Below, piece after piece: positions 1 to 64,000 of a DNA stretch of 64,000 nt. The position numbers were made by a program, and so were the translations under genes. The DNA comes from Spirochaetia bacterium (GTDB taxonomy: Bacteria > Spirochaetota > Spirochaetia > CAKZLE01). Every line of letters starts with the position of its first letter. The first letter of the stretch is position 1. Location: positions 4,064,001 through 4,128,000 of the forward strand of contig OY782041.1 of NCBI GenBank assembly GCA_963677595.1, given 5' to 3'. The notes under the pieces are model-generated. The model made no database searches and was not told the origin of the DNA. It saw only the letters and a list, made by a program, of their open reading frames with translations.

Positions 1-1
1 C

Positions 2-958
2 AAAGAGATGTTTGCGAAGGCAGTTGAGGGCGGGTATGCGATCCCGGCTTACAACTTCAATAACATGGAACAGCTCCAGGCTATCATCATGGCCTGTGTC
101 GAGACAAAGTCTCCTGTCATCCTCCAGGTATCGAAAGGTGCTCGTGACTATGCGAACATCAACCTGCTGAGGAACATGGCCAAGGGCGCCGGCGAATATG
201 CGAAGGAACTCGGCTGCGAGATCCCCATCACGCTACACCTCGACCACGGCGACAGCTTCGAGACCTGTAAGGAATGTATCGACAACGGGTTCTCATCCGT
301 CATGATCGACGGTTCACACTTCCCCTACGAAGAGAACGTGGCACTCACCAAAAAGGTCGTAGAGTATGCGCATGCACGAGGCGTGACCGTCGAGGGCGAG
401 CTCGGCGTGCTTGCAGGTATCGAGGATGACGTGGTTGCAGAGCACTCAACCTACACCCAGCCTGAAGAGGTCGAGGACTTCGTCTCCAAGACCGGTGTGG
501 ACTCCCTCGCTATCTCGATCGGTACCAGCCACGGTGCCAACAAGTTCAAGCCCGAGCAGTGTACGAAGAACGAGGACGGCGTCCTGATCCCGCCCCCACT
601 CCGATTCGACATCCTCGAAGCTATCGAGAAGAAACTCCCCGGCTTCCCAATCGTCCTCCATGGTTCATCATCAGTACCGATGGAGTACGTGAACACCATC
701 CTGAAGTACGGCGGCAACCTCAAGGACTCCGTTGGTATCCCTGAGAGCCAGCTGAGAAAGGCAGCTGCTTCCGCAGTCTGCAAGATCAATATCGACTCTG
801 ACGGACGGCTTGCCATGACCGCTGCTATCCGACAGCACCTTGCCGAGAAACCCGGGGACTTCGATCCCCGTAAGTACCTCGCTCCTGCAAGGGCAGAACT
901 TAAGAAGATGTACATGCACAAGAACATCAACGTCCTGGGTTCCGCAGATAAAGCTTAA
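2..958 (+). CDS. fba: Class II fructose-1,6-bisphosphate aldolase (5'-truncated by window edge)
   Basis: Motifs HLDHG, SSVMIDGS, VEGELG, GTSHG, VLHG, KINIDSD; frame is open back to the window start. Confidence 0.95.
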   Translation, partial: KEMFAKAVEGGYAIPAYNFNNMEQLQAIIMACVETKSPVILQVSKGARDYANINLLRNMAKGAGEYAKELGCEIPITLHLDHGDSFETCKECIDNGFSSVMIDGSHFPYEENVALTKKVVEYAHARGVTVEGELGVLAGIEDDVVAEHSTYTQPEEVEDFVSKTGVDSLAISIGTSHGANKFKPEQCTKNEDGVLIPPPLRFDILEAIEKKLPGFPIVLHGSSSVPMEYVNTILKYGGNLKDSVGIPESQLRKAAASAVCKINIDSDGRLAMTAAIRQHLAEKPGDFDPRKYLAPARAELKKMYMHKNINVLGSADKA

Positions 959-974
959 TAGTCCTTTGAACTTC

Positions 975-1012
975 AAGACACCCTTTTTCCCATGAGAAAG
1001 GGTGTCTTTTTT
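975..1012 (+). terminator. Intrinsic terminator after fba
   Basis: AAGACACCCTTT...AAAGGGTGTCTT stem followed by a T-tract. Confidence 0.9.
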
Positions 1013-1134
1013 GTATCCTAAAGGCCATCTGGTGACAGCAGGCCTTTGACTATCCAATTATGTCATGCTATAGTTGGAGATAACTTACTAATTATTAATA
1101 CATGAATGTCATACATGATGTATAAGGAGGTATA

Positions 1135-1665
1135 TTGGCCGCTAAAGAACAACGGATCAATAGACAGATTCGTGCACGTGAAGTCCGATTGATCGACCAG
1201 GACGGAGAGATGAGGGGTGTCGTGAACATCCGGGAAGCCCAGACCATGGCTGAAGAGGCTGGTCTTGACCTTGTCGAGGTCTCACCGAACGCCAACCCGC
1301 CCGTCTGCAAGATCCTTGACTACGGGAAGTACAAGTACGAGCAGGAGAAGAAGCTCAGGGAATCCAGGAAGAACCAGGTCCAGATCAAGCTGAAAGAGAT
1401 CAGGATGCAGCCCAAGATCGAGAAACACGACCTTGAGTTCAAGACGAAGCATATCGCACAGTTCCTCGATGAGGGGAACAAGGTAAAGGTCACCATCCGC
1501 TTCAGGGGAAGGGAGATGGCCCATACCGAACTCGGCCGAGTCGTGTTGGACAAGGTGCTGCTGCTTCTCGGGGACCAGGAGGTAGGATTCAACCTCGACC
1601 GGGCTCCGAAGATGGAAGGCAGGTTCATGTCCATGATTCTAAGTCCCATAAAAGCAAAAAAATAG
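1135..1665 (+). CDS. infC: Translation initiation factor IF-3 (TTG start)
   Basis: [47 protein letters not shown]; SD AAGGAGG at 1124-1130. Confidence 0.97.
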
Positions 1666-1685
1666 CATGATCATGCGGACAGGTA

Positions 1686-1715
1686 TTGACAGGTTCGCGT
1701 TAATCATCTAATGAT
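1686..1715 (+). promoter_or_regulatory. Putative sigma70 promoter for rpmI-rplT
   Basis: TTGACA at 1686-1691 with a weak -10 (TAATGA/AATGAT) 17-18 nt downstream. Confidence 0.5.
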
Positions 1716-1726
1716 ACCAAGGATGC

Positions 1727-1820
1727 GCTCCTCCTCTTGGGAGGGGAAGCCGTCGCCATCTCGTTGAGATGTTTCTAAAGCAGACCTGGGGGGATCTTGT
1801 TCCTCAGGGAGGCTATTTTT
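1727..1820 (+). promoter_or_regulatory. Structured 5' leader of rpmI-rplT (candidate ribosomal-protein leader)
   Basis: Three hairpins (1727-1750, 1752-1785, 1785-1808), an alternative AGCC/GGCT pairing and a T-tract before the SD. Confidence 0.45.
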
Positions 1821-1836
1821 ACAGAGGTGAACTTAT

Positions 1837-2037
1837 ATGCCTAAGATGAAAACAAGAAAAGCAGCTGCAAAGCGCTACAAGGTAACTGGATCTGGTAAAG
1901 TGAAGTATAAGAAGCAGGGGCTTCGACACATCCTTACCAAGAAGAGTACGAAGAGAAAGAGAAACCTGCGACATGCCGGACTCCTCAGCGAAGCAGAGAC
2001 TGAGAAAGTACGGAAGATGATGCCCTACAATTTCTAG
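1837..2037 (+). CDS. rpmI: 50S ribosomal protein L35
   Basis: [21 protein letters not shown]...[15 protein letters not shown]. Confidence 0.98.
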
Positions 2038-2065
2038 AGTACACTTGATAAGGAGAATATGAACC

Positions 2066-2422
2066 ATGCCAAGAGCAGTTGACGGAACAAGACGAAAAGA
2101 TAGAAGGAATGATATCCTCTCCCAGGCGAAAGGATACTACGGACGACGAAGCACCAACATGAGGACAGCGAAGGACGCTGTCATCAAAGCCGGCCAGTAT
2201 GCCTATAGAGATAGACGAAGGAAGAAAAGAGATTTCCGACGATTATGGATCACCCGTATCTCTGCCGCTGTCCAGGCTGAGGGTATGAACTACTCTCAGT
2301 TCATCAACGGCCTGAAGAAAGCTGAGATCACAATCAACCGGAAGGTCCTTTCCAATATGGCAATCGAGGACAAACAGGCTTTCTCTGTTTTAGTTTCACA
2401 GGCTAAAGAGGCTCTGCAGTAG
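2066..2422 (+). CDS. rplT: 50S ribosomal protein L20
   Basis: [44 protein letters not shown]. Confidence 0.98.
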
Positions 2423-2455
2423 AGAAAAGGATCAGAGACCTCATTGGAGTAACTC

Positions 2456-2848
2456 ATGATTACATTGGATAAAGTACAATTACTGGAAGAACGGATCAGG
2501 AAGGCAGTGGCGCTGATCAACCGCCTCAGACAGCAGAATGAGGGGTTCAAGGAACAGATCAACATCCTGAAGATGCACAACGACGAGCTGAAGGATTTTG
2601 CCAACACCTACAACAAGGACAACGAGATGATCGAGCTCGGTCTCTCGAAAGCCATGGCTTATCTTGATGATGTTGAGGGGCTCAACGACATGATGCCCGT
2701 CGAGGATTATCTCAGGAACCAGGAGTTCGCTGAGATGGACAACGCCAGTGCATCTGAGGCTGACTTCGCTGATGATGAACAATCCAATGAACCGGTAGAT
2801 GATACCGATACGATCATTAATTATGAGGATTCAGACCCTCTTATATAG
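2456..2848 (+). CDS. Coiled-coil protein, ZapB-like cell division protein with acidic tail
   Basis: MITLDKVQLLEERIRKAVALINRLRQQN coiled coil; located between rplT and the 6S RNA. Confidence 0.6.
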   Translation: MITLDKVQLLEERIRKAVALINRLRQQNEGFKEQINILKMHNDELKDFANTYNKDNEMIELGLSKAMAYLDDVEGLNDMMPVEDYLRNQEFAEMDNASASEADFADDEQSNEPVDDTDTIINYEDSDPLI

Positions 2849-2907
2849 TTGCTTCAACAGCTGTGAACCTACTGATCTTACGTAACAACATACACATATC
2901 ATAATCC

Positions 2908-2936
2908 TTGAAAAGGGCCTGTGATATGTGTATATT
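2908..2936 (+). promoter_or_regulatory. Sigma70 promoter of the 6S RNA
   Basis: TTGAAA-17 nt-TATATT with TG dinucleotides just upstream of the -10. Confidence 0.65.
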
Positions 2937-2954
2937 TCTTATTGAAGCAAGATG

Positions 2955-3130
2955 AATTTCCTGCAGTGTGCGAGATGGGCATTAATCTCTTGGGTCAACT
3001 AACATAATCGGGATTCTGTCTTTCCTAGCTTGAATTGAGCTCTCTTCTGAGTTCAGGATAGCTGGAACAGGAAACCCACTTGAACAGAAGAAGTTCAAGA
3101 GGTATCGACTCGGACCGGCACTGCGGGTTT
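2955..3130 (+). ncRNA. ssrS: 6S RNA
   Basis: About 175-nt rod: closing stem CCTGCAGTG(2960-2968)/CACTGCGGG(3119-3127), CTCTTGG/TCAAGAG stem, central bubble, apical stem, then T-tract; downstream of a zapB-like gene. Confidence 0.88.
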
Positions 3131-3151
3131 TTTTTGCCCGGGAACTAAAAC

Positions 3152-4261
3152 ATGTCAGAACTACAGAACGAACCATTACAGAATATCGTATATATCTCGA
3201 TCCCAGAGGATGCCAAACGGGAGATCAACGGGTTCACCCTGAACCCGAAGAAGCTGATCCCCATCGAGATCCCCGAGGACCGGGAGAAGTGGACCTTCGA
3301 GGAGCTCTCATGGGAGATGATCGTCTCAGCCATGCTGAAGATCTTCGCCTACAAGCCGGAACATGAGGACATCGAGTACTACCGGAGCTTCATCCAGGCC
3401 GTGCAGCCCAACCTCGTGGCTGAACTTACCCAGACAGGCATCATCAAGGCCGAGGCCAAGGACTTCGCCCTGGCCGAGGAGATCTTCCTCGCCCTCTGCC
3501 ACCTCGCACCCGAGGAGGAGACGACCTTCCTCAACCTGGCCTTCGCCTATGAGGAGCAGTATGATGCCCTCTTCGACGATGGAGATATGAAAGGAGCCGA
3601 GGCTGTTGCTGACAAGGCCCTGGGGACCTACCTCGAGGCTCTGGAGGCACATCCTGATTCAGTAGACGTCCACTTCTACTTCGGCTACTTCAACCTCAAG
3701 CAGAGCAACCTCTCGAAAGCCCTCGAGTACTTCGAGCTCTTCCTCGGCCTGGCAGTCGATGACGAACGGGCACCTGAGGTCCAGAACATCGTCTCCTCCA
3801 TCCGTAACCAGAACCAGGATGACGACCAGTTCACCGAAGCCTTCTCCCAGATCAAGAACGGCAATGAGCCCGAGGCGATCAGCCTCATCGATGACTTCCT
3901 CGAGCGGCATGATGACGTATGGAACGCCTGGTTCCTCAAGGGCTGGGCACACCGGAGACTCGGAGAGTATGCTGAAGGGAAATCTGCCCTCGAACATGCC
4001 CTCGAGCTGGAACAGGGGAATGTCGACATCTTCAACGAGCTTGCCATCTGCTGCATGGAGACAGGGGAGCTCGAGGGTGCACGGAAGTACCTGAACCGGG
4101 CACTGGTGATCGAGCCTGACAACGTCAAGATCGTCTCCAACCTCGGTATCCTCGAACTCAAGCGCGATGATACCGCTGCCGCCCTCCACTACTTCACCAT
4201 AGCGGCAGAGCTCGACCCTGCTGACAAGATCGCCCAGCAGTACATCAAGGCACTGAGCTGA
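3152..4261 (+). CDS. Tetratricopeptide-repeat protein
   Basis: Several TPR-like repeats (WNAWFLKGWAHRRLGEY, DIFNELAICCMETGEL, VKIVSNLGIL). Confidence 0.85.
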   Translation: MSELQNEPLQNIVYISIPEDAKREINGFTLNPKKLIPIEIPEDREKWTFEELSWEMIVSAMLKIFAYKPEHEDIEYYRSFIQAVQPNLVAELTQTGIIKAEAKDFALAEEIFLALCHLAPEEETTFLNLAFAYEEQYDALFDDGDMKGAEAVADKALGTYLEALEAHPDSVDVHFYFGYFNLKQSNLSKALEYFELFLGLAVDDERAPEVQNIVSSIRNQNQDDDQFTEAFSQIKNGNEPEAISLIDDFLERHDDVWNAWFLKGWAHRRLGEYAEGKSALEHALELEQGNVDIFNELAICCMETGELEGARKYLNRALVIEPDNVKIVSNLGILELKRDDTAAALHYFTIAAELDPADKIAQQYIKALS

Positions 4262-4262
4262 C

Positions 4263-4706
4263 GTGGGTGAGCAGACCCTCCGGTCTTCCTCGCCGGAGAT
4301 GACCCTGGAGATCGGGATGACCCTCGGGAGGAACCTCTCCCCCGGGGCCGTCATCTCCCTTCGGGGCTCACTCGGCGCAGGCAAGACCATGATCGCCAAG
4401 GGGATCGCCCTGGCGCTCGGCATCACCGAGCCGATCACGAGCCCGACCTATACCCTCCTCCAGGAGTATGAAGGTACCCTTCCCCTCCACCACATGGATC
4501 TCTACCGCATCGAGAGCGTCGATGAGTTCGAGATGCTCGGGACCGAGGAGCTGCTCTACGGTGAGGGGGTGACCCTCATCGAGTGGAGCGAGACGATCGA
4601 CGAGATCCTTCCTGAGGATACCATCTACATCCGCTTGACCATCGAGGAGAATCAGGACAGAATGATACACATCAGCGGGGCATCCTATGAACATATTGGC
4701 TTTTGA
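4263..4706 (+). CDS. tsaE: tRNA t6A biosynthesis ATPase TsaE
   Basis: GSLGAGKT, SPTYTL, HMDLYR, LIEW motifs. Confidence 0.95.
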   Translation: MGEQTLRSSSPEMTLEIGMTLGRNLSPGAVISLRGSLGAGKTMIAKGIALALGITEPITSPTYTLLQEYEGTLPLHHMDLYRIESVDEFEMLGTEELLYGEGVTLIEWSETIDEILPEDTIYIRLTIEENQDRMIHISGASYEHIGF

Positions 4707-5364
4707 CACATCAGCAGATTTTCTGAACATCGCACTGAAGACGAAGAACTCGTTCTATGAGGTCAATCATCGTATCGGCCTCAAGCACTCCGAGCACCTC
4801 CTCCCGGAGGTGGAGCACCTGCTCTCCTCCGCACGGCTCAAGGCCTCGGAACTCGACCTCATCGTCTGCACGAGGGGCCCCGGCTCCTTCACCGGCCTGA
4901 GGATCGGCTTCGCTACCGCGAAGGGACTCTCCCAGGGGGCGGATGTACCCCTGGTATCCATCTCGACCCTCGACCTCTATGCAGAGGACGCAGTCTTAGC
5001 ACATGCCGTGACCGTCCCGGTCATCGATGCGAGGAAGAAGCGGTTCTATGCCGCTGTCTACTGCGACGGCAAGAGTATCACCGAGGAGCTTGACATCGCC
5101 TCAGTCGACCTGGCGGCACAGCTTGACCCGGAGGTACCGGTCGTGCTCACCGGTCCTGATGCCCCATTGTTCCTGAAAGAGCTCGGGGAGACCCGGCTTG
5201 ATGTCTCTATCGATCCCGGCTGCCTGCGGGGACATGGGAGAAGCCTCATAGCGCTCGGATTGGCACGATTCAAGGAAGCCGGGGTTGACCCCGACGGCCA
5301 GGGCCCGGTCTACCTGCGCAAGAGTGAGGCTGAGATTGCGAGGGACAACGGGCTCATCGACTGA
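4687..5364 (+). CDS. tsaB: tRNA t6A biosynthesis protein TsaB
   Basis: ILAFDTS, HSEHLLP, GPGSFTGLRIG, IDARK, PVYLR. Confidence 0.95.
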   Translation: MNILAFDTSADFLNIALKTKNSFYEVNHRIGLKHSEHLLPEVEHLLSSARLKASELDLIVCTRGPGSFTGLRIGFATAKGLSQGADVPLVSISTLDLYAEDAVLAHAVTVPVIDARKKRFYAAVYCDGKSITEELDIASVDLAAQLDPEVPVVLTGPDAPLFLKELGETRLDVSIDPGCLRGHGRSLIALGLARFKEAGVDPDGQGPVYLRKSEAEIARDNGLID

Positions 5365-5447
5365 GGGAAGAAAATACTTTACTTTTCTTTCGTTTATGAT
5401 GACATTGGTAGGGAATAACAGACATGAAGTATATGGAGGTGGTTACT

Positions 5448-6398
5448 ATGCCAGAGGGAACATTTCATAAGGACATGATTATCATAGGCGGCGGGGCGGC
5501 AGGCCTCACTGCAGCTCAATACGGGGGTCGGGCGAACCTCGACACCCTCATCATCGAGGAGATGGCTCCCGGCGGGCAAGCCCTCATCATCGACGACCTG
5601 GAGAACTACCCGGGCTTCCCCGAGAAGATCAGCGGGTTCGAGCTCGCACAGAAGCTCACCGTCCAGGCTGAGAACTTCGGAGCCCAGATCCTGGCAGCGA
5701 CCGTGAACGGGATATCCAAGGAGGGAGACCTCTTCACTGTAGTCACCAGCAAGGGGATCTATACCACCAACGCCGTCATCCTCGCTACCGGTGCGAAGCA
5801 CCGGAAACTCGGGATCACGGGGGAAGAGGAGTACTCGGGCCGCGGCGTCTCCTACTGCGCGACCTGTGACGGCCCCTTCTTCCGGAACAAGAAGATGCTC
5901 GTGGTAGGGGGCGGTGATGCAGCCTGTGACGAGGCGCTCTACCTCTCGAAGCTCACTGATGAGCTCGTGATGATCCACCGGCGGGACCGGTTCAGGGCCC
6001 AGAAGTCTTTGGCTGACCGGATACTGAACCATGAGAAGATCGATGTACGGCTCAGCCATGAGCTGAAGGAGATCAAGGGAGACGGGAAGAAGATCACCTC
6101 CGTCGTCTTCTACGACAAGGAACAGGACCAGGAGTACGAGGAAGCCTTCGATGCCGTCTTCATCTTCGTCGGGTCCATCCCCCAGACAGCCCTCGCGGGT
6201 GAGGAGGTCGAGAAAGACGAGACCGGCTACATCATCACCGACCAGGAGATGTGCTCATCCCTCAAGGGATTCTATGCCGTGGGCGATGTCCGGGCGACCC
6301 CATTCAGGCAGCTGATCGTGGCTGCTGGAGAGGGAGCGGTAGCCAGCCACTGTGCGGCTCATTACATCGACGAACTGCACGGTCAGGCCTATAAATAA
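5448..6398 (+). CDS. trxB: Thioredoxin-disulfide reductase
   Basis: GGGAAGL, GGQ, ENYPG, GVSYCATCDG, GGGDAA, HRRD, GDV; SD GGAGGT before ATG 5448. Confidence 0.95.
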   Translation: MPEGTFHKDMIIIGGGAAGLTAAQYGGRANLDTLIIEEMAPGGQALIIDDLENYPGFPEKISGFELAQKLTVQAENFGAQILAATVNGISKEGDLFTVVTSKGIYTTNAVILATGAKHRKLGITGEEEYSGRGVSYCATCDGPFFRNKKMLVVGGGDAACDEALYLSKLTDELVMIHRRDRFRAQKSLADRILNHEKIDVRLSHELKEIKGDGKKITSVVFYDKEQDQEYEEAFDAVFIFVGSIPQTALAGEEVEKDETGYIITDQEMCSSLKGFYAVGDVRATPFRQLIVAAGEGAVASHCAAHYIDELHGQAYK

Positions 6399-6420
6399 CT
6401 AATTATTAACAGGAAATTCA

Positions 6421-6450
6421 GACGGGACAGCGTTTGCACTGTCCCGTTTT
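6421..6450 (+). terminator. Intrinsic terminator after trxB
   Basis: GACGGGACAG...CTGTCCCGTT stem plus T-tract. Confidence 0.8.
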
Positions 6451-6490
6451 AACTTGACGTCTTTATTGATACATGGTCTAATCATAGTAT

Positions 6491-7933
6491 ATGAAGATCC
6501 TTATGATAACCAGTGAGGCTGTGCCTTTTATCAAGTCAGGCGGGTTGGCAGACGTAGTTACTGCGCTCTCCCACGAGCTGATCGAGCACGGCCATGACGT
6601 CCGTATGGTCCTCCCCTTCTATAAGGATATCACCTTATCAGGATCAGAACGGAGAACGGCTTCCTGCTCAGTCCCAATGGGCAGCGAGAGGGAGGAGTGC
6701 TCCCTCGTAGAGTACACCCTGGAGGGACTCCCCTGCTATTTTCTTGACTCACCGCTCTTCCGAGACCGGAAAGGGATCTACGGAGAGAGTACCCATGCAC
6801 CCTACCCTGACAACCTCTACCGGTATGCCATGTTCAACAAGGCCGTCATCGCGATGTGCGAGGAACTCGACTGGGTCCCTGACGTATTCCACTGCCATGA
6901 CTGGACCACCGGTTTCATCCCCTCCCTCATGAGGGGAACGGATTCCTGCTCCGCTTCGAAGAGCATCATGACGATACACAATCTCGGGTACCAGGGAGAC
7001 TTCTCAAAACACGAGATCAACATGATCGGGCTCTCTGCCGGTGAGGTCTTCACCGAGGAAGATATCGACTACTCGAGCAGGCTCAACATGCTCAAGATCG
7101 GGATCGAGCTTGCCGATGCGGTCACGACAGTCTCCCCGACCTACGCAAAGGAGATCCAGACCAAGGAGTTCGGGCATGATCTCGAAGGGATCCTTCAGAA
7201 GAAGCAGGATGTCCTCTACGGCATCCTTAATGGCATAGACTATACCGAATGGGATCCCGCTACCGATACTTACATACCCCACCAATTCTCTCTCGAGCGT
7301 GTCGGGGACAAGGACCTGAACAAGCGTGAACTCCAGAAGTACTGCGGGTTCCCGGTGAACCCCGCCCTTCCTGTCTTCGGCATGGTCTCCAGGATCGCCG
7401 ACCAGAAGGGGTTCAGGGAGCTGTGCAGCGGTTCCCCCTCCGTCCTTGAGCGGATGATCATGAACATGGATGCCCAGTTCGTGATCGTTGGGACCGGGGA
7501 CCGGGACATCGAGGAGTACCTCAAAGGCCTCTCGAGGACCTATGACAACTTCTCTGCCCAGATCGTCTTCAACAACTATATAGCCCACCTCGTCGAGGCG
7601 GGGTCTGACTTCTTCCTCATGCCGAGCCGCTACGAACCCTGCGGGCTCAACCAGATCTACTCCCTGAAATACGGGACGCTCCCGATCGTGAGGAAGACCG
7701 GCGGGCTCGCAGATACCATAGAACCGATGGATGGGGACTACACGACCGGGACAGGGTTCGTGTTCGACCAGATGTCCGGAGAAGCCATCTACGATGCGGT
7801 GGAGCAGGCCTACGCATTCTGGGGAAGCCCGAATGAGATCGTGACTGCCGCGAAGGTACGGGCTATGGGCAAATCGTTCACATGGAGACAGGCTGCAGAG
7901 GACTACTGCACTGTCTATAATAACGTGATATAG
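6491..7933 (+). CDS. glgA: Glycogen synthase
   Basis: KSGGLADV, HCHDW, TIHNLGYQG, NGID, MPSRYEPCGLNQ, TGGLADT. Confidence 0.96.
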   Translation: MKILMITSEAVPFIKSGGLADVVTALSHELIEHGHDVRMVLPFYKDITLSGSERRTASCSVPMGSEREECSLVEYTLEGLPCYFLDSPLFRDRKGIYGESTHAPYPDNLYRYAMFNKAVIAMCEELDWVPDVFHCHDWTTGFIPSLMRGTDSCSASKSIMTIHNLGYQGDFSKHEINMIGLSAGEVFTEEDIDYSSRLNMLKIGIELADAVTTVSPTYAKEIQTKEFGHDLEGILQKKQDVLYGILNGIDYTEWDPATDTYIPHQFSLERVGDKDLNKRELQKYCGFPVNPALPVFGMVSRIADQKGFRELCSGSPSVLERMIMNMDAQFVIVGTGDRDIEEYLKGLSRTYDNFSAQIVFNNYIAHLVEAGSDFFLMPSRYEPCGLNQIYSLKYGTLPIVRKTGGLADTIEPMDGDYTTGTGFVFDQMSGEAIYDAVEQAYAFWGSPNEIVTAAKVRAMGKSFTWRQAAEDYCTVYNNVI

Positions 7934-7945
7934 AGGGGAAACAAT

Positions 7946-9232
7946 ATGAATGACACATTGGCTATCGTTTTAGGTGGAGGAAAGGGGACGCGTCTATTCC
8001 CGCTTACGAAAGAGCGTTCGAAACCGGCAGTACCGTTCGGGGGGAAGTTCCGGCTCGTCGACATCCCGATCTCGAACTGCATCAACAGTGAACTGAAGAG
8101 GATCTACATCCTGACCCAGTTCAACTCCGCATCACTGCACAACCATATCTCGAACACCTACGTGTTCGACACCTTCTCCAAGGGATTCGTCGAGATCCTT
8201 GCAGCAGAGCAGACACCCCAGAGCGACACCTGGTACCAGGGGACCGCTGATGCTGTCAGGAAGAACATCCTCCATTTTCATGACCAGAACCCGAAATACT
8301 ATATCATCCTCTCCGGGGACCAACTCTACAGGATGGACTTCCGCGAGATGCTCAAGACACACCAGGAGTCAGGAGCGGAACTGACCATAGCGGCAAAACC
8401 GATCACCCGGACCCAGGCCACAGGCCTCGGCATCATGGGCACCGATGACTCAGGCCAGATCACCTCCTTCCTCGAGAAGCCTGCCCCGGACCTCGACATC
8501 TCTGAGATGAAGGTAAACCCCAAGCTCCTCGACGGCATCGTCCCCCCCAACAAGGTTCAGGAGAAGGAGTATCTTGCCTCCATGGGTATCTACATCTTCA
8601 ATGCCGAGACGATGGAGAAACTGCTCGACAATGACAAGACCGACTTCGGGAAGGAGATCATTCCCGGGTCGATCGAGGAGATCAAGGTCCAGTCCTACAT
8701 CTTCGACGGCTTCTGGGAAGATATCGGGACGATCAAGGCCTTCTATGACATCAACCTCAATATCGCATCGATCGCACCAGATTTCAACTTCTATGATGAG
8801 AAGATGCCGATCTACACCCACCGACGGCAGCTGCCTGCCACGAAGATGAACTTCTGCACCATCAGCCAGTCACTGGCCTCTGAGGGGTCGATCATCACCA
8901 ACACATCCATCGTCAATTCGGTCATCGGTGTGCGTACCCTCATCGAGTCCGGGGCGAACCTGGACGGGGTCTACAGCATGGGATCCAGTTATTATGAGGA
9001 CGACAAGCAGAAGGCTGAGAACCAGAAGAAGGGTATCCCGAACATCGGGATCGGTAGGGGAACGATCATCAGGAAGGCTATCATCGACCAGAACGCACGG
9101 ATCGGGGACGGCTGCCGGATCGGTATCGACAGCATGGAACGTGTCGATGGGGACTACGGACACTACTGGATCGTCGACGGGATCATCGTCATCCCGAAGA
9201 ACAGCATCATCCCCTCAGGTACGGTAATCTAA
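7946..9232 (+). CDS. glgC: Glucose-1-phosphate adenylyltransferase
   Basis: GGGKGTRLFPLTKERSKPAVP, QFNSASL, GTADAVR, SGDQLY, EKP, ASMGIY, WEDIGT. Confidence 0.96.
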   Translation: MNDTLAIVLGGGKGTRLFPLTKERSKPAVPFGGKFRLVDIPISNCINSELKRIYILTQFNSASLHNHISNTYVFDTFSKGFVEILAAEQTPQSDTWYQGTADAVRKNILHFHDQNPKYYIILSGDQLYRMDFREMLKTHQESGAELTIAAKPITRTQATGLGIMGTDDSGQITSFLEKPAPDLDISEMKVNPKLLDGIVPPNKVQEKEYLASMGIYIFNAETMEKLLDNDKTDFGKEIIPGSIEEIKVQSYIFDGFWEDIGTIKAFYDINLNIASIAPDFNFYDEKMPIYTHRRQLPATKMNFCTISQSLASEGSIITNTSIVNSVIGVRTLIESGANLDGVYSMGSSYYEDDKQKAENQKKGIPNIGIGRGTIIRKAIIDQNARIGDGCRIGIDSMERVDGDYGHYWIVDGIIVIPKNSIIPSGTVI

Positions 9233-9648
9233 GCCTCAGGATAGGCCTCAGACAGGGCATCGAGTATTGCCCTGTCTGACCCAGCCATAGGGAGGCGGAA
9301 AAGCTCCTCCAGGGTCAGCCAAGAGACCTTCTGGTGCTCCGGCAGGCAGAATTCAGGATCTTCATCAACGAACTCCACCGCATAGGCAAGCAGCCCGTAG
9401 CTCTTGCCTTTATTCTTGAACGAACCCTCATACAGCAGGTTCCCGACCGTGATGTCGACGCAGAACTCCTCCTGGTACTCTCGGAGCAGGGTCTCCTCAG
9501 GCCGCTCATCGAGTCGGTTCTTCCCACCCGGGAACTCCCAGCTCTCCCCTATCGAGGTCCCGCTCCTGCGCAATGCCGCGAAGAACCGGTTCCCCCGGCG
9601 TGCGACCCCTGCCGTCGATATCCTGTCCACTTCAGATAAGTCCATCAT
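9229..9648 (-). CDS. NUDIX hydrolase (MutT/NudG-like)
   Basis: WEFPGGK...ERPEETLLREYQEEF Nudix box. Confidence 0.88.
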   Translation of the reverse strand: MMDLSEVDRISTAGVARRGNRFFAALRRSGTSIGESWEFPGGKNRLDERPEETLLREYQEEFCVDITVGNLLYEGSFKNKGKSYGLLAYAVEFVDEDPEFCLPEHQKVSWLTLEELFRLPMAGSDRAILDALSEAYPEA

Positions 9649-9730
9649 TCACTCCCAAAAAAAGGCCCCCATCTCGAGAAGCGGGATGAGAACCTGTTTA
9701 CTTCAAAATCTCAGTTATAATCTTTTTCGT

Positions 9731-10192
9731 TTACAGCAGTACGGCACCGGGGAAGAGGAAATGGAAGAACGCTATGCCCATGATGACATAGCCGATGATC
9801 TTCTTGTTCTTGTAGTAGAACCCCTCCGCCTTGTCCACGATCTCCGACTCGAGGAATGCCTGGTCATCATCGAAGAGTTCCTCATCATCACCACTCTTCA
9901 CCTCTTTCCCAAGACTCTGCATCTCGAATCCGTAGAATACGGCAACCGCAAGTAGTGCGATCGCGGGGAAGAAGTCCCCGAGGACCACCGGGCCCGGGTC
10001 GATGGGACTGATCATCTTCAGGATGCCCGAGGCAGCCGTGAGGACGAGCAGGACGATCGCATTGGTCTGGTTGCTGAAGATGAGGTTGCGTAGCCGCTCG
10101 ATAGTGGGGAACCGCTCCCCATGCTCCTCGACCAGCAGGATCATAGCCCCGATGATCAGGAACAGTATTGTCAAGAAATAGAATTGAACCAT
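9731..10192 (-). CDS. Hypothetical membrane protein (about 4 TM segments)
   Basis: Four hydrophobic segments; SD GGAG upstream. Confidence 0.75.
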   Translation of the reverse strand: MVQFYFLTILFLIIGAMILLVEEHGERFPTIERLRNLIFSNQTNAIVLLVLTAASGILKMISPIDPGPVVLGDFFPAIALLAVAVFYGFEMQSLGKEVKSGDDEELFDDDQAFLESEIVDKAEGFYYKNKKIIGYVIMGIAFFHFLFPGAVLL

Positions 10193-10259
10193 TTGTTACT
10201 CCATATACTATAGAATCAGCTTAATCGAAAGGACTTCCCGGGTCAAGAGAATCATGGTT

Positions 10260-11747
10260 TTACGATCTCTTTTCGACCCGCTCCACTTCCTTCCCGATGT
10301 ATGCCAGCAACTCCTCCGAGATGAACGTCCCCCTGTCCTCACAGCAGGCGTTCCCTGCCGCCTGGTGGATCGTATTCCCAACAATCGCAGCCTCGAAGGG
10401 AGATTCTGCCCGCAGCACCATCGCGGAGACGATCCCGGATAGGACGTCGCCGGAACCGGCAGTCCCCATCTTCGGGTTCATCCCCTCTATGACGGCTATC
10501 GAGCCGTCGGGACCTGCGATGTAGTTGATGAACGACTTATAGAGGATCACGGCCCCGCGCTCGTTCGATACGCGTTGCAGCTCCCCATAGAGGTCACCAC
10601 TCTCCTCACCGGCAAGGGCACAGAATTCCCCGGGATGGGGAGTGAGGATCATCCCGCCTGAAGTTTTTCCTGTTTCCAGGCCTGCGAACAGCCTGATCGC
10701 GTCTGCATCGAGCACCACCGGGGTATCGCAGCGGAGGATCTCTCCCAGCTGCAGGGAGCGGTACTCACCGGTACCCCAGCCTGGTCCTGCAAGGATGGCA
10801 TCAAAACGGCTGAGCTCCCCCGCAGGGATGAGATCCCCCTCCTCTACCGGCTTCACGATCACCGAAGAGAGCTTCCCTGCCAGGATCGGGTAGATGTCCC
10901 GGTCGCAGAAGAGGGTCACCAGTCCCGCCCCTGCTCGCAGGGCTGCCTCTGACGCCAGGGCTGCAGCCCCGGTATAGCCTGCTGATCCCGCGAAGACGGC
11001 GATATGTCCCTTCCGGTTCTTATAGGCATCGGCTGGCAGTTCGGAAAGCATCGCCTCCTCGCCGAAGATGAGGTCCACCCCTGTATGGTACTCCTCGAGG
11101 AGTCCGGCCGGGAAGCCGGGATTGATGGTGATGATCTCCCCGCAGTGCATCCGCATCGCAGGCAGGTAGAAGAGCTGCTTGTTAAGCCCGAAGGTGACCG
11201 TCAGGTCAGCATTGAGGATGACGGAGCCCTCCTGCGCATAGTCGCCCATCCCGCTCGGTATATCGATCGCGACCATCGTGAGGTAATCGATCGAATTGAG
11301 ATACTCGATGATCTCAGTGGCCGCACCTTTCCGCAGGGGGCCCTGCAGCCCAGTGCCGGTGATTCCGTCGAACACGGTCTCGGAGCCGTTGATGAGATCC
11401 CTCCAGTCATCGTCCTCCCATGTGTATACCGGGAGCCCGAGCCTGCGGCAGATAGCCAGCTGCAGGGCAGCTGCCTCGCCGAGTTCTTCCTTGACGAGGA
11501 GGATCGAGACATCGATGAACCCCTGCATCGAGGCTTCCCTCGCCATGACCAGGGCATCCCCGCCGTTGTTGCCGCTCCCGGCAATGAAGAGGAGCGGTGT
11601 CTCAGGGTCTGTCTGTTCGAGCAGCTCCATGGCTGCATGGAACCCCTTGACCCCTGCCTGCTCCATCAGGACCAGCCCGGGGATGGCATACTCCTCCTGG
11701 GCCCGTCTGTCGATCTCCTGCATCTGCTGCGATGTTACCAGATTCAT
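10260..11747 (-). CDS. nnr: Bifunctional NAD(P)HX epimerase/dehydratase
   Basis: LMEQAG, GSGNNGGD, IDIPSG, GAGLV, LDADA, LTPHPGEF, GTAGSGDVLSG. Confidence 0.93.
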   Translation of the reverse strand: MNLVTSQQMQEIDRRAQEEYAIPGLVLMEQAGVKGFHAAMELLEQTDPETPLLFIAGSGNNGGDALVMAREASMQGFIDVSILLVKEELGEAAALQLAICRRLGLPVYTWEDDDWRDLINGSETVFDGITGTGLQGPLRKGAATEIIEYLNSIDYLTMVAIDIPSGMGDYAQEGSVILNADLTVTFGLNKQLFYLPAMRMHCGEIITINPGFPAGLLEEYHTGVDLIFGEEAMLSELPADAYKNRKGHIAVFAGSAGYTGAAALASEAALRAGAGLVTLFCDRDIYPILAGKLSSVIVKPVEEGDLIPAGELSRFDAILAGPGWGTGEYRSLQLGEILRCDTPVVLDADAIRLFAGLETGKTSGGMILTPHPGEFCALAGEESGDLYGELQRVSNERGAVILYKSFINYIAGPDGSIAVIEGMNPKMGTAGSGDVLSGIVSAMVLRAESPFEAAIVGNTIHQAAGNACCEDRGTFISEELLAYIGKEVERVEKRS

Positions 11748-12056
11748 AGTTACCCTCTCATCTCAAATACCCGTATCAGGTTAAAAGGTTACATGCTGTT
11801 GTATAGATCCCTCTGCATGGATACCCAGACCCGGTGGAGGACCTGCAACATGTTATAACCATAGCATGAAACTGTATTTCTTTCACGTACCCCGTTGGAT
11901 CACGACACGTACTTCTCCACAGAATGCCAGGGCAATCGCGTAAAAAGTAAACAAGGCCAATAAGCCCAGGATTTGAAGATTTCAGATTCTGGGCATTCTT
12001 ATCTGGATTAAAGTATATGGTTGTGCTACCATATACCTACGTGAAGGAGGCAACTC

Positions 12057-12629
12057 ATGGGAAGGTTTCCAGCATGGGCGGAGCGCCAGAAAAGAAAAGG
12101 GACGGTGATCAAGTCAGATGGCAAAGGTCACTACTCACTGTACAAGAACTCGTCGAAGCGAGTCCCGGGGAAGAAGAACCCGCAGCCTGTCCAGACGTAT
12201 ATCGGAGCCATCACCCCAGACGGGGTGATGGAGCGATTCGACATCAACAGACAGTCCAGCGGCATCAGGATATGGGAATACGGATTCTCGTATGCCCTGC
12301 AGGCGCTTGCCCCGCCCTCGTTCCTGAAGGATCTTGGATCAAAGGACCGGGCGATCTTAGTTCTGGGGTGCCTCATCGTTTCGGAATCGGATGAATCATA
12401 CTTGTACCGGAGCAGGAGCTCATGGTGTGACGGGTGTGACGGCACCTGCATCTCGCTCCAAAAGAAGAAGCTGGAACGGCTTATGGGGTTCCCCTTCGAG
12501 TATCTTGCACCGCTGAAGATGATACGACTTGCCGAGATTGGTGGCCAGTTGGTCATGACAGAGATAGGAGAGCTGCAGAAGCGAATCCTAGAAGAAACAG
12601 GAGTAGAACTGCCATGGGACATTCAGTAA
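12057..12629 (+). CDS. IS-borne accessory ORF (190 aa) resembling the N- and C-terminal ends of IS1634/ISH3-like transposases, without a DDE core
   Basis: SD AAGGAGG; inside the IRs; overlaps the transposase start; FPAWAE..KGT..YSLYK..S.RVPGKK.P...YIGAIT..G...EYG. Confidence 0.7.
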   Translation: MGRFPAWAERQKRKGTVIKSDGKGHYSLYKNSSKRVPGKKNPQPVQTYIGAITPDGVMERFDINRQSSGIRIWEYGFSYALQALAPPSFLKDLGSKDRAILVLGCLIVSESDESYLYRSRSSWCDGCDGTCISLQKKKLERLMGFPFEYLAPLKMIRLAEIGGQLVMTEIGELQKRILEETGVELPWDIQ

Positions 12630-13852
12630 AGAAACAACGAAGAGACGAGAGACAGCGAGCTGTTGAGGCATGGAGGATCAGCCTGCGGGAGGCCTTCTCC
12701 CGCATTCCCGACCCACGTGACGTGCGGGGTAAGCGGTACCGGCTTGATGACATTCTCATCCTGGCGACCTACGGGACCCTCTGGGGATTCACAGATTTCG
12801 TGAATATGTGTGCGGAGCTGGAATACCACCTGAACTATTTCCGGCAGTTGCTTGGGGTTGAGCGGATACCGTCACATGACTGTTTCTCGGCAACCTTCGC
12901 AGCGATAGACTCTGAACAGTTTATGACCTGTTTCATGGAATGGCTGTCCCAGATTCTGAGCTCGAGGGGCAAACACATCGCCATAGACGGCAAAGCCGTC
13001 AGAGCGGCCTGTGAGAAAGCCCACTCGAGCTACGTGCCGTACATCCTGAATGCTTTCCTGGTGGAGGAAGGCGTGCTGTTCAGCCAGATGCAGATCGATG
13101 CGAAGAAGAATGAGATTTCGACGATCCCGGAGTTCCTCGACTGGCTCGACCTCAATGATTCGATCGTTACTATCGATGCGATAGGGGCCCAGTACGAGAT
13201 TGCCGATAAGATCGTGGCCAAAGGCGGGGTGTATGTCCTGCCGGTGAAGCTGAACCAGCCGTCACTGCAGCAGGACATCAAAGAGTACCTGGAGAATTAT
13301 GGAGAGCCGGATTTCGATGACATCTCCTACCTGGAGACCGTCGACAAGGACCACGGGAGGATCGAAACCAGGAAATGCTACTACTCGGAGGATGTGTCCT
13401 GCCTCGAGTTCCAAGAGCACTGGGGCACGGTCAAGGCGATCGGTATGCTGGAACGACAGCGGATCGTGCTCAAGGATGCAGTCGATAAGAAAACCGGTGA
13501 GATCGTGAACGCCGATGAGGTGTCAGAGGAGCTGGTATGCTACATCATGAGCGCACCGCTTGGTGCTGAACAGTTCATGCACATCGCACGCGATCATTGG
13601 AAGATCGAGTTGTTCCATTTCTCTCTTGATACGTCCTACCTTGAGGATCGGTGCACCGCCAGGAAGGGGAATGCCATGCAGAACCTCTCCCTGCTGAGGA
13701 AGCTCGTGATGAACCTGACCAAGCTTGATGACGACCCAAAGATGGTGAAAAGCTCTCAGAAAGGCCGGCAGATCCATTACCGTCACAGCTATGCGTCCTG
13801 TGAGAAGCTGCTGTTCGGAATCCTCCCAAGAAGGTACCAGGATCTCTTGTAG
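12614..13852 (+). CDS. ISAs1-family DDE transposase
   Basis: IPDPR..RGKRY, IPSHD, IAIDGK, KKNEI, TIDAIG, VKLNQ, HGRIETR, HWKIE..H..LD...ED. Confidence 0.95.
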   Translation: MGHSVKKQRRDERQRAVEAWRISLREAFSRIPDPRDVRGKRYRLDDILILATYGTLWGFTDFVNMCAELEYHLNYFRQLLGVERIPSHDCFSATFAAIDSEQFMTCFMEWLSQILSSRGKHIAIDGKAVRAACEKAHSSYVPYILNAFLVEEGVLFSQMQIDAKKNEISTIPEFLDWLDLNDSIVTIDAIGAQYEIADKIVAKGGVYVLPVKLNQPSLQQDIKEYLENYGEPDFDDISYLETVDKDHGRIETRKCYYSEDVSCLEFQEHWGTVKAIGMLERQRIVLKDAVDKKTGEIVNADEVSEELVCYIMSAPLGAEQFMHIARDHWKIELFHFSLDTSYLEDRCTARKGNAMQNLSLLRKLVMNLTKLDDDPKMVKSSQKGRQIHYRHSYASCEKLLFGILPRRYQDLL

Positions 13853-14214
13853 CGCTGTAGCCTGAACTTCACAACGTACGGCCAGACCCGGTTCTGCTAT
13901 GGAGCAGTTCCGGGTACCTGCGTCCGCCCAGCCCTGGATAACTCGGAGATCCTGGCAACAAGCTGAGGCATGAGGGGTCGCAATCGCAGCTACGACCTCT
14001 ATAAAGCCTATTTTGTCAATACCTTCACGCAATCCCTTTTAAGCGATTGCCTTGACAGAATGCCTCCTCCCATAGCGTACGGCATCACCGTTCTGAACCA
14101 AGGTAGAAGCTGCTGATTCCCGGTGCAACAATCCCTGCATTATATGGTATACTGAGCGCAGGTAATTTATTATATTATCACTGTACGTATAAATCTTCGA
14201 CAAGGATTCCAATC

Positions 14215-16938
14215 ATGGCCAAGAACATATTGAAAGCACTTTTCGGGACGAAGCAGGAGCACGACATGAAGCACCTCCTCCCGATCCTCCATACCATAAA
14301 CAGCAGGGAGAGTTGGGCAGTGGCTCTTCCCCAGCAGGATTTCCCCCTCCAGACGCAGAAACTCAAGGAACGGATCGCCCAGGGGGAGAGTCTCGAGGAA
14401 CTACTCCCTGATGCCTTCGCCCTCGTGCGAGAGGCAGCCAAGCGGGTCCTCGGGGAGCGGCTCTACGATGTCCAGATGCTCGGGGCGATCGTGCTCCACC
14501 AGGGAAAGATCATGGAGATGAAGACCGGTGAGGGGAAGACCCTCTCCTGCGTCCCCGCAGCTTACCTCAATGCGCTCAAGGGTGAGGGTGTGCACATCAT
14601 CACCGTCAATGACTACCTCGCCGAACGTGATGCCGACTGGATGAGGCCGATCTACACCTATCTCGGCCTCACAGTCGGGACGATCCTCTCCAATATGGAC
14701 AACGAGGTACGGCGGCAGTCCTACGGCTGCGACGTTACCTATGGGACGAACAACGAGTTCGGCTTCGATTACCTCAGGGACAACATGAAGTGGGATGCTA
14801 CACAGAAGATACAGCCGAAGCACTCCTACTGCATCATCGATGAGATCGACTCGATCCTCATAGATGAGGCGAGGACGCCGCTGATCATCTCCGGGCAGGC
14901 TGATGATGACACGAAGAAGTTCTTTGACGTGAACAGGATCGTCGACAGCCTCAAGGAGTGTGCGAAAGACCCCGAGACCGGTGATTACCCCGAAGAACCT
15001 GTCGGGGACTACCAGGTCGATGAGAAGGGAAAACGGGTCACCTTCACCAACGAGGGGATGAACTCGATCGAGGCACAGCTGCAGAAACGATCCATCATCA
15101 CCGGCTCACTCTTCAACGACGAGAACTTCGAGTATATCCACTACGTGACGCAGGCGGTGAAAGCACATACCCTCTTCAACATCGATGTCGATTATGTGGT
15201 CAAGGAGGGTCTCGTACAGATCGTCGATGAGTTCACCGGCCGTATCCTCTACGGACGCCGGTACTCTGATGGGCTGCACCAGGCGATCGAGGCGAAGGAA
15301 GGGATCAAGATCGCCAAGAGGAACCGGACGCTTGCCACGATCACCTACCAGAACTTCTTCAGGATGTACGGCAAGCTCTCGGGCATGACCGGTACCGCAG
15401 ACACCGAGGCAACCGAGTTCCAGAAGATCTACGGGCTCGAGGTCGTCGTCATACCGACGAACAGGCCCGTCGCGAGGAAGGATGAGCATGACCTCATCTA
15501 CTACAACGAGGCCTTCAAGTACCAGGCGATCTGTGATGAGATCGCCGAGAACAACCGGCGGGGACAGCCGATCCTCGTGGGAACGGTGTCGATCGAGAAG
15601 TCGGAGCTGCTTTCTGCTTTCCTGACGAAGCGCGGGATACGCCATGAGGTCCTCAACGCGAAGAACCATGCACGGGAGGCCCTGATCATCGCCGAAGCCG
15701 GGGCTAAGGGTTCGGTGACCATCGCGACCAACATGGCTGGTCGAGGTACCGATATCAAGCTCGGGGGGAACCCCGACTACCGGGCACGGAAGCGCTGCGG
15801 CACGGACGCGAGCGATGAGGAGTACCGCAAGGCCTACGACCTTGAGTACGGGAAGTGGAGAAAGGACTACCAGGAGGTCAAGGACCTCGGCGGGCTCTAT
15901 ATCATCGGGACCGAGCGGCACGAGTCGCGACGGATCGACAACCAGCTGCGCGGCCGTTCCGGCCGGCAGGGAGACCCGGGACGTTCCAGGTTCTACCTCT
16001 CGCTCGAGGATTCCCTCATGCGGCTCTTCGCGCGTGACAACGTCAAGGCGCTCATGGGCAGGATCGGCATGGCGAACGGGGAACCCATCTACCACTCCAT
16101 GATCACCAATTCCATCGAGAAGGCCCAGTCCAAGGTCGAGGAGCGCAACTTCGACATACGAAAGCACCTGCTCGACTATGACGATGTCCTCAACGAGCAG
16201 AGGAACTTCATCTACGGCCAGCGGGATGCCATCCTCTCCGATGATGACCTTGAGAAACGTGTCCTCTCAGCCTCGAAAGAGATCCTCGGGGACATCATGG
16301 AACAGGTGCTCGGCAGCACCAAGGACCCGGAAGCCGCCGTTCACCACCTTGAATCATTGGTTAGTGAGAATTTCCGCTTCAAGCCGGTAGTAGAGAGTAC
16401 CCACCTGAACACGAAGCATGCCGACCAGTTCGTCGACCAGATAACCGAACAGATGCAGGGCCCCTTCGAGGAGAAGATCGCCAAGATCGGGGCTGAGCGG
16501 TTCAACACCTTCCTCAGGTATGAGTACCTCAAGCAGATCGACACGAAGTGGCAGGATCACCTCGAGCAGCTCGAAGCCCTCAGGGAAGCGGTCTACCTTC
16601 GCTCCTACGCACAGAAGAACCCGCTGCTCGAGTACAAGCTCGAGGGCTTCGATATCTTCGATTCCATGCTCATCGAGATCAAGCACACCATCGCGAAGAT
16701 GGCCTTGAGGATACAGATCCAGGAGAAGACGACAGTAGGCAAGCGGGCCCCCCAGCAGAGGACTTCCGAGGTGCACCAGGATGTGATGCAGTTCGCACAG
16801 CAGCAGGCACAGAACAAGCAGGCTGGAGCCCCCGATGCGGCGACCGTGAAGCGGACCTACCCCAAGGTGGGAAGGAACGATCCCTGTCCCTGCGGGAGCG
16901 GCAAGAAGTACAAGCACTGCCACGGACGGGATGCCTGA
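14215..16938 (+). CDS. secA: Preprotein translocase ATPase SecA
   Basis: [50 protein letters not shown]-terminal [14 protein letters not shown]. Confidence 0.99.
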
Positions 16939-16950
16939 CAGACGGTCACT

Positions 16951-16974
16951 GGACAGGGATAGGTATCCCTGTCC
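16951..16974. terminator. Hairpin between convergent secA and LysM gene
   Basis: GGACAGGGATA/TATCCCTGTCC inverted repeat; no clear T-tract. Confidence 0.5.
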
Positions 16975-17028
16975 TATAGGTCTGAGATTGGTCTGATCGA
17001 CTTAAACGTGTTTGAAGAAATCTGATCC

Positions 17029-18204
17029 CTAGAAGAACTCTTCCGGGTCGATGGCGACCCCGTCCTTGGTGATCTTGAAGAAGAGCATCGGGGTGAGGAT
17101 CCTCCCGGTATTGCCCATCGTCCCGATCCTATCCCCCTGTTCCACGGAGTTGCCTACCTCGACGTAGAGCCTGTCGAGATGGCCGTAAGTAGTCTGGTAG
17201 CCGTTGTCATGGTCGATGACGATATACCTGCCGAGATCTCCCTGGTTGTTCTCCACGGCGATGACGGTGCCGGTATTGGCGGCATCCACCCGGGTGCCGA
17301 GTTCATCCTCGATATACACCCCGTCAACCCTCTTGATCTCGCCGGTGATGATATCCTCCATGGAGGAGGCGAACCCGTAGGTTATCCTTCCTTCAGCAGG
17401 CCGGGTGAAGAGCGTGTTCATGACGATCTGGTAGTCTTCCCTGCTGATGACCCGGTTCGGGATGAAGAGCCTCTCCCCGATCCTGATCAACGAGGACTTG
17501 AGTCCGTTCACGTCCGCTAAGGTCACATACCCCATACCGTAGCTGTAGGCGATGACCGAGAGGCTGTCCCCAGCCTTGACGGTATACATCTGCCCGTCGC
17601 GATCCGGGATGCTAAGGCTCATGCCCACCTTGATGTCATTCACGTCCGAGATGCTGTTGACACTGATCACAGTCTCCGGGAGGAGGCCGTAGGAGGCAGC
17701 GATACGGTTGACCGTATCACCGGCCTTGACGGTATAGGACGTATAGGAGACCGGTGTGTTCGAGATCTCACCGGCTTCTTCGTAGGCAGGGCCCTCCGGT
17801 TTCGGAACTGTATCTTCGACCGGCTCCCCTGCCTCCTCGGCAGGCTCATCAGCCGGTTCCTCCGCAGGAGCTACCGGTACAGGGGCCTCTTCCGAAGGTG
17901 CGGGGGTATCGACCGGTTCGGTGACATCAGGTTCTGCTGCAGGGACGGCCTCCGGGACCTGGATGATCTCCCCGAGGGCATCCTCCACGGCCTCGTCATC
18001 CGCGATGACGATCGAATCCAGTTTCTCAGCGGCGCCTTTCTCAGCAGTGTTGTCGCTGCGGATCAGCAGGACGATGGCGCCGACAGCCAGGAGGATCAGG
18101 ATGATGATGACAGTCGTGATGATGTTCTTGATCGTCCTGAACCTGCGGTCCTCTTCCCGCGCCTTCGGATCTGAGGACATATCGTCATATGATTGATGGG
18201 CCAT
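17029..18204 (-). CDS. Membrane-anchored 2xLysM + degenerate M23 (LytM) domain protein, NlpD-like
   Basis: N-terminal TM, Pro/Glu/Ala linker, YTVKAGDT and YTVKAGDS LysM repeats, TYGHL...G.MGNTG M23 fold lacking Zn ligands. Confidence 0.85.
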   Translation of the reverse strand: MAHQSYDDMSSDPKAREEDRRFRTIKNIITTVIIILILLAVGAIVLLIRSDNTAEKGAAEKLDSIVIADDEAVEDALGEIIQVPEAVPAAEPDVTEPVDTPAPSEEAPVPVAPAEEPADEPAEEAGEPVEDTVPKPEGPAYEEAGEISNTPVSYTSYTVKAGDTVNRIAASYGLLPETVISVNSISDVNDIKVGMSLSIPDRDGQMYTVKAGDSLSVIAYSYGMGYVTLADVNGLKSSLIRIGERLFIPNRVISREDYQIVMNTLFTRPAEGRITYGFASSMEDIITGEIKRVDGVYIEDELGTRVDAANTGTVIAVENNQGDLGRYIVIDHDNGYQTTYGHLDRLYVEVGNSVEQGDRIGTMGNTGRILTPMLFFKITKDGVAIDPEEFF

Positions 18205-18258
18205 AACCTGTTACCTACTATCGACAATTCTTACTAATCATATTAATATATTTTCACA

Positions 18259-19932
18259 ATGGATTCCAGAGGAAAAAAACTGTTTTACTATTTGCTCGTC
18301 TCTCTGACAGTCATTGTGACAGGCGTCATGATCGTCCATTATGCGGTGATCATGTTCCCTTCCGACACCAGGGAATACCATGAGCCCCTCGTCTCGAGCC
18401 GCGTCCAGCGGGGTACGATCTATGACCGCAACGGTACCATCCTCGCCTATGAGACCCCCTACTACTCCTGCGCCGTCCTCATCCGGGAGATCGACTCGAT
18501 CTCAGAGACCGCCGATGACCTCTCGCTCCTGCTCTCCATGGACCGACAGGATATCTTCGACAAGCTTGATGCGAGCACGACCTATGCACTGGTCAAGAAA
18601 CGTCTTGACGACGCCGAATATAAGCAGCTGCGGAGCGCGATCGACAGCGGGGACCTGCCCGGCGTTACCTTGGAGAAGCGGTACGGCAGAGTCTACCCGC
18701 AGCTTCAGCACGGAGCCCATGTCATCGGGTTCACCAATATCGACAATGTCGGCCTCGCCGGGGTCGAGTATACCTTCGACAGGCTGCTCTCCCCCCTGCC
18801 AGACCCCTCGAAGGACATCACCTACGGGGATGACATCTATGTGACCCTGGACCACAGGATCCAGTACTCAGCAGACGTCCACTGCCGGGAGCTCGCCGAG
18901 GAGCATGACCCTGACAGCGCCACGGTCCTCGTCATGGATGCGAAGACCGGGGAACTCCTCGCATGGACCTCCTACCCCTGGTTCGACCTCAACGCCTACA
19001 ACACCGCCACTGCCGAGCAGCGGCTCAACCGCCCGATCAACTCGATGTATGAACCCGGCTCGGTCTTCAAGGTCTTCTCACTGGCCTCCATCCTCGCTGT
19101 CGGGGAAGCGAACACCAACGAGATCTTCCTCTGTGACGGTTCCTACACCTTCACGATGCCGAACGGCAAGTCAGCCACGATCAACTGCCTTGCCGAGCAT
19201 GGGGAGGTCGGGCCGCGGGAGATGCTCAAGTACTCCTGCAACGGGGCAGTCGCTTCCTGGTCCCTCCAGACCGATGACGATCTCTTCTATGAGTACCTGA
19301 ATGCCCTGGGGTTCAATGCGAAGACGGGAATACAGCTCCCCGGCGAGGCTTCAGGGATGATCCAGCCGGTCTCCAACTGGTCTGGCCGGTCGAAACCGAC
19401 GATCGCCTTCGGCCAGGAGCTCGGCACCACCGCCCTGCAGATCGCTGCTGCGGCAACGGCGCTCACGAACGCGGGGGAACTGCTGAAGCCGAGGATCATC
19501 CATGCAGTGTTCCACCAGGAGGACGGGACCTTCGAGTATCCGGGAAGGGAGGTCGTTCGTGAGGCCCTCCCTCCAGAAGTCGCTGCGAACGTGCTTGATA
19601 TGATGCAGGCTGGTACGGAACCGGGAGGGACAGCCGTGTTCGCGAAACGGGACGGCGTCGCTGTGTCAGCGAAGACGGGGACCGCCCAGCTGCTCGATAT
19701 CGAGACGCATACCTACTCGCCTGACCATGTCCTCGCATCGACGCTGGCTATATTACCGGCTGACGACCCGAAGTACATCATCTACGTCTCTGCAGACAAT
19801 CCCAAGGGGGGACAGTACTATGGGAGCCGCGTCGCGGCCCCTACGATCGAGAAGATCACCTCTGACCTGGTCTCCATGGGACTCCTCACGAGTGATGAGA
19901 GCGAGATCCTCTATCTTTCCGATGACCTCTGA
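18259..19932 (+). CDS. Class B penicillin-binding protein (FtsI/PBP2-like transpeptidase)
   Basis: N-terminal TM, RGTIYDRNG, R.YP, G.AG.E, EPGSVFK (SxxK), YSCN (SxN), KTGTAQ. Confidence 0.92.
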   Translation: MDSRGKKLFYYLLVSLTVIVTGVMIVHYAVIMFPSDTREYHEPLVSSRVQRGTIYDRNGTILAYETPYYSCAVLIREIDSISETADDLSLLLSMDRQDIFDKLDASTTYALVKKRLDDAEYKQLRSAIDSGDLPGVTLEKRYGRVYPQLQHGAHVIGFTNIDNVGLAGVEYTFDRLLSPLPDPSKDITYGDDIYVTLDHRIQYSADVHCRELAEEHDPDSATVLVMDAKTGELLAWTSYPWFDLNAYNTATAEQRLNRPINSMYEPGSVFKVFSLASILAVGEANTNEIFLCDGSYTFTMPNGKSATINCLAEHGEVGPREMLKYSCNGAVASWSLQTDDDLFYEYLNALGFNAKTGIQLPGEASGMIQPVSNWSGRSKPTIAFGQELGTTALQIAAAATALTNAGELLKPRIIHAVFHQEDGTFEYPGREVVREALPPEVAANVLDMMQAGTEPGGTAVFAKRDGVAVSAKTGTAQLLDIETHTYSPDHVLASTLAILPADDPKYIIYVSADNPKGGQYYGSRVAAPTIEKITSDLVSMGLLTSDESEILYLSDDL

Positions 19933-20789
19933 TGTGACATGAGCCGCCTCACCAGGCCGCTGATCCCGGTGCCGAGCGAGTTGATGATGATCTGGTTGTC
20001 GATGATCTGGGCCATCTCCTGCATCTTCACTGATGCGGGACATTCAGGATAGCCGTCGACGAAGGGCTTGCGCTCGAGGATCGAGTTGCGGACCTTCCGG
20101 TCCTCTGTGATCGTCCCGAAGTGCTTCACATGCAGGCCGAGGAAATGGACGGCAGCACCCTTGAGCTTTGCATAGATCCGATCTCCCTGCTCCTCGGTGA
20201 ACGCCCTGTTCACGATGATGTTCAGTTCCGGAAGCATGGAACGCTTCGCCCGGGAGAGCACCTTGATCACCCCGTAGGCATCCTGGAGCGAGGTCGGTTC
20301 CGGGTTCACGATGATGAATGCATCCTCGGCAGCCAGGACGAAGTCGATGACGTTCCTCGTGATCCCCGCACCGGTATCGATGATCAGGTAATCGGCCTCA
20401 GAGAGTTTCTGGAGTTCACGTATGAAGAGCTTCCGCTTGTGGTCCGGGAGGTTCGCGATGCTGGCCATCCCCGAGACCCCGCCAATGACCTTCATGTTCC
20501 GGTAGCGTGTCGGTACGATGACATCCTGTATGCTTCTCTTCCCACTCAGCACATCAGCCAGGGTGTACTTGGGGCGTATCCCGAGCATGATATCGACATT
20601 GGCCATCCCTAAGTCTGCATCGAGCAGGAGCACCTTCTTACCCGACCTTGCGAGCTGGACCGCCAGGTTGACCGCGATGCAGGTCTTCCCGACCCCGCCC
20701 TTCCCGCTGGTCACCGTGATGATCCGAGTCTCTCTCCTGGTCATATTCCGCAGGGTCTCAGCCTGGTCGGTCACAGCGTCTCCCTCCAT
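19911..20789 (-). CDS. flhG: MinD-like ATPase FlhG/FleN
   Basis: N-terminal DQAETLR (DQAxxLR FlhF-activator helix), SGKGGVGKT, DADLGMAN, IDTGAG, PEPTS..DAY. Confidence 0.92.
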   Translation of the reverse strand: MEGDAVTDQAETLRNMTRRETRIITVTSGKGGVGKTCIAVNLAVQLARSGKKVLLLDADLGMANVDIMLGIRPKYTLADVLSGKRSIQDVIVPTRYRNMKVIGGVSGMASIANLPDHKRKLFIRELQKLSEADYLIIDTGAGITRNVIDFVLAAEDAFIIVNPEPTSLQDAYGVIKVLSRAKRSMLPELNIIVNRAFTEEQGDRIYAKLKGAAVHFLGLHVKHFGTITEDRKVRNSILERKPFVDGYPECPASVKMQEMAQIIDNQIIINSLGTGISGLVRRLMSHQRSSER

Positions 20790-21859
20790 TCGTTCACGTC
20801 ACCTATCTGGAAGTTTGCCAGGTCCACCGAGAACCCCTGGAGCTTCTGGAGGAAGAGCCCCTCCGTCATGGGCAGGAGGTCCTGCGGGACCCGCTGTCCC
20901 GTCGCCAGGTAGAGGACGGGCAGCTCCACCTCATGCATGAGGCTGATGAGGTTCCCGACGAGTTCCGTCTCATCGAGCTTGGTGAAGATGAGGCTCGAGA
21001 TGGGGAAGTCCGCGAACCGGTCGATCATGCGGTGTATATCGGAGTTCTTCATGGAGGCGGAGACCGCCAGCACGAAGAGGGCGTCCCTGCGGTTGATGCA
21101 GGGGGTGAGGACATCCACCATCTCCTGGTGGATCTCCACATCCTTGGGACTCTTCCCGATCGTGTCGATCAGGACGATGTCGGTCTCCTCAGTCTCCGCA
21201 AGCATGGCCTTGAGCTGCTTTTGCGTCCTGACCTCCTCCACCGGGATGCCCATGATCTCCCCGAAGGTGGTGATCTGGGCACGGGCACCGATCCGGTAGC
21301 TGTCGATGGAGATGATCCGGATGCTCTTCCGGGCAGTTTTCCCCTTTGCATCCATCCCCTGGAGGGCTGCGATCTTGGCGATGGTGGTGGTCTTCCCGAC
21401 ACCGGTCGAACCGAGCAGGATGAACCCGTGAGGCATGGCGATCTGGTGCTTCCGGTCGACCTTGATGCTGTCGCTTATCCAGGAGAGCACCTTGAGCTCG
21501 GTGAACTCATGGTCGTCGAGCTCCTCAGGCTCGCACTCCTGCTTCAGTCGGTCGATGACATAGCTGACATAGGCAGCCGTGAACTCGTTGGCGATGAGGA
21601 GCTCCCTGATATGGCTGAAGTCTCCATCACAGAAGAGCCGCTTCTGCGGCTCGGGCTCCTTACGGACGACCTCGGTACGAGGTGCAGGCGTCTCGATGAT
21701 GTAGGCGGAGACCTCGAAGATGTCGCGACGGCCTATCCCGAGAAACCCCCGCTTCTCGATATGCTTCGTTGAGTACACCCGTATGTCAGCACCATACTGC
21801 CTGTGCAGCCTGGAGACCGCCTCATCGTAGGAGGAAGCCCGCTCCGTCACGTATTCCAT
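20771..21859 (-). CDS. flhF: SRP-family GTPase FlhF
   Basis: [41 protein letters not shown]; N-terminal KRGFLG. Confidence 0.92.
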   Translation of the reverse strand: MEYVTERASSYDEAVSRLHRQYGADIRVYSTKHIEKRGFLGIGRRDIFEVSAYIIETPAPRTEVVRKEPEPQKRLFCDGDFSHIRELLIANEFTAAYVSYVIDRLKQECEPEELDDHEFTELKVLSWISDSIKVDRKHQIAMPHGFILLGSTGVGKTTTIAKIAALQGMDAKGKTARKSIRIISIDSYRIGARAQITTFGEIMGIPVEEVRTQKQLKAMLAETEETDIVLIDTIGKSPKDVEIHQEMVDVLTPCINRRDALFVLAVSASMKNSDIHRMIDRFADFPISSLIFTKLDETELVGNLISLMHEVELPVLYLATGQRVPQDLLPMTEGLFLQKLQGFSVDLANFQIGDVNEWRETL

Positions 21860-21883
21860 AATCTCTTCTGGGATCTCCTTCCC

Positions 21884-23263
21884 CTACAGGATGTACCGGC
21901 TCAGGTCCCGATCCTCCATGATATCCTGCAGCCGGTCATCCACGTATTGTTCGGTGATGGTGATCGTCTGCCCGGTGAGCTCACTGGCGTTGAAGGAGAC
22001 ATCCTCGAGCAGCCGCTCCATGATGGTATGGAGCCTCCTGGCCCCGATGTTCTCCGTCTTCCGGTTCACTTCTGCCGCGATCTGGCTCATCCTGCGGATC
22101 GAGTCATCGGTGAACTCGATCTCGACGTTCTCGGTCCGGATCAGCTCGGTATACTGCTTGGTGATCGCATGCTCCGGCTCCCGCAGGATCCGGTAGAAGT
22201 CATCACTGGTGAGGTCGTTCAGCTCGACCCGCAGGGGGAACCGCCCCTGGAGTTCGGGAATGAGGTCCGACGGCTTGCTCATATGGAAGGCACCGGCCGC
22301 GATGAAGAGGATGTGGGAGGTGTCGACCATCCCGAACTTGGTATTGACCTTGCAGCCCTCGACGATGGGGAGGATATCTCTCTGGACCCCTTCTCTCGAT
22401 ACATCCGGCCCGCCGCCCCCGTGCTTGCCGATGGCGACCTTGTCAATCTCATCGATGAAGATGATCCCGAGCTGTTCTACCCGGTCCTTGGCTATGTCGC
22501 TTGCCCGGTCCATGTCGACGAGCTTGTCCATCTCCTCCTCGAGCAGGAGTTCCTTGGCACGCTTGACAGTGACGCTCCGTTTCTTCTTCTTGCCGCCGAA
22601 GATGTTCCCGATGCTGTTCATGGCATTCTGCAGGTCATCCATCGACCCCCCGGCCATGATCTCGACCCCTGAGGCAGGCTTGTTCGATACGGAGACCTCG
22701 ATCTCGCGCTCATCGAGCTTACCGTCCCGGAGCATCTTGCGGAACTTTTCCCGCGTGCTGGTCTTCTCGCTCTCCCCATCCGGTGCGACGACGATGACGT
22801 CCGTCTCCTCAGAGGCTTTCTCCGGCTTCTTGGCCTTGACCCCGGGCAAGAGGAGGTCGAGCAGGTGCTCCTCAGCACGCCGCTTCGCCTCTTCCTCGAC
22901 AGCCTCTGCCAGTTCTGACTTGACCATCGAGACGGCAACACTCATGAGGTCCCTGACCATCGACTCGACATCACGGCCGACATAGCCGACCTCGGTGTAC
23001 TTGGATGCCTCGACCTTCACGAAGGGTGCCCCGCTGAGGCGGGAGAGCCTCCTCGCGATCTCGGTCTTCCCGACACCGGTGGACCCGATCATGATGATGT
23101 TCTTCGGGGAGATCTCCTCCTGGAGCTCCTTGGGGAGCCTTCTCCTCCGAACACGGTTCCGCAGGGCAATGGCGACGACGCGCTTGGCCTCGTCCTGCCC
23201 GATGATGTATTTATCAAGTTCCCTGACGATCTCGGCAGGTACCATCTCATCCAGATTCCTCAT
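21884..23263 (-). CDS. hslU: ATP-dependent protease ATPase HslU
   Basis: [53 protein letters not shown]. Confidence 0.98.
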
Positions 23264-23796
23264 GCTTCCAACTCCTCGACAATGATGCTCCCGTTCGTGT
23301 AGATACAGATCTCCGATGCGATCTCAAGCGCCTTCCGTGCCGTCGTTGCGGCATCATAGGCATCCACATCCATATAAGCCCGTGCCGCGGCATAGGCGTA
23401 GGACCCGCCGGAACCGATCGCGATGCAGTCATGCTCAGGCTGGACCACGTCCCCCGTCCCCGAGATGAGGAAGGTGACATCCTTGTCCGCCACGATCATC
23501 ATGGCATCGAGCTTCTGCAGGGTCCTGTCGGTCCTCCACTCCTTTGCCATCTCCACGGCAGCCCGGGTCAGGTCACCGTCATACTGGGAGAGTCTCTTCT
23601 CTATCAGCTCGAAGAGCGTGAAGGCATCTGCCGTCGCGCCGGCGAAGCCGGTGATCACCCGGTCATGGTAGAGCCTGCGCACCTTCCGTGCGTTCCCCTT
23701 CATGACGGTATTCCCCAGGGTGACCTGTCCGTCACCCGCTATTGCCACGCTCCCGCCCTTCCTGACGGCTAATATGGTGGTCCCTCTAAAACTCAT
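23260..23796 (-). CDS. hslV: ATP-dependent protease subunit HslV
   Basis: [37 protein letters not shown]; start re-set to the ATG after SD AGGAG. Confidence 0.96.
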
Positions 23797-24712
23797 CGTT
23801 AGTTCTCCTTCCATGCGGATGGGCATCAGTATACACATCCTTCAGCCGCTTCACGCTGACATGTGAATAGATCTGGGTCGTCGAGATGTTCTCGTGCCCG
23901 AGCAGCTCCTGCACTACCCTGATCCCTGCGTCGTGGTCGAGCAGCTGGGTAGCGAAGGTATGCCTGAATGTGTGCGGCGTCACGTGTTTTTCTATCCCTG
24001 TCTTCTTCGCATATGTTTGAAAAATATAGTGAACACCCTGCGGAGTCAACTGTTTTCCCTGTTTATTGATAAAAAGTGAGGACGTGCGCACCGGATCGGC
24101 ACCAAGGCCCTCAAGATAGGTGCTCCTCAGCCTCAGGTAGGTCCCTATATCCGAGACAGCAGAATCAGAGAGGAAGACAAACCGGTCCTTGCTCCCCTTG
24201 CCGTGGACGATGACCCGACCCCGGGGAAGGTCGAGGTCCTTCACCTCCATGGCCAGCAGTTCCGAGAGCCTGCAGCCCGTCGAGTAGAGGACCCGGAAGA
24301 TCACCCGGTCGCGCATGCCGAACACGTCGTGGCCCGGGGCGTGGATGAACCTCCGCACCTCCTCGACAGTCAGCACAGCAGGGAGGGTCCGCTGCCGCTT
24401 CATGCTCTTCACCAGGGAGAAGGGGTTCTCCGAGACGATCTCGAACCGAAGGCAGTAGGCGTAGAAGGTCTTGACCCCGGAGATGATCCGGTTCATGCTG
24501 CTCTCGCTGTAGGAATCACGCTTGAGACCAGTGACGAAGCGCCTGGCGTCCTCGAAACGCAGAGAACCGAATACCAGCCCCTGACTGCCGATGAATGCGC
24601 CCAAGAGCTTCAGGTCATGCGCATAGGCACTGACCGTGTGGTCAGAGAAGTTTCGTATATCGCGGCAGTAGACGAGATAGGAATCGATCGCGGCATCAAG
24701 GTCAGGGTTCAT
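23786..24712 (-). CDS. xerC: Tyrosine recombinase XerC-like
   Basis: [33 protein letters not shown]....TTQIY. Confidence 0.85.
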
Positions 24713-25682
24713 CGTTCCTCCAGATCACAAAACGTTGGGAGCCGTACCAGATCACCTTCTCCACGCTGCTCCCCTGCGGGGGAGCACCCTGCGTGACCTG
24801 CAGTCCCATTGTACCATTCCCGCCTACGGCCCTCAATAGGTCCTGTAGGCTTTCGACCACCACGGCCCCGTCCTCTGCCAGCTTCCGGGTACCGTCCGAC
24901 CGCGGGGAAGCACACATGGCCCCGTCCACGAGAACGTCCCTTCCCTGCTCGAGCGCGAAGTCAGCCGTGATCAGCGCACCCGAGGCTGCGGGGGCCTCGA
25001 CGATGCAGACGGCGGAGCTCAGCCCGCTCAGCAGCCGGTTGCGCTTGGGGAAGGTCCATCGCTTCGGGCCCATCCAGGGAGGGAACTCCGTCAGCACCCC
25101 TCCCCCTGCATCGATCATCTTCCGGCAGAGGCTGATATGCGCCTTGGGGTAGATGCTCTCCAGCCCGCTCCCGATCACCGACCAGGTCCTCCCGCCCGCA
25201 CCAGCTGCCCCGGCATGGGCTGCCGCATCGATCCCGTAGGCCAGGCCTGAGAAGACAGGGCATCCTCCCAGGGCCAGCGAGGCACCGATCATGAAGGCAC
25301 GGTGTATGCCGGCTGTCGTTGCCCGCCGGGTGCCCACGACCGCGACCCCGGCCGCGGCAGGCGGCAAGTTCCCCCACACGTAGAGCAGGTAGGGGGGATC
25401 GTAGATATGCCTGAGCAGGGGCGGGAACTGCTCATCCGCTGCACTGAGGAGGCTGTACCCCCCTCGGGCACATGAGTTTGCTGCCATGTCTGCCTGGGAA
25501 CTGAGCTTCGTACGGTCATAGACCGAGGATGCGTACCTCCTGCCGATCAGGCGTGAGATAGCACGGTGGTCGAGGGTGAGGATCGTCCTGGTATCAAGTA
25601 GGCTCTCGATCCTCTGTGCTTCAGCCGCTGACAGGTTCGGTATGAGGCTGATGCACAACTGCTTGTATCGGTAATCATCCAT
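24702..25682 (-). CDS. dprA: DNA-processing protein DprA (Smf)
   Basis: PP.LLYVWG, VVGTR, SGLAYGIDAAAH, FPKRNRLLSGLS, VEAP..SGALITA.FALEQGR. Confidence 0.93.
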   Translation of the reverse strand: MDDYRYKQLCISLIPNLSAAEAQRIESLLDTRTILTLDHRAISRLIGRRYASSVYDRTKLSSQADMAANSCARGGYSLLSAADEQFPPLLRHIYDPPYLLYVWGNLPPAAAGVAVVGTRRATTAGIHRAFMIGASLALGGCPVFSGLAYGIDAAAHAGAAGAGGRTWSVIGSGLESIYPKAHISLCRKMIDAGGGVLTEFPPWMGPKRWTFPKRNRLLSGLSSAVCIVEAPAASGALITADFALEQGRDVLVDGAMCASPRSDGTRKLAEDGAVVVESLQDLLRAVGGNGTMGLQVTQGAPPQGSSVEKVIWYGSQRFVIWRNDEP

Positions 25683-25720
25683 TGGTTTCCTCCATACCTA
25701 CTATGAACAGGAAAAAACCG

Positions 25721-26632
25721 TTATTGATTCAAATCTTCGATCTCCGGGAGGAATTTCTTATGGTAATCCTGCAGTTCGTCCGTGCAGATGTGCGTGTAGA
25801 TCTGCGTGGTGCTGATGTCGCTGTGGCCGAGCAGCTCCTGCACGACCCTGAGGTCGGCACCGTTTGACAGCAGGTGTGTCGCGAAGGAGTGGCGGAGGGT
25901 ATGCACCTTCGATTCCAGCCCCGCGGCAGCGGCATATTTCCTCACCATCCTCCAGGCGGCCTGCCTGGTCACGTCCGTCCCCCTGGAGGAGAGGAACACG
26001 CTCTTGGTCATCCTGCCCGGCTTGAGGTATTCCGGTCCGCGGACCTCTTTCATATACCTCTGCAGCCAGTAGAGGGCGACCTCCCCGATGGGGATGATCC
26101 GCTCCTTGGATCCCTTCCCGATGACCCGCAGGAGCTCTTCGGAGAAGAAGATATCTGAAACTTCAAGGCCTACCGCCTCGCTCACCCGCAGGCCGCAGGA
26201 GTAGATCAGCTCGATGAGGGCCCGGTCCCGGATGCCCATCAGGCTGTCAGTATCGATCCGTGCGAGGAGTTCCTCTACCTGGGAGACCGTCAGGACCGAG
26301 GGGATCCGGCGTGAGACCTTCACGCGCTCGACCCGGTCTGCCGGGTTGTCGCTGCGGAGACGGTCATGCTGGAGGTACCGGAAGAAGGACCTGATGACCG
26401 TGACGGCCTTCGCGATGGTCCTGGCATCGAGGCCCCGCTCGCTCTTCTCGGAGATGTAGGAGATGAGCCCGGCTGGATCGACTGCGAGGGCATCGGTCCC
26501 GATTCCCTCGAGATGCTGCAGGAACAGCTCGCTCTCCCGCATATAATCGCTGACCGTCGACTCACTCAGCCGGAGTTCGACGGTCAGGTAATCCTCATAG
26601 TGATCGAGGAGGGTTCGTGAGGCAGGGAGCAT
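25721..26632 (-). CDS. xerD: Tyrosine recombinase XerD-like
   Basis: [60 protein letters not shown]. Confidence 0.88.
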
Positions 26633-26637
26633 CTGTG

Positions 26638-27834
26638 CTATTTCTTCTCCCGTGAGTAGCGCAGTGCTGCCGGGTAGGAGAGATCATCTGATGTCTTCCC
26701 GGGACTCTGCATCCGCTCCTTGAGGTCCTGCCACCGGTCGATGGTGATGACCTCCTGGGGGATCTCCCGCTTCTCCGGCTCAGGAGGCTTCCTGAAGCCC
26801 ATGAGGTTCTCACTCTTGTGCTTGGTACTGAACTCCTCATAGGAGGGTTCCTGGCGATCGAACCCGGTAGCCACGAGCGTCACCTTGAGCTTGCCCTCGA
26901 GGTTGGGGTTGTGGGACTGGCCTGCGATGATCAGGGCATCCTCATCTGCATTCTCCGTGATGATCTCGACCACGTCCTGGTACTCCTTGAGGGTCAGGTC
27001 ATCCCCTCCCGAGAGGTTCACGAGGATCCCCTTCGCGCCCTCGATCCGTGCGTTCTCGAGCAGGGGGTTGTTGATCGCCTGCTCGGCAGCGATGATGGCG
27101 CGGTCAGCACCTTCTCCCACGCCGATGCCCATGAGCGCGTCGCCGCGTCCCTTCATGACGGTCCTGACGTCGGCGAAGTCAATATTGATCTCACCCGGTT
27201 CGGTGATCAGCTCACTGATCCCCTGCACGCCCTGCCTGAGGACGTCATCGGCGATCTGGAAGGCCTGCTTGATCGGGGTATTCGCCTCGACGATCTTCAG
27301 CAGGTACTGGTTCGGGATGATGATGAGGGTATCGACGCACTTCCTGAGACGCTCGATCCCTTCTGTTGCGAGGGTCTGCTTCTTCTTTCCCTCGAAGATG
27401 AAGGGGGTGGTCACTACCGCCACGGTCAGGGCATTCATGCTCTTGGCGACCTCGGCGATGGCAGGTGCCGCACCGGTACCGGTTCCGCCGCCCATCCCGG
27501 CAGTGATGAAGACCATGTCGGTGCCCTCGATGATCTTCTTGATGTCATCCTCGGACTCGATGGCAGCCTGCTCCCCGATCTCGGGGATACCGCCGGCACC
27601 GAGCCCCCCGGTGAGCTTCGACCCCAGTGGGAGGCGCTTCTCAGCCTTTGACCGCTGCAATGCCTGCACGTCGGTGTTGAGGGCAACATACTCGACGTTC
27701 TTCAGCCCTGCGGCAATCATCCGGTTGATCGCGTTCCCGCCGCCACCGCCGATGCCGAGGACCTTGATGACCGTAGGGGTCGAACGTTCCATAATATAAT
27801 CATCTGAATTCGGTAATATCTCAATGTTCATCAT
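26638..27834 (-). CDS. ftsZ: Cell division protein FtsZ
   Basis: [35 protein letters not shown]; SD GGAGG. Confidence 0.99.
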
Positions 27835-27852
27835 ATTCCTCCCCACTGCCTG

Positions 27853-29097
27853 CTAGAACAGTGTCTCAAATACATTCTTTATCTTCGATCCCAATCCACG
27901 CTTCGGCCTGGAATCAGGTTTGACCTCGATCACACCGCTTCTTCTTGCATCATAGAGGACCAGGCCGATCGCCGTCGAATACCGGAGATCGAACTGGTTC
28001 ACGTCGAAGCCGTCGAAGGGTTTGAAGCTCGCCCGTCTTGCCGGCCGGTCGAAGAGCTCTGCGGCGAGCTCGGTAGCCCCAGGCATCATGGCCCCGCCCC
28101 CGGTCAGGGCAACGCCCCCGAAGGAGTGGAGCAGCCCGCGCTTGTCGAGCATGTTCCGCAGCATGGCGAAGGTCTCGGCGACCCGGGGTTCGATGATCTT
28201 GCAGAGCTCCTTCCGCGGCATGCGGATGGACGGCAGCCCCCCCACCTGGGGGAGGATGACCATCTCATGGTCATCGATCATCGGCTCATAGCATGACCCG
28301 TGGGCGATCTTCATCTCCTCGATCAGCTGCAGGGGCTGGTTGAGCACGAAGGCCAGGTCAGCGGTGACCTGGGACCCCCCGATGTCGATCCCGCCCACGA
28401 AGACCGGGGCACCGTGGAGGTAGCCGACCATATTGGTCATCCCCGCCCCGAGGTTGATCAGCAGCGTCCCCATCTCCTTCTCGTCACTTGAGAGGAGCGC
28501 CTCCGAGTCAGCGAGCTGCTGCAGGACCCGTCTCTTGGTGATCAGGCCTGAGCGCTTGATGCACTTGTCTATATTCTGGGAAGCGGTGACCGAGCCGGTC
28601 ACGATCATGACCTTCGTCTCGAGCCGGTGGCCGATCATGTCGATAGGGTCCTTGATCCCGCTGCGCCCGTCGATGCTGAAATCCTGTACCAGGGTATGGA
28701 GGATCTCCCGGTCGAGCGGGAGCTCGAACGCCCGTGCGACCTCCATGGACCGGTAGATGTCATCAGACCGAATCTCCTGGTCCTTGGAATGGATGCCTAC
28801 CACCCCCTGGGACATGAGCCCCTCGATATGGCTGCCCGAGACGCCGGTGACGATCTGCTTGATCTCACATGCGGCCTCGATCTCGATCTCCCGCCTGATG
28901 TTCGAGATGATCCCGATCACGGACTCTATGTTGATGATGTTCCCGGCACGTACCCCTTCGGCATGCTGTTCCTTGAAGGCAATGATCCTGACACTCCCGT
29001 CCGGCTGCTTCGCACCGGCGACTGCGCAGATCTTCGAGGTCCCGATATCCAAGCCGAGGATGGTATTGTCTGTAACCAAAACATGCTCCTTTCTCAT
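27853..29097 (-). CDS. ftsA: Cell division protein FtsA
   Basis: GLDIGTSKI, DPI.M.G.RLE, EKEMG, GG..VT.D, LTGGGA, C-terminal amphipathic helix. Confidence 0.95.
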   Translation of the reverse strand: MRKEHVLVTDNTILGLDIGTSKICAVAGAKQPDGSVRIIAFKEQHAEGVRAGNIINIESVIGIISNIRREIEIEAACEIKQIVTGVSGSHIEGLMSQGVVGIHSKDQEIRSDDIYRSMEVARAFELPLDREILHTLVQDFSIDGRSGIKDPIDMIGHRLETKVMIVTGSVTASQNIDKCIKRSGLITKRRVLQQLADSEALLSSDEKEMGTLLINLGAGMTNMVGYLHGAPVFVGGIDIGGSQVTADLAFVLNQPLQLIEEMKIAHGSCYEPMIDDHEMVILPQVGGLPSIRMPRKELCKIIEPRVAETFAMLRNMLDKRGLLHSFGGVALTGGGAMMPGATELAAELFDRPARRASFKPFDGFDVNQFDLRYSTAIGLVLYDARRSGVIEVKPDSRPKRGLGSKIKNVFETLF

Positions 29098-29865
29098 CTA
29101 CTCACCACTCTCTATCATATAGGTATCAAATACCTTATACTGAAGCAGGGAACCAGATGACTCACTCTTCCCGATCAACAATGCAGCTCGAACAGCCTCT
29201 TCAAGCCTACCCCCAGATATGGGGTTATATAATATCAGATCCAAGGGGAACCCAATATATGTAATATGTATCGTGATTGCCTTACTGTTATTTGTACCGT
29301 ATTTTACCTCCGATATCAAGTTATATATATCAGCTGCGGCATTCTTTAATTCATTAAGCATGGGAATATATCGCAAGGCATCACGTATGCCCTCCCCGAC
29401 TGCTTCACTGCCTGTCGGCTGCTGGTCCAACTCGATGAATGGGATGGTGTTGCGCAGCCTCGATACCAGCTTCTCATAACCTTCGAAGGTCGTCCCGTCG
29501 CTGTTCACGACCGTCTCGACATCGGCGGAGAAAACGGCTATCGGCACCTTGGGGACGATCGTGATGAACAGCGACCCGGGATACTTCTTCCGGACGCTGC
29601 AGCTCTCGATGATCCCGAACCGTTCCAGGTAATCGGTGATCCGCCGTTCGTCGGCATCCGGGTAGCTCAAGCCCCTGAGTGATTCCAGGTAGCTCTCTGC
29701 CTCGGCCGGCAGGACCGCCTGGTCAGTCAGCCCGTGGATCTCGATATAATCGATCGTCTGCCTCGGATAGACCAGGGTCAGGAAGACGATCGAACCAGCC
29801 GCGGCAAGGCCTATCAGTCCAATGAGTATGCTTGCTGTCAATCTGATGTGCCTTCCTGCCAACAT
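29098..29865 (-). CDS. ftsQ: Cell division protein FtsQ/DivIB
   Basis: Single N-terminal TM, POTRA-like segment (V.KKYPGSLFITI...PIA), located between ftsW and ftsA. Confidence 0.75.
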   Translation of the reverse strand: MLAGRHIRLTASILIGLIGLAAAGSIVFLTLVYPRQTIDYIEIHGLTDQAVLPAEAESYLESLRGLSYPDADERRITDYLERFGIIESCSVRKKYPGSLFITIVPKVPIAVFSADVETVVNSDGTTFEGYEKLVSRLRNTIPFIELDQQPTGSEAVGEGIRDALRYIPMLNELKNAAADIYNLISEVKYGTNNSKAITIHITYIGFPLDLILYNPISGGRLEEAVRAALLIGKSESSGSLLQYKVFDTYMIESGE

Positions 29866-29872
29866 CCTCCCC

Positions 29873-31048
29873 CTATTCGAAATCTATAGCCCGGGACTGC
29901 CCGGGGTCTTCGTCAGGCTCCGGCCTGACCGGTTCACGCTCGGCGATGATCTTCACCAGCAGCCCGCACATGCCGAGGTTCATGAGCAGGTTGGTCCCCC
30001 CTGCCGAGAAGAACGGCAGCGGGATCCCCGTGGGGGGCACGATGCCGCTCACCACGCCGATGTTCAACAGTACCTGCCAGATGAGGATATGGGAGATGCC
30101 GAACCCGGTCAGGTAGAGGAAACGGCTGCCATCCTCGTGGCGTGCCGCCCCGCGATACCCCATATACACCAGCAGGAAGAAGGCGATGATCACGAGCAGG
30201 ACCCCGATGAAGCCGAACTCCTCGGCGAACGAGGCGAAGATGAAGTCCGACTGCACTTCCGGCAGCTTCCCGAGTTTGTAGGTCCCCTGCCCGAACCCCT
30301 TGCCGAACAGCCCGCCTGAGGCGATGGCATCCAGTGATATATTCACCTGGTAGTTGATCCCCGACGGGTCGATATCCTTGAAGATGAACCCGATGACCCG
30401 CTTGAGCCGGTACTCCTCCGTCAGGAGGAGCAGGATCCCGGGGATCCCTGCCAGGGCCAGGTAATAGACGAGGTAGGAGACCTTCACTCCACCGATCAGC
30501 AGGATCGAGAAGCAGAGGAAGAGGAAGACCATGGTGGTCGAGTAGTCACGCTGGATGATGATGAGCAAGGCTGAGAAGAAGATCATCGCGATGGGGACGG
30601 TCGCCACCCTGAATGAATCGAGAGTCTTCTCCTTCTTCGTCAGGTAGCTCGCCAGGTAGAGGATCACCGCCACTTTCAACAGTTCCGAGGGCTGGAAGCT
30701 CAGCGGACCGAGCCGCAGCCACCTCGTGGCACCGAGACGGGTCTCGCCGAGCGGCGTGAAGGAGGTCAGCCCCATGAGGATGAAGCTCAGGATCAGCAGT
30801 GCGGGGATCATCATCCTGATGAAGGAGATCGGCAGGTAGTAGATGACCGCAGCTGCGGCACATCCAGCCGCGGCGAAGATGAGCTGCCTGCGGAAGAAGT
30901 AGTCCACCGGGAGGTCAAGGCGCAGTGCCTTGTCGTACGAGGCTGAGTAGAGTGTCGCCAGCCCGATACCAAGAAGAAGCAATACGAGCATGGTGCCCAT
31001 GATTGCTTCTTTCCGGTTGTTGTCCTGGTAGTCCTGCAGATTCTCCAT
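29873..31048 (-). CDS. ftsW: SEDS glycosyltransferase FtsW
   Basis: GATRW, QPSELLK, YQ....AIASGG, LPE.QSDFIF....EEFG, P.TGIPLPFFSAGG. Confidence 0.95.
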   Translation of the reverse strand: MENLQDYQDNNRKEAIMGTMLVLLLLGIGLATLYSASYDKALRLDLPVDYFFRRQLIFAAAGCAAAAVIYYLPISFIRMMIPALLILSFILMGLTSFTPLGETRLGATRWLRLGPLSFQPSELLKVAVILYLASYLTKKEKTLDSFRVATVPIAMIFFSALLIIIQRDYSTTMVFLFLCFSILLIGGVKVSYLVYYLALAGIPGILLLLTEEYRLKRVIGFIFKDIDPSGINYQVNISLDAIASGGLFGKGFGQGTYKLGKLPEVQSDFIFASFAEEFGFIGVLLVIIAFFLLVYMGYRGAARHEDGSRFLYLTGFGISHILIWQVLLNIGVVSGIVPPTGIPLPFFSAGGTNLLMNLGMCGLLVKIIAEREPVRPEPDEDPGQSRAIDFE

Positions 31049-31062
31049 CTCTTTTCAGCTCC

Positions 31063-32106
31063 CTACATCCTCAACGCGATGAGTAATCCTATCAGCACGC
31101 AGATCATGCTGAAGATCCAGAACCGGTGCACCACCTTCACCTCCTTCCACCCCATCTTCTCGAAATGGTGGTGGATAGGTGCCATCAGGAAGACCCGCTT
31201 CTGGCGGATCTTATAGGAAGAGACCTGGATGATCACCGAGAGTGCCTCCATGATGAAGACCGCCCCGATGAAGAGCATCAGGATCTCGTTCTGTGTGATG
31301 ATGGCGATCATCGAGAAGACCCCGCCTATGGCCATGGAGCCCGTATCGCCCATAAAGACCTGCGCTGGACCGGCATTATACCAGAGGAACCCGAGCAGGC
31401 CGCCGATCATCGAGGAGAGGAATACGATCAGCTCGATCCGGTCATCGCCCATGAACTCCCCTACCGAGGTGTGCAGCGAACCGGTGACCGAGATGAACCC
31501 GAAGACGATCATCGCCGCGAACGAGATGATCCCGAGTCCTGTCGCCAGGCCGTCCAGCCCGTCGGCGAGGTTGCAGGCATTCACCATCAGGACGATGTAG
31601 AGGATGGCGAACAGGTAGTACCAGCTGCCGAACGGTATGTAGAGGGTATCGGACCAGGGTATGTAGACCGCGGTCTTCAGCAGGGAGAAGATATCGAGCT
31701 CGAAGAGGAGGAGATAGGCAAGGATCACCTGGAGCGCGATCTTGTACTTCGCCTTGAGTCCCTCGCTGTTCGCACGATAGAGCTTCAGGAGGTCATCCCA
31801 GAGGCCGATGACGCCGAAGCCCGCGAGTGCGGTCAGGGAGATCACCACGATCCTGAAGGACCGCACCCACAGCAGGGTCGAGACCAGGATCGCGAGGATG
31901 AAGAAGATGCCCCCGACTGTCGGGGTACCGCCCTTCTTCAAGTGGGTCTCCGGCCCGTCCTCCCTGATCGTCTGCCCGATGGCATGCTTACGCTGGATCC
32001 CGATGAAGATCTTCCCCGTGACCAGTGAAATGACAAAGGCTGTAAGCCCTGCGACTACAGCCCTGAATAGGATAATCTCTGCACCAACTCCCAGATTCAC
32101 CACCAA
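31063..32106 (-). CDS. mraY: Phospho-N-acetylmuramoyl-pentapeptide transferase
   Basis: H.KK.GTPT.GG, DD, NACNLADGLDGL, FMGDTGS, SVIIQV, MAPIHHHFE. Confidence 0.96.
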   Translation of the reverse strand: MVVNLGVGAEIILFRAVVAGLTAFVISLVTGKIFIGIQRKHAIGQTIREDGPETHLKKGGTPTVGGIFFILAILVSTLLWVRSFRIVVISLTALAGFGVIGLWDDLLKLYRANSEGLKAKYKIALQVILAYLLLFELDIFSLLKTAVYIPWSDTLYIPFGSWYYLFAILYIVLMVNACNLADGLDGLATGLGIISFAAMIVFGFISVTGSLHTSVGEFMGDDRIELIVFLSSMIGGLLGFLWYNAGPAQVFMGDTGSMAIGGVFSMIAIITQNEILMLFIGAVFIMEALSVIIQVSSYKIRQKRVFLMAPIHHHFEKMGWKEVKVVHRFWIFSMICVLIGLLIALRM

Positions 32107-32111
32107 ACTCC

Positions 32112-33509
32112 TTATGATACAAGGGACAACGGGGAGAGCAGCCTCTCCATGGCCATCGCCCTTGACCCTTTCAGCAGGACCAGGTCCCCTGATTCAACAT
32201 AGCCTGTCACATGCTGTTCCAGTTCCTCATACTCATCGGTATAGAACAGCTTCTTCGAATAGTTCTCATCCTTCAGCAGCCGGTAGGCACTCTCCATCTC
32301 CTTCCCGAAGAGGAACGCGCCGTCGGGAGACAGCTTCGCCACGCGCCGCCCGATCACGCGGTGGGCCTGTGCCGTGGCGAATCCCAACTCCTTCATGGAG
32401 CCGAGTACCACACTCTTCCTCCCGTTCCAGGGAAGCTCGCTCACGTAGTCGATGATCGTGCCGGCAGCCTCCACATTGGAGTTGTAGCTGTCCTCGATCA
32501 CCGTCACCTTCCCGTCGATGACCCTGCTCCGGCCTTCCATGGGTTCGAGCCCTTCCAGGCCTGAACGGATCTGTGAGGCCGTTGCCCCGAGTCCCGAGGC
32601 AAGGGAGACTGCCGCAAGGGCATTCTTCAGGTTATGCAGCCCGATGAGCCGCAGGTGGATATCCTCCCCGTCATAGCGGAGCTTCCAGCCGCCGAGCCCG
32701 AGGGATTCCGCCCCCGTGAAACCCGGGGTGCTCTTCATCCCGAAGGGGGTGAGGTCTACCTGCCTCGACTTCCGGATATAGTTCCTCCAGACGTTATCCT
32801 CCCCGATATAGCCCTGCCGCACCGTCTCATGGAAGATCGTGCTCTTCTCGCGGACGATCGCCTCCTGGGAGCCGAACATCCCGATATGGGCAGTCCCGAT
32901 GTTGGTCATCAGGCTGATATCGGGGGTATAGACATCGAGCATCCTGCCGATCTCGCCGTGCTGGTTCGTACCCATCTCGAAGACGCCGAACTCATGCTCC
33001 CCCGTTATATTGAACACGGAGAGCGGCAGCCCGATATCGGAGTTGTAGTTCCCGGGGTTCTTCACGGTAGTCCCCAGGCCTGAGAGGATCGCGCTGATCA
33101 TCTCCTTGGTGGTGGTCTTGCCGGAACTCCCGGTCACCGCGACCTTCACCAGTCCCGGGAACCGGCTGACCCAGTTCTCGGCAAGGTCGCGCAGTGACTT
33201 GAAGGTGTCAGGGACGCTGATCACGGAGACTGCGCAGGCATCAAGCTGCAGCTGCTCATAGAGGTGGCGGTTACTGCTGCTTACCAGCAGTGCGACAGCC
33301 CCCGCAGCGACTGCGGCCTTGAGATAGCGGTGCCCGTCCGTACGCTCGCCGGGCAGTGCGATGAAGAGGGAGCCTTTTTGGACGTACCGGGAATCCACGC
33401 AGACGTGCTGAACCCATGGGTTCTCCCGACGCGTCGAGACCAGGGACCCGTTAAGGATCGCTGCGACCTCGGAGACCCGGAACAAGTTCTTCTCAGTACC
33501 ATTCCCCAT
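32112..33509 (-). CDS. murF: UDP-MurNAc-tripeptide:D-Ala-D-Ala ligase
   Basis: DSR, GERTDGH, TGSSGKTTTKE, NYNS.IGLP, EMG, DSYNSN, MKELG, KGSR. Confidence 0.95.
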   Translation of the reverse strand: MGNGTEKNLFRVSEVAAILNGSLVSTRRENPWVQHVCVDSRYVQKGSLFIALPGERTDGHRYLKAAVAAGAVALLVSSSNRHLYEQLQLDACAVSVISVPDTFKSLRDLAENWVSRFPGLVKVAVTGSSGKTTTKEMISAILSGLGTTVKNPGNYNSDIGLPLSVFNITGEHEFGVFEMGTNQHGEIGRMLDVYTPDISLMTNIGTAHIGMFGSQEAIVREKSTIFHETVRQGYIGEDNVWRNYIRKSRQVDLTPFGMKSTPGFTGAESLGLGGWKLRYDGEDIHLRLIGLHNLKNALAAVSLASGLGATASQIRSGLEGLEPMEGRSRVIDGKVTVIEDSYNSNVEAAGTIIDYVSELPWNGRKSVVLGSMKELGFATAQAHRVIGRRVAKLSPDGAFLFGKEMESAYRLLKDENYSKKLFYTDEYEELEQHVTGYVESGDLVLLKGSRAMAMERLLSPLSLVS

Positions 33510-33513
33510 GATG

Positions 33514-33804
33514 CTACCTCTCTTCCAGGATGACTATCTCATCCTCCGTTGCTCTTTCTATCCCGTCCTCACCGATGCTCTTCATCAGTGCTTCCGGACT
33601 CTTCAGGACCGCGATCTCTCCCACGAGCACACGGTTCTTCTCTTCCAGCTCCTGGATCTGCTGTTCCAGGGAGCCGATCTCGAAACTCACCTCGCGGTTA
33701 TAAGCCGCCTGCATGACCGGCAAGAGGATCGAGACGGTCATCACGCAGATGAATACCAGGAAGGAGCCGACCGCCATCAGGTCCCGTCTCCTCACCCTAC
33801 TCAT
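33514..33804 (-). CDS. ftsL: FtsL-like cell division protein
   Basis: TM + coiled coil + L.SPE motif, directly after rsmH; start re-set to the ATG overlapping the rsmH stop. Confidence 0.7.
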   Translation of the reverse strand: MSRVRRRDLMAVGSFLVFICVMTVSILLPVMQAAYNREVSFEIGSLEQQIQELEEKNRVLVGEIAVLKSPEALMKSIGEDGIERATEDEIVILEER

Positions 33805-34738
33805 CGCCGAGCCGCTGGGCGAACCTGAACTTCGCACTCCTCGAAGGGGCGTTGCTCTCGACCTCTTCACGGGTCGGCTTCACTGGCTTCTTCGTCAGGA
33901 CCTGCAACAGGGCCTTGCCTGAGCAGGTGCACTGCGGCTGGTCAGGCGGACAGGAACACTCCTTCGCCAGGTTCCGGAAGGTATGCTTGACGATCCGGTC
34001 CTCGAGCGAATGGAAGGTGATGATCCCGATCCTTCCTCCCGGGGCAAGCAGGCGTACCGCCTTCTCGATCGACCGCTCTATCCGGTCGAGTTCCCCGTTC
34101 ACCTCTATCCTCAATGCCTGGAACGTCCTGGTGGCAGGATGGATCCTGCCGTACCGGTAGTTCTTCGGCACTGCGTACTTGATGATCTCAGCAAGCTCCT
34201 GGGAGTTCTTGATCCACTCCTCTTTTCGCCTCCTGCAGATCGCGGATGCTATCCTTCTCGAGTACCGTTCCTCCCCGTACTGGTAGATGACGTCGGCAAG
34301 CCGCTCCTCGGGATAGGAGTTCACGACATCCGCCGCTGAAAGGGCCCCGTCCCTGTCGAGCCGCATGTCGAGCGGTTCGTCCTTCCTGAAGCTGAATCCC
34401 CGCTGGGACTCCTCGTAATGGAAGATCGAGATGCCGTAGTCGAAGAGGATGGCCGTCGGCTTCGGGAGGGACTCCTCATACGATTCCATGAAGGAATCAA
34501 ACCAGGTATTGACCAGGGTCACCCGGTCGCCGAAGACCGAGAGCCGCCTCCCTGCTTTCTTGAGGATCTCCTCATCCCGGTCGAGCCCGATCAGCCTCAT
34601 ATGGGGGAAGTGGCGGAGGAACATCTCGCTGTGGCCCCCCTCCCCGCAGGTGCAGTCTATGAGCATCCCATGCTCTGCAGCAGGTCCAAGGTAGGCCAGG
34701 GCTTCCTGTCTCATTACCGGTACATGTCTGATTTCCAT
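33797..34738 (-). CDS. rsmH: 16S rRNA m4C1402 methyltransferase
   Basis: HVPV, DCT.GEGGHS, GFSF....PLDMR, HPATRTFQALRIEVN, FHSLEDR, SRSAK. Confidence 0.97.
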   Translation of the reverse strand: MEIRHVPVMRQEALAYLGPAAEHGMLIDCTCGEGGHSEMFLRHFPHMRLIGLDRDEEILKKAGRRLSVFGDRVTLVNTWFDSFMESYEESLPKPTAILFDYGISIFHYEESQRGFSFRKDEPLDMRLDRDGALSAADVVNSYPEERLADVIYQYGEERYSRRIASAICRRRKEEWIKNSQELAEIIKYAVPKNYRYGRIHPATRTFQALRIEVNGELDRIERSIEKAVRLLAPGGRIGIITFHSLEDRIVKHTFRNLAKECSCPPDQPQCTCSGKALLQVLTKKPVKPTREEVESNAPSRSAKFRFAQRLGDE

Positions 34739-34750
34739 AGCGTCCGTCCT

Positions 34751-35221
34751 CTAGCCCCTGGAATGTTCCAGATCGAAGAGCATCTTGCCCATCTCTCTCG
34801 TGTACTCAGGCACCTCAGGTTCCGCTGCTTCCAGATACCTGTTGTACTCATCCTCATTCCAGATCTCAATGATCTTGTTGATCCCCAGCAGCAGGGCTTC
34901 CTGCTTGTTCGGCAGGAACACCGGTTCCCGCAGTGACGGCGGTATGTTGATTCTTCCCGCCTTATCTATCTCTACCTCGGCAGATCGTGCTATAATGTTC
35001 CTCTGGATCCACCTGGCCTTCCTGTCGAACATGGTCCATGCCCCACCGGTGAGGTTGGTGGCAAGTTCCTCGAAATCCTCGGCAAGCATCAGCCAGAGGC
35101 AGGTATCCTCAGGTGAACGACATACATGGAGGTTATTATGAGCCAGTGAACTACGAAGACGTGACGGGATCAGGAGTCGACCCTTGTCATCAATCGTATT
35201 TCGATATTCACCAGTTAACAC
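34751..35221 (-). CDS. mraZ: Division/cell wall cluster regulator MraZ
   Basis: GEY..TIDDKGRL.IP and DKAGRI.IP repeats, IEIW. Confidence 0.95.
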   Translation of the reverse strand: MLTGEYRNTIDDKGRLLIPSRLRSSLAHNNLHVCRSPEDTCLWLMLAEDFEELATNLTGGAWTMFDRKARWIQRNIIARSAEVEIDKAGRINIPPSLREPVFLPNKQEALLLGINKIIEIWNEDEYNRYLEAAEPEVPEYTREMGKMLFDLEHSRG

Positions 35222-35267
35222 TCTCTACCACCTGTCATCCAAAAACTGGTCAGATCTGGGAATCTCT

Positions 35268-35315
35268 CCCACATCTTCCCACTTCTTATGATAGCGTATC
35301 CACTTTCTAAGTCAA
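35268..35315 (-). promoter_or_regulatory. mraZ promoter with MraZ-type GTGGG boxes
   Basis: Minus strand: TTGACT-16 nt-TATCAT, then two GTGGG boxes at 10-bp spacing (35278-35282, 35268-35272); GTGGA in the spacer. Confidence 0.7.
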
Positions 35316-35435
35316 TAAAGGTGAAAACGGTTTTTTCCCTCCGGGGAAAGTTTTCACCTGTATACTACTTAACAAAGGTTAACACTGAGGTGTGGTGCTG
35401 TAGGGGATCCTGATGTACCCGAGGGTCTGGACGTG

Positions 35436-35462
35436 AAAAGAGGAGGTATCAGAACCTCCTCT
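35436..35462 (-). terminator. Terminator after GH57 branching enzyme
   Basis: AGAGGAGGT/ACCTCCTCT stem with short T-tract on the minus strand. Confidence 0.65.
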
Positions 35463-35473
35463 CTCATAATGAT

Positions 35474-37066
35474 TTATTCGTTCTTCTCACCGAATATGCG
35501 GTAGTCTATATCGGGGAAGATGTTGGTCTTCTTCTCCGTCCTGGTGAGCCATTCGGTGTTTACCGAGTTGCGGCACATGTTCTCATAGACCAGGTTGAAG
35601 TTGTGTATATGCTCTTTCATACGCCGTTCGGCATAGGAGACGCTCGTCCCGTTGCTGATGATGAAGGGCCAGTCCGACGCCATGGACAGGAGGACTTCCC
35701 GTGCCGCATGCTGGAGGAACCGCTCCTTCAGCGATGTCTGGTCGGGGAACCGCTGGGCAAGCTCTATCATCCGGTTGATGGAACGGTGGACGTGACGGTA
35801 GATCCAGTCATTGGAACCATCGACCCAGACCGAGGCGTAGCCCCGGTTTCCCCAGCTGGAGATCGCGGGCCGCACGACCTGGTTCTTCGGGTAGCGGGAG
35901 AGGTAGCGGTCGGGCTGCATCATCTCGAGCTGGTCATCGTCTGCCAGCCCCCTCAGGACGAGTTCAAGCCATTCGATCCCCTCGAACCACCAATGGCCGA
36001 AGAGTTCGGCATCGAAGGGGATCGTGAAGTAGGGCTCACGGTCGATGAGGTTCCCCACCCCCTCACTCTTCTTGCGCAGGGAGTAGATGAAGTTATCTGC
36101 ATGTTCCCGGACCCGGACCAAGGCCTCATTCCGGTCATAGACCTCTTTCTGCTCAGAATCCTTGTCGGTGACCGCCCAGTACTTGTAGCCGGTGAACGAC
36201 CGGACATCGGGTTCATGGATATAGGGTCGGACGTAGTTAAGATCGAGGTCATACCCGATGTCCCGGTAGAAGTCCCGGTATACCCCGTCCACGGGATACC
36301 CGCTGTCCTCAGACCAGACCAGCTGCGAGATGCCGAAGTCCCGTGCGAAGAGGTGTACGCCGTTCTCGCAGGAGACGGGTGCGTAGATGCCCCGTTCTGC
36401 CTTCATGTCCGATAACGTGATGCTGTGGGTCGCCCCATAGAAGTATTCGATATTGTTATGGGCCAGGTGCTTCTCGAGCCCCGGGTAGTACCCGCACTCA
36501 GGCAGCCAGAAGCCCTTGGGCTTCCTCCGGAAATGGGCCACATGGGACATCATGGCCAGTTCTATCTGGGCCTTGACGGCAACGGGCATCTCCTTGTAGA
36601 GCGGCAGGAAGGCATGCGTCGCCGAGGTGGTGATCAGGCTGAGGTGCCCGCTGTCCTCGAGTGACCTGAACCCCTGGAGGATGTTGCCGCGGTAGACCCC
36701 GGTGAAGTCCTCGAGATTCTGCTGGTAGAGATTGCGGTACATCTGGGCAAGGGCCTGGATACGGGGCTGGGACTGTGTCCGTTCGAGCTCCCGATCCCCG
36801 AGTTCGATCATGAGTTTGAGGTGCTCTACATACCGGTCCTGCAGCATCTGGTCCGCAAGCATGGCACAGAGGGTCGGGGAGAGCGAGATGGATACCTGGT
36901 ATGGGACCCCTTCCCTCCTCAGCCGGTTGAAGACCCGCAGCAGGGGGAGATAGGTCTCTGATACCGCCTCGAACAGCCAGTCTTCCTCGAGGAATCTCGG
37001 GTATTCAGGGTGTCTCACGAATGGGAGATGGGCATGCAGTGTCAATCCTACGAAACCTGTACTCAT
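35474..37066 (-). CDS. GH57 1,4-alpha-glucan branching enzyme (DUF1957)
   Basis: LHAHLPFV, E.WLFEA..ETYLPL, WLPECGY, FDAELFGHWWFEG, SDWPF. Confidence 0.92.
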   Translation of the reverse strand: MSTGFVGLTLHAHLPFVRHPEYPRFLEEDWLFEAVSETYLPLLRVFNRLRREGVPYQVSISLSPTLCAMLADQMLQDRYVEHLKLMIELGDRELERTQSQPRIQALAQMYRNLYQQNLEDFTGVYRGNILQGFRSLEDSGHLSLITTSATHAFLPLYKEMPVAVKAQIELAMMSHVAHFRRKPKGFWLPECGYYPGLEKHLAHNNIEYFYGATHSITLSDMKAERGIYAPVSCENGVHLFARDFGISQLVWSEDSGYPVDGVYRDFYRDIGYDLDLNYVRPYIHEPDVRSFTGYKYWAVTDKDSEQKEVYDRNEALVRVREHADNFIYSLRKKSEGVGNLIDREPYFTIPFDAELFGHWWFEGIEWLELVLRGLADDDQLEMMQPDRYLSRYPKNQVVRPAISSWGNRGYASVWVDGSNDWIYRHVHRSINRMIELAQRFPDQTSLKERFLQHAAREVLLSMASDWPFIISNGTSVSYAERRMKEHIHNFNLVYENMCRNSVNTEWLTRTEKKTNIFPDIDYRIFGEKNE

Positions 37067-37094
37067 ATAACCTATCCTTGTCTCACCTGTCAGC

Positions 37095-37844
37095 TTATCG
37101 TCGGCGCGCCTGTTGGAGCATCTTCTCGATCAGGGCATTGTCAGCCAGCCTGCCGTCATGGTCAGTCAGTCCTGCAAGCACCAGCTCAAGTCCGTCATGG
37201 TCCCCGGTCAACTCCTCGAGATGGTTCAGCCAGTACCCCCCGGGACTCTCGATCCTGTTCGATACGGCGAGCACCTTGGCCTGCGTCTCCCCCGGGCAGG
37301 AGCAGATGAGCTGCACCTCATACCAGCTGCCGGGATTCGGCAGGTTCACGTACCACCGCTGGTCGGTATCGGAGACCGGGATCTCGAACCTGCTCACAGC
37401 CTCTTCCAGCGGTACGGTACCGTCGGGAAGCTCGCTCACCCGCAGGTGCAGGGAGAGCTCGCTGTGATGCTCCTTGAGCTTCGCGAGTTCGAGGCTGTTG
37501 ATGTCCCAGTAGGCAAAGGCCCAGAAGGGATCGCGCAGCAGCAGGGTGATCCTGGTGTCGGCATACTGCTCCGGTATCTCGAAGGTCTGTTCGTCATCAG
37601 GGATGAACTGGTTCTTGTGTACGATATTGTACTTCTTGCTCTTGAGCCGCATGATATCGTTGCTGCTGCTGAGGTTCGCGGTCTTCTCTTCCTGGATCTC
37701 TTCGAGTACCTCGATCAGGTCCTCGACGGAAAAGCTCTCGATATGTCGTACCCCTTCCCTCCTGGCAAGACACTGAAGCGTCTCCAGCGAGAGTGATCGA
37801 TACCAATCTTTTGACATAGAATCGTGCTCCAATATGTTAGACAT
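37095..37844 (-). CDS. DUF4912-like protein (Rho-N-like helix + Ig/CBM-like domain)
   Basis: PEQY..T.I.LLLRDPFWAFAYWD, WYVNLP, LAVSN; start re-set to ATG 37844. Confidence 0.75.
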   Translation of the reverse strand: MSNILEHDSMSKDWYRSLSLETLQCLARREGVRHIESFSVEDLIEVLEEIQEEKTANLSSSNDIMRLKSKKYNIVHKNQFIPDDEQTFEIPEQYADTRITLLLRDPFWAFAYWDINSLELAKLKEHHSELSLHLRVSELPDGTVPLEEAVSRFEIPVSDTDQRWYVNLPNPGSWYEVQLICSCPGETQAKVLAVSNRIESPGGYWLNHLEELTGDHDGLELVLAGLTDHDGRLADNALIEKMLQQARRR

Positions 37845-38003
37845 ATCGCCTTTTTTGATAGAATTCAAGTACACCACCTGATTACAGAACATCGTAGAAA
37901 AAAGGAGGCGTTTAGTCAACCGATTGACTCCCCCAATCCTGAGAGTGGCTGCTTTTGGTCCGTGCCGCTGGACTCTGGTGTAGTAACATACTATAATTCC
38001 ACC

Positions 38004-40328
38004 ATGAAAACAGAGATAATAATCCATGGTCATTTCTATCAGCCGCCGCGCGAGATGCCGGACACGGGACTCATCCCCAAGCAACCATCAGCCGAGCCGC
38101 ATACTGACTGGAATGAACGTATACATAGAGAGTGCTACGCAGCCAATGCCTTCTCCCGCTACCTGACCTATGACGGCCGGGTAGAGTCGATCGTGAACAA
38201 CTACGAGTACCTCTCCTTCAATTTCGGGCCCACCCTCCTCCACTGGATCAGGGACTATGATCCCCAAACCTATGAGCGGATCATCACAGCCGACCGGATC
38301 AGTGCCGAGCGGAACAACGGCCACGGGAACGGGATTGCGCAGGGGTTCAACCACACGATCCTCCCCCTCGACACGGTCGAGGATGCGAGGATCCAGATCC
38401 GCTGGGGGATCGATGACTTCACCCACCACTTCAAACGAAGGCCGGAGGGTATCTGGCTCCCAGAGGCTGCCATCAACGGCGACGTCGTCGACATCCTCAT
38501 CGCAGAAGGGATCTCCTTCGTCATCCTCTCGCCCTGGCAGGCTGCCGCGGTCGAAACGAAGCCTGGGATCTGGGAGGAACTCACCGACACATCTGCTCCC
38601 TATGATACCCCTTACATCATCGAGGGGACTTCCGGGAGCATCGCGGCCTTCTTCTACAACCCTGACCTCGCCTCGGGGATCAGTTTCAACCACTATCTCC
38701 GGGATGCCGACCTGCTGTACAACCGGCTGCTCGACATCCAGGAGCAGGACAGCCCGGCCCTCCTCCATTCAGCGACCGACGGGGAGATCCTCGGCCACCA
38801 TGAACCCTTCGGGGACATGTGCTTCGCTGCCCTGGTCCATAAGGTCAGGGAACAGGACCATTTTGAACTGACCAATTACGGCTCCTACCTCGAGCGCCAC
38901 CCGCCGGTACTCCGTGCCAGGCTCAGGCCGGGGGAAGAAGATAAAGGCTCTTCCTGGAGCTGCTTCCACGGGGTATCCCGCTGGTACAAGGACTGCGGCT
39001 GCTCGACCGGCGGCCAGGAGGGATGGGACCAACAGTGGCGGACCCCGCTGAGACGGGCATACACCCTCCTGAGCGAGAAGCTCCTTGCTATCTTCCATGA
39101 CCAGGCTACCAGGCTCACGGGAGCCTACACCCCTGGGCAGCTGCTCAGTGAATACGGTGCAGTCATGTCAGGTAAAGAGAGTCCCGAGGCTTTCGCGAGG
39201 AGGATCCTCGGTTCACGATCCTCTGCCGAAGAGCGCACCGAACTGCTCTACCTGCTCGAAGGCCAGAAGTTCAGGATGTATATGTTCACGTCCTGCGGCT
39301 GGTTCTTCGCCGAGCTCTCAGGGATAGAACCCACGCAGAACATGCGGTATGCAGTACAGGCTGCGCGGCTTTACCAGCATTATACTGAGACTGACCTTAC
39401 CGGGATCCTCTATCACCACCTCAAGGAGGCGAAGAGCAACATCGAGGAGATCGGGGACGGCAGCGATATCCTGGTATCGATCCATCCCACCCTCTCCCGG
39501 GGTCTCGAGGCGGTAGCCTTCTTCACCCTCAACAAGATGCTGGCGAACAAGGACTGCCCCGCCGAACGGTACGGGATGTTCCGCCTGGTCTCGATCAACC
39601 AGGTCGAGAGCCAGGTCTACCTGACGATCCTCGACGAGCCGCTCTGCCGTCAGCACTCCTACCATGTCTCCTGGATCGTGGACAATGAGGAGGGGATCAT
39701 CCTCCATATCCACGACCGTCAGGAAGAGGTCTCACACCCGGGGTACCCGATCAAGGCAGCGGAACTCCCCGAGCGCCTGATCGACACCATCTATCACTGG
39801 ATCAACGACTCCCTCTCCCGGGTGGCGGACAACGACATCCATTCGATCACCGACGATATAAACCACTACTCCTCACTGGTCCACAGCGGGGCGGGCGAGC
39901 CGGATGACGCCTTCTACATCACCAACATGGGAACCTGCCTGAGGTCCCTGCACTCCCTCTTCCGGATGGATGCACCCTTCACGAACCAGGATTCCTGTAT
40001 GCTCGTGCGTAACCTGATGACCTTCATCATCAGGAAGGCTGACGAGAAGATCATCCGCTCGACTGAGCTGAGCCTCAATGCCTATCTTGCTGAACATGCA
40101 GAGTACCTGAAGTACAACCTGGACAGGGAGCACTGCACCCTGATCATCAAGCTGCTGCAGTGCTCACGGGAGATCGGCTTTAAACCCGATATAACCTTCC
40201 TGCAGAACTATGTCTTCGACCATGTCCAGTGGGTACGGGAATCAAAGGCGGAAGCCTCTGAGCTGCTGATCGCTCTGGCGCTCGAGACGAACATCGTAGT
40301 CGACGACCTCATCCTCGCTATCCCATAA
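38004..40328 (+). CDS. GH57-family glycoside hydrolase with DUF3536
   Basis: HGHFYQPPRE, SFNFGPTL, NHTILPL, WLPEAA, ATDGE..GHH, SWSC.HGV.RW, MFTSCGWFF. Confidence 0.9.
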   Translation: MKTEIIIHGHFYQPPREMPDTGLIPKQPSAEPHTDWNERIHRECYAANAFSRYLTYDGRVESIVNNYEYLSFNFGPTLLHWIRDYDPQTYERIITADRISAERNNGHGNGIAQGFNHTILPLDTVEDARIQIRWGIDDFTHHFKRRPEGIWLPEAAINGDVVDILIAEGISFVILSPWQAAAVETKPGIWEELTDTSAPYDTPYIIEGTSGSIAAFFYNPDLASGISFNHYLRDADLLYNRLLDIQEQDSPALLHSATDGEILGHHEPFGDMCFAALVHKVREQDHFELTNYGSYLERHPPVLRARLRPGEEDKGSSWSCFHGVSRWYKDCGCSTGGQEGWDQQWRTPLRRAYTLLSEKLLAIFHDQATRLTGAYTPGQLLSEYGAVMSGKESPEAFARRILGSRSSAEERTELLYLLEGQKFRMYMFTSCGWFFAELSGIEPTQNMRYAVQAARLYQHYTETDLTGILYHHLKEAKSNIEEIGDGSDILVSIHPTLSRGLEAVAFFTLNKMLANKDCPAERYGMFRLVSINQVESQVYLTILDEPLCRQHSYHVSWIVDNEEGIILHIHDRQEEVSHPGYPIKAAELPERLIDTIYHWINDSLSRVADNDIHSITDDINHYSSLVHSGAGEPDDAFYITNMGTCLRSLHSLFRMDAPFTNQDSCMLVRNLMTFIIRKADEKIIRSTELSLNAYLAEHAEYLKYNLDREHCTLIIKLLQCSREIGFKPDITFLQNYVFDHVQWVRESKAEASELLIALALETNIVVDDLILAIP

Positions 40329-41985
40329 GGGACCTAGCATGTTCGAGTGCCGATTCCTCGTTCCGGCTGCCTGAGAGCATCCTCGCGATCTCGATGACCC
40401 GAGTCTCTCCCGAGATCTCCCTGATGGAGGTCTCGGTCCTCCCGTCAGCCTCGTGCTTCTCCACGACGATATGTTTCCGTGCCTTGGCGGCTACGGAGGC
40501 CAGGTGTGAGATACAGAGGATCTGGCGCTTCTCCCCCAGCCGGGCAAGGTGCTCGCCGACGGCGACAGCCACGGTCCCCCCGATCCCGGCATCGATCTCA
40601 TCGAACACCAGAGTACCGATCCGCTCCGAGTCGGAGAAGACGGTCTTCAGGGCCAGCATGATCCTAGAGAGCTCCCCGCCGGAAGCCGCCTGCCGCAGCT
40701 GCTTGAGCTCCTCGCCGAGGTTGGCTGAGATGAGGAACTCGATCGTATCCGCCCCGTTGGCCGTGCAGACCGGGTCGCCGGCATCGCCGACCTTCCCGGA
40801 AAGCTCTACCTTGAAACGGGCCGAGGGCATCCCAAGGCCGGCAAGGTGGGAATCGATCAGTGGTTCGAGCTCGCGGGCTGTCTCAGTCCGTTTCCCCGTG
40901 AGTTCCTTTGCGTCCCGGCTGATCCTCCCCGAGAGGGCCTCGCACCGCTGCTGCAGTTCCCGGTAGTCCTCATCATAGTTGTCGATATCACGAATCCTCG
41001 TGATCGTCTCCTCACGGTACTGCAGGATATCCTCTATGGTCTTCCCATACTTCTTCTTCAGCTTCCGCAGCTCGGCCAGCCGCTCCTGGATCTCATCCAG
41101 CCGCTCTGGCGAGAACACGATATGGTCACTATAGGAGCGGAGCTCCTCGAAGATATCCTCGAGCTCATAGCGGAGGCTCTCCAGTCTCCCTGAGAGCGGT
41201 TCGAGGGACTCGTCGATCTGACTGACGGCAGAGATCTCCCGCGAGGCCGCAATCACGCCGGCAAGAGCTCCCCCTTCGATGTGGAGCCGCTCCTTGGCAA
41301 GCTCCGAGGAGGCAACGAGCCGTTCTGACTCGGAGAGGATCCGAACCTCCCTCTCCAGCTCCTCATCCTCCCCGACTTGTAAGTCGAGGCTGTCGATCTC
41401 ATCGATGGAGAAGGAGAGCATTTCTCGCTCCCTGCGGCGTTCACGCTCATCGCTCCTGCTTCCCTCCAGCTGCTTCCGGGCAGCGAGGTATTCCTTGAAC
41501 AGTTCCGCGAACGCGAGGACTTCGCCCTCGAGGCCGCCATAGCGGTCGAGGAGCCTACGCTGGGCTGCCGGGGCAAGAAGGGACTGATGCTCATGCTGAC
41601 CATGCATGTCCACGAGGAAGCCTGAGAGCTCATCGAGTACCCGGAGGGTCGCCGGCTCTCCCTGGATCGTGATCGCCCCCCGACCGGTGCTCCTGATCGT
41701 CCGCTTGATGATCAGCGCCCCCTCTTCGACAGGTATGTCGTGAGCCTCGAGCCAGGCCTCGAGGTCAGGGTCATCCACGGTCACGACCCCGGAGACCGAG
41801 GCTTCGTCGCAGCCGGTCCTGATCCTGGAGGTGTCAGCCTTGTCTCCCAGCAGGAGCCCCAGGGCCCCGATGAGGATCGACTTCCCCGCCCCGGTCTCGC
41901 CGGTGAGGATGTTGAACCCGGGAGAGAAGCTGATCGTCAGCTTCGTGATCAGGGCATAGTTCCTGATCGTCAGTGTCTCAAGCAT
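40318..41985 (-). CDS. recN: DNA repair protein RecN
   Basis: TGETGAGKSI, HGQHEHQ, ASGGELSRIMLA, FDEIDAGIGG, EIARML. Confidence 0.97.
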   Translation of the reverse strand: MLETLTIRNYALITKLTISFSPGFNILTGETGAGKSILIGALGLLLGDKADTSRIRTGCDEASVSGVVTVDDPDLEAWLEAHDIPVEEGALIIKRTIRSTGRGAITIQGEPATLRVLDELSGFLVDMHGQHEHQSLLAPAAQRRLLDRYGGLEGEVLAFAELFKEYLAARKQLEGSRSDERERRREREMLSFSIDEIDSLDLQVGEDEELEREVRILSESERLVASSELAKERLHIEGGALAGVIAASREISAVSQIDESLEPLSGRLESLRYELEDIFEELRSYSDHIVFSPERLDEIQERLAELRKLKKKYGKTIEDILQYREETITRIRDIDNYDEDYRELQQRCEALSGRISRDAKELTGKRTETARELEPLIDSHLAGLGMPSARFKVELSGKVGDAGDPVCTANGADTIEFLISANLGEELKQLRQAASGGELSRIMLALKTVFSDSERIGTLVFDEIDAGIGGTVAVAVGEHLARLGEKRQILCISHLASVAAKARKHIVVEKHEADGRTETSIREISGETRVIEIARMLSGSRNEESALEHARSLMG

Positions 41986-42829
41986 TTGACTCCCCCGACC
42001 AGTTGAGTTTCGACCGTACGACCTCGTAGAAGTTACGCTTGTCGGAGAGGGCTAACAGTGCCCTGCTCCTCGACTTCTCGATCACGACCTCATCCCCCTC
42101 CTCGAGGTGGAACATCTCCTGCCCATCGACGGTGAGGTTCATCTCCGTCCGCTGGTGAGCGAGGACCTCGATCCTGATGATGTCATCCCCGGAGATCACC
42201 AGCGGCCGGTTCGAGAGGGTGAAGGGGCTGATCGGCGTGACGATGAGCGCCTCCATCTCCGAATCCACGATCGGTCCACCGGCAGCCATGCTGTAGGCGG
42301 TGGAGCCCGTCGGGGTGGCGCAGATGATCCCGTCGGCACGGAAGGTACCGAGATGGGTGTCATTGAGGAAGAGTTTCAGGGTCACGACCTTCGAGATGCC
42401 GGTCGCCGTCACGACGGTGTCATTGAGCCCATGTGCCCGGTAGATGGTCTTTCCCTGACGGATGACCCGTACCCGGTACATCAGCCGTTTGGAGAGGATG
42501 GTCTCCCCGCAGCAGAACTTCTCGAAGGCATCCTGCCACTCATCCACCGACACCTCGGTGATGAAGCCGAAGGTCCCGAGGTTCACCGCGAGAATCGGGA
42601 TCCCCTGGTCCTGGAGCATGCGGGCACAGTAGAGGACCGTCCCGTCGCCGCCGAGGCTGATCGCCAGATCTATATCATTGAGGACGGGTTTGGGGCTGTC
42701 ACGCTTCAGGCCGAGGAAATCGACGGTGATCCCCCTGCCCTCGAGGTAGGCGATGATCTCAGAGCTGAGTCTCTGGGCATCCGGTTTATGCAGGTTCACT
42801 ACAAGAAGAACACGTTCTACAGTTCGCAC
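41978..42829 (-). CDS. nadK: NAD kinase
   Basis: GGDGT, NLG..GF, LND, DG.I.ATPTGSTAYS.AAGGP, VDG. Confidence 0.95.
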   Translation of the reverse strand: MRTVERVLLVVNLHKPDAQRLSSEIIAYLEGRGITVDFLGLKRDSPKPVLNDIDLAISLGGDGTVLYCARMLQDQGIPILAVNLGTFGFITEVSVDEWQDAFEKFCCGETILSKRLMYRVRVIRQGKTIYRAHGLNDTVVTATGISKVVTLKLFLNDTHLGTFRADGIICATPTGSTAYSMAAGGPIVDSEMEALIVTPISPFTLSNRPLVISGDDIIRIEVLAHQRTEMNLTVDGQEMFHLEEGDEVVIEKSRSRALLALSDKRNFYEVVRSKLNWSGESNA

Positions 42830-42848
42830 GGCAACTCTCCAGTATCGT

Positions 42849-43874
42849 TTATGGCAATGTCGACATGACCCGCACCATGGTCATGAGCTGGTCCTTCGAT
42901 AACAGCGGATACAACGGGAATATCATAGCACGTAATATGAACGGGATGCTATTGGGAAATTCATTAGTGTCCCGCCCGTCCAGGGTCAGGGCGCATTCGC
43001 TGAACGGCATGGCCGTCTCGATCTTGTACTTCTTCACATATTTCAGGATATCCTTCATCCTCGAGTCGGCCAGGACGCCGAAGGAGTACCCGTTATGGGC
43101 TGATGACTCACTCATCTCATTGATCAGCAGATGCTTGGTCTTCATGAGCGCCTGCCTGAGCGCATCCAGGTACTCGAGCTGCTTGGCGATATGGTGGTCG
43201 ATCACCTTCAGCTGGTTGCTGATCAGCGCACTGTTAATATCAGGGAGCAGGTCGAACCTGAGGTCCCTCCCGGTCGCAGCCTTCATGTAGGCCATATGCT
43301 TCCGGTCCTTGACGATCACCGCTGCCCCGCCCCCTGCCCCGACGAGGGCGTCGTCCTCGAAGGAGATCACCACGACGGATCCCAGTGATCCTGCAGCCAC
43401 GCCGTTCTTCCTGGAGTGGTAGCTCTGCGATATATCCTCGATGATCGGGATCGACAGTTCCCTGAAACCATCCTCGGAGACTGTATTCCCAAGCGGCTCA
43501 TGGATCAGCACGGCATCGGGAGCAGGGCTCCCGAGTCCTTTCACGGCTTCTGCCGTGATACAGGCAGTCTTCGGGTCGACGTCCACAAACACCGGCTCAA
43601 GGCCTGACTCCTGGAGCAGCCAGAGGTATTCCGGCGGGGAGAGGGGTGAGATGACCACCCGGTCGCCCCGTTTCAGCTGCAGGGATCTCAGCGCGATGAT
43701 GAGTGCCCGCAGGTAGGATCTCAGCACGATGGTATCAGCTGCCGAGAATTCCGAGGTCAGGGTCTTGGCAAGTTCCTGGTTCCTGGCCCCGGGGCCGAGT
43801 TCCTCATCGACGAGGGTGCCCAGGACAGAATCCATATCCTTGCGCTTGATGGTGGGTTTGAAGAGCTTAATCAT
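42849..43874 (-). CDS. DegT/DnrJ/EryC1/StrS-fold protein, apparently lacking the PLP lysine
   Basis: GDRVVIS, P.FVDVDP, IIEDISQS, G...V.SF, FPLYP; SFxxxK is replaced by SFEDDA. Confidence 0.75.
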   Translation of the reverse strand: MIKLFKPTIKRKDMDSVLGTLVDEELGPGARNQELAKTLTSEFSAADTIVLRSYLRALIIALRSLQLKRGDRVVISPLSPPEYLWLLQESGLEPVFVDVDPKTACITAEAVKGLGSPAPDAVLIHEPLGNTVSEDGFRELSIPIIEDISQSYHSRKNGVAAGSLGSVVVISFEDDALVGAGGGAAVIVKDRKHMAYMKAATGRDLRFDLLPDINSALISNQLKVIDHHIAKQLEYLDALRQALMKTKHLLINEMSESSAHNGYSFGVLADSRMKDILKYVKKYKIETAMPFSECALTLDGRDTNEFPNSIPFILRAMIFPLYPLLSKDQLMTMVRVMSTLP

Positions 43875-43970
43875 ACGTACATAAATTCCTTGAATTCCCA
43901 GTATACCATGTAGAAAGAAGCTGTCTATATGAATTCATGAGAAAGTAGGAGAATCTGTGCAGTATACAGC

Positions 43971-44693
43971 TTAGAACTTCAGCATCAGCGAGAGGTCCAT
44001 GACATTCTGGTTGAAGTAGATCTTCACGTACCCCATCTTCTCATCGAGGAGGTTGTAGTAGATCTCCTCCCAGCAGAACAGGGGGGCACCGGGGATCAGG
44101 GAGAAGCGCTCGGCGACTTCCGGGTTGTGTTCGGCCAGCAGCCAGGCCGTGGTATGGTTGCTCTCGGTCGTGCAGTGGGCGCAGATGAACTCCTTCATGG
44201 ACTCGGTGTACTCCCCCTCTTCAGGGATCACATCCACGATATCTTCAAGGAGTTCCACGTAACAGACCACCGCCAGGACATCATTCGCATAGTAATCCTG
44301 CCTGGATGCGACGACCCGTGCACCATCGGCAGCAGGCATACGTCTAACCATGGCAGCAGAGGCCTCCCTGGTCTCCACCTGAGCCCTGAACGTACGGACA
44401 TCATAGCCGGAGTCGGTAAGGAGGTGCCGAAAGTCCGAGTTCAGGTCTATCCGCATGTTCAGGTTGGACACATCCGGGTGCCCGTAGTTTCCCTTCCCAT
44501 GCCACCGGGTGATGACCCCTTCCTGGATCAGGACGGTCATGGCCTTACGGACCGTCTCCCTGCTCATCCCCAGCTTCTCAGCAAGGGTGTTCTCGGGTTC
44601 GATCTTGTTGGCCCCGGCAGCCATCTTCCTGATCCGGTCGAGAAGGTAGAGTTTTGCCTTGATATATAGCGGTTCTTTATTCTGCTGTTCCAT
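43971..44693 (-). CDS. GntR-family regulator, HutC/UTRA subfamily
   Basis: PLY..., E..LAEKLGMSRETVRKAM..L...G.I.R.HGKG, about 240 aa with a UTRA-sized C-terminal domain. Confidence 0.85.
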   Translation of the reverse strand: MEQQNKEPLYIKAKLYLLDRIRKMAAGANKIEPENTLAEKLGMSRETVRKAMTVLIQEGVITRWHGKGNYGHPDVSNLNMRIDLNSDFRHLLTDSGYDVRTFRAQVETREASAAMVRRMPAADGARVVASRQDYYANDVLAVVCYVELLEDIVDVIPEEGEYTESMKEFICAHCTTESNHTTAWLLAEHNPEVAERFSLIPGAPLFCWEEIYYNLLDEKMGYVKIYFNQNVMDLSLMLKF

Positions 44694-44785
44694 ATGCTCT
44701 TCTTACCATGCTGATGAGATCGGTACATTATCAGGGGTGTCGCGGCGATCTGTCAAGGTTTATCAGATAATGCGGTCAGTCACGG

Positions 44786-44828
44786 TATGGATGCAGGCAG
44801 TTCCGCGAGGACCAGCCTGCATCCCATA
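44786..44828 (-). terminator. Hairpin after transcarbamylase gene
   Basis: GGATGCAGGC/GCCTGCATCC stem. Confidence 0.55.
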
Positions 44829-44842
44829 TACTGACGCTAAAC

Positions 44843-45868
44843 CTACAGGTTAGCCATGGTAGTGGCCATGATCGCCTTCATGATGTGGAGCCGGTTCTCA
44901 GCCTCGTCATAGACGACAGAGTGAGGTCCGTCGACCACTTCACTGGTCACCTCGATGTCACGGTCGAAGGGCATGCAGTGCATGTAGATCGAGTTCGGGT
45001 TCGTCAGGTCCATCTTCCGCTGGTCCACGACCCAGTCCATGTTCCCGTTCTCCCGGTATCGGTCGATGATAGCGATACCTTCTGCCTCGTCCTCAGTATG
45101 CATGATCGGGCCCCAGCCTTTTGCATAGACGATATCTGCACCCTTGCAGGCCTCTTCCATGCTGTCAACGACCTCGAACTTGCTGCCTGCGAGTTCTGCG
45201 TTCTTCTTTGCCTGTTCCATGATCTCCGGTTTCAGCTTGAACTCCGGTGGATGGGCCAGGGTCACGTCAAGCCCGAATCTCGGCATGCAGAGCACCAGTG
45301 ACTGTGCCATGGAGAGCGGCCTGATATAGTTCGGCGCAGAAGTCCAGGAGACGACGATCCTTTTGTTCTTCAGGTTGTTCTGGAATTTCTCCTTGATCGT
45401 CATCAGGTCTGCAAGGACCTGTGTGGGGTGGTAGTCCTCACACTGCATGTTGACGACAGGGATATCAGAGTACTTCGCGAGCTCCCTCATATAGGCATGT
45501 CCGGGACCGAAGGTCTTCCGGACACCGATGCCTTCGCCGTATCTGGAGAGGACCTTGATGGTGTCCTTGGCAGTCTCGCCATGGTCGATCTGGGTAGCCT
45601 TAGGGGTCAGAAAATGGGCATGGCCGCCAAGCTGGTGGATACCGGCTTCGAACGCATTCCTGGTCCTGGTTGATTCTTCGAAGAACAGCATGAAGAATGT
45701 CTTTGCTCTGAGGATCTCATCATGGGTCAATCCGAGGTTCCTCTCCTCTTTCAGCCTGAAAGCGACACTGAGCAGCCGCTCGATCTCCTCGACACTCCAG
45801 TCCTGGGTGCTGAGAAGATGTTTCTTACGTAATGAACTGTACATAATCTTTCTATCCTCCATATCCAT
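44843..45868 (-). CDS. Carbamoyltransferase, YgeW/N-acetylornithine transcarbamylase-like
   Basis: ESTRT, HPTQ..AD, SWTSAPNYIRPLSMAQS, YAKGW, MHCMP, EAENRLH. Confidence 0.85.
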   Translation of the reverse strand: MDMEDRKIMYSSLRKKHLLSTQDWSVEEIERLLSVAFRLKEERNLGLTHDEILRAKTFFMLFFEESTRTRNAFEAGIHQLGGHAHFLTPKATQIDHGETAKDTIKVLSRYGEGIGVRKTFGPGHAYMRELAKYSDIPVVNMQCEDYHPTQVLADLMTIKEKFQNNLKNKRIVVSWTSAPNYIRPLSMAQSLVLCMPRFGLDVTLAHPPEFKLKPEIMEQAKKNAELAGSKFEVVDSMEEACKGADIVYAKGWGPIMHTEDEAEGIAIIDRYRENGNMDWVVDQRKMDLTNPNSIYMHCMPFDRDIEVTSEVVDGPHSVVYDEAENRLHIMKAIMATTMANL

Positions 45869-45906
45869 TAATCGTCATGCGTACCCGCAGGACAACTAGA
45901 TTCCAA

Positions 45907-46983
45907 CTAAATGACCATGCCCAAGGCACCGGTCGGACAGACGGATGCGCAGAGACCGCAGAGCCTGCAGGTATCCTCGTCCAGGCTCATGACCTTGTCA
46001 CTGAGTTCCCGTGACTGGTAGGGGCAGACCGTGACACATCGCATGCAGGAGGTGCATTTCCCCACCTCGAAGCTGAACGCGAACCGTACATGGTTCTCTG
46101 CCCGTGAGAGGTTCGGCAGGGCTGCCCCGGACACCTCCTCGACGCTCCCATACCCCAGGTGTGCTATCCGCTCCCCGAAGGAACGGATGGTCCGCGGCAT
46201 GATGCCAAGACCTTTCAGCAGCGGCAGGGTGCACACCCCTACTGCAGAAGCCCCTGCCATCAGCATCTCGATCGCATCATCACTGCTCATGACCCCGCCG
46301 AGCCCGATCACCGGGATCCGTACGGCACGGGATATATCAGCGACATACCGGAGGATGATCGGCTTGATCGCACTCCCGGTCAGCCAGCCCTCCCCGCGTT
46401 CGCCGCCTACCATTGGTGCAGCCTTCTCGATATCGATCCGAAGGACCGGGCCGACGGAATCCATCGCCGTGATCGCCTTCGCCCCAGCCTGCTCCGCCTC
46501 GACAGCGCAGGATACCGGGTCACCCCAGTTCGGTGAGAGCTTTGCGATCACGGGAAGGTCCGTGAGCGTGCAGGCAGCGGTTATCATGGGAATCATGGTC
46601 TTCTGCTCGTAGGAGACCAGCTCTATCATATCGGCACCGGCTGCCGTGACGAGGGGGACCCAATGTTCTGCTTCAGCTACGGTGTGCCCGATGCTGGCGA
46701 TGACCACGACTCCATGAGCCTTGGCTTTCGGGATCTCCTGCTCGACCCACTGCTCGCCGGTGATATCGCTCCATTTCTCGGCATTGACCATACTGGAAAC
46801 GGTATTGCATGCCATATGGGGATAGGGGTTGTCTGCGGGAATGTCCCGTATCGTCTTGGTTACCACCGCACCGAACCCATGGTCATGGGCCCTGATCAGG
46901 CCGTCCCCGTCGTAACTCAACGGTCCGGACCCAAGGATGAACGGTGACTGCATCGAAACGGAACAGAAAGTGAATCTCCCCAC
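45907..46983 (-). CDS. DHODH/PreA-like FMN oxidoreductase with C-terminal 2x[4Fe-4S] domain
   Basis: SPFILGSGP, GAVVTKT, PVIAKL, D.VGP, GWLTG..IKP, IG.GGV, GA..V; CxxCxxCxxxCP twice; GTG start after GAGGGG. Confidence 0.85.
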   Translation of the reverse strand: MGRFTFCSVSMQSPFILGSGPLSYDGDGLIRAHDHGFGAVVTKTIRDIPADNPYPHMACNTVSSMVNAEKWSDITGEQWVEQEIPKAKAHGVVVIASIGHTVAEAEHWVPLVTAAGADMIELVSYEQKTMIPMITAACTLTDLPVIAKLSPNWGDPVSCAVEAEQAGAKAITAMDSVGPVLRIDIEKAAPMVGGERGEGWLTGSAIKPIILRYVADISRAVRIPVIGLGGVMSSDDAIEMLMAGASAVGVCTLPLLKGLGIMPRTIRSFGERIAHLGYGSVEEVSGAALPNLSRAENHVRFAFSFEVGKCTSCMRCVTVCPYQSRELSDKVMSLDEDTCRLCGLCASVCPTGALGMVI

Positions 46984-47008
46984 GACGTACCCCTCTAAGC
47001 GGTTTACA

Positions 47009-47057
47009 TGTACATACATGTTTCTCTTAAATTATCATATGGCTATAGTGATGTCAA
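47009..47057 (-). promoter_or_regulatory. Leftward promoter with HutC-type operator
   Basis: TTGACA (47052-47057, minus) and a TAATTT/GATAAT -10; TGTACATACA at 47009-47018. Confidence 0.65.
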
Positions 47058-47125
47058 TATAATTGATAGTCCATAATCAACTATACTGCCGGTAGATTTG
47101 CCGCTCCTAAAAAGCCCCTTATAAC

Positions 47126-47175
47126 TTGACGAGTCGGCTGATCTCCTACTACAATAGCTTATGTTGTATATACAA
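47126..47175 (+). promoter_or_regulatory. Rightward promoter with perfect palindromic operator
   Basis: TTGACG-18 nt-TACAAT; TTGTATATACAA at 47164-47175. Confidence 0.7.
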
Positions 47176-47192
47176 ATAAAGGTGAATAACAG

Positions 47193-47714
47193 ATGGCACA
47201 GGTAACAGACAGCATCACATGCACAGTGAACGGGATCACCCGGGAGATCGGGATCTCACAGAGGTGGACCGCCCTCCACGTGATCAGGGAGGTCCTCGGG
47301 CTGAAGGGCACGAAATACGGCTGCGGGACCGGGGACTGCGGTGCCTGCAAGATCCTGCTAGACGGGAAGGCTGTCAACTCCTGCACGCTGAAGGCCAGTA
47401 AGCTCGACGGGCATGAGGTGATCACCATAGAGGGGATCGGGAAGGACGGGGAGCTGTCAATCGTGCAGCAGGCATTCATCGACGCCGGGGCTGTCCAGTG
47501 CGGGTTCTGCACCCCCGGGATGATCATCACGACCACGGCCCTCCTTGAGGGGGACCCCGCCCCCGACGAGGCGGCAATACGGAAGGCACTGTACAACAAT
47601 CTCTGTCGGTGCACCGGGTATGTGCATATCGTCGAAGCGGTAAAACTGGCATCACAGCGGATGGAGGAGGCAAGACAGTCCCTCGAGAGGCTGAAAGGGG
47701 CACGCAATGGCTGA
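47193..47714 (+). CDS. Xanthine dehydrogenase-family 2x[2Fe-2S] subunit
   Basis: GTKYGCGTGDCGAC, NSC, QCGFCTPG, NLCRCTGY. Confidence 0.95.
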   Translation: MAQVTDSITCTVNGITREIGISQRWTALHVIREVLGLKGTKYGCGTGDCGACKILLDGKAVNSCTLKASKLDGHEVITIEGIGKDGELSIVQQAFIDAGAVQCGFCTPGMIITTTALLEGDPAPDEAAIRKALYNNLCRCTGYVHIVEAVKLASQRMEEARQSLERLKGARNG

Positions 47715-50013
47715 TGCGAACCGGTACGTAGGGGCAGCTATCCCGAACAGGGAGTCTGCCATGAAGGTCTCCGGTGAGATCCGGTATATCGACGATATCG
47801 TACTCCCGGGAATGCTCCATGCGAAGATGCTCCTCTCCCCCCACCCCCATGCAAGGATCAAGTCCATCGACACATCAGAGGCGCAAGCCCTGCCGGGTGT
47901 CCATGCGGTCATCCATGCATTCAACACACCGAAGCACCTCTATAACAGTGCTGCCCGGTTCTATCTCGATACCAGCCCGGCCGATATGCCGGAGACAGAA
48001 TATATCTTCGGGGAGACCGTCCACTTCGTCGGCGACCGGGTAGCCGCGGTAGCAGCAGACGACCCCTTCATCGCGGCGCAGGCAGTCCGGCTAATCAAGG
48101 TAGAGTATGAACTGCTTGACCCCGTGATCACGCTGAAGGAGGCGATCGCGGAAGGGGCCCCCCTTGCCAGCGAGTTCGGGATCGATTCCACGAACCTCTG
48201 CGGGGGTGAGCTCGCCTACGGTTCCCACGATGAGCAGGAGGTTCTCGATGCTATCGGGTCCTCCGAGCAGGTGCTGCAGACGACCTTCTACCCCTCACGG
48301 GTCCACCATGCCTATATGGAGCCGGTTGCCCATATCGCAGACTACACCCGAGATGGGAAGCTGACCGTCTATACCTCGACTCAGAACGCGTTCTGTTTCC
48401 GGGATGTGCTCTCGACGGCCCTGCACATGCCGCAACACAAGATCCGGGTCATCAAGACCGTATGCGGCGGGGCCTTCGGCGGGAAGCTTGAGATCATGCA
48501 CGAACCCGTGGTCTCCCTACTCTCCATGAAGACCCGCCGTCCGGTGAAGATACGCCTCGACCGCAGGGAGACCTTCACCTCGACAAGGACCCGTCATGCG
48601 GGGATGCTTACCATCTCCAGCGGGTTCACATCAGACGGGAAGCTCACGGCCCAGCATGTCGACTCCAGGCTGGATACCGGGGCATATGCGACTTCAGGGC
48701 CGAACACCGTAGGGGCCCAGTCAGGCAAGATGTTCATCCTCTACAATGCACCGTACATGTTCTACCGCGGGGCTTCCTACTACACAAACACCCCGGTCGC
48801 CGGGGCAATGCGGGGGTACGGATGTCCCCAGATCATGGTGACCCGTGAGACCCACATGGACCAGATCGCGAAAATACTCTCCATGGACCCGGCACAGCTT
48901 CGCCTGCTGAACTGCATCAAGCCCTATGAGGATAACTGCCTCGGGAACAACATCCACAACGCGAGGGTGAACGACTGCATCATCGCAGGGATCGAGCGGT
49001 TCGACTGGGCAAAACGGCGAGAACAGGCAGAAAGGACCCATTCCTCGCGGATACGCCGCGGTGTCGGCATGGATATCGCGGTGCACGGCAATGGCTGGTA
49101 TCCCGTCTACCAGGATATCACGACGATCACTATACGGATGAACAATGACGGGTCGGCGACCCTGCTCACCGGTACCCATGACCTGGGAACCGGTTCCCGG
49201 ACCATCCTCTCGCAGATCGCGGCCGAGATCCTGAAGATCTCCCCCAATGAAATCGAGGTCATCGAGGCAGATACCGACGTCACCCCGCTCGACCTGGGTG
49301 CCCAGGCTTCCCGAACCACCTATATCGGAGGGAATGCCGCCATCCTCACGGCACAGGAGATCAGGAGGCAGCTGCTCGAGGAAGCCTCCGCCATCCTCAC
49401 AGTACCTGCAGATCTCCTTGAGATCGGAGAGGGGTACATCTCCAACCGGGAGGACCCGGACTGCAGGAGCTCCCTCGTCGATGTCATAGGATCAGCTCAG
49501 GCGGGTACCCACGGGGCTCAGCGGGAGATCATCGCGACTCGGACCTTCGAATCGAAGGATTCGATAGACAGCTATGCTGCCGTCTTCTGCGAAGTCGAGG
49601 TCGATACGGAGACCGGGATCGTCACCCCGATCGAGATCCTGAGCGTCCATAACTCAGGGACCGTCATCAATCCGCTGCTCTTCAACGGGCAGGTACACGG
49701 GGGGATACAGATGGGCCTCGGCTATGCCCTCTCCGAGGAGATGGAGATAGACCCCGGATCGGGGAAGATGAAGAACCCCAATTTCAGGAAGTACAGGATG
49801 TTTACCTCGGACGCTATGCCGAAGGTGGATGTCATTACCGTGGAGGACCCCGAAGCTGCCGGGCCGTTCGGCGCGAAGAGTATCGGGGAGTGCGCGACCG
49901 ACGGGATCGCCGGTGCAGTGGTCAATGCCGCAAGCCATGCCCTTGGAGGTATCTACTTGGACAGGCTGCCGCTCAGACCCGATTATATTCTCTCAAAGCT
50001 TGAAGCAAACTAG
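47707..50013 (+). CDS. Xanthine dehydrogenase-family molybdopterin-binding subunit (module 1)
   Basis: H.YMEP, GGAFGGK, AMRGYG.PQ, DLG.QASR, GQVHGG, GAKSIGE. Confidence 0.93.
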   Translation: MADANRYVGAAIPNRESAMKVSGEIRYIDDIVLPGMLHAKMLLSPHPHARIKSIDTSEAQALPGVHAVIHAFNTPKHLYNSAARFYLDTSPADMPETEYIFGETVHFVGDRVAAVAADDPFIAAQAVRLIKVEYELLDPVITLKEAIAEGAPLASEFGIDSTNLCGGELAYGSHDEQEVLDAIGSSEQVLQTTFYPSRVHHAYMEPVAHIADYTRDGKLTVYTSTQNAFCFRDVLSTALHMPQHKIRVIKTVCGGAFGGKLEIMHEPVVSLLSMKTRRPVKIRLDRRETFTSTRTRHAGMLTISSGFTSDGKLTAQHVDSRLDTGAYATSGPNTVGAQSGKMFILYNAPYMFYRGASYYTNTPVAGAMRGYGCPQIMVTRETHMDQIAKILSMDPAQLRLLNCIKPYEDNCLGNNIHNARVNDCIIAGIERFDWAKRREQAERTHSSRIRRGVGMDIAVHGNGWYPVYQDITTITIRMNNDGSATLLTGTHDLGTGSRTILSQIAAEILKISPNEIEVIEADTDVTPLDLGAQASRTTYIGGNAAILTAQEIRRQLLEEASAILTVPADLLEIGEGYISNREDPDCRSSLVDVIGSAQAGTHGAQREIIATRTFESKDSIDSYAAVFCEVEVDTETGIVTPIEILSVHNSGTVINPLLFNGQVHGGIQMGLGYALSEEMEIDPGSGKMKNPNFRKYRMFTSDAMPKVDVITVEDPEAAGPFGAKSIGECATDGIAGAVVNAASHALGGIYLDRLPLRPDYILSKLEAN

Positions 50014-50062
50014 AAAAGGTCCCAGGTACAGGCTTCGACCTGTATATCTGGGACCTTCTTTC
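50014..50062. terminator. Bidirectional terminator between convergent operons
   Basis: AAGGTCCCAGGTACAGG/CCTGTATATCTGGGACCTT stem flanked by A- and T-rich tails. Confidence 0.75.
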
Positions 50063-50082
50063 TCTCACCGACTTGAAGGGAC

Positions 50083-51414
50083 TTACTTAACCACGATCTC
50101 CCACAGACGACGGGACTGCTCATACGCCTGTTCCCGAAGCTGCTTCTTATCTACGTTCTGTACGGTATAGTCACGCTTTGACCAGGAGCCTGCAATGCAG
50201 ACATCCTGCACATGCTGCGGATCGCGATAGAGGATCACCTGGTCGTAGATGTTATGCTCGGTCAGTCCGGTGGGAAGGTCCTCCAGCGAGATCGTGATGA
50301 AATCAGCATCGGCACCCTTCCTGAGACGGTTCATCTCCTTTCCCGGATACATGACATCTGCCCCTGCCTCAGTCGCCATGCGGTAGACAGTCTTCCCGTC
50401 CATGACCGTTGGGTCGCAGCGATGCCCTTTATGCATGAGGAATGCCCCGCGCATGACGGCAAAGAAGTTGTTGATGTAGCCATCCGTCCCCAGTCCGCAG
50501 GTGATCCCCGCTTCCAGGAGGTCCGGGACCGGTGCGATCCCGCCGCCAACTTCGCAGTTACTCAACGGCAGGTGAGCCATCCGCACGGCATGCTTCGCGA
50601 GGATCGCGATCTCCTGGGCATCCACCTGGACGCACTGGGCTGCAAGGATATGCTCTGATAGGACACCATTCTGGTCATACCAGTGACAGGTACGCATCCC
50701 ATGGTGCTTCAAGACCCATTCCGGTTCGTATGAACTCTCATTGAGATGGAGCTGCAGGTCAAAGCCATGGTCCTCAGCCATCGAGACCGCTTCCTTCATG
50801 AACTCACTGCCGCAGGTAAACGCCGTATGGGTGCAGAGCATCCCGCCGATATGGCTGTCATCCTGGTATTCCTTACAGAACTGCAGGTTCTCTTTCAGGA
50901 TCTCCACACCCCGTTCAGGGGTGATCCTCTCGCAGGCCTCGCTGCTGAGGATTGCTCTCATGCCGAGACGCTTCAGGGTCTCGGCCTCGACGCGCAGCCC
51001 CTCGATCCCGGCGTTGGGCGCCTCGAGGATATCACAGAGGGCCGTGACGCCGCTGTCTACCAGCTCAGCCCCGATATAAGCCGTCGCAGCCTCGATCATC
51101 GGTGGGTCGAGCCGATTCTCGACCATCGGCCACCAGTAGTCCTCGAGGAAACTCTCGAAGGTCTCGAGGGGGAACGGCGGTTCGAGCCCGTGGGCGAGTA
51201 CGCCGTAGAGATGCATATGGGTATTGATGAATCCTGGTGAAAGCAGGCAGTGGTGCCGCTCGATCACCTCGGCATCAGGATAGGTACTCCTGGCCTCTTC
51301 CCAGGGGAGGATATCCAAGACATGCGTTCCATCGATGACGAGGGAGCGCTCCTGCTCTGCCTTCAGTCCTGGGGTGATTATCCAACCGGCTTCTATGATC
51401 TGCATGCTATGCAT
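50083..51414 (-). CDS. SsnA/deaminase-like amidohydrolase
   Basis: PGFINTHMHLY, H.AFT, HLNES, P.SN, LGTDG, MAT..GA, ADFI. Confidence 0.88.
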   Translation of the reverse strand: MHSMQIIEAGWIITPGLKAEQERSLVIDGTHVLDILPWEEARSTYPDAEVIERHHCLLSPGFINTHMHLYGVLAHGLEPPFPLETFESFLEDYWWPMVENRLDPPMIEAATAYIGAELVDSGVTALCDILEAPNAGIEGLRVEAETLKRLGMRAILSSEACERITPERGVEILKENLQFCKEYQDDSHIGGMLCTHTAFTCGSEFMKEAVSMAEDHGFDLQLHLNESSYEPEWVLKHHGMRTCHWYDQNGVLSEHILAAQCVQVDAQEIAILAKHAVRMAHLPLSNCEVGGGIAPVPDLLEAGITCGLGTDGYINNFFAVMRGAFLMHKGHRCDPTVMDGKTVYRMATEAGADVMYPGKEMNRLRKGADADFITISLEDLPTGLTEHNIYDQVILYRDPQHVQDVCIAGSWSKRDYTVQNVDKKQLREQAYEQSRRLWEIVVK

Positions 51415-52624
51415 CCTTCTTCTTGTTCTGTGCGAAACAGAGGGGTATCATCGCATACACGCTCGATGCGGCTGCAAGCTCCTCGACTGACAGGCTCTCC
51501 TCCGTGCCGTGGCAGAGGGATTCATCCCCAGGTCCATAGCCGACGCTTGGTATCCCGGTTATCCCGCAGAGGTAGGTGGCGTTGGTACAGAAGTCCCATT
51601 TGCCCACTACCGGGGTCTTCCCGGTCGTCAGCTCGACAGCCTTTACCGCGGAGGTAACGACAGGATGGTCCTCAGGCATGACCCAGCTCGGGAAATAGTC
51701 CTCCTGGATGATGCGGTAGCCGGTATAGGTCGTCACATCCTCGGTATCGATCGTTGCCGAGGCATCGCTCAATGCCAGCAGGCCTGAGAGTTCCTCGAGG
51801 AGCTCTTCCTTGCTCTCCCCGCAGGAGATCCGCCGGTCAGCGACAATGGTCGCACCGCCGGGGATCGTGTTCAGCGAAGGGGTATCGCATACAACAGTGG
51901 TGACCTCGATGGAGCCCTTTCCCAGAAACTCATCTTCCCGGCTGGCCTGCATCTCATCGATACCGCTGATCAGCGGGAGCGCCTTGATCAGGGCGTTCTC
52001 CCCTCTCCAGGCGGCAGAGGCATGCGCTGCCTTCCCCTTGACCTGCATACGGATGAGCGCCCTGCCCTTGTGGCCCCTGATCACCCTGCCCTCACTGGCC
52101 TCGCCAACGAGGATCATATCAGGCTTGATATCAGGGTTGAGTTCCATCATGGCCTTCACGCAGCTGCCCTCGACGTCCTCTTCCGAGATCGACCCGGAAA
52201 CCCAGTAGCTGATCTCACTATCCAGGCCAAGTTCCTTCACCGCACGGGCGGCGAACACCATGGCACAAAGGCATCCCTTGTCATCGATGATCCCGCGGCC
52301 GCTAATCATGCCGTCAGCAAGACGGGGCTGCAGGGGGTCGAATCCCCAGTCCTCGGCATCTCCCGGCTCAACCGTGTCTATATGGGCATCAGCCAGGATG
52401 ACGGCAGGTCCTGTCCCGACACAGCCGAGGCAGTTGCCGGCCTCATCGATCCGTACGTCATCGAACCCGTACTCCTTCATCTTACCTGCGAGGTACTCCA
52501 CTGCTTCCTTCTCATGGTAGGTCTCGCTGTTGATGCTCATCAATCCCATGGTGAACTGTGCAAGCTCATCCTGGTGCTCCTTCATCCACTGGTTCAGTGC
52601 TGTCGCTGTCGTTTCCAGATTCAT
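51407..52624 (-). CDS. YgeY-like M20 metallohydrolase (copy 1)
   Basis: DAHIDTV, GRG..DDKG, EED.EG, GHKGR, AHAS, WDFCTN, GYGPG....H. Confidence 0.88.
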   Translation of the reverse strand: MNLETTATALNQWMKEHQDELAQFTMGLMSINSETYHEKEAVEYLAGKMKEYGFDDVRIDEAGNCLGCVGTGPAVILADAHIDTVEPGDAEDWGFDPLQPRLADGMISGRGIIDDKGCLCAMVFAARAVKELGLDSEISYWVSGSISEEDVEGSCVKAMMELNPDIKPDMILVGEASEGRVIRGHKGRALIRMQVKGKAAHASAAWRGENALIKALPLISGIDEMQASREDEFLGKGSIEVTTVVCDTPSLNTIPGGATIVADRRISCGESKEELLEELSGLLALSDASATIDTEDVTTYTGYRIIQEDYFPSWVMPEDHPVVTSAVKAVELTTGKTPVVGKWDFCTNATYLCGITGIPSVGYGPGDESLCHGTEESLSVEELAAASSVYAMIPLCFAQNKKKDA

Positions 52625-52639
52625 AACGTATCGTGCCTC

Positions 52640-53113
52640 CTACTTGCTGTTCATGATTCCTGCAGCCTGTTTGACTGCATCGAAGATCTGATGGTACCCG
52701 GTACACCTGCAGAGGTTCCCGCTCAACCCGACCCGGATCGCCTCCTCAGTCGGTTCAGGGTCATCCTGCAGCAGGGCATAGGCGCTCATGATCATACCTG
52801 GGGTACAGAACCCGCACTGTACTGCACTGCAGTCGATGAACGCCTGCTGCAGGGGGTGGAGTTCCCCGTTCGGGGCAGCTATGCCCTCTATGGTCAGTAT
52901 ATCGGCTCCTTCGGCCGCCCCGGCGGGAACGGTGCACGAGGCTACCGCCCTCCCGTCCATGAGCACGGTACACGCACCGCACTCGCCTATCCCGCAGCCC
53001 TCCTTCGTCCCAGCCAGGCTCAGGTAGTCCCTCAGCAGGTCGACCAGCCGCTTCTCAGCGGGGAGGGTCACGGATTCGTTCTTCCCATTCACGGTAAGGT
53101 TCACTGTGATCAT
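52640..53113 (-). CDS. Xanthine dehydrogenase-family 2x[2Fe-2S] subunit (module 2)
   Basis: GTKEGCGIGECGAC, QCGFCTPG, GNLCRCTGY; start after SD AAGGAG. Confidence 0.95.
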   Translation of the reverse strand: MITVNLTVNGKNESVTLPAEKRLVDLLRDYLSLAGTKEGCGIGECGACTVLMDGRAVASCTVPAGAAEGADILTIEGIAAPNGELHPLQQAFIDCSAVQCGFCTPGMIMSAYALLQDDPEPTEEAIRVGLSGNLCRCTGYHQIFDAVKQAAGIMNSK

Positions 53114-53118
53114 CTTCG

Positions 53119-53991
53119 CTACTCCTTGATCCCGCTGCACTGGCAGAGAAGTCGATACATGACATCCCTGATCACAGGCTGCTTATAGGGGGTACTCCAG
53201 CGGTTCCCTGTCACTTCCAGCACGTAGTCCGCGCACATCCCGGCGGCCGCATGGAACACCTCGTTCCCCGCCCGTTTCCCGACCAGGGCCTGTTCCACAG
53301 GACTGAACCTGTCGGGAACAGAGAGCGCTGAACCGACTGCGATCCGTACATCCTCGATTGTGAGGTCATCCTGCAGCTTCATGAGGAGTGAGAAGTTCAG
53401 CCGTGACTTGGCTACCGCCTCACGCCTGATCAGCTTGAAGAACCTGCCGGTATACCCCTTCCCTTCGAGGCTCTGGTAGGAGATGCCCGTGAGCAGCTCC
53501 CCCTCTCTGATATCGGTCTGCTTGGGACCGGTGAAGAAATCACCGATCTTCACGTCTCTCGTGCTGCCGTCTACTCCCATCAGGTGGAGGACCGCATCAA
53601 GGGTGAGGAGGACCGGGATCGTATCCGAACACTGCGCGGCAGTGATGATATTCCCACCGATCGTCCCCCGGTTCCTGATCTGGGGCGAGCCAACCTGCCC
53701 GGCAGCGTAGTCGAGGACCAGCGAGGTCCTCCTGATCTCCTCATGCTTCGCGATCTCCCCCAGGAGCATCCCGGCACCGATATATACTTCAGCACCATCG
53801 GTGCTGAACTCTTTCAGCTCCTGGACACTGGAGATATCGATGCAGGAGAACTCCTCTTCTGATCCGCCGACATGCTGCTCGATCATGAGGTCGGTTCCCC
53901 CGTTGAGGATCAGCGGCCTGCAGGAGGCTGCCTGTATATAGACAAGGGTCTCCGCTATGGTCTTACTCTTCTGGTATGTGTTGAATTTCAT
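53119..53991 (-). CDS. Xanthine dehydrogenase-family FAD-binding subunit (module 2)
   Basis: GGTDL, IGAG, QIRNRGTIGGNI, SD, FFTGP, GELL. Confidence 0.93.
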   Translation of the reverse strand: MKFNTYQKSKTIAETLVYIQAASCRPLILNGGTDLMIEQHVGGSEEEFSCIDISSVQELKEFSTDGAEVYIGAGMLLGEIAKHEEIRRTSLVLDYAAGQVGSPQIRNRGTIGGNIITAAQCSDTIPVLLTLDAVLHLMGVDGSTRDVKIGDFFTGPKQTDIREGELLTGISYQSLEGKGYTGRFFKLIRREAVAKSRLNFSLLMKLQDDLTIEDVRIAVGSALSVPDRFSPVEQALVGKRAGNEVFHAAAGMCADYVLEVTGNRWSTPYKQPVIRDVMYRLLCQCSGIKE

Positions 53992-53994
53992 GGT

Positions 53995-56292
53995 TTACCT
54001 CTTGAGACTCCTTCCGATCTTCACCCGCTCAAGGTTCAGGGGAAGGGACCTCAGTCTCCTGCCTGTCGCATGATAGAGCGCGTTCCCGATCGATGGTGCT
54101 GCGAGTTCGATCCCGATCTCCCCGATACCCTTCGCGCCGTAAGGCCCTTCCGGGTTGGTCGTCTCATAGATCTTCAGGTCGATCGGCGGGACATCCACGG
54201 TCGTGGGGATCATGTAGTCATCAAAGTTACGTGTCAGCAGTTCTCCGTCCCGTTCTGCCATCTCCTCATATAACGCATAGCCGATCCCCTGGACGAGTCC
54301 TCCGACGAACTGCCCGTAGGCCAGGTCAGGGTTGATGGCGGTCCCAAGCTCATAGGCAACGGTCATCCGGTCCACGGTGATCTTCCCTGTGGCCTCATCG
54401 ACGGTCACCTCAGTGATCGCGACCCCGTTTGTATAGGTCTGGTAGCAGTCACCCTGCTGGGTATCTGCGTCGATATGGGCCAGCGGCGGGTTGTACCAAC
54501 CCTGTGCCGACAGGTTCGTGCCCAGTGGGTATACGCAGTAATCTATGAGTTCCTTGAACCCGCAGATCACCTTCCCGTCCTTGCCAACGAGCTGGTCATC
54601 CTTGATCATGAGTTCATCTGCCGGGATGCCGGTCTTCTTCTCGGCTGCTTCCAGCAGGGCAGCGGTCAGTTTACGGGCAGCATCGAGGACAGCCCGCCCG
54701 CCTGACTGGGTGCCACGGCTTGCCACTGTCGGGCCGCCGTCCAGGGTGATGGAGGTATCGGAATGCCTGAAATCTATCCTCTCGATATTCACTCCCAGCG
54801 CCTCGGCGGCGATCTGGGAATGGGCGGTACGCATACCCTGCCCCATCTCGGTATGCCCGGAGAACAGGAGGATGCTCCCGTCATGACATACGGTGAGCAT
54901 GGCGCTCGAGGAATCGACTCCCTCGCCCCCGAGCCCGGCACCCCGGTAGGTCACCGCGATACCGATCCCTTTCTTCAGGCTTCCCGAGGACTCATTCGTC
55001 TTGGGATAGTTCTGCCATTTCGTATCGAAACCAGCCCGTTCGGAGGTCTCATTGATCATCATCTCCAGCGGGGCGGCGATATAGCCGTCCTTGAGGACCT
55101 GTCCGCAGGCTATCGAGTTCCCTTCCCGCAGGACGTTCAGCAGCCTGAAGTCCTTGGGGTTCAGCTGCCGTTCCGAAGCGATCTCATCGATCAGGGTCTC
55201 GATGGCGAAGAGGACCTGAGGACCGGAGAAACCGCGATAGGCACCGCCGTAGATGGTATTGGTATATTTCCCAAAGAGGTCCGCCCTGATGTTCGGGATG
55301 TTATAGGCTCCGGCTGTATGGACGACTGCCCTCCAGTTGGAGAAGCGCGCCTTGTTGTTGTAGGCACCACCCTGGCAGGTCAGCCGGGACTTGAGGGCTG
55401 TTATGATGTTATCGTCATCTAACCCCACCTCATATTCCATCCGGAAGGGATGCCGCTTGCAGCTCTCGAGGAAGGATTCCTCCCTGGTGAGGTCCATGCG
55501 TACCGGTCTCCCGGTCATTGATGAGAGGACTGCACAGCGTGCGGCCATGTTCATCACGGACTCATCCTTGCCGCCGAAACTCCCGCCTACCGCAGTCAGC
55601 ACCACGCGGACCTGGCTCTCGGGGATACCGAGGGCAGTTGCCACGTTCGCCCTGATGGTATAGGGGTTCTGGATCGTGCCGTACACCTCATACCCGTGGT
55701 GGAATGGTGCCGGCAGTACGGTGATGGATTCAGGCTCGATATAGGCCTGGTCCTGGAACCCTACTTCGTAGGTCCCGGAGAAGTGGTTCGGCGCAGATGC
55801 GAACCCATTCTCGAAATCACCCTTGCGCAGGGGGAACTTGGTCAGCTCCATCTCGTTGTCCGTTGCATCAGCATGCACGAGAAGCTCCTGCTCACCGATA
55901 GCCTGGTCGAGGCTCCAGATACCTGGAAGCTCCTCATACTCGACCCTGATCAATGCGGCGGCCTTCTGGGCAATCTCGCGCGTCTCGGCGGCGACAGCCG
56001 CTATGGCATCCCCGGTATACTTTGCCTCTGACTCAGCAAAGACGGGGAATCTCCCGTACATCTCGTTGTTCCCGGGAACGTCATCTGCGGTAGCCACAGC
56101 CGCGACTCCCTGGAGCCTGAGCGCTTCAGAGGTATCGATGGACGCTATCCTGATATGGGGTTTCGGGGAATACAGCGACACTGCATGCAGCTGCTTTGAC
56201 ACCGTGAAGTCAGCGCCGAAGACGGCTTTCCCCGTGACCTTCTCATAGCCGTCGACTCTCTTGCAGCTTTTGCCGACATAGGTATAACTCAT
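53995..56292 (-). CDS. Xanthine dehydrogenase-family molybdopterin-binding subunit (module 2)
   Basis: QAYIEP, GGSFGGK, AYRGFS.PQ, EMGQG, GPTVASR, GQF.GG, AKGIGE. Confidence 0.93.
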   Translation of the reverse strand: MSYTYVGKSCKRVDGYEKVTGKAVFGADFTVSKQLHAVSLYSPKPHIRIASIDTSEALRLQGVAAVATADDVPGNNEMYGRFPVFAESEAKYTGDAIAAVAAETREIAQKAAALIRVEYEELPGIWSLDQAIGEQELLVHADATDNEMELTKFPLRKGDFENGFASAPNHFSGTYEVGFQDQAYIEPESITVLPAPFHHGYEVYGTIQNPYTIRANVATALGIPESQVRVVLTAVGGSFGGKDESVMNMAARCAVLSSMTGRPVRMDLTREESFLESCKRHPFRMEYEVGLDDDNIITALKSRLTCQGGAYNNKARFSNWRAVVHTAGAYNIPNIRADLFGKYTNTIYGGAYRGFSGPQVLFAIETLIDEIASERQLNPKDFRLLNVLREGNSIACGQVLKDGYIAAPLEMMINETSERAGFDTKWQNYPKTNESSGSLKKGIGIAVTYRGAGLGGEGVDSSSAMLTVCHDGSILLFSGHTEMGQGMRTAHSQIAAEALGVNIERIDFRHSDTSITLDGGPTVASRGTQSGGRAVLDAARKLTAALLEAAEKKTGIPADELMIKDDQLVGKDGKVICGFKELIDYCVYPLGTNLSAQGWYNPPLAHIDADTQQGDCYQTYTNGVAITEVTVDEATGKITVDRMTVAYELGTAINPDLAYGQFVGGLVQGIGYALYEEMAERDGELLTRNFDDYMIPTTVDVPPIDLKIYETTNPEGPYGAKGIGEIGIELAAPSIGNALYHATGRRLRSLPLNLERVKIGRSLKR

Positions 56293-56414
56293 AGATTCTC
56301 CTTATGGTCGTCCTCTCTCTGCAGGGATGATCAAGGTACATACATGTCCATGCATAAACCCCAAGCGATTCCACCAATTCATCCACTCCAGAGCATATAT
56401 CGTGCGTACTATCT

Positions 56415-56443
56415 AGGATATACTTGTACATACATGTTGTCAA
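56415..56443 (-). promoter_or_regulatory. Promoter of module 2 with operator in the spacer
   Basis: TTGACA-17 nt-TATCCT on the minus strand; TGTACATACA at 56425-56434; second copy GGTACATACA at 56335-56344. Confidence 0.75.
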
Positions 56444-56582
56444 TAATAAATAGCACGGTTTGAGCAATCCAACGAGATCATATATCTGGAGGTATGAGGA
56501 ACAAGAGCTGGGAAGGCCATAGAGGGACCTTCCAGCACATATGAAAAGAGACAGTATGTGGGGGATTATATTGATGACCCGG

Positions 56583-57758
56583 TTATTCTGCGAGCGTCCC
56601 CATGATGATCTCGTATCCTTCCCTAGCTTTCTCGAGCTGGTCGATCTCGATGTACTCATCGATCGTGTGGGCGAGAAACTCATCCGAGGGACCGAATCCG
56701 ATGGTCTTTATGTGCGCTTCCCCGGCATAATGGCTTCCGTTCGTACAGAAGTCATAATGGGTGAGCACCGTATCGAACCCCTGTTCGATGAGGGCATTAT
56801 AGACTGAGGAGACAAAGGGTTCGCTCTTCTGATAGGCCCACCCGGGGAAGAATCGCTCATCACCGATCGTATCGCCGGTATAGCAGAGGAGTTCAGCCTT
56901 TGCCAGGGAGACCTTCACATCAAGCTCAGGCATCGTCTCTTTCAGCGCCTCTACCGCTTGATTGATCGGGGCTAAGACGCTCTCTTTCGTCTCTCCAACC
57001 AGAAGTCTCCTGTCCCAGGTAGTCCGGCAATAGTCCGGGACGACAGAAGCCCCTGGGTACGGGGAAGAGATGATATCGACCAGCACGAGAATCCCATCCC
57101 CGAGGTCTTCGTCATGTACCGGGGGGATCACCTTGACGGCATTGACGACCTCAGCCATCTGATAGACGGCATTGATCCCGTGCTGGGGGTTTGCGCTGTG
57201 GGCAGGTTTACCGAATGTCTCGATGACGATCTCAGCCCGGCCTCGCTGACCATGTTTCACATTGAGACGGGAAGCCTCCCCGATGATGACATAATCAGGA
57301 TGGTGGTTCCTGCTGATCTCACGGGCGGCGACCCCTTCGAAGCACTCCTCATGGCAGACCCCGGCAACACAGATACTGCCCTTGAAGTTCCGGTTAGTCT
57401 TTGCTGCGAAATCACGAGCCCCGACAAGCATCGCGGCAAGGGCCCCCTTCATATCAGAAGCCCCGCGGCCGTAGACCCTGCCTTCAGAGACCTCCCCGCT
57501 GAACGGGGCATGGGTCCATTTAGACTCATCGGGGACAGGCACTGTATCGATGTGTGCATCATACAGCTGGACCGGGCCAGCTTCAGATCCGATAATGGTT
57601 CCGACAACATTCCCGTACCTGTCGCGCTCGACCCTGTCGAACGACAGTTCCCTCATCACCTCTTCGAGCACATCCGCTACCTGGCCCTCTTCACCTGAAT
57701 AGCTCTTTGCCCTGATAAGCCTCTGACAGATCTCTACTACTTCATCGCTATAACTCAT
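56583..57758 (-). CDS. YgeY-like M20 metallohydrolase (copy 2)
   Basis: DAHIDTV, GRGASDMKG, EECFEG, GQRGR, AHSANP, DRRL, DFCTNGSH, GFGP....AH. Confidence 0.9.
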   Translation of the reverse strand: MSYSDEVVEICQRLIRAKSYSGEEGQVADVLEEVMRELSFDRVERDRYGNVVGTIIGSEAGPVQLYDAHIDTVPVPDESKWTHAPFSGEVSEGRVYGRGASDMKGALAAMLVGARDFAAKTNRNFKGSICVAGVCHEECFEGVAAREISRNHHPDYVIIGEASRLNVKHGQRGRAEIVIETFGKPAHSANPQHGINAVYQMAEVVNAVKVIPPVHDEDLGDGILVLVDIISSPYPGASVVPDYCRTTWDRRLLVGETKESVLAPINQAVEALKETMPELDVKVSLAKAELLCYTGDTIGDERFFPGWAYQKSEPFVSSVYNALIEQGFDTVLTHYDFCTNGSHYAGEAHIKTIGFGPSDEFLAHTIDEYIEIDQLEKAREGYEIIMGTLAE

Positions 57759-58202
57759 ATATTTATACTCCCGACGACTGCTCCACAGCTAAGGATCCGA
57801 ACAGTCATTCTTTCATGCTCAGTATCACCCTCTGCAGATCGTCCTAAGGAACCCCTTTTTGGCATGTTCTGTTAGGTGCTATATGTGAGAATTCCTGATT
57901 ACCAAGAAAAAAGCTCATTACTATCGCACACTGATATGGGCAATGCAAAAAAAAGATATCGTAACTAAAGTCCATGAGTCAATACAAAGATTCGGAGGAA
58001 CCTCTAAAAAGCAAATCTTTGCTACATTTATGTAACTTTTATACAGACTAAAAAAAGAATTTTGCTTGTTAAAATTCAATAATACCTTGTATTTTAGAGT
58101 ATTTCTCTATACAACTTCAGCATTTTAAGAAAAATCCATCTTAAATTCTATCATACAGCATCTATCCTAAAGGTCTATTGACCAACATACGTTTCAAAGG
58201 TA

Positions 58203-58263
58203 TTGACCTCGTTGCTGGATTTTCATAAAGTTCTACTCGACAGTGATTGACAACGCTGTCAAT
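58203..58263 (+). promoter_or_regulatory. Promoter with LacI-family-like operator
   Basis: TTGACC-17 nt-TAAAGT; palindrome ATTGACAACGCTGTCAAT at 58246-58263. Confidence 0.65.
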
Positions 58264-58364
58264 TTCTATATTGCAATTAATTTTCATATAATAATACAAT
58301 ATTGTAGTTTTACTATATATTTCATACATTTATGTATCTATTCTAACAGGGAAAGGAGCTGATT

Positions 58365-59027
58365 ATGGAGAAAGTGAAGATCGTTGGGATCTGCGGGAGC
58401 TCACGGAAGGGAGCAACCCAGTATGCGTTGGAACAGGCTTTGACTGAAGCTGAGAAGTATGGTGCTGAGGTCGAAATGATCACCTTACGGGGAAAAAAGA
58501 TCAATTTCTGTATCCAGTGTGATAAATGCGTCCGAGAGAAACAGGACCACTGCGTGATCTATGATGATGACATGCAGGACTACTATGAGAAAGTATACCA
58601 GGCAGATGGCATCATTATTGCATCTCCTGTGTATAACATGGCAGCCAATGCACTGACGTTAGCGTTCATCAACCGATTCCGCTCAAGCTTCCTGATTGCA
58701 CAGGAGAAACCTGAGTTCTTCAGTACCAAGCTTGCAGCGGCGATTACCACGGGAGGGACGCGAAACGGCGGCGAGGAGACAGCCAACGGTTCGATCGTGA
58801 ATGCTTGCAGTTCGCTCGGGTTCACCTGCGTCAGCGGTGGGATCGGTACCTACACCGGGGGCTGTGTATGGAGTCAGGACCGGAAGGCGGAAGGTGCCAA
58901 GGAAGATACGATCGGCATAAACAACTGCCGGAAGATCGGCAGAAAGATCACGGTGATGGCAAGCATCATCAAGGAAGGCAAGAAGGTAACAGGGGAGTTC
59001 CCTGTTGAGGAATATGTGATCAGGTAA
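58365..59027 (+). CDS. Iron-sulfur flavoprotein (Isf / multimeric flavodoxin WrbA-like)
   Basis: GICGS.R.G.T, Cx2Cx2Cx7C, DDDM, ADGIIIASPVY, GG.RNGG.E. Confidence 0.88.
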   Translation: MEKVKIVGICGSSRKGATQYALEQALTEAEKYGAEVEMITLRGKKINFCIQCDKCVREKQDHCVIYDDDMQDYYEKVYQADGIIIASPVYNMAANALTLAFINRFRSSFLIAQEKPEFFSTKLAAAITTGGTRNGGEETANGSIVNACSSLGFTCVSGGIGTYTGGCVWSQDRKAEGAKEDTIGINNCRKIGRKITVMASIIKEGKKVTGEFPVEEYVIR

Positions 59028-59056
59028 GCCTTTATCAGGCAGTATGGAGGATTATT

Positions 59057-60145
59057 TTGGCTGACTTGAAAACGACGTTGTGCGGGATGGAGCTTGAGAG
59101 CCCGTTCGTACTGGGGTCCGGACCGCTCGGCTTTGATGCAGAGAGTCTGATAGAGGCAACTGCATGGGGTGCCGGGGCGGTCGTGACCAAGTCGATCGCG
59201 GCAGAACCGTTCGTGAACACCACACAGCATATGGCAATGAATGGCCCCCTTGCGCTGATCAACAACGAACTGGGATCCGACCTTCCCTTGAAGCAGTGGA
59301 CCTCCACGGAGATCCCCAAGGCGAAGGACGGCGGTGTGAAGGTCCTGATAGCCAGCGTATACGGGTATGAGTCCGATGACGAGGCGATCTATGTGGCTAA
59401 GGAGTGTGAACGCGCCGGTGCTGACATGATCGAGATCGTAAGCGGGTACCTGGAAGCAGGTAAGCTCTCTGGACTGATCAGATCCCTGAAGAGCTCAGTG
59501 AGCATACCGGTGATCGCGAAGGTGAATGCGAACTGGACGAATACCGACGATGTCGCCTACGCCTGTTCAGAGGCCGGGGCAGATGCGATCACCGCCATCG
59601 ACTCGATGGGGCCGGCGTATCGGCTGAACCTGGCTACCGCTCAGCCGGTACTCGGCGGCAGCGGCTACGGATGGGTCTCGGGGTCAAGGATCCTCCCCTT
59701 CGCACTGCGGTATGTACATGACATCGCCCTGAAGAGCACGGTAGACATCATCGGGACCGGCGGCATCACGACGCCGAAGGATGCCCTTGAGATGCTCCTT
59801 GCAGGTGCGTCCTGCTGCGGAGTATGCAGTCTTCCCATCATCAGGGGTGCATCGGTCTTCAAGACCCTGAACGAGGGGCTTGCCAAGCTTCTGGACCAGT
59901 ACGGCTACGGCAGTGTCAAACATGCGAGCAGGAGATCCCTGCAAGCGGATACCCTGCCGGAGCGGAGCATAGCAGATTTCAGGTTCAATGCGGAGACCTG
60001 CACCAGGTGCATGAAATGTGTCACGGTATGCCCATACAAAGCAAGGACGCTGGCTGGGGACGAGAACACCGTAGACGGTGATGCATGCAGGATCTGCGGG
60101 CTGTGCTTCGATGCATGCCCGAACGGATCCATTTCGATTATGTAA
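59057..60145 (+). CDS. DHODH/PreA-like FMN oxidoreductase with C-terminal 2x[4Fe-4S] domain (copy 2)
   Basis: SPFVLGSGP, GAVVTKS, PVIAKV, DSMGP, GWVSG..I.P, IIGTGGI; CxxCxxCxxxCP twice; TTG start after GGAGG. Confidence 0.87.
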   Translation: MADLKTTLCGMELESPFVLGSGPLGFDAESLIEATAWGAGAVVTKSIAAEPFVNTTQHMAMNGPLALINNELGSDLPLKQWTSTEIPKAKDGGVKVLIASVYGYESDDEAIYVAKECERAGADMIEIVSGYLEAGKLSGLIRSLKSSVSIPVIAKVNANWTNTDDVAYACSEAGADAITAIDSMGPAYRLNLATAQPVLGGSGYGWVSGSRILPFALRYVHDIALKSTVDIIGTGGITTPKDALEMLLAGASCCGVCSLPIIRGASVFKTLNEGLAKLLDQYGYGSVKHASRRSLQADTLPERSIADFRFNAETCTRCMKCVTVCPYKARTLAGDENTVDGDACRICGLCFDACPNGSISIM

Positions 60146-60171
60146 AGAACTAAGTATAAGGAGAATAACAG

Positions 60172-61497
60172 ATGAGCAATACAACAGGTATCAAAGCCGG
60201 ATGGCTTGTGGTTTCCTCAGAGACGGTACTCAAGGATCATGGGTTCCTCATCGAGGACGGGATCATCACTGATGTGGTCCCCAATGCAAAATTGGACGGG
60301 AAAGCAGGTATCGTCGATGCCTCGGATAAGATCGTGTGTCCGAGTTTCACCAATACCCATACCCATATGTACGAAGTGATGAAGCATGGAGCATTATGGC
60401 CTGCACTGAGCCTGAAACCGCTCCTGGAACAATTCTGGTGGCCATGTGCCGAAGACAGGCAGACCGTCGAGACGATCAAGCTGACAAGTGAGTACGCGAC
60501 GATCGAGCACCTGAGGACCGGGGTCACCATGATCAATGACATCCTCGAAGGACCGAACGCCGAGAACGGCAAACGCCTCACCACTGAGGAAGCCGTGCTC
60601 AACCGTGCCGGTGTGAAAGGTGTGCTGTCGCTGGAATCGAACGAGCGGATCAGCACGGAGAACGGGATCGAGAACCTCACCGAGAACTACGATTTCTGTA
60701 AGACAAGGAAGAACGCCAAGAACATCCGCGGGACGATCTGTACACACACCACCTTCAGTTCATCGATCCCCTTCCTGAAGAAGGCAGCCTCTATGGCACG
60801 GGAACTCGATGAGTTCCTCCAGTGCCATATGAACGAGGGACCGGATGAGGGTAATTACTGTTTCGACAAGTATGGGGTCACCACCGCGGAACTCTATAAG
60901 CAGATCGGGTACTGGAACAAGGACACCAAGGCTTTTGCGAACCAGTGCGTCTGCATGGATCCTGTCGAACTCAGCATCATGGCTGAATTCGGCGTGGGTA
61001 TCTCTACCCAGCCCCTGAGCAATGCGATCTGGGGCAACGGTATCGCCCCGGTCGAGGACATGATCAACTACGGCATCCAGGTCGGGATCGGTACTGATGA
61101 CGGTGAATGCAATTTCTTCGAGCAGATGCGCCTGATCGCCCTCCTGCAGAGAGGAAAGCGGATGCAGCCGACTGCCATGCCGACGAAGACCGTATTCAAG
61201 ATGGCTACCGAGATGGGCCCGAGAGCCATCGGGTTCGACAATGTCGGTACACTCGAGCAGGGCATGAGTGCGGACTTCATCGTATTGTCAGCGGACTCAC
61301 CAGTTCACCTGAAGGAACGCCATATCATTGATGAGATCGTCTGGTACAAGAACCCGAAAGACGTGCTCTCAGTCTACGTCAACGGGGAATGCACCTTCAG
61401 CGACGACACCGTTGCCAACCTCGATGAAGCAAGGATCAAGTCCGAGTTCAAGGACATGAACCGGGACTTCTGGAAGGGACAGCCGTACCAGGATTAG
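60172..61497 (+). CDS. SsnA/deaminase-like amidohydrolase (copy 2)
   Basis: PSFTNTHTHMY, HTTFS, HMNEG, P.SN, IGTDD, MAT..G, G.LE.G..ADF. Confidence 0.88.
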   Translation: MSNTTGIKAGWLVVSSETVLKDHGFLIEDGIITDVVPNAKLDGKAGIVDASDKIVCPSFTNTHTHMYEVMKHGALWPALSLKPLLEQFWWPCAEDRQTVETIKLTSEYATIEHLRTGVTMINDILEGPNAENGKRLTTEEAVLNRAGVKGVLSLESNERISTENGIENLTENYDFCKTRKNAKNIRGTICTHTTFSSSIPFLKKAASMARELDEFLQCHMNEGPDEGNYCFDKYGVTTAELYKQIGYWNKDTKAFANQCVCMDPVELSIMAEFGVGISTQPLSNAIWGNGIAPVEDMINYGIQVGIGTDDGECNFFEQMRLIALLQRGKRMQPTAMPTKTVFKMATEMGPRAIGFDNVGTLEQGMSADFIVLSADSPVHLKERHIIDEIVWYKNPKDVLSVYVNGECTFSDDTVANLDEARIKSEFKDMNRDFWKGQPYQD

Positions 61498-61506
61498 TCA
61501 GGCAGG

Positions 61507-61557
61507 TTTCAGGCTGCAGCCAAGGCAACGGACAGTTGCCAAGGCTGCAGCCTGAAA
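61507..61557. repeat. Long intergenic palindrome inside operon
   Basis: TTTCAGGCTGCAGCC-AA-GGCAAC-GGACA-GTTGCC-AA-GGCTGCAGCCTGAAA. Confidence 0.85.
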
Positions 61558-61573
61558 ACAAGGAAGTATATGA

Positions 61574-63919
61574 ATGAAGAATGACGGATATAGATATATA
61601 TCAAAACCTGTGGAGCGTGTGGATGGTATGCATATCGCCATGGGGGGCCCCGTGTATGCGGATGACCTTGCCCCGGCAGACTGCCTGGTCATCAAACTGC
61701 TTCGCTCCCCCTACCCTTCAGCAGCGGTCTCATCGATAGATGTGGCTGCCGCCCGGAAGATGGAGGGAGTCGCAGCTGTGTACACCTGGGAGGATACCCA
61801 GATACAGTGCACCACCGGGTTTGATTACTGCAAGTATGACCATACCCTGCTGACCAGGGTTGCACGCTATCAGGGCGACCCGGTCGCCATGGTAGTCGCT
61901 GAGGACCTGAAGACCGCAGAGCGAGCTATCGCCCGCATCAGGGTGAAGTGGGAGGTGTACGAACCTCTCACCGATCCGGAAGAGGCCCTGGACAGTGAGA
62001 AGGTGGTCCATGGTGACCAGCTCGGGAAGATCATACGTCACGGAGAACTCAAAGACCCTGAGACCGATTACCATCCTGAACGAAACCAGATCGCACGGGT
62101 GAAATATGATTTCGATGATGTGGACGCGGCCTTCGCTGAAAGTGAGGTTGTCGTCGAGACCCGGATCACGACCCAGCAGCAGGCACACGCCATGCTGGAG
62201 TCACACAGGACCTTCGCCTATATAGACCGGAGGGACAAACTCGTCATCGTCGGGTCACTCCAATCCTCGTTTGCCGTACAGCGCACGGTCGCCGTAGCCC
62301 TGGGCATAGACAGCAGGGAGATCATCGTAACCAAGGCACAGGTCGGCGGGGGCTTCGGTGGGAAGGACATGATCATCCCGGAACTCTTCACCGCATTCGC
62401 CACCTATCGGCTCAGGAGACCGACGAAGATCATCTTCACCCGACAGGAATCCCTGGCAGATACGGGAACTCGGCATGCGACCATCTTCGATATGAAGATG
62501 GGTGCAGACAAGGAAGGGAACATCACGGGGATCGACTCGACGCTCATCATGGACGGCGGCGCATACTCGGATTATTCCTTTGACGTGATCCTGACAGGGA
62601 TCTTTAACGCTTACCCACTTTTTCCGAGGACGAAGGCCATGCGGTTCAACCACCTTGGCGTCATGACGAACAAAGTCCTGGGATGCCCCCTGCGAGGCAT
62701 GGGGGCTACGCAAAACCTCTTCGCGCTGAATCGGGCTATCAGCCAGATCTCCGGGAAGCTTGATATGGACATCTCCGAGATATTCCTGAAGAACATCGGG
62801 ATGGAAGGTGATACCCATCCCCTGCTGAACGGGAACCTCCCTGAGGACCCGCGGGTGATCAACAGCAGTTCGCTCTCACGATGCATCACCAGGGCTAAGG
62901 AACTGATCGACTGGGATACCACCTACCGGAAACAGAAGAACAACGGGAATATCGTACGCGGGATCGGGATGTCAGTGGCATCCCACGCTTCGAGTGTCGC
63001 TCGGGATGACCGCGGAGCAGTCAATGTCACCTTCAACTCTGACGGGTCCTTCACGGTGTTCACCGGCCATGCCGATATCGGGACCGGTTCCGATACCGGT
63101 ATCATCCAGATCGTCGCAGAAGTCCTCCAGATGCCCATGAAGTACATCCATATCAAGGCTGCATGCACCGACACCTCCCCTCATGACAACGGCACCTATG
63201 CCTCTTCCAATATATACCGGACAGGTGGGGCGGCAAAGAAAGCGGCAGAGAAGATGAAGGGGATGCTGATCGAGAACGGCCGCCGTCTGATGGGGCTCCC
63301 TGATGAGGCTGAGATCGAATACGGCGAGAAGGGGTTCTATGCACCTGCGACCAAGGAGTTCCTCTCCATTCCAGACTTTGCCAGGAAGATGGTCTCCTAC
63401 TGGCATGGTCGTGAACAGCTGGTCGCAAGCGAGTCATTCGCCTGCGATGTCGCACCCAGCCCCTATATCGCCTGTGTCGCGGAAGTCGAGGTAGACAAGA
63501 TGACTGGAACTGTCAATCTGCTGCAGTGCATCTCCGTCGTGGACTGCGGGACGGTGATCAACAGCAACTTGGCCCGTGTGCAGGTTGACGGGGGCACTGC
63601 CCAGAGTATCGGCATGTGCCTCTATGAGAGGTTCCCTTATGTGAGTGACGGTCGACTGGCGAAGACGAACTTCCAGTCATACAAGATCCCGTCCCAGATG
63701 GATATCCCGAAGATCAGGACGGAACTGCTGCCGAGTTTCGAGCATACCGGTCCGTTCGGGGCTAAGGGTATCGGGGAGATCGCCGCGAATGCTGCCGCCC
63801 CTGCCATTGCGGATGCCGTGTTCAATGCGACCGGCGTCCATGTCAACTCTCTCCCGATCACTCCTGAGAAGATGTTCCGGGCCCTTTGGGAATCTGAGAA
63901 AGGAAGTGTCCTGTCATGA
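61574..63919 (+). CDS. Xanthine dehydrogenase-family molybdopterin-binding subunit, XdhD-like (module 3)
   Basis: Q.H..LE, GGGFGGK, LRGMGATQ, DIGTG.DT, YASS..Y, Q..GG, GAKGIGE. Confidence 0.92.
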   Translation: MKNDGYRYISKPVERVDGMHIAMGGPVYADDLAPADCLVIKLLRSPYPSAAVSSIDVAAARKMEGVAAVYTWEDTQIQCTTGFDYCKYDHTLLTRVARYQGDPVAMVVAEDLKTAERAIARIRVKWEVYEPLTDPEEALDSEKVVHGDQLGKIIRHGELKDPETDYHPERNQIARVKYDFDDVDAAFAESEVVVETRITTQQQAHAMLESHRTFAYIDRRDKLVIVGSLQSSFAVQRTVAVALGIDSREIIVTKAQVGGGFGGKDMIIPELFTAFATYRLRRPTKIIFTRQESLADTGTRHATIFDMKMGADKEGNITGIDSTLIMDGGAYSDYSFDVILTGIFNAYPLFPRTKAMRFNHLGVMTNKVLGCPLRGMGATQNLFALNRAISQISGKLDMDISEIFLKNIGMEGDTHPLLNGNLPEDPRVINSSSLSRCITRAKELIDWDTTYRKQKNNGNIVRGIGMSVASHASSVARDDRGAVNVTFNSDGSFTVFTGHADIGTGSDTGIIQIVAEVLQMPMKYIHIKAACTDTSPHDNGTYASSNIYRTGGAAKKAAEKMKGMLIENGRRLMGLPDEAEIEYGEKGFYAPATKEFLSIPDFARKMVSYWHGREQLVASESFACDVAPSPYIACVAEVEVDKMTGTVNLLQCISVVDCGTVINSNLARVQVDGGTAQSIGMCLYERFPYVSDGRLAKTNFQSYKIPSQMDIPKIRTELLPSFEHTGPFGAKGIGEIAANAAAPAIADAVFNATGVHVNSLPITPEKMFRALWESEKGSVLS

Positions 63920-64000
63920 GAATACAGAACTATGTACGAGCGGCCTCCCTCGAGGAAGCTTTTAAACTGATAACCACATCTAAGTTCAATAAGATCGTTG
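63916..64000 (+). CDS. Probable FAD-binding subunit of module 3 (YgfM-like), 3'-truncated
   Basis: ATGA overlap with the previous stop; MRIQNYVRAASLEEAFKL resembles an FAD-subunit N-terminus. Confidence 0.7.
   Translation, partial: MRIQNYVRAASLEEAFKLITTSKFNKIV

Follow-up and report, generated by a model that had tools for sequence, protein, structure and literature searches.

Gene order at the hslU-flhF junction

The stretch of DNA analysed here, referred to as the window, comprises 64,000 nucleotides of a Spirochaetia genome (GCA_963677595.1, contig OY782041.1). The following features were assigned (window coordinates, strand):

23260..33509, minus: genes murF-mraY-ftsW-ftsQ-ftsA-ftsZ-xerD-dprA-xerC-hslV upstream of hslU, no more than 38 nt apart
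21884..23263, minus: hslU, ATPase subunit of the HslUV protease (TIGR00390, 647.6 bits, cut-off 362); upstream side of the deletion junction
21860..21883, minus: hslU-flhF junction, 24 nt, in place of the whole flgB...flhA block, by the order in flagellated relatives
20771..21859, minus: flhF, SRP-type GTPase of 362 aa with all G motifs intact (PF00448, fold and tree)
21698..21859, minus: N-terminal FliG-interaction domain (FID) of FlhF, residues 1-54, beta-alpha-beta-beta (model and fold match)
20822..21628, minus: NG (GTPase) domain of FlhF, residues 78-346 (motifs, model and fold match)
19911..20774, minus: flhG, encoding a MinD-like ATPase; the GTG at 20774 is the likely start, with the longest ORF beginning at 20789
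20748..20768, minus: DQAETLR activator helix of FlhG, the sole FlhG motif retained in 7/7 clade copies
20682..20705, minus: deviant Walker A of FlhG, intact here, broken in 4/7 clade copies
18259..19932, plus: class B PBP (FtsI-like), convergent with flhG, whose end it overlaps by 22 nt

The flhF ATG lies 24 nt downstream of the hslU stop codon (21884 and 21859), as the first-pass annotation of the window had stated, and flhG is the next gene. A GTG at 20774, which overlaps the flhF stop codon (GTGA) and stands behind GGAGG, is the more likely flhG start than the ATG at 20789. Since gaps in the dcw run do not exceed 38 nt, murF...hslV and hslU-flhF-flhG are likely one transcript, judged by spacing alone; a promoter and terminator scan gave counts at chance level and none near the junction. 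The adjoining PBP was correctly called intact, its SxxK, SxN and KTG motifs all being present. A contig from a second study also spans the hslU-flhF junction, which is therefore not an assembly artefact.

Loss of the flagellar genes

Two flagellated relatives carry the order ftsZ...dprA-(xerC)-hslV-hslU-flgB...flhA-flhF-flhG, which agrees with the order that the annotation had given for Borrelia. Family searches with working controls detected no FlhA, flagellin, rod/hook protein, FliG or true chemoreceptor in the window genome, and the MS- and C-ring partners FliF, FliG and FliM/N were not found to be encoded there. Likewise, flgB-flhA, flgF/G, flgK/L, fliD, flaB and fapA of flagellated relatives gave no tblastn match. 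The suspected loss is thus borne out: the flgB-flhA block was deleted and not relocated, and no flagellar set was found elsewhere in the genome. That the genes reside elsewhere or are missing from the assembly is a practically negligible possibility, refuted at the sensitivity of these searches: completeness is 95.4% and contamination 6.28%, which leaves some room for it, but the genome is one contig, and FlhA was also not found in 34/34 other sampled genomes of five families. FliG was not found in G000, G001, G016 and G102, while it was detected in the control G040.

The junction is not private to this genome. It was common to 95/99 FlhF loci from five FlhA-less families (hereafter the clade) including Sphaerochaetaceae, and therefore points to the loss of the flgB-flhA block in one ancient, clade-wide deletion; the scan of relatives' contigs covered a sample of genomes. 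By these searches, flagellar loss reaches four further families beyond Sphaerochaetaceae, among them that of the window genome. A quick HslU tree split off the 28 clade rows together, at a branch supported by just 18.

FlhF is retained under selection

FlhF of the window is matched by PF00448 (E 3e-33). The FlhF models score best but remain below their cut-offs (TIGR03499, 151.4 bits against 174.15; PRK12723, 285.8 against 585). The top three matches to the predicted fold are all FlhF, with 2px0 and 8r9r first, and in a FastTree phylogeny of 66 rows the protein nests among spirochaete FlhF, to which it is also syntenic; a long stem leads to Sphaerochaetaceae. Ffh and FtsY are encoded separately. 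A protein atlas search returned clusters without names as sole matches (best 0.90). As annotated, all G motifs (G1-G5) are intact in the window, including the catalytic arginine (DxxR) and GQRVP.

An FlhF piece of some kind was found in 146/151 Sphaerochaetaceae genomes (131, plus 15 of the remaining 20), in 6/6 genomes of family f1 and in the samples of f19, f20 and f25. Among the 131 full-profile matches 130 had no internal stop. The G1-G4 test was passed by 71/99 clade loci compared with 25/26 flagellated loci, GTPase motif decay being seen in the other 28/99. FlhF is gone in three genomes (G086, G114, G140), all of which keep FtsZ.

The dN/dS ratio of FlhF was about 0.1 in Sphaerochaetaceae and ranged from 0.016 to 0.415 over 32 within-genus pairs, resembling xerC and pbp, with dS saturated for most pairs within the window genome's own family. 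It was far below 1 even in a genus with decayed motifs (g53). Pooled over 13 non-overlapping pairs, ratios were 0.12 for the FID, 0.11 for the NG domain and 0.39 for the linker. By these ratios, FlhF is kept under purifying selection without a flagellum. This bears on whether flhF might be a passenger gene in slow decay, its retention owed to cis effects such as the end of the hslU transcript or the convergent PBP gene, which flhF frequently overlaps with its end at clade loci. Motif decay in 28/99 loci, reduction to 60 codons in six genomes and loss in three would fit a passenger. However, the low ratios extend to g53 and to the 60-codon genes, which end just past the domain boundary; internal stops are nearly lacking among full-profile matches; flhF outlasted relocation; and flhG and about 25 neighbours were cleanly deleted. 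A passenger is therefore very improbable and largely refuted.

FlhG is lost or decayed in most of the clade

FlhG of the window keeps DQAETLR, GKGGVGKT, DADLGMAN, DTGAG and an amphipathic C-terminal helix, so that activator helix and P-loop are present as first described. However, FlhG was found in only 7/67 clade genomes and in 0/56 Sphaerochaetaceae. The full FlhG/FleN motif set is present in 3/7 clade copies overall; disruption of Walker A and switch I affects 4/7, while the DQAxxLR helix is kept in 7/7 and Walker A is intact in 25/25 flagellated copies. FlhG conservation normally lies about 20 points above that of FlhF and is equal or lower here.

The annotation had regarded FlhFG as a retained polarity module, a view that does not extend to the clade, where, on the sequences compared, the conserved unit is FlhF and not FlhFG. 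FlhF is under purifying selection. Relaxed selection, which the annotation had named as grounds against its view, applies to FlhG clade-wide (ATPase motifs broken in 4/7), though not in the window genome. That an intact FlhF-FlhG module replaces Min, with the ATPase cycle of the MinD-like FlhG choosing the division site or pole, is improbable. Both proteins are intact in the window genome, the 7/7 listed flhG codon changes against a close strain are all synonymous, no MinC was found, and Borrelia flhG mutants misplace septa (PMC13712777). Set against this are the rarity of FlhG, the selective breakage of its ATPase motifs with the activator helix preserved, its lost lead in conservation, and the lack of MreB, given which the cell probably has no poles of the ordinary kind.

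The FID outlasts the other parts

In six genomes FlhF is shortened to its N-terminal 60 residues and is under selection although FliG is absent (dN/dS 0.02-0.05 in three close pairs; Fisher p 2e-4 to 5e-7); in all six the gene lies directly after hslU. In a profile comparison, these FID-only genes match the N-termini of flagellated FlhF at 96.6%. In the window, the N-terminal B region with the FID is present in FlhF by model, profile and fold match, with pLDDT 80-94 over residues 1-50. For the model of a stand-alone FID orthologue, the best structural match was the solved FID (PDB 9en1, Z 6.8, rmsd 1.5) and the second Jag (Jag_N, 3gku, Z 6.5, rmsd 4.2, 58 aligned), the latter tying with FID and dodecins, in a Z range (6.5-6.8) that the tool terms common for small folds. 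Mean FID identity was 45% in aflagellates and 41% in flagellates against 40% and 54% for the G domain, a comparison skewed because one family supplies most aflagellate rows. The exposed motif R-I-H-S-R-x-D is sharpened in aflagellates, and the FID surface is basic.

Jag_N of Jag/EloR/KhpB and FapA has a small beta-alpha-beta-beta fold that may be similar to that of the FID. In Jag/EloR/KhpB it is a protein-binding module serving midcell targeting, via MltG according to bioRxiv 2020.12.18.423453. Unlike Jag_N, the FID is below the Pfam cut-off in sequence (PF14804 matched 1/8 FID-sized queries, E 0.018, 15.9 bits, cut-off 25), and 64/66 clade genomes carry a separate Jag protein. PDB sequence searches with FID profiles gave nothing better than E 0.016, and a Foldseek search with the modelled FID returned no hit at E 0.001. 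An apparent loss of Jag in two FID-only genomes was dropped, as the whole gene was not found in fragmented assemblies; G046 and G102 have Jag.

Taken together, the genome comparison shows an order of decay in which the ATPase motifs of FlhG went before FlhG itself, then the GTPase motifs of FlhF and the NG domain, with the FID remaining last.

Cell shape and division genes

MinC (PF03775) was found in 0/5 genomes, controls being detected; this covers the MinC part of the minCDE search that the annotation had called for. MreB was not found in the window genome, which encodes one transpeptidase (the class B PBP) and one SEDS protein; on this gene content the cell is probably spherical and pole selection doubtful. 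From the earlier idea of division-site or pole selection, only the division part survives, as the leading, unproven reading. The sole PBP of the window genome is the FtsI listed in 2012 for Sphaerochaeta, which lost PBP1 and PBP2 and keeps FtsI (PMC3372971, Table S3); a supposed conflict with that paper over PBPs was discarded, FtsI being marked as present in that table.

FtsZ was found in 41/41 genomes tested, and 22/66 clade genomes lack any transpeptidase. FlhF persists in many of these and therefore does not track septal cross-linking. In G041 (1.2 Mb, 95% complete, 30 contigs), FlhF with intact motifs stands in a bare hslV-hslU-flhF cassette; FtsW, a transpeptidase and FtsA were not found there and the FtsZ match was weak. 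G071 likewise has FlhF with intact motifs although divisome and wall genes decay.

A probable second role for FlhF

As FlhF or its FID is kept under selection without flagellar genes, a second job is likely. We tentatively favour, at a little under an even chance, that after the deletion FlhF serves as a tether. Its FID would bind a new partner outside the flagellar system, and the predicted spherical cell would most probably have that partner at its division site. The ancestral deletion of the flagellar operon would have been followed by co-option of FlhF as an FID-centred adaptor. In the window genome, the NG domain may still cycle GTP at the membrane, and FlhG would act mainly as FlhF activator via DQAxxLR rather than as a MinD-like division inhibitor. 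In lineages without FlhG, the GTP switch may have become optional and FlhF a static scaffold.

On the side of division stand the location of flhF among the last genes of the dcw run, FtsZ in all genomes tested, the lack of MinC and MreB, Jag as second fold match, and the precedents of C. jejuni flhF mutants, which form minicells (PMC3228812), and of Borrelia FlhG, which localises to midcell (PMC13712777). On the other side, FlhF is intact in G041 despite a decayed divisome, G086, G114 and G140 have FtsZ without FlhF, and the C. jejuni effect requires FliF, FliM and FliN (PMC3228812), which are absent here. A three-chain complex prediction of FID, FtsA and FtsZ (own alignments, run without controls) scored 0.00, evidence neither way.

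Retention and selection would be explained equally well if the co-opted FID adaptor served a housekeeping partner outside division, for example a component of membrane-protein insertion, secretion, RNA binding or ion transport, which we consider rather unlikely. It would suit the intact motifs in G041 and G071, the basic FID surface and the fold neighbours, which include Jag, dodecins and Alba. However, the SRP-like NG domain is the deletable part and Ffh and FtsY are separate, which argues against SRP-type targeting, and no particular partner is supported. The N-domain of MgtE is FliG-like. MgtE occurs in 4/5 genomes tested but also in G114, which lost FlhF, and was rejected as FliG-like partner, its profile not fitting in the five genomes. 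Fairly improbable is an FlhF or FID that acts as adaptor or regulated substrate of HslUV, encoded just upstream. The adjacency to hslU in 95/99 loci and all FID-only genomes and the isolated cassette of G041 suggest it, but deletion alone would leave that adjacency. In addition, flhF moved behind a LysM/M23 gene and is intact there in G049, G076 and G113, and clade-typical HslU residues are unchanged in the three genomes without flhF, no co-variation of HslU with FlhF loss being seen.

Extending the favoured division-site tether, the FID might have a flagellum-independent partner, with coccoid spirochaetes making FlhF a division-plane marker on the joint loss of flagella and elongasome and the FID-only protein as minimal division adaptor; the same interaction may underlie the division defects of Borrelia and Campylobacter flhF and flhG mutants. 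This broader proposal is conceivable, on the doubtful side.

Comparison with known systems

FlhF is to our knowledge regarded as a flagellum-only protein, and all FID partners described that we know of are flagellar. We found no published account of FlhF retention in aflagellate spirochaetes. The clade offers a natural deletion series over about 150 genomes, in which flagellum, FlhG, GTPase motifs and GTPase domain were lost and the FID stayed selected. The series points to an undescribed interaction, which it narrows to a 60-residue stretch with a handful of exposed positions, and offers a flagellum-free, clean background in which to find the FID partner; it bears on septum placement without Min in spirochaetes and on division-plane choice in spherical ones.

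The aflagellate, coccoid Sphaerochaetaceae (PMC3372971; bioRxiv 2025.07.04.663154) likewise lost flagella and chemotaxis, with a single origin, and lost PBP1 and PBP2 while keeping FtsI (PMC3372971). Their motility genes are described as completely or nearly absent, and 'flh' does not occur in the main text of either source; given the retained FlhF, the claim of a complete absence of motility genes from these genomes needs correcting. With the FlhF-FlhG switch of Shewanella, Vibrio, Campylobacter and Borrelia, the locus shares orthologous genes, ancestral order, the FID-linker-NG layout, G motifs, DQAxxLR activator helix and membrane-targeting helix, whereas the known partners FliG, FliF and FliM/N (PMC11236974, PMC3228812) were not found here. 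As known regulators of the division site, FlhG of Borrelia and FlhF/FlhG of Campylobacter provide the same proteins, the lack of a Min system and a precedent for a division role; however, the Campylobacter effect is tied to flagellar rings, which are gone here, and the Borrelia effect to FlhG as an active ATPase, whose motifs are the first to decay here. Finally, flhF and flhG are described in a review as consistently encoded together (PMC12826062), whereas in most clade genomes FlhF occurs without FlhG and can shrink to the FID.

The hslU-flhF-flhG locus

In the window, hslU ends 24 nt before flhF. As the first-pass annotation had stated, flgB to flhA are missing from this interval, which they occupy in the flagellated relatives G030 and G040. 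The junction is also spanned by a contig of a second study.

Genes at the locus (window positions)
21884-23263, minus strand: hslU, preceded by hslV on the same strand
20771-21859, minus strand: flhF, all motifs present
ending at 19911, minus strand: flhG, all motifs present
17029-18204, divergent from the PBP gene: membrane-anchored LysM-LysM-M23 peptidase gene

The motifs of FlhF and FlhG, described as intact at first pass, were all found. Intergenic gaps are at most 38 nt from murF through ftsZ, xerD, dprA, xerC and hslVU to flhG, and therefore this run is likely transcribed as a single unit; a promoter scan gave matches at chance level only. The class B PBP (FtsI-like) gene is convergent with flhG (22-nt overlap), and the position of the LysM-LysM-M23 gene relative to it is kept across the clade, i.e. 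the five FlhA-less families f1, f12, f19, f20 and f25. Elsewhere in the window, a 412-aa ORF, transposase-like by its look, and a 190-aa ORF before it (12057-13852) are inserted upstream of secA. A cluster at 43971-63919, named from its ORF sequences (xanthine-dehydrogenase-like molybdoenzymes, amidohydrolases, a carbamoyltransferase, dihydroorotate-dehydrogenase-like proteins, M20-type peptidases), probably serves nucleobase breakdown.

Absence of a flagellar system and origin of the loss

The window genome is a single contig of 4.33 Mb (completeness 95.4%, contamination 6.28%). Family searches with working controls detected no FlhA, flagellin, rod/hook C-domain, FliG or MinC; the one chemoreceptor match lay below threshold. 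tblastn queries with flagellar genes from G030 and G040 yielded nothing beyond cross-matches (FliI to an ATPase at 29-30% identity, FliA to the region of the primary sigma factor); MreB, MreC, MreD, MrdA and RodA of G040 gave cross-matches only or no match. The whole-genome search suggested at first pass thus revealed neither a flagellar set elsewhere nor MinC. One transpeptidase and one SEDS gene are present, compared with 3-5 transpeptidases and two SEDS genes in each of four control genomes outside the clade. From the missing flagellar and Mre genes and the single transpeptidase and SEDS gene, a non-motile, spherical cell is predicted. Another FlhA-less genome of the same genus carries one chemoreceptor signalling domain above cut-off (G001:C4:129787-130230).

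FlhA was detected in 224 of 261 genomes of the class. It was not found in the window genome, f1 (3/3), f12 (27/27), f19 (1/1), f20 (2/2), f25 (1/1) and two others, apparently G370 and G383. Family f12 appears to be Sphaerochaetaceae, the name borne by close homologues of the FlhF of genome G016. The synteny comparison across Spirochaetia proposed at first pass placed flhF immediately after hslU in 95 of the 99 loci retrieved from the five families (90 of them from 131 f12 matches). In the other four, flhF lies behind the LysM/M23 gene in three, all g47 genomes in which it was relocated, and next to an unrecognised neighbour in one. In both the HslU and the FlhF tree, a single weakly supported branch separates the group from the rest (support 18 for HslU; 76, or 92 without f25, for FlhF). 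The shared junction and the pbp-lysM-secA neighbours common to clade loci are a stronger sign of a single origin, in agreement with the single loss that the excerpted text of bioRxiv 2025.07.04.663154 reports for cultured species.

G370 and G383 (family f39, genus g117) represent a separate loss: flagellin, FlhA, FlhG and an FlhF orthologue were not found in them, and other g117 members have FlhA. G370 retains three transpeptidases and two SEDS genes. Since both genomes are without an FlhF orthologue, FlhF retention is not general upon flagellar loss. Genus g19 of family f17 has, independently, kept an export core but no filament: flagellin was not found in 5/5 genomes tested, nor flhG in 3/3 searched, and fliP, fliR, flhB, flhA, flhF and fliA are retained (L247, G021:C3:54000-65600; L292, G203; L293, G224). 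G021 additionally has fliQ, fliG, fliH and a shortened fliF; flgB, flgC and fliE are missing at the locus, and its FlhF is without the N-terminal FliG-interaction domain (FID).

Flagellar loss and a single PBP are already known, as excerpts of the 2012 genome paper report no motility gene in these organisms and, in Table S3, FtsI as the one PBP kept (PMC3372971). Searches of open full-text papers turned up no account of FlhF in these organisms; subscription papers and supplements may mention it. The sections seen of PMC11750108 name Sphaerochaeta and FlhF without linking them, those of PMC10746217 and PMC13277936 do not treat the subject, and no open full-text paper naming both coccoides and flhF was found. 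Some database entries from these organisms carry the automatic name FlhF.

FlhF, rather than the FlhF-FlhG module, was kept

Matches to the full FlhF profile were obtained in 131 of 151 f12 genomes, 130 of them free of internal stops. Fifteen of the remaining 20 matched the FID profile (seven divergent long proteins, two cut by contig ends, six FID-only genes). Among the last five, two, 86% complete, also had no hslU match, and in G086, G114 and G140 hslU is followed by other genes. A search of 67 clade genomes, by contrast, detected FlhG in seven, none of them among the 56 from f12. DQAxxLR is kept in all seven copies; Walker A and switch I are broken in four, the window genome's copy being among the three intact ones, while Walker A is intact in 25/25 flagellated copies. 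FlhG conservation exceeds that of FlhF by a mean of 20 points in 300 flagellated pairs and by at most 1 point in 15 clade pairs. Hence, across the clade, the FlhF-FlhG module that the first-pass annotation took as the retained unit did not hold up. A review, as excerpted, has the two genes consistently encoded together (PMC12826062).

FlhF dN/dS, a check also proposed at first pass, was 0.016-0.415 over 32 within-genus pairs (Nei-Gojobori; picked for pS 0.02-0.62 and not independent), close to xerC and pbp; this range covers genus g53, in which the FlhF motifs are decayed. Three Borrelia-type pairs gave 0.04-0.10. Pooled over 13 non-overlapping pairs, values were 0.12 for the FID, 0.11 for the GTPase domain and 0.39 for the linker. 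Against a close strain, and among the 40 of 239 differences listed, all seven changed flhG codons were synonymous, and flhF had seven synonymous and five replacement codons, none in a motif; run X1 may be the source sample. Of 99 clade loci, 71 encode an FlhF that passes a test for motifs G1-G4, and the 28 that fail are spread over several separate genera. The f25 FlhF (L108/L289, G029:C4) is 687 aa long; its acidic linker is very long and its G motifs are decayed. At the level of sequence, FlhF retention is real, clade-wide and under selection.

A gene encoding the FID alone

In G044, G046, G075, G090 and G112, a gene of 60-64 codons, starting 1-2 nt past hslU, runs up to the PBP gene; the G102 copy has a 5' frameshift, and the jag gene of that assembly is also broken. 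The product matches the flagellated FlhF N-terminus (96.6%, profile). Its model (pLDDT 92.6) had the Shewanella FlhF FID (9en1) as top match among 48,161 chains (Z 6.8, rmsd 1.5, 45/45 aligned); Jag (3gku, Z 6.5) and dodecins scored on a par with it. dN/dS was 0.02-0.05 in three close pairs, and 0.19-0.43 or saturated in more distant ones. According to excerpts of PMC11236974, residues 1-60 of FlhF are both necessary and sufficient for FliG binding; FliG was not found in the four clade genomes tested, G102 among them. R27, H29, R31, D33, E49 and Y53 are conserved at 74-90% in the clade and, judging from strand alternation in the model, likely face one side. In G040, FapA (L101:6297-8237), encoded three genes after flhG, starts with a Jag_N domain (E 1e-13). 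This domain has a fold similar to that of the FID; the ancestral operon would accordingly have contained two of them.

Possible function of the retained FlhF

The sequences show the deletion, the retention of FlhF, selection on it and an order of decay. Beyond that, the FID would probably bind a non-flagellar partner, the GTPase cycle would have become optional, and FlhG, where kept, would serve as FlhF activator. That FlhF is a division tether is the leading but tentative reading, at just under an even chance. It is suggested by the position of flhF at the end of the dcw gene run, by FtsZ in 41/41 genomes tested, and by MinC and MreB not being found. Excerpted reports also count for it: C. 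jejuni flhF mutants make minicells (PMC3228812), Borrelia FlhG lies at midcell and septa are misplaced (PMC13712777), and the Jag domain targets midcell (bioRxiv 2020.12.18.423453). However, the Campylobacter effect requires the MS ring and switch (PMC3228812, same excerpts), and three genomes without FlhF still have FtsZ. FlhF also persists without transpeptidase (22/66 clade genomes) and where FtsW is missing (4/66), and G041, where FtsZ matched weakly and FtsA not at all, has an intact FlhF. The transpeptidase-less genomes (among g39, g46, g47, g48, g50, g52, g56, g57, g58 and g61; loci L169-L176, L186, L204, L205, L242, L243) may possess hardly any cross-linked wall, or none: the PBP gene is shortened to about 290-350 residues without catalytic motifs in g56 and g47, and FtsW is diverged, or not found in g39 and g46. 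In the 1.2 Mb genome G041, hslV-hslU-flhF stands alone, apart from the dcw genes (L296, G041:C12:3912-6993).

An adaptor role for another housekeeping partner is rather unlikely, and joint work with HslUV, whose genes flhF adjoins, is improbable. An FlhG-driven module, as envisaged at first pass, is quite improbable, FlhG being so rarely kept, and a mere passenger flhF is very improbable. Apart from the particular role, the evolutionary evidence argues strongly for a second function. Taken together, the protein is FlhF by sequence, fold and descent, and by context it stands outside any flagellar positioning system.
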